Source of the DNA: Gemmata obscuriglobus
GTDB taxonomy: Bacteria; Planctomycetota; Planctomycetia; Gemmatales; Gemmataceae
Assembly (NCBI RefSeq): GCF_008065095.1
Contig: NZ_CP042911.1
Span: 8,310,001-8,342,000, forward strand
Reading direction: 5' to 3'
Length of the DNA: 32,000 nucleotides
Of this stretch, positions 1 through 32,000 are shown piece by piece (positions within the stretch are counted from its first letter, which is position 1; each line of letters opens with the position of its first letter). The translations under genes and the position numbers were made by a program. The notes under the pieces were generated by a model. The model saw only the letters and a program-made list of their open reading frames with translations, was not told the DNA's origin and did no database searches.

Positions 1-1
1 C

Positions 2-1267
2 CACGTCCCGCTCATCGGGGAGACGGCCCGGGCGTCGCTGGAGGCGATGCGCGACGGGCTCAAGGCGTGGATCAAGGACGGGATGCTGTTCGAGGAGCTC
101 GGGTTCCGCTACTTCGGGCCGGTGGACGGGCACGACCTGCCGGCGCTGCGCAAGATCCTCAAGGACCTCAAGGGGCAGAAGGGGCCGATCCTGCTGCACG
201 TGCTCACCAACAAGGGGCACGGGGTGCCGCAGGCGGCCGAGGACCCGGTGACGTACCACACCCCGCCGGTGTTCGCGGAGGTCGGCCCGGACCGCGCGAT
301 CGTGTCGTTCAAAAAGGGCGGGGCGAGGGCGTACACCGACGCGGTCAGCGTCGCGCTGCACCGGGCGATGCAGGACGACCCCACGATCGCGGTGATGACC
401 GCCGCGATGTGCCAGGGGAACAAGCTGGAGAAGGTGCGCGAGGACTTCCCGGACCGGTTCCACGACGTGGGCATCTGCGAGAGCCACGCGGTCGCGTTCG
501 CGGCCGGCATGGCCAAGTCCGGCGCCAACCCGGTGGTGGACATCTACAGCACGTTCCTGCAGCGCAGCTTCGACCAGATCTTCCAGGAGGTGTGCCTGCA
601 GAACCTGCACGTCACGTTCCTGATGGACCGCGCCGGCCTGACCGGCCCGGACGGCCCGACGCACCACGGCGTGTTCGACGTGCCGTACATGCGGCTGTTC
701 CCGAACATGGTGAGCATGGCCCCCGGCGACGAGGCCGACGTGGCGCCGATGGTCAAGTTCGCGCTGCAGCACACCGGGCCGATCTCGGTCCGGTACCCGA
801 AGGCTAACCTGGAGACGATGGAGCGCGCCGAGCCGGTGGCGCCGATCGAACTGGGCAAGGCCGAGGTGATCGAGTGGGGCGAGGACGGGTGCTTCGTCGC
901 GTTCGGCACGCTGCTGTCGAACTGCGTGGCCGCCGCGAAGAAGCTGAAGGCGGAGGGCATCCACATGGGCGTGGTCAACGCCCGGTTCGTGAAGCCGCTC
1001 GACAAGGACACCATCCTCCGCGCGGTGGACGCCCTCCCCTTGGTCGTGACGGTGGAGGAAGGGACCGTTGAGGGCGGGTTCGGCTCCGCGGTGCTGGAGG
1101 CCGCCAACGCGGCGGGCCTCGACACGCGGAACGTCGTGCGCCGCGGCATCCCGGACCGGTTCATCGAGCACGGCGAGCGGAACGAACTGCTCGCGGACAT
1201 CGGGCTGAGCGCCGACGCGCTGGCGGACCTGGTCCGCACGAGCCGGGCGGCGGAAGTCGCCCGCTAA
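2..1267 (+). CDS. dxs: 1-deoxy-D-xylulose-5-phosphate synthase, C-terminal about 420 aa (5' end lies outside the window)
   Basis: The frame is open from nt 2 with no stop. The translation shows ELGFRYFGPVDGHDLPAL, LLHVLTNKGHG, ICESHAVAFAAGMA and FLMDRAGLTGPDGPTHHGVFD, typical of the DXS pyrimidine-binding and C-terminal transketolase-like domains. Stop codon at 1265-1267. Confidence 0.9.
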   Translation, partial: HVPLIGETARASLEAMRDGLKAWIKDGMLFEELGFRYFGPVDGHDLPALRKILKDLKGQKGPILLHVLTNKGHGVPQAAEDPVTYHTPPVFAEVGPDRAIVSFKKGGARAYTDAVSVALHRAMQDDPTIAVMTAAMCQGNKLEKVREDFPDRFHDVGICESHAVAFAAGMAKSGANPVVDIYSTFLQRSFDQIFQEVCLQNLHVTFLMDRAGLTGPDGPTHHGVFDVPYMRLFPNMVSMAPGDEADVAPMVKFALQHTGPISVRYPKANLETMERAEPVAPIELGKAEVIEWGEDGCFVAFGTLLSNCVAAAKKLKAEGIHMGVVNARFVKPLDKDTILRAVDALPLVVTVEEGTVEGGFGSAVLEAANAAGLDTRNVVRRGIPDRFIEHGERNELLADIGLSADALADLVRTSRAAEVAR

Positions 1268-1505
1268 AGGGTGATGAACCGGGCCGACGGAACCGCTCCC
1301 GCCGCCTCTGAAAAGGGCGCGGGAGCGCGTACACGACCGGCTCGGCTTTTTCGGTCCGTGCGGCCCCGGTCCCCATCTCCTCGATCGCCACTCGCCGCAC
1401 CGCCGCGCAGATCACTCACGAACGACTTCCGCGCCGCACCCCGCACTCTTGCGGGCGGCTGTCGGGGGCGAACGAGAAACGGCTGAACTCGTTTCACACC
1501 GGATG

Positions 1506-4277
<2,772 letters not shown>

Positions 4278-4362
4278 GGCGGTTCCGAGTGTGTGCCGGC
4301 AGACCTGCTATCCTACCCGCTTGCGCCGGGTGATCGGAAGAGGGTTTCTGGCGCACGCCGAG

Positions 4363-4794
4363 CTATCCGCCGGCCGATTCAGGAAACAGCCCCAGCTCCG
4401 CGAGTAGAATCCGAAGAGCGAGCATGTCGGTATCGTTGATACCCAGCGCGGAAATGGTGGCGCGGGCAGTGGCCGTGCGTCCGCGCAACGCGCCTGAGCC
4501 GTCATCGGCCCAAGCAAAATGCAACTCCCAATCATCAATACGGGGATTGAACAGAGCAGCGGTTTCGCCGGTTTCGGGATCCGAACCGGTGGCGGCCGTC
4601 CATTTGTGAGCGTTGCAGTGCGGGCAGGTCAGGGCGAGGTTGCTGAGGTCGGTGGTGCCGCCATCGCGCCGCGGAAGGATGTGGTCGATGGGAAAGGTGG
4701 CCACCTGCCCGCGGGTCGGGAGGTGGCAATATTCGCAACGATGACCGGCGCGTGTGGCGACTTCGGACCGGCGCACCTCGGAGAAGGCGCTCAC
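4363..4794 (-). CDS. Small stand-alone HNH endonuclease (143 aa)
   Basis: HNH core CEYCHLP...FPIDHILPRRDGGTTDLSNLALTCPHCNAHKW. I chose the GTG at 4794 as start because it overlaps the TGA of the upstream ORF (GTGA at 4791-4794). The longer 267-aa ORF N-terminus is an Arg/Pro/Ala-rich artefact. Confidence 0.75.
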   Translation of the reverse strand: MSAFSEVRRSEVATRAGHRCEYCHLPTRGQVATFPIDHILPRRDGGTTDLSNLALTCPHCNAHKWTAATGSDPETGETAALFNPRIDDWELHFAWADDGSGALRGRTATARATISALGINDTDMLALRILLAELGLFPESAGG

Positions 4795-5066
4795 GCCGGG
4801 TTCGCGAGTTCGGGGCAGATCGACACGAGCCGGCGCAGGGCCAGTTCTGCTTCGAGTTTTTCGGCGGACCGCTGCTGTGTGAACGCGACCCACGCGAGCA
4901 GTTCGGCGCGTTCGTCCGCGGTCAGCGCGTCCTTTCGCTCGCCGAGTTCCAGCCCGCGGCGGTCGAGTTCGTGCGGCAGCGTGTAGTTCGCAACCCGACG
5001 GAGCGCAGCGGCAGACGACAGAAGGGCCGTTCGCCATTCGGGTTCGATCGGCGCGTTGGCTGACAT
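4791..5066 (-). CDS. Hypothetical 91-aa protein, translationally coupled to the HNH gene
   Basis: ATG at 5066, balanced helical-looking composition (LTADERAELLAWVAFTQQRSAEKLEAELALRRL). Its stop overlaps the GTG of the downstream HNH gene. I recognise no family. Confidence 0.55.
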   Translation of the reverse strand: MSANAPIEPEWRTALLSSAAALRRVANYTLPHELDRRGLELGERKDALTADERAELLAWVAFTQQRSAEKLEAELALRRLVSICPELANPA

Positions 5067-5146
5067 TGCTTCCCTCCCGGCTCCCGTGCATTGTAATGCG
5101 ATCGCCCCCGCGCCTCAAACCGATCAACCCACAACAGGCGGAATTC

Positions 5147-5524
5147 ATGCTCCTCGGCCTTCGCACCCTGATCGTTCACGTTCGCCCCGAGCAGCTCGAC
5201 GCCGCGAAGCAGTGGTACACCGGGTTCGCGGGCGTCGCGCCCTACTTCGACCAGCCGTTTTACGTGGGCTTCAACGTGGGCGGGTTCGAGTTGGGGCTGC
5301 ACCCCGAAGGGGTAATTGGGCCGGGCGGGACGGTCGCCTACTGGGGTACCGCCGACATCACATCAGAGCTGGCACGCGTCACGGGACTCGGTGCGACGGT
5401 CGTGGACCCGATTCAGGACGTGGGCGAGGGTATCAAAATGGCGACTGTCGCGGACCCGTTCGGGAACCACATCGGGCTGATCCAGAACCCGCACTTCTCA
5501 ATCAGTCCCAAGTCCCAGGTCTGA
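5147..5524 (+). CDS. VOC (glyoxalase/bleomycin-resistance/dioxygenase) superfamily protein, 125 aa
   Basis: ATG at 5147 (MLLGLRTLIVHV...). The pattern is typical of VOC proteins: FYVGFNVGGFELGLHP...GTVAYWGTADI...GATVVDPIQDVGEGIKMATVADPFGNHIGLIQNP. The upstream part of the 5066 ORF is probably not translated. Confidence 0.8.
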   Translation: MLLGLRTLIVHVRPEQLDAAKQWYTGFAGVAPYFDQPFYVGFNVGGFELGLHPEGVIGPGGTVAYWGTADITSELARVTGLGATVVDPIQDVGEGIKMATVADPFGNHIGLIQNPHFSISPKSQV

Positions 5525-5609
5525 AGGTCGCAGGTCGTAAAGTCGAAAACCAACCCCCTGGAGGTTTTCGACTTTACGACCTGCGACCTTCAGACCTGGG
5601 ACTTGGGAC
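5505..5609. terminator. Perfect 47-bp inverted repeat with an 11-nt loop between convergent genes; putative bidirectional terminator or palindromic element
   Basis: I checked base by base that 5505-5551 pairs perfectly with 5563-5609, leaving loop 5552-5562 (aaccccctgga). The left arm contains the last codons and the TGA (5522-5524) of the VOC gene. The right arm ends 6 nt before the stop of the minus-strand gene (5615). Confidence 0.7.
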
Positions 5610-5614
5610 CGAGT

Positions 5615-6301
5615 TTACTCCTCGTAATCCACTCGCCCCTCGCGCTTGCGGCCGATCACGTCCACCTGCCAGTACCGGCCGGAGATGGCGTCGAGGCAGG
5701 TGAGCCAGCCGCCCGCGTAGGCGTGCGTGTCGATGCACACCGCGCCCGGGATCACCTTCGGCAGCCCCGACCGCTGCGACGAGTGCCCGCAAATCACCTG
5801 CTTGCCCGAACAGTGCCGCATCGCTTCGGGCAAGAACTCCCAGTACAGCATGTTGTCCGGCTGGTCGTCCAGCGCCGCGTCGGGGTACACGCCGGCGTGG
5901 ACGAAGATGAAGCGGTCCGTTTCGTGGTAGGGCACGAGTTCGTACTCGAGGAACTCCCAGTGCCCACCGGGGACGTCGTCGAAGGTGCCACTCACGCCCA
6001 GGGCCGGGCCGTAGGAGCCGAGCGCCTGCACCCCGCCCACGGAGAGCCACTGCTTGCGGTCGGAGCGGCTGCCGAACCGCGCCTCCAGCATCATCACCTC
6101 GTGGTTCCCGCGCAGGCAGACCACCGGCCGCTTTTGCTTCAGCTCGATGAGCCGGTTCAGCACCCCGCGCGTGTCGGGGCCGCGGTCCACGTAGTCGCCC
6201 AGGAAGATGAGTTCGTCGGTGGCGGCGGGGGCGACCCACGCGAGCAGGTCGTCGAGGTGGCCGAGGCAGCCGTGTACGTCACCGATCGCAAGGACGCGCA
6301 T
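5615..6301 (-). CDS. Metallophosphoesterase (PPP-family Ser/Thr phosphatase / ApaH-like), 228 aa
   Basis: ATG at 6301 (MRVLAIGDVHG). Canonical motifs are present: GDVHG, GDYVDRG, GNHE and a later GHS/VCIDT segment. The upstream 79 codons of the 307-aa ORF overlap the divergent HAD gene region and look non-coding. Confidence 0.85.
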   Translation of the reverse strand: MRVLAIGDVHGCLGHLDDLLAWVAPAATDELIFLGDYVDRGPDTRGVLNRLIELKQKRPVVCLRGNHEVMMLEARFGSRSDRKQWLSVGGVQALGSYGPALGVSGTFDDVPGGHWEFLEYELVPYHETDRFIFVHAGVYPDAALDDQPDNMLYWEFLPEAMRHCSGKQVICGHSSQRSGLPKVIPGAVCIDTHAYAGGWLTCLDAISGRYWQVDVIGRKREGRVDYEE

Positions 6302-6389
6302 AAGGTCTTTCCGGATCTGGGGCGCGCAGCGCGAACGGGAGATGCGTTCGTTCCGGGCTCCGCACCCCGCACTCAGTATAACGCCAATC

Positions 6390-7064
6390 ATGCCAATCAT
6401 CCTCTTCGACATCGACGGCACACTGGTCCGCACCGGCGGGGCCGGCAAGGCCGCCATGGAGCAGGCCCTCACGTCCGCGTTCGGCGTGGCCGAGCTGCGC
6501 GACGACGTGACGTACAGCGGGCGCACGGACGGCGCCATCGGCCGCGACCTGCTGGTCGTTCACGGGATCGAACCGACGCTCGCGAACCAACACAAGCTGC
6601 GCGACGCGTACCTCGCGAACCTGCCCGGGCACCTGCGGGAGCGCGGCGGGGAGGTGTGCCCGGGCATCCCCGCGCTGCTCGCGCACCTCGCGGCGCAACC
6701 GGGGGCGGTGCTGGGGCTGCTGACCGGCAACGTGCGCGTGGGGGCGCAGCACAAGCTCGCCCACTTCGGGCTGTGGGACTACTTCGTGTGCGGCGGGTTC
6801 GGCGACGACCGGTACGAGCGCGACGACGTGGCCCGGGCCGCGCTCGCGCACACGGTCGCGCACCTCGGGCGCGACGTCGCCCCGGCGGACGTGTGGGTGA
6901 TCGGCGACACCCCGCACGACGTGACGTGCGCCCGCGCGATCGGGGCCAAGGCGGTCGCGGTCGCGACCGGGTGGCACCCGCTCGACGAACTCGCCGGGTG
7001 CGCCCCGGACCTCCTGTTCAGCGACCTGTCGGATCACACGAAACTGCTCGCGGCGTGGGCCTGA
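6390..7064 (+). CDS. HAD-superfamily hydrolase (phosphoglycolate phosphatase-like), 224 aa
   Basis: ATG at 6390 ([13 protein letters not shown] gives DxDxT motif I). LLTGN gives motif II and VIGDTPHDV gives motif IV. Confidence 0.85.
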
Positions 7065-7110
7065 GTCGGGTATCCTCGTTTCGACCCTCCGCCGAAGCGA
7101 GACCCCACCG

Positions 7111-8595
7111 ATGCCCCTCCGCCCCCCCGCCCGGGCCCCGCACTGGCTCACGGACCGCCGCGCGTTCCTGCGCGACGCCGGCACCGGCCTCGGCGGCATC
7201 GCGCTCGCCGCGCTGCTGGCCGAGCACGGGCTGCTCGCCGGCGACGCCGCGTCCCCCCTCCGGCCCGACATCAAGCCCAACGCCCCGCTGGGCGCCCGCG
7301 AGCCGCACTTCGCGCCGAAGGCGAAGCGGGTGCTGGTCGTGTTCTGCTCCGGCGCGGTCAGCCACGTCGACACCTTCGACTACAAGCCCGAGCTGGTGAA
7401 GCGCGACGGCCAGCCCCTGCCGGGCGGCGACAAGCTGGTCACGTTCCAGGGCGCGCAGGGGAACCTCGTCAAACCGATCTGGGCGTTCAGGCCGCGGGGC
7501 CAGAGCGGCAAGATGGTCTCGGATCTGCTGCCGAACCTCGCCGGGCTCGCGGACGAGATGTGCTTCGTTCACTCGATGACCGCGAAGAGCAACACGCACG
7601 GCCCGGCCGAGAACCAGATGAGCACCGGGTTCACGCTCGACGGGTTCCCCAGCACCGGCGCGTGGGTGAGCTACGCGCTGGGGAGCGAGAACAAGGACCT
7701 GCCCGCGTTCGTCGCGATCCCGGACCCGCGCGGCGTGCCGCAGGTGGGGCCGAACAACTGGGGCAGCGCGTTCCTGCCCGGGGTGTTCCAGGGCACGCCG
7801 TTCAGCGCCGACAAGCCGATCCCGCACCTCGCCCGGCCCGCGGGCGTGACCGCGAAGGCGGACGCCGACACCCGCGACTTCCTGAAGCTGCTCAACGCCG
7901 AGCACGCGCAGGCCCGCGGCGGCGACTCGCAACTGAGCGCGCGGATCGCGAGCTACGAGATGGCCGCCCGGATGCAGCTCCGCGCCGCGGAGGTCGCCGA
8001 CCTGTCGAAAGAGCCCGCGCGGGTTCACACGGAATACGGCACGGACGACAAGGACCGCTGGAAGGCCGGGTTCGCGCGCAACTGCCTGCTCGCCCGGCGG
8101 CTCCTGGAGCGCGACGTGCGGTTCGTCCAGCTCTTCAACGGCGCGTACGCGATGGGCGAGGGCGTCGGCAACTGGGACGGGCACAAGACCATCAAGCCGC
8201 AGTACGAGACCCACGCGGCGGTTCTCGACAGGCCGCTCGCGGCCCTGCTGACCGACCTCAAGCGCACGGGGCTGCTCAAAGACACGTTAGTGGTGTGGGT
8301 GACGGAGTTCGGGCGGATGCCGACGTTCCAGAAGGGGGCGAGCGGCCGCGACCACAACCCGAAAGGGTTCACGGTGTGGCTCGCGGGGGCCGGGGTGAAG
8401 CGCGCGTTCAGCCACGGCGCGACGGACGACTTCGGCTACGAGGCCGCGGACAAGAGGGCCACGATCTACGACCTCCACGCCACGGTGCTGCACCTCCTGG
8501 GGCTGAACCACGAGCGGCTCTCGTTCTACCACAACGGCATCGAGCGCCGGCTGACCGACGTTCACGGTGAGGTGCTGCGCGAAGTGCTCGCGTGA
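7111..8595 (+). CDS. DUF1501 domain protein (sulfatase-like fold) with a twin-arginine signal
   Basis: ATG at 7111. Tat-like [26 protein letters not shown]1501 hallmarks [27 protein letters not shown] and [10 protein letters not shown]. Confidence 0.9.
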
Positions 8596-8643
8596 CGCGT
8601 TCCGGCCCCACCGGCTTCACGCGTTTTTCGCGCTCTGCGCACC

Positions 8644-8671
8644 TTGCGGGCGCGCGTTCGCGCGTCATAAT
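8644..8671 (+). promoter_or_regulatory. Candidate sigma70-like promoter (TTGCGG-N16-CATAAT) upstream of the SWIM paralog array
   Basis: TTGCGG at 8644-8649 and CATAAT at 8666-8671 with a 16-nt spacer, in a locally less GC-rich patch after the DUF1501 stop. Planctomycete promoter rules are poorly defined, so this is weak. Confidence 0.2.
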
Positions 8672-8705
8672 TCTGCACAACTCGGCCCAAGAGAGTCACG
8701 GCAGA

Positions 8706-8768
8706 GTGGCGGCGAAGAAGGCCGCACCGAAAGCAGCGACCGTGCCCGAAGACTTCTACGCGATGTGA
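8706..8768 (+). other. 20-codon uORF or gene remnant encoding (V/M)AAKKAAPKAATVPEDFYAM-stop
   Basis: GTG at 8706 and TGA at 8766-8768, 5 nt before the ATG of the next gene. The last 30 nt (accgtgcccgaagacttctacgcgatgtga) match the 3' ends of the three downstream paralogs almost exactly. The N-terminal half resembles their Lys/Ala-rich N-termini. This frame is open from 8571, so an earlier GTG (8592) is also possible. Confidence 0.3.
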
Positions 8769-8773
8769 GCCCG

Positions 8774-9919
8774 ATGGCCAAGAAGAAGCCCGCCGCGAGC
8801 GCGAAACCCGCGGCCAAGAAGCCCGCGGCCAAGAAGCCCGCGGCCAAGAAGGCCGGCGCCGGGAAGAAGCCCCCGACCGACTGGGTCGCGGTGCTGAAGA
8901 GCGGCGCCGCCGGTGTGGCGAAGTGGAACCGGCTCACCGGCCCGGCGCGGGCCGCAATCCCACTGACCGGGGCCGACCTGAGCGGCGCGGACCTGTCCGG
9001 CATCGACCTGCGCGGGGTGTCGGCCGACGGCGCCGTACTCGCTGGGTGCAAGCTCGCGGGCGCCCGCCTCGACGGAACCCGGCTCGGCGGCACCTGGAAA
9101 AAGGCGTCGTTCGCCGGGGCCGACCTCACCGGCGCGGGGCTCACCGGCGGCGTGTTCGACGCGACCGACTTCACCGGTGCGGCGCTCGCGGGCGCGAAGC
9201 TGTCGGGCAGTAGCTTCCGCAAGGGGACGTTCGCGGGCGCGAACCTCACCGGGGCCGACGCCACCAACGTCGGCTTCACCGGGACCGACTTCACCGGCGC
9301 GACGCTGACCGACGTGGCCCTGATGCACTCCTACTTCGACAAGGACACGGCGTGGCCCGAGGGCTTCGTGCCGCCGGGTGAGATGCACTGGCACGGCACG
9401 GGCACCGACCCGCGGCTGACGGGCCGGGGCAAGAACGCGGCTGCTCACGACATCAACGGGCTGATGGCCCGGCTCCACACGGTCATCGACGAGAAGCGGA
9501 TGGCCCGCACGCTCGACATGCTCAAGAAGCAGCGGAACCAGATCTTCTCCGAGGTCGAGCCGGCGATGGTGCGCGGCATCGTGAAGAGCCAGCGCGACAT
9601 CGACACGGTCTACTCGTGCGTGCTCACGGAGGACGGCACCTACTCGTGCGGCACCGCGGACATGGCCCAGTGTCGCGGGCTCGCGGACGAGCCGTGCAAG
9701 CACCTGCTGGTGCTGGTGATCGGCCTGGCCCGGGCCGGACAGCTCGACCCCGCGACCGCGGACAAGTGGGTCGTGGCCGCGAACAGCAAGGGGCCGCGGT
9801 GGAACAAGACGGTGCAGAACCACATCGCCGACTCGTTCCTGAAGTACAAGGGCGCGCAGGCCGGCGAGATCGACTGGCGCCCGACCGAGACCGTGCCGGA
9901 AGACTTCTACGCGATGTGA
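8774..9919 (+). CDS. Lys/Ala-rich tail + pentapeptide-repeat + SWIM-like module protein (paralog 1, 381 aa)
   Basis: ATG at 8774 (MAKKKPAASAKPAAKKPAAKKPAAKK). About 30 pentapeptide units (ADLSGADLSGIDLRGVSADGAVLAGCKLAGARLDG...) end in FDKDTAWPEGF. The C-terminal module is VKSQRDIDTVYSCVLTEDGTYSCGTADMAQCRGLADEPCKHLLVLVIGL, and the protein ends DWRPTETVPEDFYAM. Confidence 0.85.
   Translation: MAKKKPAASAKPAAKKPAAKKPAAKKAGAGKKPPTDWVAVLKSGAAGVAKWNRLTGPARAAIPLTGADLSGADLSGIDLRGVSADGAVLAGCKLAGARLDGTRLGGTWKKASFAGADLTGAGLTGGVFDATDFTGAALAGAKLSGSSFRKGTFAGANLTGADATNVGFTGTDFTGATLTDVALMHSYFDKDTAWPEGFVPPGEMHWHGTGTDPRLTGRGKNAAAHDINGLMARLHTVIDEKRMARTLDMLKKQRNQIFSEVEPAMVRGIVKSQRDIDTVYSCVLTEDGTYSCGTADMAQCRGLADEPCKHLLVLVIGLARAGQLDPATADKWVVAANSKGPRWNKTVQNHIADSFLKYKGAQAGEIDWRPTETVPEDFYAM
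8807..8851 (+). repeat. Perfect 3 x 15-nt tandem repeat (cccgcggccaagaag) encoding (PAAKK)3
   Basis: The units 8807-8821, 8822-8836 and 8837-8851 are identical by direct reading. They lie inside the N-terminal tail of paralog 1. Confidence 0.9.
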
Positions 9920-9996
9920 CCGCGCCGGAGCGCGAGTCTCTGGCTACCAGACCGTCGCCCTTCCAGGGCTCTCATACACGTATCCGGTGATACTGC

Positions 9997-10079
9997 CGCT
10001 TGTGTTGACGAGCCGCGACCGCCAGGGAGCGGGATACGTGGCACCGCTCCCTGGCGGTCGCGGCTCGTCAACACAAGCG
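9997..10079. repeat. Perfect 36-bp inverted repeat with an 11-nt loop in the paralog 1-2 spacer
   Basis: I checked base by base that 9997-10032 pairs perfectly with 10044-10079, leaving loop 10033-10043 (gatacgtggca). It lies 78 nt after the stop of paralog 1. Confidence 0.9.
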
Positions 10080-10196
10080 ACACCGCAGATGGGTTCATGT
10101 ATCAGACGCGTGTTGGTTTTAGCCCCAAAGGGGCGGCCGCTGAGTAGCCAGGGGCGAGAGCCCCTGGGTTCCGATCGCACCGAGTGAGGTACGCCC

Positions 10197-10718
10197 ATGG
10201 CGAAATCCAAGGCCACACCGAAGATCCCCGAAACGCGCACGCCGTGGGACGACTTCCTCGACGCGGCGCAGGGCGTCACCGACTCCGGGGCGCTGTCGAA
10301 GGCGCTCACGATGCTCCGCGGCGAGCGGTTCCAGCTCTACGCGGACGTGCAGACCGAGTTCGTATGCGGGATCGTGCGGAGCCAGTCGTCGGCGTCGCGC
10401 GTGTACGTGTGCCGGCTCGCGCAGGACGGGCGGTACTCGTGCTGCACCCAGAACCTGATCCAGTGCGTGGTGTCGCGCGGGGCGCCGTGCAAGCACCTGC
10501 TGGTGCTCGTGGCCGGGCTGGTGAAGGCCGGACAACTCGCCCCCGCGACCGCGCTCGACTGGCTGCACAAGGCCCGCCGCATGGGGAAGACGGCGGACGG
10601 CCACAAGCCCGACAAGGACGTGGTGACCGCGACGTTCCTGAAGTACAAGGGCGCGGAGGCCGGTGAGGTGGACTGGCGGCCCACGGAAACCGTGCCCGAA
10701 GACTTTTACGCGATGTGA
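10197..10718 (+). CDS. Stand-alone SWIM-like module protein (paralog 2, 173 aa)
   Basis: ATG at 10197 (MAKSKATPK). Contains LTMLRGERFQLYADV...GIVRSQSSASRVYVCRLAQDGRYSCCTQNLIQCVVSRGAPCKHLLVLVAGL and ends FLKYKGAEAGEVDWRPTETVPEDFYAM. It aligns with the C-terminal modules of paralogs 1 and 3. Confidence 0.85.
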   Translation: MAKSKATPKIPETRTPWDDFLDAAQGVTDSGALSKALTMLRGERFQLYADVQTEFVCGIVRSQSSASRVYVCRLAQDGRYSCCTQNLIQCVVSRGAPCKHLLVLVAGLVKAGQLAPATALDWLHKARRMGKTADGHKPDKDVVTATFLKYKGAEAGEVDWRPTETVPEDFYAM

Positions 10719-10876
10719 TGTGACCGCGCCGGAGCGCGGGCCTCTGGCCCGCCTGGCTTCGCGTGTCGAGCGACGTTTCGGCGGACCGAGTTGCGATGCC
10801 ACGCGCGGAGCGGCGGGCGGGACGCCCGCGGTCCCAGGGAACCGAACAAACAGTCGGAGCCTTGAAAGGTTTGCCC

Positions 10877-13372
10877 ATGGCGAAGGCAGCGAAAGCAGCA
10901 AAAGCGAAGGCACCGACCGGCAAACTCGCCGGGCAGAAGGTCGCGCTCGTCGGCAAGTTCTGGTCCCAGCAGACGGAACTCGAACAGGCGATCAAGGACG
11001 AGGGCGGTACGCTCGTGGATGGCGAGCAGGCCGCTCCGGACATTGTGGTTCAAGGGGCAGGGACGCGCGGCAAGCCGCCCGCCGCCGTCGCGAAGATCCA
11101 GAAGCAGCACCCCAGCGTGCGGGTGCTGGATGCCGCGGGCTTCTACCAGCTCGTTCTGCCCACGGCCGACGAGTTCCTTGCAATTCTTAAGGGGCCGCGT
11201 CGCGATCACCAGTTCTGGAGCCGGATGCAGTCACGACTCAGCGTCAGCGGCGCCACGCTCGACCTGGCTGGGACGGACTTCCGCACGATCGAACTCGCGG
11301 AGGCGACCCTGTACCGCATCACCCTCGACGGCAGCGACTTCCGCAATTGCTCTCTCAGCAACGTGTCTTTTGACAAGATTAAGGGAGCCAAGTTCGACGG
11401 CGCCCGGTTCACCGAAGGCTCGTTCTCGGACGCCGAGAATTGCAGCCTTAAGAACGTCAAGATGGATGGTGTCCGCTGGAACCCAGCGGAGTTCGTGCGG
11501 TGCGACTTTTCGGGCGCGACGCTGAAGATCCGCACCGGAAGTTTCACCCGCGCGACCGATTGCACGTTCAAGAAGACCGACCTTAGCGGCGCGGAACTCG
11601 AGCAGTCGCACTTCGGCGGGTGCGACTTCACCGGAGCGGATCTGTCGCACGCCAAGCTGCAAAAGACCGATTTCACAGCCGCGAACCTCGCCGGCGCGAC
11701 GTGCGTGGACGCCGACCTGCGCGGTACCAACTTCACAAACGCGGACCTGCGTAAGGCCAACTTCCGCGGTGCGAACCTCGCCGGGGCGGATCTCACCGGG
11801 GCGAACGTGGCTGGGGCCGACTTCACCGGCGCGAACCTCACCGGGGCGAAGGTGGACGGCCTCGACGCCTCGAAGGCAAAGGGCTTCGTTCACAAGCCGC
11901 CCCGCGCGGTCGGCCCGAACATGCTCGAACTCGCGAAGGCGGCGAAACAATCCAAACAGCTCACCGCGTCGATCGAGTTGGGGCTGACCGGAACGGAGCA
12001 CGTCGAGCTGCACGCGTCGCTGCGCAGTTACGGCACACACCAGTACCCCGGAGGGGGGTACATGCACTACCAGCCCGAGCGCCGGCACACGTTCAGCTCT
12101 TCCGTAGACGCGCCGACGTTCGAGCAGGGGATGCTCAACCTCGTCGATCTCTGGTCGAAGGGGGCGCCGCGGCTCGGTTCGATCAAAGTCGAGAGCAAAA
12201 AGTGCCCGCTGAAGCCGAAAGAGCTGCTCGCGCTGGCCCGTGCCGCGTGGTGCGAGGCGCTGGAGGTCCCGATCCCCAGCGCCGACGAATGGGCGCGGCA
12301 GGAACAGGCGCAAACCGCGGCCGGCGACAAGGTGCGCGAACAAATGTTGACGGACCTGCGCGGCGGTAAAGCCGGGGTCGCCCGGTTCAACGCCCGCACC
12401 GACAAGGAGCGCGAGGCGCTCGGCTCGCTTCGCGACACGGACCTCAGCAACGAGAAGCTGGCCGGGGCGCGGCTCAACAACCTCGACTTGCGCGGGGCGA
12501 AGTTCGACGGCGCGATGCTGAGTGAGGCGTCGTTCTCTGGCTCCCAGATTCAGGGCGCGAGTTTCGCCGACGTACCGGCCCGTAAGGCGAATTTCGCGAG
12601 CGCCAGAGCGGCCGACGCGGTGTTCCGCGGCGCGATCCTGGCGAACGCGAACCTGCGGGCGGCTACGTTCCTGCGGACCAACTTCCAGAACGTCGATCTG
12701 ACGGGTGCCGATTTCGCCTTCTCCGACCTGCGCGGCGCCGACTTCACCGGCGCGACGCTGAAAAACGCCTCGTTCTCTCAAGCGAAGTTCGACGCCGACA
12801 CCAAGTTCCCGAAGGGCCTGACCGCGCCCGAAGGCGCGAACTGGGTCGGGGAAGGACCGCACCCCGGGAAAGTGGTGCCAGCCGTCGCCCTGGCGGTCGC
12901 GGGCAGCCTCGATTTCGACACGTTCCTCAAGGAACTGCCTCGGAAGGTAGATCCCTCGCGGATCGAAAAAGCGGCGGATATGCTCAAGGCGGAACGCTTC
13001 CAACTGTTCGCCGACGTGACCGACACACACCTCGTGGGCGTGGTCAAGAGCCAGTCGTACTCGGACCTGGTGTATTCGTGCCGGCTCGCGAGCGACGGCA
13101 CGTTCTGCTGCGGCACGCAGAACCTGAACGTTTGCGGCGGGCTGAAGGGGGCGCTGTGCAAGCACCTGCTGGTGCTGGTGGTGGGGCTCGCGAAATCCGG
13201 GAAATTGGACCCGGCGGCGGCGGACAACTGGGTGACGGCGAGTAAGGCGCACAAGCCGACATTGAACAAGGACGCCCTGAGTGAGACCTTCTTGAAGTAC
13301 AAGGGCGCGGAAGCCGGCGAGATCGACTGGCGGCCGACGGAGACGGTTCCCGAGGACTTCTACGCCATGTGA
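10877..13372 (+). CDS. BRCT-like + two pentapeptide-repeat blocks + unknown central domain + SWIM-like module protein (paralog 3, 831 aa)
   Basis: ATG at 10877 (MAKAAKAAKAKAPTGK) in the same gcccatggcgaa context as paralog 2. BRCT-like segment LAGQKVALVGKF...ELEQAIKDEGGTLVDG...DIVVQGAG...VRVLDAAGFYQLV (about 10916-11162). Pentapeptide blocks lie at about 11240-11880 and 12420-12830. The C-terminal module is VKSQSYSDLVYSCRLASDGTFCCGTQNLNVCGGLKGALCKHLLVLVVGL, and the protein ends DWRPTETVPEDFYAM. Confidence 0.85.
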   Translation: MAKAAKAAKAKAPTGKLAGQKVALVGKFWSQQTELEQAIKDEGGTLVDGEQAAPDIVVQGAGTRGKPPAAVAKIQKQHPSVRVLDAAGFYQLVLPTADEFLAILKGPRRDHQFWSRMQSRLSVSGATLDLAGTDFRTIELAEATLYRITLDGSDFRNCSLSNVSFDKIKGAKFDGARFTEGSFSDAENCSLKNVKMDGVRWNPAEFVRCDFSGATLKIRTGSFTRATDCTFKKTDLSGAELEQSHFGGCDFTGADLSHAKLQKTDFTAANLAGATCVDADLRGTNFTNADLRKANFRGANLAGADLTGANVAGADFTGANLTGAKVDGLDASKAKGFVHKPPRAVGPNMLELAKAAKQSKQLTASIELGLTGTEHVELHASLRSYGTHQYPGGGYMHYQPERRHTFSSSVDAPTFEQGMLNLVDLWSKGAPRLGSIKVESKKCPLKPKELLALARAAWCEALEVPIPSADEWARQEQAQTAAGDKVREQMLTDLRGGKAGVARFNARTDKEREALGSLRDTDLSNEKLAGARLNNLDLRGAKFDGAMLSEASFSGSQIQGASFADVPARKANFASARAADAVFRGAILANANLRAATFLRTNFQNVDLTGADFAFSDLRGADFTGATLKNASFSQAKFDADTKFPKGLTAPEGANWVGEGPHPGKVVPAVALAVAGSLDFDTFLKELPRKVDPSRIEKAADMLKAERFQLFADVTDTHLVGVVKSQSYSDLVYSCRLASDGTFCCGTQNLNVCGGLKGALCKHLLVLVVGLAKSGKLDPAAADNWVTASKAHKPTLNKDALSETFLKYKGAEAGEIDWRPTETVPEDFYAM

Positions 13373-13510
13373 TCGACTCCGCGAAGCGCGAGCGCTCCAG
13401 AACAGGTGCGTGCCATCAGCCGTTTATCTCCACGGCACACGTTCCGCGCGAGTTCGGTGGGCGAAGCGACACAGGATCGGTGATTGGTTCCCTGATACGC
13501 GATCCGTTAC

Positions 13511-13614
13511 TGGTGTCTGTTTTGGTTTTGTCTTTGTGGCACAGACATTCCTGTCTGTGCGGCCTTCTCGCGCCGCACAGACAGGAATGTCTGTGCCACA
13601 AGAAACAGACACCA
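13511..13614. repeat. Nested palindrome: a 30-bp perfect inverted repeat (8-nt loop) whose arms are each 9-bp hairpins, plus a 12-bp outer stem
   Basis: 13534-13563 pairs perfectly with 13572-13601 (checked base by base). Each arm contains gcacagaca-NNNN-tgtctgtgc (loops ttcc and ggaa). The outer tggtgtctgttt (13511-13522) pairs with aaacagacacca (13603-13614) across a bulge. Confidence 0.9.
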
Positions 13615-13695
13615 CAAGCCGGACCGTGAATTAGCTCGGTGGTGCCAGTCAGCCGCTTGAACAACTTGGTGGCCCGCTGGGTCGGGGAGTGGACA

Positions 13696-13748
13696 GGAAG
13701 CGGCATAAGAGTGCCGTCGAGCTGGTCCGGAAGTGGCACAAAAGTGAC
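13696..13748 (+). repeat. Two 20-nt imperfect direct repeats, GGAAG(C/T)GGCA(T/C)AA(G/A)AGTG(C/A)C, offset by 33 nt
   Basis: ggaagcggcataagagtgcc at 13696-13715 and ggaagtggcacaaaagtgac at 13729-13748 are identical at 16 of 20 positions. They lie in the 569-nt gap upstream of the ATPase operon. Confidence 0.6.
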
Positions 13749-13822
13749 TCGCGGCAGCAGCCCGCGAACGGCTCAACGGCGGTTACGCCCGACTCATTCG
13801 AGTGCCCTTGTTGTCGGCCCTG

Positions 13823-13850
13823 TTGGTGTAAGGTTCTGGTGCGAATAATC
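13823..13850 (+). promoter_or_regulatory. Candidate sigma70-like promoter (TTGGTG-N16-ATAATC) about 90 nt upstream of the 13942 ATG
   Basis: Hexamers at 13823-13828 and 13845-13850 in an AT-enriched patch. This is a speculative match by eye only. Confidence 0.15.
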
Positions 13851-13941
13851 TTGTGTCGTAACGGCGGGCGTGACCGGGTGTAACGTTTCGTGTCGGCGCG
13901 GGGCTGCGACGACCGTAGAAAACGGACAAAAGGCCGGACCG

Positions 13942-14292
13942 ATGGACGAAATCGCCGAACTCCGCGACGCCCTCGACCGGCTGCACGCCGCGATGGACGA
14001 CCTCGTGGTGCGCGGGGTGCGGGCCGCGGGTTCAGCCCACCTCGCGCGCCTGACCTCTCTTCGCGACGAGTTCCGCACCGCCGGCGCTGAGCACTTGGCC
14101 GAGAAGCTGACGACGCTCGTCGATGCCGTACAGGCCGGCGAGCGGTCCGCGGCCGGGGCGCTCATGCGAGCGGTCACGACGTTCCGGCTGTTCGACCGGA
14201 TGCTGACGCTCGAAGTGGCCCGCGGCGTCCTCGCGCCGCCCCCGCCGGCGCCCGAGTTCGGCGACGAAGACGCACACGAAGAGGACGCCTAG
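13942..14292 (+). CDS. Hypothetical helical protein with an acidic Pro-rich tail (116 aa)
   Basis: ATG at 13942 (MDEIAELRDALDRLHAAMDDLVVRG...). Coding-like composition, ending PPPPAPEFGDEDAHEEDA. The TAG at 14290-14292 lies 2 nt before the GTG of the next gene. I recognise no family. Confidence 0.7.
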   Translation: MDEIAELRDALDRLHAAMDDLVVRGVRAAGSAHLARLTSLRDEFRTAGAEHLAEKLTTLVDAVQAGERSAAGALMRAVTTFRLFDRMLTLEVARGVLAPPPPAPEFGDEDAHEEDA

Positions 14293-14294
14293 CC

Positions 14295-15416
14295 GTGCTA
14301 CCGCCCGCCGCCGACCGCCCGAAGCTCCGCGCCACGCTCGACCAACTGTCGATCGCGGTCGAAGAACTGCTTCTCGGCGGGCTCACCACCGCCTCCGATG
14401 CGACCCGGCAGACGCTCGCCGGGGCGATGCAAGAGGCCGCCCGGATGCGGCTCCTGCGCCTCGGCGGCACGCTCCGCGTCGCCACCGACGAACTCGGCCG
14501 GTTCACGCGCCAGGAGAAAACGTTCTCGCGCCGCCGGTTCACGTTCTTCCTGAACCGCGCGTGGCTGCTCAGCCGCGGGATGATTCACGCGCTCGACGCG
14601 AGCGACGAGAAGGAGTACGACCGCCTCACCTGGGCGCCGCCGTCGCAACCGCTGCCCGCCGTCGAGGTGGTGAACCTTGGGGTCGTGAAGAAGGTCGCCG
14701 AGAACGCGTTCGCGATGTTCGAGTTCCGGCTGCGGGCGGTCGCGGACGCCGGGCCGATCAAAGCGGGACAGAAGGTGAGCTGGTCCACGGTGTTCCCCCT
14801 GAAGAAGGACCAGGACATCCCGCCGGAGGGGTTCCTCCACCTGCCGCAGAAGCAGAAGTTCTCGCCGTTCCTGTTCCTCGAACGCACCAGCCTCAACGTC
14901 ACGAACGCGGCCGTGTCGGGCGACGAGGTCGGCGGCTGGAAGCTGTCGCTGACGGACCAGAGCACGGTCACGGTGGGCAAGCCGTTCGCGCAGTGGGACC
15001 GCTACCTCCAGTGGTCCGCGCCGGCCGCGGCGGAGCGCCTGGCGAAGCACGCGGCCGGGCCGCTCGACCTGGACACCGAGCTTCAGGAAGAGGTCGTGAT
15101 CCGCGACTACGACATCGGCAAGCCCGGGGACGGCGACGAACCGGGCCAGACGGTGTACGAACTGACCGCCGGGCGGCTGAAGCTCCACGCGGTCGTCGGC
15201 GCGAACCCGGAAGGCAAGGCGCTGCGGGCCGCGTTCGAGGAGGTGCGCAAGGCGAAGGTGCCGAACCCGCCACTGTTCGGCGTGATGCACTACGAGCGGT
15301 GCCGGCTCGTGCTCCAGCCCCTGACCACGTTCGCCGGCGGCCCGGACTACATCACGATCTCCAAGGAGAACGTGAACAAGGCCGCGCTGCTCAAGGCGAT
15401 GAACTTTACCTCGTAA
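14295..15416 (+). CDS. Hypothetical protein (373 aa); its N-terminus resembles the preceding 116-aa protein
   Basis: GTG at 14295. KLRATLDQLSIAVEELLLGGLTTASDATRQTL aligns with ELRDALDRLHAAMDDLVVRGVRAAGSAHLARL of the upstream gene (11 of 31 identical by eye). The rest is mixed alpha/beta-looking with balanced composition. The antisense 769-aa ORF is an Arg/Gly/Pro-rich artefact. Confidence 0.75.
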   Translation: MLPPAADRPKLRATLDQLSIAVEELLLGGLTTASDATRQTLAGAMQEAARMRLLRLGGTLRVATDELGRFTRQEKTFSRRRFTFFLNRAWLLSRGMIHALDASDEKEYDRLTWAPPSQPLPAVEVVNLGVVKKVAENAFAMFEFRLRAVADAGPIKAGQKVSWSTVFPLKKDQDIPPEGFLHLPQKQKFSPFLFLERTSLNVTNAAVSGDEVGGWKLSLTDQSTVTVGKPFAQWDRYLQWSAPAAAERLAKHAAGPLDLDTELQEEVVIRDYDIGKPGDGDEPGQTVYELTAGRLKLHAVVGANPEGKALRAAFEEVRKAKVPNPPLFGVMHYERCRLVLQPLTTFAGGPDYITISKENVNKAALLKAMNFTS

Positions 15417-15437
15417 CCCGAACCTTCTGCGCTCAAC

Positions 15438-16631
15438 ATGGCCAAGAAACCCGTACCCGCCGCCCCGACACCCGCGCTCGCGACCGCCGCGGGGCCGGCG
15501 CCGACCGTGACGCCCGACACCGTGCTCCGCGAGCCCGCCGAGCGGCGGTACGCGGACCAGCTCGAGGCGCTGCGCCAGAACGACGCCGACACCCCGCCGG
15601 CCAACTGGAAGCTGTCGCCCCGCGCGGTGCTGGCGTACATCGTCGGCACGCCCAAACCGCTCAAAGCCACCATCAACGGTAAAGCGGTCGAGGTGCCGAT
15701 CACGCGCAAGTTCTTCGGCGACGACGGGATCGTGGAGCGGTCGATCGTGACGCTCGCGTCCGAGCGCGCGCTCCTGCTGGTCGGCGAGCCGGGCACCGGG
15801 AAGAGCTGGCTGTCCGAGCACCTCGCCGCGGCCATCTGCGGCACGTCGCTGCTCACCATCCAGGGCACCGCGGGGACGACCGAGGAGCAGATCAAGTACT
15901 CGTGGAACATCGCGCAACTGATCGCGCACGGGTACAGCCCGCAGAACATGGTTCCGTCGCCCGCCGTGATCGCGATGCGGGCCGGGGCGCTCTTCCGCTT
16001 CGAGGAGCTGAGCCGCGTCGTGCCGGACGTTCAGGACGCGCTCGTGTCGATGCTGTCGGACAAGGCGGTCGCGGTCCCCGAGCTGCCCGACAACGCGATG
16101 GTGTTCGCGAAGCCGGGGTTCAACATCATCGCCACGGCCAACACCCGCGACCAGGGCGTGAACGAGCTCTCGGCCGCGCTGAAGCGCCGGTTCAACTACG
16201 TCCACATCCCGATCGTGGGCGACCAGAAGACCGAGGTGAAGATCGTTCAGCAGCGGTCGGCGGAGCTGCTGGAGCGGTACAACCTGCCGGCGAAGCTCAG
16301 CCCGCCGGTGATCGAGCTGCTGGCGACGGTGTTCCGCGAGATCCGCAACGGCAAGAGCAGCGACGGGGTGAGCATCAAGAAGCCGAGCACCACCCTCTCC
16401 ACCGCCGAGGCGATCGGGGTGGCGCTGGACGCGGCGCTGCACGCCCGGTTCTTCGGTGCCGGCGAGGTGGGGCCGGCGGACATCGCCCGCAACATGATCG
16501 GCGCGGTGGTGAAGGAGGACCAGGATGACAAGAACGCGCTGAAGGAGTACGCGACCGTGGTCGCGAAGAAGCGCGGCGCGAAAGAGAAAGCCTGGAAGGA
16601 GTTCCACGACGCGCTCGTGGAGCAGTTGTAG
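15438..16631 (+). CDS. AAA+ ATPase, MoxR/AAA_5 (YehL-like) type, 397 aa
   Basis: ATG at 15438. Walker A LLLVGEPGTGKS, Walker B-like ALFRFEELSRV, sensor-1 FNIIATANT, and ALKRRF with the arginine finger region. Confidence 0.9.
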   Translation: MAKKPVPAAPTPALATAAGPAPTVTPDTVLREPAERRYADQLEALRQNDADTPPANWKLSPRAVLAYIVGTPKPLKATINGKAVEVPITRKFFGDDGIVERSIVTLASERALLLVGEPGTGKSWLSEHLAAAICGTSLLTIQGTAGTTEEQIKYSWNIAQLIAHGYSPQNMVPSPAVIAMRAGALFRFEELSRVVPDVQDALVSMLSDKAVAVPELPDNAMVFAKPGFNIIATANTRDQGVNELSAALKRRFNYVHIPIVGDQKTEVKIVQQRSAELLERYNLPAKLSPPVIELLATVFREIRNGKSSDGVSIKKPSTTLSTAEAIGVALDAALHARFFGAGEVGPADIARNMIGAVVKEDQDDKNALKEYATVVAKKRGAKEKAWKEFHDALVEQL

Positions 16632-16704
16632 GAGGGGAAGACAGTTTTACAGCCCACTGTCGTCGGGCAGGTCCGCGTGTTGGAACTCGAGGGGCAGTTG
16701 TGGG

Positions 16705-16819
16705 CAGGAAGGCAGTTTTTGACAGGATCAACAGGATTGACAAGATAAAGACCAAGACAGATTTCTTTTGTTTTTAAATCCTGTTTATCCTGTTAATCCT
16801 GTCAGAAACTGCCTTCCTG
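16705..16819. repeat. AT-rich imperfect palindrome (arms of about 44 nt, about 39 of 44 paired) built from ACAGGAT-type 9-nt units, inside the ATPase-DUF5682 spacer
   Basis: The left arm caggaaggcagtttttgacaggatcaacaggattgacaagataaa (from 16705) matches the reverse complement of tttaaatcctgtttatcctgttaatcctgtcagaaactgccttcctg (16773-16819). My hand count over 16721-16800 gives 27 G+C of 80 nt, in an otherwise strongly GC-rich window. Confidence 0.85.
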
Positions 16820-16853
16820 TTCTCGCACTCAGCCCTCTGCGGTGAACACTCTT

Positions 16854-19283
16854 ATGTCTTCATCTTCTGCTACTTTGACGGACGCCGGGCTGGACCCCGC
16901 CGAGATCGCGCGGCGCGTCGACGCCGTGTTCGCGGACCCGCTGTACTGGTTCCCGGTGCGGCACCACTCGCCCACCACCGCGCGCCACGTCCAGAGCGCG
17001 ATTGCCGCGCGCAGGCCGAAGGTGATCTTCATTGAGGGGCCGTTCGAGGCCAACGACCTCATCCCCTTCGTGACGGACCCGGCGACCGCGCCGCCGGTCG
17101 CGATCTACTCCTCGTACCGCGACGACGACAACGTGCTGGGGCTGAACGGCCACGTCAGCCCGGCGGCCGACATCCCGGCCCGGTTCGCGGTCTGGTACCC
17201 GCTCACGCCGTACTCGCCCGAGTACGTGGCGATGAAGACGGCGGCGACCGTCAAAGCGGCCGTGGTGTTTATCGACCTGCCGCACTACGCCCGCGTCGAG
17301 CGTCACGTGCCGGAGCCGCAGGGCCAGCAGCCGCCGCGCGAGGCGCCCAGCGTCGCGCCCGACGAGGACCGGCTCATCACGTCGAGCGGGTTCTACAAGC
17401 ATCTGGCCGAGGCCGCCGGGTTCAAGAGCTGGAGCGAGGCGTGGGACACGCTGTTCGAGAACCCCGAGGGGACCGATTACGAGGCGTTCCGCCGCGAGCT
17501 GGCGACGTTCTGCGCCGCCGCCCGCGCGACCGCGGACCACGCCGCCGAGCACGCCGAAGGCACCGTCGAGCGCGAGCGGCACTTCCTGAAAGTGATCGCC
17601 GACACGCTCGCCGCGCGCAAGCTGAAGCCCGCGGACGCGATGGTCGTCTGCGGGGGCTTCCATCTGTTCCTCGACCGTGACGACAAGGCCGCGCCGCCGC
17701 CGTGTCCGGAGGGGACCGTTTACACCACGGTCGTGCCGTACTCGTACTTCCGCATCTCCGAGCTGTCCGGGTACGGGGCCGGGAACCGGGCGCCGCAGTT
17801 CTACCAGACGTGCTACGACCTCACCGCCGCCGGGCGCGCGAGCGACATCGCGATGGAGCACGCCATCGCAGTGCTGCGGACGATGCGCAAGGGCGGCGAC
17901 CCGCTCTCCACCGCCGACGCGATCTCGGTCACGCACCACGCCGGGATGCTCGCGCGCCTGCGGGGCCGCGCCCACCCGACGCTCGACGACATCTCCGACG
18001 CGCTCGTCACGTGCTGCTGCAAGGGCAACCCGAACGAAGAGGGCCGGAAGCTCCGCGACGCGATGGACCAGGCCGGGATCGGCAACCGGATCGGCAAGGT
18101 CACGTCGAAGATCGGCCGGCTGCCGATCGTGAACGACTTCCACGCGCAGATCGCCGACCTCGAACTCGGCGAGGTGCTCGGCAAAGAAAAGAAGATGTCG
18201 GCGAAGCTCGACAAGCGCGACCCGCTCGCGGCGCGGCGGTCCGCGTTCCTGCACCGGGTGTCCTACCTGAAGGTGCCGTTCGCCGCGATCACCGGCACCG
18301 GCGGGGACTTCTCCGGAACGCTGTTCCGCGAGGAGTGGCACCTCAAGTGGGACCCGCGCACCGAGCCCGCGCTGATCGAGCAGAACCTGTACGGCGACAC
18401 GGTCGAGTCGGCGGCGCTGAACCGGCTCCGGGAGGCGCTCGCCGAGGCCGGGAGCAGCGCCGGCCAGACCTGCGCGCGGCTGCTCGAAGCGGTCGATATG
18501 GACATGCCGGACCTCGTGTCCGCCGCCGAGGACGCGTGCGGGCCGGCGGTCGATACGGACCCGTCGTTCGCGTCGCAGGCGACCGCGCTCCAGTACCTCG
18601 GCCGACTGGAACAGTACGCCGCGTTCCGCGGGCTGCGGCGCGACGTGATCGCGGAACTGCTGAACCGCTGCTTCGACCGCGCGTGCTTCGCGCTGCCCAA
18701 CGCCGCCAACGTGCCGGAAGAGGAGCAGCAGGGCGTCGTGGACGGCCTCATCGGGCTGGCCGAGGTCGTGCTGCGCGACGGCGTGCGGTACGACCGCACC
18801 CTGTTCGCACAGGCGGCGCAGAACGCCGCCGCGCAATCGACGGTCCCGTTCCTGCGCGGAGCGTTCCTGGGGCTGCTGTGCGAGATCCGGGTGATTGCGC
18901 CGGGCGTGCTCGCCGCCGAGGTGTCGAACCTGGCGCAGGCGTCCACGGAGGTGATGGTCACGGCGGGCGACCTGCTCGACGGGATGCTGGCGGTGTCGCG
19001 CACGTCGCTGATGCTCGGCGCCGACGCGCTGGTCACCGCAATCGACGACCTCTTGAAGGCCGCAGAATGGGACCCGTTCCTGGTGATGCTTCCGCGGCTC
19101 CGGGCGGCGATCGAGCGGCTGTCGAACCCGCAGAAGGACGCGCTCGCGGCGACCGTCGCGCGGCACTACGGGCTCGACGGCTCGACCGACCTGCGCGCCG
19201 TCAGCGGGAGCCTGGGCGCGACAGCACTGGTGGCCCGGCTTGATGCCGCGGTGGCCGCAACATTGCGGAACTGGCCGTTGTGA
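16854..19283 (+). CDS. DUF5682 (YehM-like) protein, 809 aa
   Basis: ATG at 16854. The N-terminal YWFPVRHHSPTTARHVQSAIAARRPKVIFIEGPFE matches my recollection of the DUF5682 signature (RHHxPxxA ... EGP). It sits between the AAA+ and VWA genes, as in yehLMP-type clusters. The antisense 810-aa ORF is rejected on composition. Confidence 0.8.
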   Translation: MSSSSATLTDAGLDPAEIARRVDAVFADPLYWFPVRHHSPTTARHVQSAIAARRPKVIFIEGPFEANDLIPFVTDPATAPPVAIYSSYRDDDNVLGLNGHVSPAADIPARFAVWYPLTPYSPEYVAMKTAATVKAAVVFIDLPHYARVERHVPEPQGQQPPREAPSVAPDEDRLITSSGFYKHLAEAAGFKSWSEAWDTLFENPEGTDYEAFRRELATFCAAARATADHAAEHAEGTVERERHFLKVIADTLAARKLKPADAMVVCGGFHLFLDRDDKAAPPPCPEGTVYTTVVPYSYFRISELSGYGAGNRAPQFYQTCYDLTAAGRASDIAMEHAIAVLRTMRKGGDPLSTADAISVTHHAGMLARLRGRAHPTLDDISDALVTCCCKGNPNEEGRKLRDAMDQAGIGNRIGKVTSKIGRLPIVNDFHAQIADLELGEVLGKEKKMSAKLDKRDPLAARRSAFLHRVSYLKVPFAAITGTGGDFSGTLFREEWHLKWDPRTEPALIEQNLYGDTVESAALNRLREALAEAGSSAGQTCARLLEAVDMDMPDLVSAAEDACGPAVDTDPSFASQATALQYLGRLEQYAAFRGLRRDVIAELLNRCFDRACFALPNAANVPEEEQQGVVDGLIGLAEVVLRDGVRYDRTLFAQAAQNAAAQSTVPFLRGAFLGLLCEIRVIAPGVLAAEVSNLAQASTEVMVTAGDLLDGMLAVSRTSLMLGADALVTAIDDLLKAAEWDPFLVMLPRLRAAIERLSNPQKDALAATVARHYGLDGSTDLRAVSGSLGATALVARLDAAVAATLRNWPL

Positions 19284-19293
19284 TGAAGACATG

Positions 19294-19398
19294 TTTCACC
19301 GCAGAGGGCACGAGAGGGCGCAGAGAGAAAGAAGGCTCGGCTTCATCACGCCGTTTCTCGTTTTCTCTCTGCGCCCTCTCGTGCCCTCTGCGGTGAAA
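19294..19398. repeat. Perfect 37-bp inverted repeat with a 31-nt loop in the DUF5682-VWA spacer
   Basis: I checked base by base that 19294-19330 pairs perfectly with 19362-19398. It starts 11 nt after the TGA at 19281-19283. The arms are built of GCAGAGRG-like units. Confidence 0.9.
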
Positions 19399-19434
19399 AT
19401 CGGCCTTTCGAGTGCGACCATTGGGAGCGCGAAC

Positions 19435-20616
19435 GTGACAACCGGTAACGAGAGCGACGCCGGTCCAGTACCGGCCGACCCGCACACCCTCGCGCGCTGG
19501 CGCCTGGTGCTCGGCAAGACCGCCGAGCAGCACGGCATCAACTGCGGGGGCGACGGCGACGCCGAGCGGGTGGAAGAGCTGGTCGGGTTCCTGTTCGAGC
19601 CCGGCGGTGATGGGAACGGTGGCGGCCGGGGCGGGCGCGGGCGTTCGGCGTCGCGCGCCGGCGGCAGCGGCGGCCCGCAGCTCACCGTCCCGGACTGGGT
19701 GGACGCGGTCAACGAGCTGTTCCCGAACCAGTCCAAAGAGGTGATGCAGCGGGAGCTGGTCAAGCGCCGCGGGATCGCGGAGCTGATGGAGAAGCCCGAG
19801 CTTCTGGAGAAGATCGAACCGAACCTAGAGCTGGTGAAAACGCTGCTCACCCACCGCGGGCTGTTGAACGAAAAGACCCGCGTACTGGCGCGCAAGATCA
19901 TCGAGCAGGTGGTCGAAGAGCTGAAGCGGAAGATGCAGGTTCAGGTCGAGCAGGCGATCACCGGCGCGATTCGTCGGGATCGGCACTCGCCGCGGAAGGT
20001 GTTCCGCAACCTGGACCTCAAGACCACGCTGCGCCGGAACCTCAAGAACTACAGCGCGGAGAAGGGCAAGCTGCTGGTCGATCAGGTGTACTTCTACGCC
20101 GCCGAGCGGAAGAAGAAGCCCTGGCACGTGATCGTGGTGGTGGACCAGTCCGGGTCGATGCTCGAGAGCGCGATCTTCTCCGCGGTGATGGCGAGCATCT
20201 TTGCCGAACTGCCGGCCGTGAAGACCTCGCTGGTGCTGTTCGACACCGAGGTGGTGGACCTGTCGGACCAGGTGGGGCAGCCGGTGGACGTGCTGCTCTC
20301 GATCCAGCTCGGCGGCGGCACCGACATCACGAAGGGGCTGATGTACGCGAACGAGCTGGTGCGCCAGCCGCAGCGTACCATCGTCGTTCTCATCACGGAC
20401 TTCTACGAGGGCCGACCGGAGGCCGATCTGGTCGCGCAAACGCGGCTGATGGCCGACGGCGGGGTGCGCATGATCGGCCTGGGCGCGCTCGGGTACGACG
20501 CCCGACCGTCGTACAACAAGGACACCGCCGGGAAGTGCCGCAAGGCCGGGATGGACATCCTGGTCTGCACGCCGGAGAAGCTCGCGGAGTGTATGGCACA
20601 AATCATCCGCGGCTGA
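19435..20616 (+). CDS. VWA domain protein, CoxE-like (YehP-like), 393 aa
   Basis: I place the start at GTG 19435, after the palindrome, because the ORF-track start at 19240 would translate the hairpin. N-terminal LARWRLVLGK is typical of CoxE-type VWA proteins. MIDAS motifs: VVVVDQSGSM (DxSxS), LGGGTDITKG and VVLITDFYEG. Confidence 0.85.
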   Translation: MTTGNESDAGPVPADPHTLARWRLVLGKTAEQHGINCGGDGDAERVEELVGFLFEPGGDGNGGGRGGRGRSASRAGGSGGPQLTVPDWVDAVNELFPNQSKEVMQRELVKRRGIAELMEKPELLEKIEPNLELVKTLLTHRGLLNEKTRVLARKIIEQVVEELKRKMQVQVEQAITGAIRRDRHSPRKVFRNLDLKTTLRRNLKNYSAEKGKLLVDQVYFYAAERKKKPWHVIVVVDQSGSMLESAIFSAVMASIFAELPAVKTSLVLFDTEVVDLSDQVGQPVDVLLSIQLGGGTDITKGLMYANELVRQPQRTIVVLITDFYEGRPEADLVAQTRLMADGGVRMIGLGALGYDARPSYNKDTAGKCRKAGMDILVCTPEKLAECMAQIIRG

Positions 20617-20693
20617 TCTTTCAAGTGTCGGAGTGGCGGGTATAGTCTCACGCCAGCCGCGGGCGCGCCGGACGCGTCCGTACCGAATCGGAG

Positions 20694-21644
20694 GTGCGCG
20701 TGCGCTCAGTCGCCATTCTCTTCGCCATTTCGCTCATCGCCGCCTGCCCGCCGCGGCGCGGGCGGGTTGTGTACGTCCCGCGGTGCCCGCAACCTGCGCC
20801 GGTGGTCATCAGTGACCCCGTCAGCCCGCCAGCGACCCAGGTGGAAGAGCCGGCGAAGCCCAAAACGGCCGAAAAGCCCGCGGAGCCCGTTGCCCCGCTG
20901 GTCGCGGAACACCTGAAGGCATGGGAAGAGAAGACCGCCGCACTGACGAACGTCCGGGCCGAGGTCGGGCTCACCCGCACCGACAACGTGAGCCAGAAGT
21001 CCACAGCCTACAGCGGGCAGGTGCTGTGCATGAAGCCCAACTGTGCCGTTCTGCGCCTCAATAATGCCGCGGACAAAACTGGCACCGACTACGAGGCGTA
21101 CATCTGCAACGAGACGGCGGCGTATTGGTACAGCGGGCTCGCAAAGACGGTGACCGAGTTCAGGCGCCCCCCTGCTGATCAGGCGGCAGACGCGGTGCCG
21201 GATGATAACCCCGTCCGTCGGTGGTGGCGGTCACGCCTGCACGAACCGGCTCAGCTCCTCCAGCGCATTCCGCTGCAGTTCTTTACGCGCGTCAAGGCGA
21301 GTGAGCTGCAAGAGCGACTCGACATCTCCGTCTACAAGACCGACGAGAATTACATCTACCTGGACATCAAGCCGCGGCTCGGCAAGGACCAGCACGAGTT
21401 CAAGCACCTACGATTGGCCCTGTACGGCACGGGACCGGCTACCGCAAAGGTCGCCTACCTGCCGGCCCAGGTGTATGTGCTCAAGCCGAACGACGACACG
21501 GAAGTGTGGAAGTTCACAAACCCCCAGGTGGATCTTCCGGGCGTGGAGCCGAAGCACTTCCAGTACGTCGAGATCAAAGAGGAAGGGTGGAAGCTCTTCA
21601 AAGCCGATGGAAGTACGAGTGAGACCGAGGAGCCGAAACCGTAG
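20694..21644 (+). CDS. Lipoprotein with a LolA-like / TIGR03009-type planctomycete domain (tentative)
   Basis: GTG at 20694 or 20700, the latter 6 nt after GGAGG. Signal peptide and lipobox VAILFAISLIAAC, then a Pro/Lys/Glu-rich linker. The segment HLKAWEEKTAALTNVRAEVGLTRTDNV...YSGQVLCMKPNCAVLRL...YEAYICNETAAYWY resembles the planctomycete LolA-like family, from memory. Confidence 0.75.
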   Translation: MRVRSVAILFAISLIAACPPRRGRVVYVPRCPQPAPVVISDPVSPPATQVEEPAKPKTAEKPAEPVAPLVAEHLKAWEEKTAALTNVRAEVGLTRTDNVSQKSTAYSGQVLCMKPNCAVLRLNNAADKTGTDYEAYICNETAAYWYSGLAKTVTEFRRPPADQAADAVPDDNPVRRWWRSRLHEPAQLLQRIPLQFFTRVKASELQERLDISVYKTDENYIYLDIKPRLGKDQHEFKHLRLALYGTGPATAKVAYLPAQVYVLKPNDDTEVWKFTNPQVDLPGVEPKHFQYVEIKEEGWKLFKADGSTSETEEPKP

Positions 21645-21742
21645 TGGGTGTAGTGCCGCGGTCCGAGGGCGGGTGCCCTCGGGGCTACCGTGAGGGCGAA
21701 GGGCGCTCCAGGCTGTCGAGCGCGGCTCCGGTGAGGGTGGCG

Positions 21743-22648
21743 ATGCGGGTTCTCGACGCGGGCGCGAACGGGGCCGGGGCGGTGTGCTTCTCCCCGGATG
21801 GGCGAACCCTGGCCGTCGGCGACCGGGCGGTCGTTGTGTTCTCGCTGTTCGATGACCGACGCTTGCCGGTCCGGCTCCGGACCGGTGCGGTCCGCCAGCT
21901 CGCCTTTCACCCCCACCGGCCGCGGCTGTTCGCGCTCGCCGGTAACGACTTCCGGGTCGACGACATCGACGGCAGCGGCTTCCGCCCGCGGTTCCAGCGC
22001 CTAACTTACGCCGATCGGTTCGCGCTCGGCACCGACGGCGGTGCGGTGCTCAGCGGGCGGTTCGACCTGGAGCGGAACGGTTCCCGCCTGCGGCGGTATG
22101 CTGATGTCTCCAACGCGATCGATACGGACTGGCCGGCCGACCCGACCGGCGACGGGAACCTGCACTGGGGCCTGGCCTGGGTTCCCGGTACCGACCGCTT
22201 CGCGGTTGCGGAGTGGGAGGGCGAGTTTCCCGAATACCGCACCGCCGTGACCGTCCGCGCCGCGGCAACCGGCGGGGTGGTCGCGAAAACGGTGTGGGGC
22301 TCGTCGGCCTGCACCCTGGCGGCCGCGCCGGACGGGACGCTGATCGCGGCTGCGAAAGCGGTACTTGCGGCCTGGCCCGGGGGCGACCTCGCCCGCCCGC
22401 CGCGCACGATCGCCAACGACAGCCGGAAGCACTTTACGGGTATCGCGTTTCACCCGTCGGGCCGGTACCTCGCGGCTACCAGCAACGACGCCACCGTGAA
22501 GCTGTTCGACACCGCCGCCTGGGAGGTTACGCACACGTTCACTTGGGCCGTCGGGCGGATGCGGTCGGTCGCGTTCTCGCCCGACGGCGCGCTGGCGGCT
22601 GCGGGTAGCGACACCGGCAAGGTCGTGGTCTGGGACGTGGACCTCTGA
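21743..22648 (+). CDS. WD40 beta-propeller protein (paralog 1, about 301 aa)
   Basis: ATG at 21743 is preferred. The alternatives are GTG 21644, overlapping the preceding TAG, and GTG 21731. Repeated xFSPDGxxLA and FHP..R motifs. Ends SVAFSPDGALAAAGSDTGKVVVWDVDL. An 8-bp GC hairpin at 21663-21682 lies upstream of the preferred start. Confidence 0.8.
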   Translation: MRVLDAGANGAGAVCFSPDGRTLAVGDRAVVVFSLFDDRRLPVRLRTGAVRQLAFHPHRPRLFALAGNDFRVDDIDGSGFRPRFQRLTYADRFALGTDGGAVLSGRFDLERNGSRLRRYADVSNAIDTDWPADPTGDGNLHWGLAWVPGTDRFAVAEWEGEFPEYRTAVTVRAAATGGVVAKTVWGSSACTLAAAPDGTLIAAAKAVLAAWPGGDLARPPRTIANDSRKHFTGIAFHPSGRYLAATSNDATVKLFDTAAWEVTHTFTWAVGRMRSVAFSPDGALAAAGSDTGKVVVWDVDL

Positions 22649-22669
22649 CGTGGTACCGTTTAAATAACG

Positions 22670-23719
22670 ATGTTTACACTCAAATCCGATCTGGCGCCGG
22701 AGAGCGGTTCACGGAGACCGGCCCGGCTCGCGTTCTCGCCCGACGGTACCGCTCTGCTCGCGTCCGTCGGGGATCGCGTTCAAGTGTGGCCGCGGTGGCT
22801 CGACCGGACGCCGCGCCCGGTGGTCACGAATGAGGGCGCGCTGGAGCGGGTGGCGCTGAACCCCGACGGATCGCTCGTATACCTCTATCGGTCCGGGAAC
22901 AGCTTCACCGACGTACTCACCGTCGCCACCGGGACGACCAAGGGGGCGGGGCTACCTAAGGATGCCCCGTCGTGGGCGCATTTCGACGCGACCAACGGGT
23001 TCTTTTTGGTGTCCCACGGGCAGGGTTGGCTCACGCGGTACGACTACGCTCCGGAACTCAAGAAAAAGGTGCGCAAAGCGTGGGCGCTGGCGCGGTACTC
23101 CGAAGACACCGGCCGGCACCGCCGCCCGCTCGGGTCACACTACTGGTTCGGTGCGATTTGCGGTCCGGGCGGTGTCTTCGTGGCTCTGGAGTACAAGTTC
23201 GGTGGTGGCGAACCGTTTCACGGTCTCACCGTGCGTTCAGTGGCGGACGGTTCGGTTGTGTTTCACCGCGCGCTCAAGTCGAACGAAGCGAGCAAACTAC
23301 TCGGTAAGGCCGGCATGGCGCTCGCCGTCCACCCCACGGGCGGGTACATGGCATACCCGGACGGTCCTGACGTGCGACTGCGGGCGACGGCCGAGGGTGT
23401 GAAGGTGCGGGCGAAGGTTCCCGTTCTGAAGAAGCCCGAGGCAAAACAGGCCGCGGCGAAAGCCACCGCGAAAAAGGCCAGAAAGCCCAAGCCGCCGCCG
23501 GAGGTGACCGCAGTGGCGTTCAACCCCGCGGGCACGGTTCTGGCGGCGGCAAGCGAGAGCGGGGCCGTGACGCTTTACGACACGCAGTCGTGGAAGGCCG
23601 TCGGAGCGTTCGACTGGAAGATCGGGCCGTTGCGGGCCGTGTGTTTCAGCGCCGACGGAACCCGGGCGGCGGTGATGAGCGACGACGGAACCGTCATGGT
23701 GTGGGACGTGGATGTGTGA
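22670..23719 (+). CDS. WD40 beta-propeller protein (paralog 2, 349 aa) with a Lys/Ala-rich insert
   Basis: ATG at 22670. Motifs LAFSPDGTALLAS and VAFNPAGTVLAAASESGAVTLYD. Ends AVCFSADGTRAAVMSDDGTVMVWDVDV. Carries the insert KKPEAKQAAAKATAKKARKPKPPP. Confidence 0.85.
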   Translation: MFTLKSDLAPESGSRRPARLAFSPDGTALLASVGDRVQVWPRWLDRTPRPVVTNEGALERVALNPDGSLVYLYRSGNSFTDVLTVATGTTKGAGLPKDAPSWAHFDATNGFFLVSHGQGWLTRYDYAPELKKKVRKAWALARYSEDTGRHRRPLGSHYWFGAICGPGGVFVALEYKFGGGEPFHGLTVRSVADGSVVFHRALKSNEASKLLGKAGMALAVHPTGGYMAYPDGPDVRLRATAEGVKVRAKVPVLKKPEAKQAAAKATAKKARKPKPPPEVTAVAFNPAGTVLAAASESGAVTLYDTQSWKAVGAFDWKIGPLRAVCFSADGTRAAVMSDDGTVMVWDVDV

Positions 23720-23746
23720 CCCGAGGTCGGAACCGGAAGAGCCGTC

Positions 23747-24664
23747 GTGCGCATTATTCAGAGTTCCACCTCGCGCCCGCTGGACCGACTCACAATCGGC
23801 CCCGGCGGCTTGATTGTGGCGGCTTACAGTCAGTTCACTGCGGCTGGCGGCGCGGAAGCGTGGGACGCGAGCACCGGGGCACCCGTGTGGAGAATCGCGT
23901 TCGAACTGGATGCGTTTCGGTACTGCTCGTTTTTGCTCGGCGGTGCGTACCTCTTCGTCTCCAATTTCGAGTGCGATCGGCTGTTCGCACTGCCTCCGGG
24001 AAGAGAACCCGTTGAAGTGTCGCAAACGAAGGGGGGGAACGAAAATGCCGCTGCTGACGACCGGGTAATTGTGGCGCGGGGGGGAGTGGCCCCGGCCCTG
24101 TCGTGCTGGGGCGTGCCGGACATGAATGTCCGGTGGGTTCGCGACCGTGAGGACCGCTGGAACTCTGACACGTATTTTGGCTCGGTTGCTTTGGCTCCGA
24201 CTGGAAACCGGTTCGCACTTTCCGTTTACGAAGGGCTCGCGTACCCGAAGCAATCCGTTCAGGTTCGCGACGCCGCGGGCGGCGAACTCCGGGTGTCCGT
24301 TCCGATGGATTCGGCGAGCCCGGTTCGACAACTCGCGTTCACTGCCGACGGGGTGAAACTGCTGGTTCGTACCGATAGCCGCAAGGTTCAGATGTGCGAC
24401 GCGATCACCGGCGCTCCCGTGGGCGAGTTGGTTCACCCCGGACGGTCGTTTGTAACCGGTATCGCGGTTCACCCCGGCGGAACTGTCGCATGTACCCGAA
24501 ACGATGGCACGGTCACGCTTTGGGACACTGAGAAAGGCAAGCGGGCCCGCACCTACGACTGGAAGGTCGGGAAGCTCGTGTCGGTAGCGTTCTCGCCGGA
24601 CGGCGCGCTGGCCGCGGCCGGCACCGAGGACGGCAAGGTGATCGTTTGGGACGTTGACCTCTGA
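23747..24664 (+). CDS. WD40 beta-propeller protein (paralog 3, 305 aa)
   Basis: GTG at 23747. Contains GIAVHPGGTVACTRNDGTVTLWDTEKGK and ends SVAFSPDGALAAAGTEDGKVIVWDVDL. Confidence 0.8.
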   Translation: MRIIQSSTSRPLDRLTIGPGGLIVAAYSQFTAAGGAEAWDASTGAPVWRIAFELDAFRYCSFLLGGAYLFVSNFECDRLFALPPGREPVEVSQTKGGNENAAADDRVIVARGGVAPALSCWGVPDMNVRWVRDREDRWNSDTYFGSVALAPTGNRFALSVYEGLAYPKQSVQVRDAAGGELRVSVPMDSASPVRQLAFTADGVKLLVRTDSRKVQMCDAITGAPVGELVHPGRSFVTGIAVHPGGTVACTRNDGTVTLWDTEKGKRARTYDWKVGKLVSVAFSPDGALAAAGTEDGKVIVWDVDL

Positions 24665-24690
24665 CCGCCCGTCGCACATATCATGAGCGG

Positions 24691-25548
24691 ATGCTGATCT
24701 GGAAAGCGCACTCGCGGCCCATTGATGCGCTCGCGTTCACCCCCGACGGGCACGCGCTCGCGCTGAGCGGATACTACCTGGCGTGCAAGCTCATCGACCC
24801 GATTACCGGCGCGCGGCTCTGGACCGCAGAAACCAACTCGGCGGTCGGGCTGTCACTCGCGTTCGTTCCCGACGGCGTGTTGTGTCGGCAAGGCGGGCTG
24901 TCGGTGCTGGACCGGAACACCGGGGGCGAGATCCGACGGTTCGGCGACCGTTGCCAGTCGTTCGCGCCGGCCCCGGACGGGCGCGCCGTGTTCGTCGCCG
25001 GCACACGTAATGATCGTCTGGGTCGGTACGATCTCAGCACCGGAACCGCGGGCGCCGAAGTGGAACTCGCGTCCGGGGCCGTCAACCGGCTCGCGGCGTC
25101 GTCCGACGGGAAGTGGCTCGCCGCGGTCGGGTGCAAGCGGTTCTATTTACTGGCGGCCGACACCCTCGAAGAGCGAGCGAGCGAATCGCACCGGGCGCTG
25201 TCGAGCGGGTCGTTCGCGCTGGCCCTCAGCCCGGACGGGCGGTTTTTGGTTTACTCCGCCGGGCGCGAGATGTTCGTTCGCGAAGTGCCGGAGTGCCGCG
25301 AGATTGCTGGGGTGCAGTTGGCGGCGAAACCCTTCATGGACGCCGCGTTCAGTCCGGACGGACGGTCCCTCTTCACAGCCAGCAAAGAAGGCGCGGTGCG
25401 GGTGTACTCGACGACCTCGTGGGAGCTGGAGAAGTCGTTCGATTGGGGGATCGGCCCGTTGCGTGCGATCGCCGTTTCGCCGGACGGAACGCGGGCCGCG
25501 GCGGCCGGGGACGCCGGCCGCGTGGTCGTGTGGGATCTGGAAGTGTAA
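24691..25548 (+). CDS. WD40 beta-propeller protein (paralog 4, 285 aa)
   Basis: ATG at 24691 (MLIWKAHSRPIDALAFTPDGHALALSG). Contains AAFSPDGRSLFTASKEGAVRVYS and ends AIAVSPDGTRAAAAGDAGRVVVWDLEV. Confidence 0.85.
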   Translation: MLIWKAHSRPIDALAFTPDGHALALSGYYLACKLIDPITGARLWTAETNSAVGLSLAFVPDGVLCRQGGLSVLDRNTGGEIRRFGDRCQSFAPAPDGRAVFVAGTRNDRLGRYDLSTGTAGAEVELASGAVNRLAASSDGKWLAAVGCKRFYLLAADTLEERASESHRALSSGSFALALSPDGRFLVYSAGREMFVREVPECREIAGVQLAAKPFMDAAFSPDGRSLFTASKEGAVRVYSTTSWELEKSFDWGIGPLRAIAVSPDGTRAAAAGDAGRVVVWDLEV

Positions 25549-25562
25549 CCGCTCCTCCGGGA

Positions 25563-26231
25563 TCACTTCTTGAGGGGCGTGATCGTGAAGCCGTCGAACG
25601 TGGCGTGCAGTTTCTGGCAGGTGCAGTGGTTCAGGTACACGGAAACGGTCACCTCGTCGGGGAAGTCCAGCTTCTCGCCGAACGCCTGCGGCGCAGCCCA
25701 CTCCTTGCCATCAAGGCTGTACGACACGGTGACGGTCTTGTCTTTGCGCGTGACCTCGAAGTGAACGGTTTGCCCCTGCTCCACCTCCTTCAAACTGGTC
25801 CCGCCACCGCCCTGCCCGTCAATGAACCGGTCCGTCCACACGGACCGCTGCGGGGCGGCATACAGTTCTCCGTCGTCACCGCGGTTGTATATCTGAAGCA
25901 GGAAGTGCGAGAGGCTGTAACCGCCTCCCCGGACACACAGGCCGGCGTAAGCGTGCGGCCGACGGGCGTCGCCCTTGGCGGGGGTGGCGACCTCGGCCAG
26001 CGTCACGCGGGCCGTGAAGTCCCCGCGGACGGTGCGGGTGACGCGCATGTCGGAGGGGCCGTCCCCGGTCGCGCGGAGGGTGAGTTGCTTGCCCTTTAAC
26101 TCGAACTTGCCCTCGCCCTCGGGTTTCCCCCAGTGCTTGGCGATCAGCTCTTGTTCGGACGGCGGCGGCACCGGGGCCGCTACCGCCCACGTGCTAGCAC
26201 ACACGGTCGCCAGCAAAAAGGCACGCGTCAT
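25563..26231 (-). CDS. Secreted hypothetical protein, possibly a ConA-like/DUF1349-like beta-sandwich (222 aa)
   Basis: ATG at 26231 (MTRAFLLATVCASTWAVAAPV signal peptide). Beta-rich sequence GKFELKGKQLTLRATGDG...VRGDFTARVTL...TVHFEVTRKDKTVTVSYSLDGKEW. It lies 10 nt downstream of the DUF1501 gene. The fold assignment is a guess. Confidence 0.7.
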   Translation of the reverse strand: MTRAFLLATVCASTWAVAAPVPPPSEQELIAKHWGKPEGEGKFELKGKQLTLRATGDGPSDMRVTRTVRGDFTARVTLAEVATPAKGDARRPHAYAGLCVRGGGYSLSHFLLQIYNRGDDGELYAAPQRSVWTDRFIDGQGGGGTSLKEVEQGQTVHFEVTRKDKTVTVSYSLDGKEWAAPQAFGEKLDFPDEVTVSVYLNHCTCQKLHATFDGFTITPLKK

Positions 26232-26241
26232 GCGGCGGTCC

Positions 26242-27567
26242 TCAGTACAGTTTTTCGATGGGAAGGACACCACCCGGGAGAATGGGGTTGGGGCGGTTCG
26301 ACACATCGTACACCATCGCGTGCGGGTCGAGACCCAAATTCTTGTACACGCTCGCCAGCACGCTCGGGTACGGGATCGGGTCGTCCTTGGCCTCCCCGGC
26401 GGCGCTGTCGGTGCTGCCGATCACCTGCCCGGTTTTCATCCCGCCGCCCGAGAGGAGCGCGAAGTTCACCCGGGACCAGTGGTCGCGGCCCGCGTCCTTG
26501 TTGATCTTCGGGGTGCGGCCGAACTCGCCCCACACGCACACCGTCACGTCGTCCTGGAGCCCGCGGGTGTAGATGTCTTCCACCAGCGCCGAGACGCCGG
26601 TGTCGAACAGTGGCAGGTGGTCCTTCAGGTACTTGAAGTTGTTCCCGTGCGTGTCCCAAAAGCCGTAAGCCACCGTGACCACGCGGCACCCGGCTTCGAC
26701 GAGCCGGCGGGCCATCAGAAGCTGATCGTTCCACTGCGGAGCGCCGTCGCCGAGGTGCCGCGGTGAGCCCTTCCCGTACCGCTCGCGGAGCTTCGGGCTC
26801 TCTTTCGTCACGTCCAGCGCTTCCACCAGCTTGCTGGACGTGAGCACGTCGAACGCCCGGTCGTGGAACGTGTCGGCGCTAACGGCGTTGCTCTGGCCGG
26901 CGGTCTTGCGGAACGCGTCCACCCGTTCGAGGAGGGCCTTCCGGTCCTGGAGCTCTGCCGGGGTGACCGCGAGGTTCTTCATCACCGCCAGTTCGTCGCC
27001 GTCCACCTTGGCGGGGGCGGCGCTGCGGCCGAGGTTCGCTGGGCCGGGCGTGTTGTACGGTTTGTGCTGCATCGTGGGCGACAGGTCCACGAACGCGGGC
27101 ACGGTGGGGTCGGTCTGGCCCTGCATCCGGGCCACCACGCTGCCGAAGTGCGGCTTGTTCTCGCGCCGCGCGGCGTCCATCGTCGTGGCGGTGTAGCTCT
27201 GCCAGGAGCTGTGCTCGTCCCGCTGCCCCACCAGCGAGCGGATCACCGCCAGCTTGTCGGCGCACTTCGCCAGCTTCGGGACGTGCTCGCCGAACTGGAC
27301 GCCGGTCACGTTCGTGCCGATGGGCTTGAACTCGCCCCTCAGTTCCGCCGGGCCGTTGGGCTTCAGGTCGAACGTGTCCTGGTGCGCCATCCCGCCCGAC
27401 AGGTATACCATGATGACCGACTTGTGCGACGCCCGGCCGCTTTTGGCCTCCGCCCGCATGAGGTCCGGGAGCGTCAGCCCGCCGACGCCGAGCGCGCCGA
27501 CTTTGAGGAACGACCGGCGGGACAGGCCGTCGCAGTACCGGGTGCGGTTGCCGAAGACGGTGAGCAT
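26242..27567 (-). CDS. DUF1501 domain protein with a twin-arginine signal (441 aa)
   Basis: ATG at 27567. Tat-like SRRSFLKVGALGVGGLTLPDLM. DUF1501 hallmarks GGMAHQDTFDLKP, VTVCVWGEFGRTPKIN and GRDHW. Confidence 0.9.
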   Translation of the reverse strand: MLTVFGNRTRYCDGLSRRSFLKVGALGVGGLTLPDLMRAEAKSGRASHKSVIMVYLSGGMAHQDTFDLKPNGPAELRGEFKPIGTNVTGVQFGEHVPKLAKCADKLAVIRSLVGQRDEHSSWQSYTATTMDAARRENKPHFGSVVARMQGQTDPTVPAFVDLSPTMQHKPYNTPGPANLGRSAAPAKVDGDELAVMKNLAVTPAELQDRKALLERVDAFRKTAGQSNAVSADTFHDRAFDVLTSSKLVEALDVTKESPKLRERYGKGSPRHLGDGAPQWNDQLLMARRLVEAGCRVVTVAYGFWDTHGNNFKYLKDHLPLFDTGVSALVEDIYTRGLQDDVTVCVWGEFGRTPKINKDAGRDHWSRVNFALLSGGGMKTGQVIGSTDSAAGEAKDDPIPYPSVLASVYKNLGLDPHAMVYDVSNRPNPILPGGVLPIEKLY

Positions 27568-27738
27568 GAGACGTGCTCCGTGGCGGAGGCGGGTGGCGGG
27601 CGGGCGCGAGGCGGCGATTGACGATTGTAAACGGAACGGTTAGCACATGCAACGGTGTGCCGGAACTCGTGGCTGGTGCCCGGGCTCGGGTTCGGGGTGG
27701 CGCGGGTGTGACCTCGCGGGTAACAAGTGGGAGGGGTC

Positions 27739-28299
27739 GTGAGCGAGGTGCTGCTCGAAACCGAACGGCTCCGGTTGCGGCGGTTCGCCGGCACCGATGC
27801 GGACGCCGCACGGCTGCTCGAACTTGATGCGGATCCCGAGGTGATGCGCTACATCGGGCCGTTCGCGCGCGAGAGCGTGGCCGCTTACCGCGAACTGATC
27901 CGCGTGTGGCTCCCGTTCTACGAAAATCCGCCGGGCGGGGTGTGGGCGGTCGAAGAACGCGCGACCGGGGACATTCTCGGGTGGGTGTTCGTCCGCCCGG
28001 CGCCGTTTCACCGGATGGCGTCCGCCATCGGCTGGACGCGCGACACCGAACTGGAACTCGGGTACCGGTTCCGGCGCGCGGCGTGGGGCCACGGGTACGC
28101 CACCGAGTGCGCCGGCCCGCTGGTCCGTGCGGCACTGGCGAACCCGGCGGTGACGGCCGTGGTCGCGGTGGCGCTGGTGACCAACCGTGCGTCCACGCGC
28201 GTGATGGAAAAGGTGGGACTCCGGTACCAGCGGCAGGTCGAACTGCCGGGATACGCCGATCCCGGCGCTGTTTATGTGTTGTCCCGGGCCGAAGGCTGA
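27739..28299 (+). CDS. GNAT family N-acetyltransferase (RimJ/RimL-like), 186 aa
   Basis: GTG at 27739, 3 nt after GGAGGGG (an in-frame GTG at 27727 is also possible). LETERLRLRRF...DPEVMRYIG and ELGYRFRRAAWGHGYATECAGPLV are typical of the Acetyltransf_3-type family. Confidence 0.85.
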   Translation: MSEVLLETERLRLRRFAGTDADAARLLELDADPEVMRYIGPFARESVAAYRELIRVWLPFYENPPGGVWAVEERATGDILGWVFVRPAPFHRMASAIGWTRDTELELGYRFRRAAWGHGYATECAGPLVRAALANPAVTAVVAVALVTNRASTRVMEKVGLRYQRQVELPGYADPGAVYVLSRAEG

Positions 28300-28310
28300 T
28301 CGGCTCGCAT

Positions 28311-28983
28311 TCAGTGGGCCGTTTCGGTGGCGAACTTCTCGTTCCGCCGGCGGACGATCTCGTCGGAGAACTCGGCGCCCGGATCGACGTAGAACGGCTG
28401 CAGCGCGGTCGGCTTCAGCTCCAGTTCCTTGAACAGTGGGTTCTCGGCCTCTTGCGGAGTGACCGCGTCCGGGTCGGCAGCAGCGCCGCGAGATGATTCT
28501 CCCGAGCCATGGCGGCGGCGACGGTCCGGATGCCGTCGCACAGCTCGACGATAATAATGCTGGCCCGCGTGTTGAGCATCTTGGCGATGGTGCGGTCCAG
28601 GCTTCGACGAGCCGGGTCAGCGAGCGGAGTTCGGATAGCAGGTCGAACTCCGTGTTCGGGTCGGTTACGGCGATGTGGCGGACTTTCAGGTCGGCGTGCA
28701 TCGCCCGAAGGCCGACGAGGTTGGCCGCGAGCCGGCCGCATCGCGTTTCCAGTCGCACGGCCGCGGCCCTGGCGCGCTCGTACTCGCACATCACATTGGC
28801 CATGTTGAAGTAGCCGGTTTTGTGGCCGCGTGCGACCGGCAGCGGCGGGCGGGGAAGCGCCGTGGCCCCAGTGACGAATGCGGCCCCCACACCGGCCGCC
28901 GCGCACCCGGCCAACACACCCCAGCGCACGATAACCGTCCCTCCCGGACCGGACGCGCGCCCGCGCACCGGAGGGAGACGCAC
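28311..28983 (-). pseudogene. Skp/OmpH-like periplasmic chaperone gene split over three reading frames
   Basis: Coding-looking sequence continues across frames. Frame 0 runs from GTG 28983 (TM/signal VRWGVLAGCAAAGVGAAFV) to ...DLLSELRSLTRLVEA at about 28600. Frame 1 reads LDRTIAKMLNTRASIIIVELCDGIRTVAAAMARENHLAALL down to about 28480. Frame 2 reads DPDAVTPQEAENPLFKELELKPTALQPFYVDPGAEFSDEIVRRRNEKFATETAH to the stop at 28311. The family call is tentative. Confidence 0.45.
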
Positions 28984-29127
28984 CCCCGGCCGCCGATCGG
29001 CAGCAAGATCAAACGTCGTGAGACAGACGGACAGACGCGCCCGCGGGTGTTTCCCCGTGCATCTGCTTTGGGGGCTTGCTACTCTGGGGCCTTCCCACCC
29101 GGGGCGCTGGTGTGCGTCTCTCCACGC

Positions 29128-30609
29128 ATGCCGCCCCTGATCCGCATCGACCGAGCCGGACTCCCAATGCCTCAGCGCTACCTCATCGTCGCCGTGACAG
29201 CGGTCGCGGCCTTCTGGATGTACATCGACCGCGTTTGCTTCTCAACGCTCGCCGCGCCGATGGAGCGCGAGCTGCTGCTCCCGCTCGCGCCCGAGCCCAC
29301 CGACGCCGACACCCTCTCGAACGACGACATCGCGGCGGCCAAGAAGAAGAAGTTCGGCCCCAACCCGCCCGCCGGGGCCGAGTTGTCGCCCGAAGACGTT
29401 GTCGCCGCCAAGAAGAAGAAGTGGGCGGACAAGCGTCTGGCCGACATCCTCGGCGCGTTCTTTTTAACCTACGCCCTGTTCCAGATCCCGATGGGCAGCC
29501 TCGCCGACCGGTACGGCGCCCGTGCCGTGCTCACCGTCTCGATCGCGGCGTGGTCGGTCGTCACCATGTTAACCGGGTTCGTCGGCGGGGCGGTCGCCCT
29601 GGTCGGCATCCGCCTGCTGCTCGGGGTGACCGAATCCGGAGCGTACCCCGCGGCTGCGGGCCTCGTGAAACGCTGGGCGCGACCCGAAGAGCGCGGGCGG
29701 TTCAGTTCGGTCGTCGCGTTCGGCGGGCGGATCGGCGGGGTCGTTGCCCCGTGGCTCACCGCGGTGCTGGCCGCCGCGCTGGCGGGCGTCGCGCTCGTCG
29801 AGTGGGCCATCACGCCGTCTCCGGCGGCGCTGGACGCGAACGAGGCGCCGGTGAACTGGCGCGGGGTGTTCGTGGTGTACGGGCTGTGCGGGGTGGTCGT
29901 CGCGCTCCTGTTTTGGCTGATCGTTCGCGACAACCCGCCCGGTGCGCCGGCCCCCGCACGCGAAGGGGGCAACGATCCGGCGAAGCTGTCACTCGTCACG
30001 CGATTTGCGGCGCTCGCCCGGTCACGCAACATGTGGCTCTTCGGGGCGATGCAGTTCGGCATGAACCTCGGGTGGGCGTTCCTGGTCACCCTGCTCCCCA
30101 AGTACCTCGAGAAGGTACACGACACGCCCCTCGACCAGGCCGGGCGGATGCAAACCGTGGCCCTCGGCATCGGGTGCCTCGGGATGATCTTCGGCGGCGT
30201 GTTCACCGATTTCACGCGCCGCTGGCTCGGGCCGAAGGCCGGCCGTGCGGTGCCCATCGGCGCCGCGCTCAGCGGGTGCGCGGTCGCGTTCCTGCTGATC
30301 CCTCATTTGCCGGACGCCTGGACCGTGGTGATCGCGCTGGGGGTAATGGCGTTCCTGGTGGACATGCACAACCCGACGATCTGGTCGTTCGCTCAGGACG
30401 TGGGCGGGAAGAACGTGGGCGCCGCGCTCGGGTGGGGCAACATGTGGGGCAACCTCGGGGCCGCGTTTTCGGCCCGGGTGCTCGTCGAGCTACAGCACGC
30501 AACGAGCTGGAACACGGCGTTCACGTGTCTCGCCGGTGCGTTTGCCGCGTCCGCGGTGTGCGGGTTCCTGCTCGACGCCACCAAACCCGTGGAAGAACCC
30601 GCGGCGTAG
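29128..30609 (+). CDS. MFS transporter with an unusual Lys-rich loop between TM1 and TM2
   Basis: ATG at 29128 (an alternative ATG lies at 29167, MPQRYLIVAVTAVAAFWMYIDR). MFS signature FFLTYALFQIPMGSLADRYGAR and about 12 hydrophobic segments. The upstream 150 codons of the 644-aa ORF are an Arg/Pro-rich artefact. Confidence 0.85.
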   Translation: MPPLIRIDRAGLPMPQRYLIVAVTAVAAFWMYIDRVCFSTLAAPMERELLLPLAPEPTDADTLSNDDIAAAKKKKFGPNPPAGAELSPEDVVAAKKKKWADKRLADILGAFFLTYALFQIPMGSLADRYGARAVLTVSIAAWSVVTMLTGFVGGAVALVGIRLLLGVTESGAYPAAAGLVKRWARPEERGRFSSVVAFGGRIGGVVAPWLTAVLAAALAGVALVEWAITPSPAALDANEAPVNWRGVFVVYGLCGVVVALLFWLIVRDNPPGAPAPAREGGNDPAKLSLVTRFAALARSRNMWLFGAMQFGMNLGWAFLVTLLPKYLEKVHDTPLDQAGRMQTVALGIGCLGMIFGGVFTDFTRRWLGPKAGRAVPIGAALSGCAVAFLLIPHLPDAWTVVIALGVMAFLVDMHNPTIWSFAQDVGGKNVGAALGWGNMWGNLGAAFSARVLVELQHATSWNTAFTCLAGAFAASAVCGFLLDATKPVEEPAA

Positions 30610-30612
30610 CGG

Positions 30613-31941
30613 TCATTTCACCAGGAACTTGCCCGCCGCCACGAGTGCGACGAGCGAGAACAGCACCGCCCCTACCGCGACCCACACCGGTACGGTGAAG
30701 GGCGGCCGCAGGCGCGGCACCCGGTACGGTGACAGGATCCGGGTGTCGGACACATCAGACGCGGTCGCGTCGGCGGCGGTCGGCTCGGTGAGCTGCGCCC
30801 ACGGCGATTGCTCCGGCACGACTTCCGGTAGCACGAACACGTCCGACGATAGCTCCCCGGAGTCGGGTGCGAGCGGTTGGCGCCCGGTCAGGTAGCCGCT
30901 GCCGGGTGCGTACGCCGCTTCCGGTGGTAGGTCGAAGCTCACACCGTCCACCGGGAGCGCCGCCGGCACGCAGGCGGCGTCGAGGTGGGCCAGCAGCTCC
31001 GCCGCGGACGCAAAACGGGCCGACGGGTGCGGTGCCATCAGCCGGTGAACGACCGCGGCCACCGCCGGCGGCACGTCGGGCCGCAAGGCGGCAACTGGTG
31101 CCGGTTGCCGACTCGACGCGTTGGCGGCACCGGTGGACGGGGCGTGCCCCGTCAGCAGGAAGTAGAACACGCCCCCGAGCGCGTACAGGTCGGAACCCGG
31201 ATCGGCCGCGTGCGGCGCGGTTAAGCTTTCGGGCGCGCGGTAAGCGGACGGGCCGGTTCCCATCGGCGGGAGCCCGAAGCCCGTGATCTTGACCGTCGGC
31301 GGGCCGAGCGCCGTGGGGCGGGAGATCAGCACGTTGTCGGGGGCCAAGTGCCCGTGCGCGGCCCCGCGCTCGTGAGCGTGCCGCAGCCCGTGGGCGATTT
31401 GGCGCACGAGTTCGCACGCCTCGTCTACCGGACGCGGCCCGCGCTGGGCGACCAGCACCTCCAGGTTCGGGCCGTCCACGAATTCCAGAACGAGGTAAAA
31501 CCGGTCGGCCAGCACGTTCGCATCGAGTGCGGTGACGACGTTGGGGTGCGACAGCCGGCCCGCGGCCCGCGCCTGCGCCTGGAACCGCTGCCGGTCCGCC
31601 GCGGTGCGGGTCAGCTCGGCCGACAGAATTTTGATCGCGACCGCCCGGTTCATGGTGCGGTGCCGGGCCTTGTACACCCGGCTCATCGACCCGCGGCCGA
31701 CCGGCTCGAGGATCACGTAGGGGCCGAACACGAACCCGTCGGCGCGGCCCGCGAGCAGGCGGTCGGCCTGGAACCGCGTGAGCAGCCCCGCGGCGACCAG
31801 ACCGGCGGCGAACTCCGCCGCCGTCCGGCCCGGGGCCATCGCGGCACGCGTGAGCTGGTTGGGGGCGAGCACGCCGGCCGCGCAAACCGCGTCGAAATAT
31901 GCGATACGGTCGACGAGCGTGCGGGCGGTCGGGGTGGGCAT
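30613..31941 (-). CDS. Tail-anchored Ser/Thr protein kinase-like protein with degenerate catalytic motifs (predicted pseudokinase), 442 aa
   Basis: ATG at 31941. Kinase fold markers VGRGSMSRVYKA, VAIKIL and YRAPES are present. The HRD loop reads HGHLAPDN and the DFG motif reads GFG. C-terminal TM segment VWVAVGAVLFSLVALVAAG. Confidence 0.85.
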   Translation of the reverse strand: MPTPTARTLVDRIAYFDAVCAAGVLAPNQLTRAAMAPGRTAAEFAAGLVAAGLLTRFQADRLLAGRADGFVFGPYVILEPVGRGSMSRVYKARHRTMNRAVAIKILSAELTRTAADRQRFQAQARAAGRLSHPNVVTALDANVLADRFYLVLEFVDGPNLEVLVAQRGPRPVDEACELVRQIAHGLRHAHERGAAHGHLAPDNVLISRPTALGPPTVKITGFGLPPMGTGPSAYRAPESLTAPHAADPGSDLYALGGVFYFLLTGHAPSTGAANASSRQPAPVAALRPDVPPAVAAVVHRLMAPHPSARFASAAELLAHLDAACVPAALPVDGVSFDLPPEAAYAPGSGYLTGRQPLAPDSGELSSDVFVLPEVVPEQSPWAQLTEPTAADATASDVSDTRILSPYRVPRLRPPFTVPVWVAVGAVLFSLVALVAAGKFLVK

Positions 31942-32000
31942 TGAGCGCTCCGCGCCGGCGGCGGGGTCCTGTCGGTTCGGCGGCCGGCGACGTCGTGTCG

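Follow-up and report, generated by a model that had tools for sequence, protein, structure and literature searches.

A conserved MoxR/VWA/DUF5682 gene cluster with a divided YehQ counterpart in Gemmata obscuriglobus and other bacteria

A 32,000-nucleotide stretch of the Gemmata obscuriglobus genome (contig NZ_CP042911.1, positions 8,310,001 to 8,342,000; hereafter the window) carries eight genes, A to H, that form one conserved multi-gene system and represent a distinct architectural type of YehL-subfamily MoxR/VWA/DUF5682 cluster. The core trio consists of a YehL-like AAA_5 ATPase (F), a YehM-like DUF5682 protein (G) and a YehP-like CoxE-type VWA protein with an intact MIDAS (H). The counterpart of YehQ is distributed over separate genes, encoding one to five SWIM-like Cys3His module proteins together with the proteins D and E. 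The Gemmata-type cluster is widespread in bacteria, yet it is an unstudied relative of the yehLMPQ cluster of E. coli. The first-pass annotation had described the function as unassigned, and a literature search agreed: no published function was found for the cluster members, DUF5682 is absent from papers, and YehL is named merely as one of seven MoxR subfamilies (PMC3893208).

Gene content and core proteins

All eight genes lie on the + strand with a strong coding signal (GC3 0.82-0.96), at the positions given in the first-pass annotation:

8774..9919, + strand: A, module protein, 381 aa (Pfam Pentapeptide E 5e-23; module alignment)
10197..10718, + strand: B, module protein, 173 aa, GobsT_70160 (100% match to P0001)
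10877..13372, + strand: C, module protein, 831 aa (Pfam Pentapeptide E 5e-63, 9 stretches)
13942..14292, + strand: D, 116 aa, acidic, pI 4.8 (hhalign to E)
14295..15416, + strand: E, 373 aa (hhalign to the YehQ family)
15438..16631, + strand: F, MoxR-type AAA_5 ATPase, YehL orthologue (Pfam AAA_5 E 1e-33)
16842..19283, + strand: G, DUF5682 protein, YehM orthologue, 813 aa with the GTG start at 16842 and 809 aa with the ATG start at 16854 (Pfam E 4e-112)
19435..20616, + strand: H, CoxE-type VWA protein, YehP orthologue (Pfam VWA_CoxE E 2e-45)

The relationship to yehLMPQ, which the first-pass annotation had proposed, was borne out by BLASTP. F is 44% identical to E. coli YehL (E 1e-90), H is 38% identical to YehP (E 8e-93) and G is 26% identical to YehM along its full length. 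The motifs from which the three families had been recognized are all present in the translations: GEPGTGKS, FRFEEL, IIATANT and ALKRRF in F, VRHHSP...IEGP in G, and the MIDAS elements DQSGS, GGGTD and ITDF in H. Among solved structures, the best sequence match of F in the PDB is the AAA ring of midasin (E 4e-18). The start of H was revised to GTG 19435 on the basis of a homologue alignment and a GGGAG sequence 7 nt upstream, both of which disfavour a start farther upstream.

The N-terminal ~280 residues of G are a candidate Tiki/TraB/ChaN-like domain, as judged from sequence profiles. The invariant motifs of DUF5682 are R-H, E, S-P-E, D, R-E, GxxH and GYxxG. Matches to Tiki-clan families were obtained for TraB_PrgY_gumN (5 members), ChaN (4), DUF5694 (1) and Erythro_esteras (1), all scoring below gathering, and the four families converge on the R-E..M..GxxH stretch. 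An hhalign comparison with YbaP, whose profile is shallow, gave E 0.017 over 22 columns only. The convergence of these sub-threshold matches suggests that the DUF5682 N-domain may be a hydrolase. The earlier statement that the cluster has no obvious effector enzyme holds for nucleases, TIR domains and caspase-type proteins, but may be wrong if this Tiki/TraB-like resemblance is real.

Module proteins and their common tail

A, B and C are paralogous through a shared C-terminal module of ~170 aa. B is the minimal form, consisting of module and tail and nothing more. In A, a Lys/Ala/Pro-rich, histone-H1-like N-terminus (Lys/Ala/Pro fraction 0.9 in a 30-aa window; protein pI 9.35) is followed by pentapeptide repeats, the module and the tail. 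C contains a BRCT-like N-domain, a pentapeptide block, a central domain of ~180 aa without assignment, a second pentapeptide block, the module and the tail. The tail, DWRPTET[IV]PED[FY]YA[ML], closes every module protein, is acidic-aromatic in character and is near-invariant in 77 of them. The N-terminal parts vary between Lys/Ala/Pro-rich tracts (present in 14 modules), BRCT domains and pentapeptide beta-helices.

Residues C72, C82, C98 and H100 (B numbering) are invariant in the module alignment. Their spacing, C-x9-C-x15-C-x-H, differs from the canonical CxCxnCxH. With the cut-off relaxed to E<=10, the Pfam SWIM profile still missed A, B and C, and it matched 0 of the 29 members of the family. 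Profile-profile alignment with three independent SWIM families gave weak matches that align the C..CxH helix (E 5.5e-4, 0.006 and 0.009; controls 0.24-0.55). The AlphaFold2 model of B (pLDDT 82.7) shows four strands and then a helix that starts at C-K-H; a structure search with the module model returned no significant PDB neighbour.

The description of A to C as SWIM-like proteins fused to pentapeptide and BRCT domains is thus upheld in part. The shared module and its weak SWIM resemblance stand, as do the pentapeptide repeats of A and C, but Pfam does not identify SWIM, and its BRCT profile, which matches 7 of 12 orthologous N-termini of C (best E 3e-6), gives no match on window protein C. 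Accordingly, of the Pfam families predicted for the window proteins, AAA_5, DUF5682, VWA_CoxE and Pentapeptide were recovered, but SWIM and BRCT were not. Triplication of the SWIM component, regarded earlier as distinctive, is not a hallmark of this type: 23 loci have a single module copy, 17 have two, 5 have three and 1 has five. Multiple SWIM units are also not new in principle, since E. coli YehQ itself holds two SWIM stretches.

D and E as parts of YehQ

D and E had been taken for two unplaceable proteins inserted ahead of the ATPase, a view that must be abandoned because both are conserved and homologous to part of YehQ. In E, two OB-like beta-barrel domains come after a helical domain. 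Its profile aligns with the YehQ family over 314 columns (Prob 95.1%, E 3.4e-8; reversed control E 0.095), corresponding to YehQ residues about 232-559, the C-terminal ~330 residues. D is a free-standing version of the helical domain with which E begins and which lies midway along YehQ; D 4-104 aligns on E 3-111 (Prob 99.1%, E 7e-19). D is conserved directly 5' of E, and in 16 loci the two share one ORF, giving fusion proteins of 480-560 aa among the representatives, with fusion in Myxococcota. With E homologous to the C-terminal region of YehQ and D duplicating the E helical domain, the cluster is best described as a split and rearranged YehQ system and not as one enlarged by new genes.

The AlphaFold2 model of E is mediocre (pLDDT 67.5). 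Its top Foldseek matches were HIN-200, RPA, TEBP and LEF-3 (E 1e-6, TM 0.25-0.5), a likeness to tandem barrels of the HIN/RPA type. The beta part of E is not basic (pI 6.5), so electrostatics give DNA binding by E no support.

Synteny and distribution

The order module(s)-D-E-AAA-DUF5682-VWA was found in Planctomycetota, Myxococcota, Vicinamibacteria, Obscuribacterales and Gammaproteobacteria. A module gene is present at 42 of 45 informative loci, which agrees with the expected synteny of adaptor and ATPase-VWA genes; at the other three none is nearby. The module gene ends <300 nt before D in 37 of the 42, and the gap is <15 nt in several. Module proteins, D/E proteins and the tail all occur solely alongside this clade of YehLMP. 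Across the best 120 clusters listed, E is at least 62% identical, and DUF5682 identity tracks taxonomy. The conserved partners at 80 loci are only SWIM, helical, barrel, HEAT or DUF4132 proteins. One locus adjoins transposases and an integrase.

The spacers of the Gemmata obscuriglobus cluster, and the region just before A, contain the following features:

8709..8768, + strand: 20-codon mini-ORF, VAAKKAAPKAATVPEDFYAM* (tail-repeat match; blastn against Gemmata sp. IIL30)
9994..10082: A-B spacer hairpin, 39-nt arms, 97% complementary (pair I2)
13511..13616: C-D spacer perfect hairpin, 43-bp stem, dG -87.9 kcal/mol, z -12.6
16705..16819: F-G spacer hairpin, 42-nt arms, 88% complementary (pair I4)
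19294..19398: G-H spacer perfect hairpin, 37-nt arms, 100% complementary (pair I3)

The mini-ORF is probably an in-frame deletion scar from two lost module paralogues. In blastn comparison with the Gemmata sp. IIL30 locus (L007), window 8254-8680 corresponds to 4-435 and window 8739-9024 to 2918-3195. The C-D hairpin lies in a 570-nt spacer and adjoins a synteny breakpoint with G. algarum, whose locus (L006) aligns from window 13631. In that species D to H are 95% identical, and unrelated MFS, HlyD and lyase-like genes occupy the upstream position; the F-G hairpin stretch is also unaligned. Given the long spacer, the very stable hairpin and the unrelated G. algarum upstream genes, co-transcription of the module genes with D-H is doubtful here.

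Proposed mechanism and alternative explanations

The MIDAS of midasin grips its ligand at an acidic residue, and the ligand is then pulled off by hydrolysis of ATP. By analogy, the Gemmata ATPase ring might work with the MIDAS adaptor as a split midasin. The common module tail could be grasped by the MIDAS site or by the D/E helical domains, a choice that is purely conjectural. ATP hydrolysis would then load, extract or remodel the adaptors on the YehM scaffold, while the YehM N-domain, possibly a metal-dependent hydrolase, would process a bound partner. The first-pass annotation had supposed an ATP-driven machine that works on diversified SWIM adaptors, and this idea is plausible. The remodelled adaptors might be DNA-associated, with DNA or nucleoid-bound proteins as their targets, and might take part in a response to damage or foreign DNA. 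Such targets are suggested by the domains present: H1-like tails, BRCT, SWIM-like modules, OB-like barrels and pentapeptide helices that mimic DNA, to which the E. coli type adds WGR. In addition, a LexA-box-like site precedes E. coli yehF, and MolR is a reported member of the LexA regulon, as WGR/DUF4132 genes of Deinococcus are of the DdrO regulon (bioRxiv 10.1101/2021.07.07.451423). Taken as a whole, a split-YehQ system with midasin-like action on adaptors, perhaps linked to DNA, is the best explanation, and is given about an even chance of being correct.

A different reading is an NTP-dependent conflict system directed against phages or other invaders, in which the module paralogues are diversified sensors and either a downstream target or the Tiki-like domain of DUF5682 is the effector. 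MoxR, vWA and a large third component reproduce the layout of the ternary systems, whose variable domains include pentapeptide repeats (PMC7159879), but the same paper is silent on SWIM, YehL and YehM. Module copies range from 0 to 5, even inside Gemmata, mobile-element genes lie beside one locus, and F gives a weak bpMoxR match (21 bits against a cut-off of 27); PADLOC models, however, match no non-ATPase component, and their ATPase matches are marginal (mad8, E 4.5e-5). Three papers name yeh cluster genes, one of them on H-NS/Hha silencing (PMC3686432); silencing of these genes is a lead only and is counted in favour of a conflict system. Against this, A, B and C each belong to an orthologous group of long standing and are not hypervariable, and effectors of the nuclease, TIR and caspase types are all absent. 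The strong conservation of E and the taxonomy-tracking DUF5682 point to a cellular function passed on by vertical descent more than to a patchily distributed defence island, and a conflict system is considered unlikely.

Somewhat less likely again is a chaperone for cofactor or metal insertion, comparable to CoxD/CoxE, NorQ/NorD and CbbQ/CbbO, in which MoxR and VWA proteins activate or load a metalloprotein and the zinc-binding modules or the ChaN-like (haem/cofactor-binding) DUF5682 serve as carrier or client. Maturation is the best-known role of MoxR-VWA pairs (PMC3893208, PMC7159879), H is a CoxE-family protein, the weak matches of DUF5682 include ChaN/Cofac_haem_bdg, and the Cys3His site is invariant. 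However, a client metalloenzyme was a conserved neighbour at 0 of 80 loci, and BRCT, pentapeptide and H1-like tracts are unexpected in a cofactor pathway. An E. coli neighbour was once named molR, a molybdate regulator, but a study in Deinococcus found WGR/DUF4132 genes to have no link with molybdenum genes (bioRxiv 10.1101/2021.07.07.451423). It is very improbable that A-C are functionally unrelated to D-H and adjacent by descent alone. The C-D spacer with its hairpin, the G. algarum arrangement and the three loci without a nearby module gene would fit two independent units, but association at 42 loci in five phyla, mostly at short distance, confinement of the module, D/E and tail to this YehLMP clade, and the union of a SWIM unit and an E-like unit in the single YehQ polypeptide all argue for one system.

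Comparison with known systems

The preferred split-YehQ reading borrows from midasin/Rea1, which also combines an AAA ring with a MIDAS-bearing VWA part. Midasin, however, is one giant polypeptide with six AAA modules that acts on pre-60S ribosomes, whereas the Gemmata ATPase and VWA are separate small proteins, and the likeness in mechanism is proposed only. The vWA-MoxR-VMAP/iSTAND/beta-propeller ternary systems (Kaur et al., 2020; PMC7159879) share MoxR, a CoxE-derived vWA, a large third protein and variable repeat domains, and are enriched in Planctomycetes and Myxobacteria-like lineages of complex lifestyle. The Gemmata cluster differs in that its third component is DUF5682 and not VMAP/iSTAND, its vWA has no C-terminal effector domain and its bpMoxR match is sub-threshold; it has no PADLOC match and is unmentioned in that paper.

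Like the Tiki/TraB/PrgY/ChaN/erythromycin-esterase proteins, the DUF5682 N-domain has strand-xxH, E, D, R-E..M and GxxH in order, and E. coli YbaP has the same layout of GSIH..(26 aa)..E and WRD..GALH. DUF5682 differs in having ~500 more residues that form a helical C-terminal region, and its hydrolase role is a candidate from sequence.

The SWIM + HEAT YehLMP clusters of Paenibacillus, Planctomycetaceae, Corallococcus and Anaerolineae have the same three-gene core and a SWIM protein in which the part after SWIM bears a weak resemblance to the helical domain of D/E (E 8e-4 and 1.5e-3). They pair the core with a HEAT-repeat protein (600-750 aa) or a SWIM-HEAT fusion (958 aa), and they are without the tail, the D/E family and pentapeptide repeats.

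The yehLMPQ type, found besides E. coli in Paenibacillus, Brevibacillus and Verrucomicrobia, has orthologous AAA_5, DUF5682 and CoxE-type VWA genes in the same order, a SWIM-type unit, and a YehQ region homologous to Gemmata E. YehQ is one chain, SWIM-SWIM-helical domain-beta domains, with two canonical SWIM fingers. In Gemmata, by contrast, the SWIM-like unit is a multiplied protein of its own; its Cys spacing departs from the canonical one, its N-terminal domains vary, and its invariant tail is new. The Gemmata cluster has an extra free helical domain, D, and is without the DUF4132 (YehI) and WGR (YehF) partners. Finally, the Gemmata type has its adaptor genes upstream of the ATPase, whereas E. 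coli has them downstream.

Gene content and the YehLMP core

The cluster comprises eight genes, A to H, all on the + strand and with GC3 values of 0.82-0.96, and it ends at 20616. Genes B and E are identical to GobsT_70160 and GobsT_70190 respectively. The module named in the list is the C-terminal SWIM-like unit common to A, B and C.

Genes of the cluster (window positions, strand and product)
A, 8774-9919, +, 381 aa, pentapeptide-repeat module protein
B, 10197-10718, +, 173 aa, module alone
C, 10877-13372, +, 831 aa, pentapeptide-repeat module protein
D, 13942-14292, +, 116 aa, without a Pfam family
E, 14295-15416, +, 373 aa, without a Pfam family
F, 15438-16631, +, 397 aa, AAA_5 ATPase
G, 16842-19283, +, 813 aa, DUF5682 protein
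H, 19435-20616, +, 393 aa, VWA_CoxE protein

By sequence comparison, the core of the cluster is YehLMP. The relation to E. coli yehLMPQ, proposed in the first-pass annotation, was confirmed by alignment of F with YehL (44% identity, E 1e-90), of G with YehM (end to end, 26% identity, E 2e-41) and of H with YehP (38% identity, E 8e-93). Of the Pfam families expected there, four were recovered: AAA_5 (F, E 1e-33), DUF5682 (G, E 4e-112), VWA_CoxE (H, E 2e-45) and Pentapeptide (A and C). All of the motifs quoted were found in the translations. In E. coli K-12 the gene order is yehF-yehH-yehI-yehK-yehL-yehM-yehP-yehQ.

The MIDAS motifs DxSxS, T and D are read in the H sequence, and alignment to YehP revealed no extra C-terminal domain. 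The length of H was set at 393 aa because its homologues begin MxTDPHTLARW and GTG 19435 is the sole fitting start codon; GGGAG lies 7 nt before it. Among solved structures, F comes closest by sequence to the midasin/Rea1 AAA ring (E 4e-18), and the PDB sequence search found no solved relative for G (DUF5682) or H (VWA).

D and E as pieces of YehQ

D and E matched no family in Pfam, NCBIfam or PADLOC. The E family is narrow, with 215 representatives among 1.84 billion proteins, and strongly conserved, its best 120 clusters being at least 62% identical. With BLASTP, none of B, D and E matched YehQ significantly (best E 0.01), and a shallow profile of 20 close E sequences reached E 0.021 at best. 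The relation emerged only with a profile of 64 diverse E relatives, in which residues 15-351 of E aligned with residues 232-559 of YehQ over 314 columns (profile-profile comparison with hhalign, Prob 95.1%, E 3.4e-8; reversed control E 0.095). D aligned with the N-terminal helical domain of E (Prob 99.1%, E 7e-19) and is thus a free duplicate of that domain. D and E lie in a single ORF in 16 loci, typically of Myxococcota, and the E-family representatives include proteins of fusion length (480-560 aa).

E. coli YehQ carries two canonical SWIM stretches before its E-like region. No YehQ-like single chain is encoded in the window; the C-terminal region is the separate protein E and the SWIM-like part is a separate gene. 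From the homology of D and E to YehQ, the Gemmata cluster can be read as YehQ broken into separate genes. The two proteins that the first-pass annotation could not place, and took to be inserted ahead of the ATPase, are thus pieces of YehQ and not foreign gains.

A mediocre AlphaFold model of E (pLDDT 67.5) places a helical bundle at residues 5-112 and, after it, beta-rich domains at 118-342. Foldseek matched this model best to the tandem OB-fold proteins HIN-200, RPA, TEBP-alpha and LEF-3, with E 1e-6 and TM scores of only 0.25-0.5; the PDB sequence search with the E profile gave nothing meaningful. The calculated pI is 10.3 (basic) for the helical domain of E, 6.5 (not basic) for its beta part and 4.8 (acidic) for D.

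Distribution and architecture types

A DUF5682 alignment scan, with one genome per species, returned at least 559 relatives; the best 80 were fetched and the ORFs of these loci were searched with the window and E. coli proteins. In the best 80 of the at least 559 loci, DUF5682 directly follows the ATPase in the same order, and three layouts are built on one YehLMP core. The family has at least three architectures with a single core.

Architecture types among the best 80 of at least 559 relatives
Type i: module(s)-D-E-AAA-DUF5682-VWA; Planctomycetota, Myxococcota, Vicinamibacteria, Obscuribacterales, some Gammaproteobacteria
Type ii: AAA-DUF5682-VWA-DUF4132-YehQ; E. coli, Paenibacillus, Brevibacillus, a verrucomicrobium
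Type iii: SWIM + HEAT-repeat protein (or SWIM-HEAT fusion) + core; other Paenibacillus, Planctomycetaceae, Corallococcus, Anaerolineae

In type i, to which the window belongs, the DUF5682 proteins share 41-98% identity with G. The grouping of the SWIM/pentapeptide genes with the ATPase-VWA genes, proposed from the window, is borne out by synteny: a module gene is present in 42 of the 45 type i loci with enough flanking sequence, and in 37 of these 42 fewer than 300 nt separate its end from D. The same gene order was found in the gene calls of three independent assemblies, with gaps of 2-35 nt. Module genes number one in 23 loci, two in 17, three in 5 and five in 1. Searches with phmmer detected neither DUF4132 (YehI) nor WGR (YehF) in the window or in any locus of its clade; these partners occur only in the type represented by E. 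coli, Paenibacillus, Brevibacillus and Verrucomicrobia.

Module proteins and their invariant tail

The module common to A, B and C is about 170 aa long, and its family comprises 534 clusters in a big protein collection. It has four invariant ligand candidates, which in the numbering of B are Cys72, Cys82, Cys98 and His100. Across 77 module proteins from five phyla there is little or no variation in the last 15 or so residues, DWRPTET[IV]PED[FY]YA[ML], here termed the tail. The AlphaFold model of B (pLDDT 82.7) has two helices and four strands, followed by a helix that begins with Cys98-Lys-His100.

The first-pass annotation had called A, B and C SWIM-like proteins, a label for which the evidence is weak. 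Pfam SWIM (PF04434) matched neither the window proteins nor any of 29 module family members at E<=10, and the cysteine spacing is C-x9-C-x15-C-x-H, not CxCxnCxH. Foldseek with the B module model gave no significant neighbour, and a PDB sequence search with the module profile gave nothing meaningful. Against three independent SWIM-protein families, however, hhalign aligned the C..CxH helix every time, weakly (E 5.5e-4, 0.006 and 0.009; reversed controls 0.24-0.55). In UniRef, one orthologue 83% identical bears the label "SWIM-type". The lack of a Pfam match, together with weak but consistent profile-profile alignment, is the reason that the module is termed SWIM-like, its membership of the family being unproven.

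The fusion to pentapeptide repeats (PF00805) was upheld by Pfam matches in A (E 5e-23) and in C (E 5e-63, over nine stretches). Similarity to NCBIfam models was below the cut-off, so A and C are not regarded as Qnr, MfpA or HetL members. The BRCT-like domain of the first-pass annotation, sought in the N-terminus of C, fared less evenly. Pfam BRCT (PF00533) did not match the window protein at E<=10, but it matched 7 of 12 aligned orthologous N-termini (best E 3e-6). Pentapeptide repeats occur in about 29 module proteins, and Lys/Ala/Pro-rich tracts of the KPAAKK kind, as at the start of A, in fourteen modules. Residues 345-525 or so of C (window 11909-12452) form a region of about 180 aa between two pentapeptide blocks that lacks a family match; it is also found in C-type orthologues of 800-900 aa.

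At the DNA level the A, B and C copies are 66-82% identical, and each type has its own orthologues in other genera. By these comparisons the copies are old, and recent amplification or gene conversion was rejected. Two 32-nt stretches (9913-9944 and 10717-10748), 94% identical and each containing a small CGCGC/GCGCG stem, begin in the stop codons of A and B. Six Myxococcota loci (L028, L031, L034-L036 and L050) have a second module gene. The short one precedes the D-E fusion; the other follows the VWA gene, and its longer product (400-710 aa) has an N-terminal region that lacks pentapeptide repeats and is partly rich in Lys/Ala/Pro.

The N-terminal domain of DUF5682

Across an alignment of 23 diverse DUF5682 N-domains, the invariant residues are, in order, R-H (RHHSP), E (IEGP), S-P-E, D (FIDLP), W..E, R-E, G..H (CGGFH) and GYxxG. 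Scanning member by member gave recurring secondary Pfam matches, all with sub-threshold scores, to TraB_PrgY_gumN (5 members, best E 0.01), Cofac_haem_bdg/ChaN (4), DUF5694 (1, E 5e-4) and Erythro_esteras (1). All of them fall on the R-E..M..GxxH stretch, at the C-terminal end of the Pfam models. These families belong to a single superfamily, Tiki, among whose members are metalloproteases and esterases. E. coli YbaP has the same motif order, GSIH, 26 residues, E, then WRD..GALH. The YbaP homologue search returned close enterobacterial relatives only, and hhalign of DUF5682-N with this profile gave E 0.017, the profile being too shallow to settle the question. No PDB sequence matched the DUF5682-N profile. 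From these motifs and matches, the N-domain of DUF5682 is somewhat more probably a Tiki superfamily member than not, and YehM-N is a possible hydrolase domain.

Spacers and flanking genes

Long, near-perfect hairpins, all different, with arms of 37-43 nt, occupy four cluster spacers (9994-10082, 13511-13616, 16705-16819 and 19294-19398), and a further one lies outside the cluster (5502-5612). One has a dG of -88 kcal/mol (z -12.6), and the 13.6-kb hairpin is located where synteny with G. algarum breaks off. The corresponding gaps in other genomes measure 2-35 nt. The hairpins might serve in RNA processing or stability, or might have been left behind by mobile elements. A sigma-70 scan returned no promoters, and terminators at chance level; such a scan is uninformative for G. 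obscuriglobus.

A 20-codon ORF at 8709-8768 (VAAKKAAPKAATVPEDFYAM, then a stop) has a Lys/Ala-rich start that runs straight into the invariant module tail. Gemmata sp. IIL30 has five module genes, of which the first two are missing in G. obscuriglobus, and the ORF sits exactly at the deletion junction and is therefore interpreted as a deletion scar. A conserved micropeptide was rejected, as the ORF was found in the window only and the deletion explains it. Directly upstream (7111-8595) is a DUF1501-like (sulfatase-type) gene whose product has a twin-arginine-like N-terminus. It also precedes the cluster in Gemmata sp. IIL30; the left border is thus conserved within the genus.

Downstream, 20694-21644 encodes a protein with TIGR03009 (E 1e-108), a planctomycete-specific domain; G. 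algarum shares this gene, and no other related locus does. It is followed at 21644-25548 by four tandem WD40 paralogues of 334, 349, 305 and 285 aa, all ending VVWDVD[LV]. Neither the WD40 genes nor the TIGR03009 gene are conserved neighbours, and both were rejected as members of the system. Since the WD40 paralogues are not conserved beside this type of cluster in other genomes, they are probably a separate expanded family.

A possible ligand-remodelling machine

The analysis establishes a conserved operon that encodes a complete AAA+ ATPase, a MIDAS-intact VWA protein and a large, conserved third protein. The module proteins are adaptor-like: one end is constant, and the N-terminal domains vary. 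In MoxR-VWA pairs, midasin included, MIDAS grips an acidic residue of the ligand and ATP hydrolysis remodels that ligand. The F ATPase and the H MIDAS protein may work on a ligand in the same fashion, with the invariant acidic-aromatic tail of the module proteins, which looks like a docking handle, as the part that is gripped. The receptor of the tail might be the MIDAS site of H or, alternatively, D or E. The latter are candidates because the tail, D and E are not found apart, and because SWIM and E-like units are covalently joined in YehQ; binding of the tail by D or E would stand in for the covalent link lost from YehQ.

The H1-like tracts, BRCT, pentapeptide helices, SWIM-like module, OB-like barrels and, in the E. 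coli type, WGR together point to DNA-associated targets for the adaptors, which is offered as a lead. The pentapeptide helices of Qnr and MfpA are DNA mimics, and it is gyrase towards which pentapeptide proteins imitate DNA. In E. coli, yehF (WGR) heads the yehF-yehI genes that adjoin yehLMPQ, and a LexA-box-like palindrome, CTGGATAAAATTACAG, lies 10 nt upstream of it (6450-6465 of the K-12 locus, L001). Before yehF only the looser pattern CTG-N10-CAG is matched, and the strict LexA box (CTGT-N8-ACAG) was not found in the E. coli locus. In a Deinococcus study, MolR was cited as a member of the LexA regulon, and WGR and DUF4132 genes were de-repressed with DdrO depletion (bioRxiv 10.1101/2021.07.07.451423). 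As a further lead, the site before yehF is consistent with this published placement of molR in the SOS regulon.

Taken together, the cluster may, as a tentative and still doubtful proposal, encode an undescribed midasin-like AAA_5/MIDAS machine in which a universal tail recruits interchangeable DNA-associated adaptors to a complex of the ATPase, the VWA protein and YehM, the last being a Tiki-type hydrolase. Each adaptor would join a SWIM-like module to BRCT, to H1-like tails or to pentapeptide helices that mimic DNA, and the machine would be widespread in Planctomycetota and Myxococcota. If true, this would be a new NTP-driven system for surveillance of DNA damage or foreign DNA, and would offer a first way into the function of E. 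coli yehLMPQ.

A role in conflict or defence would accord with the MoxR-vWA-third-component logic of Kaur et al. (PMC7159879) and with the variable copy number of the module. However, the strong conservation of the cluster follows taxonomy, which is a poor fit, and PADLOC lends no support: PADLOC-DB 2.0 had no match for A-E, G or H and a marginal one for F (mad8 E 4.5e-5, IetA 0.005). Such a role is considered unlikely. Insertion of a cofactor is suggested by the CoxE family membership of H and by the ChaN-like matches of DUF5682, but it is quite improbable; no client enzyme is linked in any of the 80 loci. A very improbable reading is that A-C are independent of D-H. In G. obscuriglobus they are separated by a 570-nt spacer with the -88 kcal/mol hairpin, and G. 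algarum shares window 13631-21682 (about 95% identity) with unrelated genes upstream, whereas synteny across phyla argues against independence.

Comparison with known systems

The vWA-MoxR ternary conflict systems differ from the cluster in several respects. The window lacks VMAP and iSTAND domains, bpMoxR scored 21 bits against a cut-off of 27, and H lacks the variable effector domain carried by the vWA protein of those systems. Some have a linked beta-propeller, whereas the WD40 genes downstream of H are not conserved neighbours. Similarly, in contrast to CoxD/CoxE systems, the neighbourhoods examined contain no conserved metalloenzyme genes.

The literature searched yielded nothing on DUF5682, no functional study of yehL/M/P/Q, DUF4132 or MoxR with SWIM, and no description of the D/E family, the tail or the module-D-E-core architecture; the earlier statement that yehLMPQ-type clusters have no assigned function is in line with this. 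YehL, as one of the seven subfamilies of MoxR, and its VWA neighbour are known (PMC3893208). New here are the placing of D and E as YehQ pieces, the near-invariant tail, the candidate hydrolase domain of YehM and the architecture types. The main interest is that the whole YehL family becomes experimentally approachable, an anonymous cluster being opened to direct experiments that are feasible in E. coli, Planctomycetes or Myxobacteria.

Follow-up and report, generated by a model that had tools for sequence, protein, structure and literature searches.

Three neighbouring genes of Gemmata obscuriglobus, here called A, B and C, lie on the same strand and encode proteins with one common C-terminal end, ...FLKYKGA(E/Q)AGE(I/V)DWRPTETVPEDFYAM-stop. 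What keeps the last 15 residues (the tail) identical in all three copies, and what could such a free C-terminus be used for? The window analysed here is the whole stretch of 32,000 nucleotides around these genes, and its features are collected in Table 1. The ~160-aa C-terminal Cys/His modules that end in the tail are 50-53% identical when aligned; they share 62 invariant columns, the last 15 among them. An earlier note on this DNA had remarked that the 15 residues are the same in spite of synonymous nucleotide differences. This is true, and the codons it quoted are correct: PEDF is written CCG GAA GAC TTC, CCC GAA GAC TTT and CCC GAG GAC TTC in the three tails, and the copies differ synonymously at 10 of the 15 tail codons.

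Table 1. Features of the window; coordinates are counted from its first nucleotide.
Feature	Coordinates	Strand	Description and evidence
Gene A, 381 aa from ATG	8774..9919	+	Lys/Ala/Pro-rich N-terminus, one pentapeptide-repeat block, Cys/His module (~9383-9916) including tail; ORF; Pentapeptide E 4.8e-23 (Pfam); module profile E 1.1e-60
Tail of A: DWRPTETVPEDFYAM	9872..9916	+	Stop codon 9917-9919
Gene B = GobsT_70160, 173 aa	10197..10718	+	Bare module after short basic N-terminus; 100% identity to G. obscuriglobus protein
Tail of B: DWRPTETVPEDFYAM	10671..10715	+	
Gene C, 831 aa from ATG	10877..13372	+	BRCT-like N-terminus, pentapeptide block, middle domain of ~180 aa, second pentapeptide block, module (~12860-13369) including tail; ORF, Pfam, module profile
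Tail of C: DWRPTETVPEDFYAM	13325..13369	+	
g140	13870..14292	+	Conserved helical protein of ~110-140 aa with acidic C-terminus; follows module genes in most loci
g373, 373 aa	14295..15416	+	Strictly co-occurring partner; predicted N-terminal helical bundle and tandem OB folds
AAA_5 (MoxR-like) ATPase, YehL homologue	15438..16631	+	AAA_5 E 1.3e-33 (Pfam); YehL E 3.6e-82
DUF5682 protein, YehM homologue	16842..19283	+	Pfam E 3.6e-112; YehM E 4.6e-38
VWA_CoxE protein, YehP homologue	19240..20616	+	Longest ORF; Pfam E 2.2e-45; YehP E 5e-84
Four WD40 genes	21644..25548		3' of the cluster

The tandem arrangement of A, B and C on one strand is in keeping with the identical tails having simply arisen from recent duplication or gene conversion, the peptide itself being unconstrained; the substitution counts argue otherwise. 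In Nei-Gojobori counts that set the tail against the module minus its last 26 codons, pS is 0.65-0.76 and pN is 0 for the tail in all three pairs, versus a pS of 0.38-0.53 and a pN of 0.36-0.42 for the remainder of the module. The synonymous sites of the tail are saturated and not lower than those of its flanks, while its non-synonymous change is zero. Module identity among the Gemmata paralogs is 36-45%, compared with 63-95% against orthologs from other genera and families (for gene A, 63-95% to orthologs and 36-43% to B and C); every paralog is much nearer its orthologs than its neighbours, and A, B and C are thus ancient paralogs. As the tail is moreover kept across three phyla, a recent origin by duplication or conversion, to which we assign practically no probability, is refuted. 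The identical tails reflect purifying selection at the level of the peptide; the earlier note had preferred this to recent duplication alone, and the comparison of substitution rates along the modules that it had proposed bears it out.

Beyond Gemmata, the module family comprises 534 clusters and ranges over Planctomycetota, Myxococcota and Obscuribacterales, with the tail following the consensus GAEAGE[VI]DWRPTET[IVL]PED[FY]Y[AST][MLFAV]-COOH in about 250 relatives. For each of the residues D, W, R, P, T(-9), P(-7), E(-6) and D(-5), 251-252 of 253 relatives agree, a degree of conservation about equal to that of the putative Zn ligands. Where the earlier note had left its reading to depend on the conservation of the tail in related genomes, and had proposed a motif search for the genomes and neighbourhoods that carry it, the tail proves nearly invariant in these relatives from three phyla, and its carriers lie beside an AAA+ ATPase/VWA cluster. 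In each of the 150 representatives listed, the module runs through to the final residues of the protein. In 121 of 124 module ORFs, exactly two residues separate the end of the motif from the stop codon, and the 122 occurrences of the motif among the six-frame ORFs of the loci examined all fall in module ORFs, with none elsewhere; the tail is exclusively linked to the module, and the motif stands at a fixed distance from the free carboxyl end. Its variable positions agree among the diverged paralogs of one genome above shuffles at -8 (p=0.004), -4 (p=0.002) and -1 (p=0.0006), and such agreement is absent at the control positions -2, -20 and -21; in G. obscuriglobus and G. algarum, for example, all three copies have Val at position -8, where most others have Ile. 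Short gene-conversion tracts limited to the tail could in principle generate this within-genome concordance, but the synonymous differences in Gemmata argue against recent conversion as its source.

The picture of a constant C-terminal module behind differing heads, with one pentapeptide block in A, a bare module in B, and a BRCT-like region plus two blocks in C, holds, but the heads are less diverse than the "variable architecture" of the earlier note implies: 73 of the 78 long members sampled carry pentapeptide repeats and 10 carry BRCT, with other heads in the Myxococcota copies. A Pfam search gives no BRCT hit in gene C itself; its N-terminus is homologous (E 1.8e-21) to that of a relative, P0163, which passes the Pfam BRCT cut-off. 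The middle domain of gene C, between its two pentapeptide blocks, is conserved and has no Pfam match.

Neither Pfam nor NCBIfam has a model for the module, and a Foldseek search with its domain returned no similar solved structure. The AF2 model of gene B (pLDDT 84.8) is composed of two helices, four strands, the CKHLLVLV helix, two further helices and a low-confidence tail; the domain itself is well modelled, and pLDDT drops to 78, 55 and 43 across residues 151-173, where the tail is drawn with a short strand at 162-164 and a helical turn at 170-172. This suggests a flexible tail, although low pLDDT is also compatible with the tail folding back on its own domain. The Cys pattern had been taken for a variant of the SWIM zinc finger (PF04434; CxCxnCxH), which is plausible. 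The C-x-H of the module opens a helix behind β strands bearing conserved Cys, as in SWIM; hhalign lines it up with the first SWIM motif of YehQ, only at E 0.037; and the ortholog of Gemmata sp. G18 is named "SWIM-type domain-containing protein" in UniRef. The CxC, in contrast, is absent, its second Cys being replaced in the module (C-V-V, C-R-G, C-G-G), and Pfam SWIM matches neither B nor C even at E 10, nor A at E 1; conserved upstream Cys (C72 and C82/C83, B numbering) presumably supply the missing ligand.

Adjacent to the module genes, a conserved cluster made of g373, the AAA_5 ATPase, the DUF5682 protein and the VWA protein is found in 34 of the 42 loci having at least 8 kb downstream, which span Planctomycetota, Myxococcota and Obscuribacterales; in most loci, a ~140-aa helical protein (g140) is encoded between the module genes and this cluster. 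g140 has no Pfam match; hhalign shows a weak similarity to the N-terminus of g373 (E 0.0018). The g373 family is similar in size to that of the module (522 homologs) and nearly fixed in length, with an identity of 62-88% among 120 listed; its AF2 model (pLDDT 83.8) retrieves HIN-200, TEBP-alpha, LEF-3 and RPA in Foldseek at E 3e-6 and probability 1.0, with low TM-scores. For the ATPase, the nearest relatives of solved structure are AAA modules of midasin (E 4e-18). In 52 loci, its Walker A motif keeps G116, P118, G119, K122 and S123 without exception, with near-invariance at 120 and 121 and variation at 117; the MIDAS motif DQSGS of the VWA protein is invariant in 47 of 47 loci, and the two predicted proteins thus look catalytically competent. 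The true start of the VWA protein is probably near 19435, given homolog lengths of 386-391 aa. Three loci (L058, L075 and L079) have module genes with no partner genes within 10 kb, and at least in the case of L079 the genome holds a full cluster elsewhere (L015).

The window also contains, 3' of this cluster, four WD40 genes and a TIGR03009 gene, and the earlier note had put forward the WD40 propellers as a binding site for the tail. The "WRP" of the tail does resemble WRPW-COOH, a motif that binds the WD40 domain of Groucho/TLE. However, propeller and TIGR03009 homologues are absent from beside the module in the 76 other loci, where the only two hits are unrelated and on the opposite strand, and the tail is still invariant in the genomes of an Isosphaeraceae MAG (L001) and of a metagenome-assembled member of the Planctomycetota (L003), whose clusters end at the VWA gene. 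With the four WD40 genes confined to this window, propeller docking is highly improbable.

An invariant free C-terminus beside an AAA+ ATPase/VWA cluster in three phyla points instead to a docking handle, and with slightly better than even confidence we read the tail as a flexible C-terminal docking motif that couples alternative heads to the cluster products. The 15 residues would close a short linear motif of ~20 residues, ...KGAEAGE[VI]DWRPTET[IVL]PED[FY]Y-x-Phi-COOH, carried on the SWIM-like Cys4/His module; its target would be a complex of g140, the OB-fold protein g373, the YehL-like AAA_5, the YehM-like DUF5682 and the YehP-like VWA proteins. We infer that the tail binds one of these partners, with a preference for g140/g373 or the VWA MIDAS site over the AAA+ ring, and for the ring over DUF5682. 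No partner was singled out by the mutual information of tail positions with partner columns; DUF5682 was enriched, as it was for a control column.

One form that docking might take, raised in the earlier note and in our view possible but unlikely, is the completion of the MIDAS metal site of the VWA protein by an acidic tail residue (E-6, D-5, E-10 or D-15), in the way that the UBL domains of Rsa4 and Ytm1 bind the midasin MIDAS and Rubisco binds CbbO. The VWA protein is usually the one that recruits the target in MoxR-VWA pairs, and the place of the VWA gene in the conserved cluster, its invariant MIDAS motif, the midasin-related ATPase and the four nearly invariant acidic residues of the tail all agree with this proposal. 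Against it, the other four partner genes are conserved as well, and YehL/M/P clusters of the E. coli type contain no tail-bearing protein, although their VWA and AAA homologues are just as good (E 5e-84 and 4e-82). For g140 and g373, comparison with E. coli yeh-cluster proteins yields no detectable counterpart (weak hits only), and the two may thus be partners particular to tail-bearing clusters.

It is decidedly unlikely that the tail serves the structure or regulation of the module itself, packing on the SWIM-like domain or the heads as a structural element or autoinhibitory latch. While the strand and turn of the AF2 model and the fact that the tail is never found apart from the module would suit such a role, the confidence of the tail is low next to a well-predicted domain, charged or polar residues make up most of its invariant positions, which lie at a fixed distance from the carboxyl end, a pattern fitting free-end recognition better than core packing, and its variable positions agree among paralogs with modules only 36-45% identical. 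A tag for unfolding, degradation or processing, read by threading through the AAA+ pore, by a C-terminal protease or PDZ-type reader (Phi-x-Phi-COOH) or by cleavage at the GAEAGE hinge, is improbable. CbbX pulls on the C-terminus of the Rubisco large subunit, and here an AAA+ ATPase is encoded nearby, a conserved Gly/Ala-rich hinge precedes the tail and the Y-[AST]-[MLFAV]-COOH end conforms to a class II PDZ-type or DegS-type pattern; yet a Pfam search of the cluster reveals neither a PDZ domain nor a protease, MoxR-class ATPases are remodelers rather than protease partners, and at least 15 invariant positions go far beyond the needs of known degrons or pore-engagement tags.

Among known systems, the nearest is the uncharacterised yehL-yehM-yehP-yehQ cluster of E. 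coli (with yehF, yehH, yehI and yehK upstream). YehL, YehM and YehP have clear homologues in the AAA_5, DUF5682 and VWA_CoxE proteins, encoded in identical order, a Cys/His SWIM-type protein occurs in each cluster, and large paralogous genes lie upstream (yehH/yehI versus A/B/C). However, YehQ (614-672 aa) has two canonical SWIM motifs, is encoded downstream of the VWA gene and lacks the tail, whereas the Gemmata SWIM-like module is a separate family ending in the invariant tail; Gemmata also has g140 and g373, whose similarity to YehQ is weak and non-significant (E 0.03-0.06), and its cluster lacks DUF4132 and WGR proteins. A literature search found no functional study of the E. coli or the Gemmata-type cluster. 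Midasin/Rea1 with the UBL domains of Ytm1/Rsa4, and the MoxR-VWA pairs RavA-ViaA, CbbQ-CbbO, NorQ-NorD and CoxD-CoxE, likewise combine a dynein-related AAA_5 ATPase with a VWA/MIDAS; there, the MIDAS site binds the target through an acidic residue, and the ATPase remodels that target. In Gemmata, by comparison, the ATPase and VWA are two distinct proteins, accompanied by DUF5682, g140 and g373, and their presumed targets bear a dedicated invariant C-terminal peptide, which to our knowledge is not known for midasin or MoxR-VWA systems. The MoxR-vWA-beta-propeller ternary systems (bpMoxR, PF20030) share a MoxR-class ATPase, a VWA protein and, in the window, beta-propeller genes, but the bpMoxR model reaches 21 bits against a cut-off of 27, and the propeller genes are not conserved with the cluster.

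In terms of possible working mode, and not of family membership, the tail can be compared with the SSB tail (DDDIPF-COOH) and the HbYX / GQYL ends of proteasome activators, in which an acidic-aromatic tip of a flexible tail is likewise conserved above the rest and set by its carboxylate; the SSB tail binds OB folds, which g373 is predicted to contain. The tail of the module family is unrelated to these tips in sequence, has its Tyr third from the end (penultimate in HbYX), ends in M, L, F, A or V (Phe in SSB), and has a much longer conserved stretch of ~20 residues.

If the tail is a docking motif, the bare module, or the module with pentapeptide-repeat, BRCT or other heads, would be interchangeable cargo, and a single binding site would serve all copies of a genome, whether they compete for it or are handled through it. 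More speculatively, the cluster products may act on or sense DNA, a role suggested by the Lys/Ala/Pro-rich N-termini, the BRCT and pentapeptide repeats, the SWIM-like module and the HIN/RPA-like tandem OB folds of g373.

Genes A, B and C, three tandem paralogs, each end in DWRPTETVPEDFYAM followed by a stop codon. Their open reading frames and the alignment of their C-terminal ~160 aa confirm what the earlier note had described, namely a common Cys/His module closed by an identical tail of 15 residues; the aligned parts are 50-53% identical and comprise 62 invariant columns, among which are four cysteines, the C-K-H of the CKHLLVLV stretch and the whole of the tail. At the nucleotide level, synonymous differences among the three genes affect 10 of the 15 tail codons. 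Substitutions counted by the method of Nei and Gojobori over the three pairs give the tail a pS of 0.65-0.76 and a pN of 0 in every pair, against a pS of 0.38-0.53 and a pN of 0.36-0.42 for the module counted without its last 26 codons. As third codon positions appear close to saturation in this genome of 69% G+C, dN/dS ratios of the module core are not trusted; the contrast in pN between tail and module is nonetheless unambiguous. Gene conversion would lower the synonymous divergence of the tail relative to its flanks, and the opposite is seen; the identity of the tail thus reflects more than recent shared ancestry. With the tail excluded, the modules of A, B and C are 36-45% identical to those of their two neighbours and 63-95% identical to their orthologs in G. 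algarum, Gemmata sp. IIL30, Frigoriglobus and other Gemmataceae, and those of A and B are 56-66% identical to counterparts in an Isosphaeraceae MAG. Judged from sequence identity, A, B and C are old paralogs, and a single gene thus combines two extremes of constraint, 36-45% identity between paralogs in the domain and 100% in the tail.

The same constraint extends well beyond the three genes. A word-indexed search for relatives of the module returned 534 clusters; when 1.84 billion representatives were searched exhaustively with a profile, 549 matched at E≤1e-3, 360 of them at E≤1e-30. In all of the 150 matches listed, the module reaches the final one or two residues of the chain and is preceded by heads of 0 to ~750 aa. 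Over 253 sequences, the consensus end reads G-A-E-A-G-E-[VI]-D-W-R-P-T-E-T-[IVL]-P-E-D-[FY]-Y-[AST]-[MLFAV]-COOH; counting back from the free C-terminus (-1 being the last residue), 251 or 252 of these sequences agree with the consensus at each of D, W, R, P, T(-9), P(-7), E(-6) and D(-5), and the per-column conservation of the tail equals that of the presumed metal ligands C72, C82, C90, C98 and H100 (numbering of B). The motif occurs 122 times in the six-frame reading frames of ~77 loci, always in module-bearing ones, and ends exactly two residues before the stop codon in 121 of 124 module reading frames; two residues follow the tyrosine in 253 of 269 database relatives. The earlier note had argued for selection on the peptide rather than recent duplication alone, and had named the conservation of the tail in orthologs and its synonymous divergence relative to the flanks as the comparisons that would bear on this; both uphold the argument, which now holds across phyla. 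No mention of the tail motif was found in the searched literature. Relatives of the module are absent from the plasmid and phage collections searched and there is therefore no sign of mobility.

The AlphaFold2 model of B (pLDDT 84.8, pTM 0.80) predicts two helices, four strands, the CKHLLVLV helix and two more helices, with a confidence that decays over the last ~20 residues (78, 55, 43). Foldseek returned nothing significant for this model, whether against the PDB (best E 0.19) or the viral structures of BFVD (best E 0.015), and neither the module family nor g140 and g373, the first two genes downstream of C, have solved relatives in the PDB. The suggestion that the module is a SWIM variant stands in part. 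In its favour, the C-x-H is invariant (C98-K-H100 in B), and hhalign pairs the first SWIM motif of YehQ with C90...C98-K-H100 in the matching register, if only at E 0.037; the predicted strands 69-75 and 80-84 and helix 99-110 of B are consistent with the SWIM arrangement of strands followed by a helix at the C-x-H, and one ortholog is named ‘SWIM-type domain-containing protein’ in UniRef. The CxCxnCxH signature itself is however absent, as the position of the CxC is occupied by C90-V-V in B, C-R-G in A and C-G-G in C; in place of the canonical CxC, conserved cysteines lie on the two preceding strands, and C72, C82, C90, C98 and H100 form five Cys/His positions that are ~100% conserved. Pfam SWIM (PF04434) is not matched either: the modules of B and C match no Pfam family at E≤10 and that of A none at E≤1. 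Since signature and Pfam match are lacking on one side, with the UniRef label and the YehQ register on the other, the module is termed SWIM-like and is not filed as a member of the SWIM family; defined in this way, it is matched by no existing Pfam or NCBIfam model.

The heads that precede the module are of several kinds. Tandem A(D/N)LXX pentapeptide repeats form one block in A and two in C, and Pfam PF00805 matches both heads (E 4.8e-23 for A; E 4.9e-63 over nine stretches for C) as well as 73 of 78 long relatives, leaving module and tail uncovered. A domain of ~180 aa that lies between both pentapeptide blocks of C is kept in many relatives and matched no Pfam family. The N-terminal region of C matches neither Pfam BRCT (PF00533) nor anything in a PDB sequence search; it is homologous (E 1.8e-21) to the N-terminus of the relative P0163, which itself reaches 23.6 bits against the BRCT model (cut-off 21.3), so that C is BRCT-like by transitivity only. 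BRCT is matched by 10 of the 78 relatives. All three proteins open with MAK and a Lys/Ala/Pro-rich low-complexity stretch, weakly matched in A by the histone-H1-like HC2 family (E 0.004); a basic Pro/Thr/Lys-rich N-terminus is even longer in single-copy relatives, for example at 10001-10645 of locus L003. These N-termini may be a non-specific DNA-binding arm.

Features of the module locus and its surroundings (window positions)
Feature	Position	Strand	Description
Gene A	8774-9919	+	ORF, 381 aa
Gene B	10197-10718	+	ORF, 173 aa; 100% identical to GobsT_70160
Gene C	10877-13372	+	ORF, 831 aa
Low-complexity N-termini of A, B, C	8774-8860, 10197-10245, 10877-10925	+	MAK, then Lys/Ala/Pro-rich
Hairpin	13511-13624		between C stop (13372) and g140; perfect 30-nt inverted repeat, arms 13534-13563 / 13572-13601, 8-nt spacer
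g140	13870-14292		helical protein, no Pfam match
g373	14295-15416		no Pfam match
AAA_5 ATPase	15438-16631		MoxR-like
DUF5682 protein	16842-19283		unknown function
VWA_CoxE protein	19240-20616		VWA with MIDAS motif; longest ORF overlaps end of DUF5682 gene (19240-19440)
TIGR03009 (plancto_dom_2) gene and four WD40 genes	20694-25548		same strand as cluster; specific to this window
Flanking genes (HNH endonuclease, PSCyt1/PSCyt2/PSD1, DUF1501)	4363-5166, 1506-4277, 7111-8595, 26242-27567	-, -, +, -	

Downstream of C lies a cluster of five genes, the last three of which encode homologues of E. coli YehL, YehM and YehP (E 3.6e-82, 4.6e-38 and 5e-84 for the ATPase, DUF5682 and VWA proteins) in the same order. 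A YehQ-type protein, with two canonical SWIM motifs and a long C-terminal region, and the DUF4132 and WGR neighbours are missing: no DUF4132 or WGR match was obtained in the window, and A, B, C, g140 and g373 have no significant similarity to YehQ, YehK, YehI or YehF. That module, g140 and g373 together represent a split YehQ is a tentative idea: hhalign gave weak, non-significant matches (E 0.03-0.06) that are not collinear for g140, even though the SWIM motif is in register, and comparison of HMMs to sequences gave nothing. Taken together, the genes form a variant of the YehLMPQ-type cluster, itself uncharacterised; the searched literature yielded no functional study of a YehL/YehM/YehP-type cluster, and DUF5682 is named in none of the papers listed. 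In PDB sequence searches, the ATPase matched midasin only, whose AAA modules are its closest solved relatives, and the DUF5682 and VWA proteins returned nothing. The longest reading frame of the VWA protein exceeds its homologs, of 386-391 aa, by ~70 aa and its conserved LARWRLVLGK motif begins only at residue 85; its true start thus probably lies near 19435.

When one genome per species was scanned, 168 stretches were found to encode the module, in Gemmatales, Isosphaerales, Pirellulales, Planctomycetales, Phycisphaerae, Myxococcota and Obscuribacterales. Among the 42 loci with at least 8 kb downstream, g373 and the AAA_5, DUF5682 and VWA genes are together present in 34, usually with g140, whose reading frame in some continues into that of g373; the two may be fused there. 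Most loci carry one module gene, and up to five are found in Gemmataceae. The MIDAS residues (DQSGS) are invariant in 47 loci, as are five of the eight Walker A positions in 52. In Myxococcota, a second long, tail-bearing module protein is often encoded right after the VWA gene, which is the position of yehQ in E. coli (L029, L037, L041, L062, L068); the heads of these five proteins have no pentapeptide repeats and BRCT is found in two of them, L041 and L029, just upstream of the module. Orphan copies also exist, with an intact tail and none of the five cluster genes within ~10 kb (L058, L075, L079), and the MAG that carries one of these, L079, also has a complete cluster, L015. In G. obscuriglobus, the cluster sits in an ordinary chromosomal context, flanked by an HNH endonuclease gene and by PSCyt1/PSCyt2/PSD1 and DUF1501 genes of the sort usual in planctomycetes. 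The arms of the hairpin that precedes g140 are themselves palindromic and flanking complementarity extends it, with an RNA fold of -87.9 kcal/mol (z = -12.6); it has no second copy within the window, no Rfam match and no T-run after it. Candidate roles are those of a terminator, of a REP-like element or of a regulatory hairpin that would set the paralog genes apart from the operon downstream. Scanning the whole window for Rfam families and tRNAs found nothing, and matches to promoter and terminator consensus sequences were no more numerous than in shuffles.

The two proteins g140 and g373 match no Pfam or NCBIfam family. With 522 homologs, g373 has a family about as large as that of the module with its 534; among the 120 matches listed, homologs are 355-375 aa long and 62-88% identical. 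Its AlphaFold2 model (pLDDT 83.8, pTM 0.76) has an N-terminal helical bundle (5-112) and a beta-rich part (118-352), for which Foldseek returned HIN-200 proteins (AIM2, IFI16, p202), Oxytricha TEBP-alpha, baculovirus LEF-3 and RPA at E ~3e-6 and probability 1.0, with TM-scores of only 0.24-0.46; g373 is thus predicted to contain tandem OB folds, not to be a member of any of these families. It has eleven invariant arginines, eight of them within the helical domain, and no match in a PDB sequence search. The g140 protein resembles the helical domain of g373 (hhalign E 0.0018), of which it appears to be a stand-alone copy. Its own C-terminus is acidic (…EFGDEDAHEEDA; …EEEPEEDE in L003).

The tail of A, B and C, a flexible peptide, combines extreme constraint, a position set by the free carboxyl end, confinement to the module and encoding beside one conserved five-gene set; a role as docking motif is its likeliest reading, plausible and indirectly supported. 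It would plug alternative head-bearing proteins into one site on a complex of the cluster proteins, much as C-terminal docking tails such as the SSB tip or HbYX/GQYL do. The variable tail positions -8, -4 and -1 are concordant among diverged paralogs of the same genome above shuffles that do not fully control for relatedness and short conversion tracts (p 0.004, 0.002 and 0.0006), in contrast with variable control positions just upstream, where no such concordance is seen; position -8, for instance, is Val in all three paralogs of both G. obscuriglobus and G. algarum and Ile in most genomes. This within-genome concordance points to a shared receptor. As E. coli has YehL, YehM and YehP with neither the tail nor detectable g140/g373 homologues, these two proteins may be the partners particular to tail-bearing clusters. 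The MIDAS site of the VWA protein, proposed in the earlier note, is one candidate receptor among several, being the classical target site of MoxR-VWA pairs and facing a tail with invariant acidic residues; the AAA+ ring and DUF5682 are further candidates. Mutual information between variable tail positions and the columns of the five partners (42-53 paired loci) singled out no specific partner, DUF5682 being enriched for a control column too. Docking to WD40 propellers, the other partner first proposed, is not supported, as it is only in this window that the cluster has the WD40 and TIGR03009 genes beside it. The four tandem WD40 genes form a paralogous set (E 1e-11 to 1e-25 among themselves).

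The gene set does not match a MoxR-vWA-beta-propeller (bpMoxR, PF20030) ternary system, for the ATPase scores 21 bits against a cut-off of 27 and WD40 genes are absent from other loci. In the HbYX motif the tyrosine is penultimate, whereas two residues follow it in the tail, which is thus not of this type. Class II PDZ or DegS-type ligands (Phi-x-Phi-COOH) end in a hydrophobic residue, carry a hydrophobic or aromatic one at -2 and are read by a PDZ domain; the Y-[AST]-[MLFAV]-COOH end of the tail resembles them, and Pfam detects no PDZ domain in any cluster protein. The anti-phage defence models of PADLOC-DB 2.0 gave no system match either, with weak generic P-loop matches for the ATPase (best E 4.5e-5, mad8) and nothing for the other seven proteins. 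Docking through C-terminal peptides and the recruitment of targets by MoxR-VWA pairs are both established principles.

What the cluster acts on is a matter of speculation, in which a DNA-linked role is suggested by the co-occurrence of pentapeptide repeats, which mimic DNA in Qnr and MfpA, with basic H1-like ends, BRCT, a SWIM-like module and OB folds; the predicted tandem OB folds of the strictly co-occurring g373 point to DNA in particular. In a bolder proposal, which we consider unlikely, the tail would be a universal plug by which a split midasin (a YehL-like AAA_5 ATPase and a YehP-like VWA/MIDAS protein, with DUF5682 and a HIN/RPA-like OB-fold protein) grips interchangeable DNA mimics or sensors drawn from pentapeptide-repeat, BRCT and SWIM-like domains with histone-H1-like basic ends. 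If true, this would be an undescribed modular, ATP-driven DNA-surveillance or remodelling system, in defence or repair, whose recognition would be diversified by the expansion of paralogs in Gemmataceae. The YehL/YehM/YehP-type cluster ranges from E. coli to Planctomycetes, and the tail, a peptide of ~20 residues invariant across three phyla with a free C-terminus and differing heads, offers a sharp experimental handle on it: a tail peptide or a tail-deletion allele could reveal the binding partner and hence what the products of the cluster act on.
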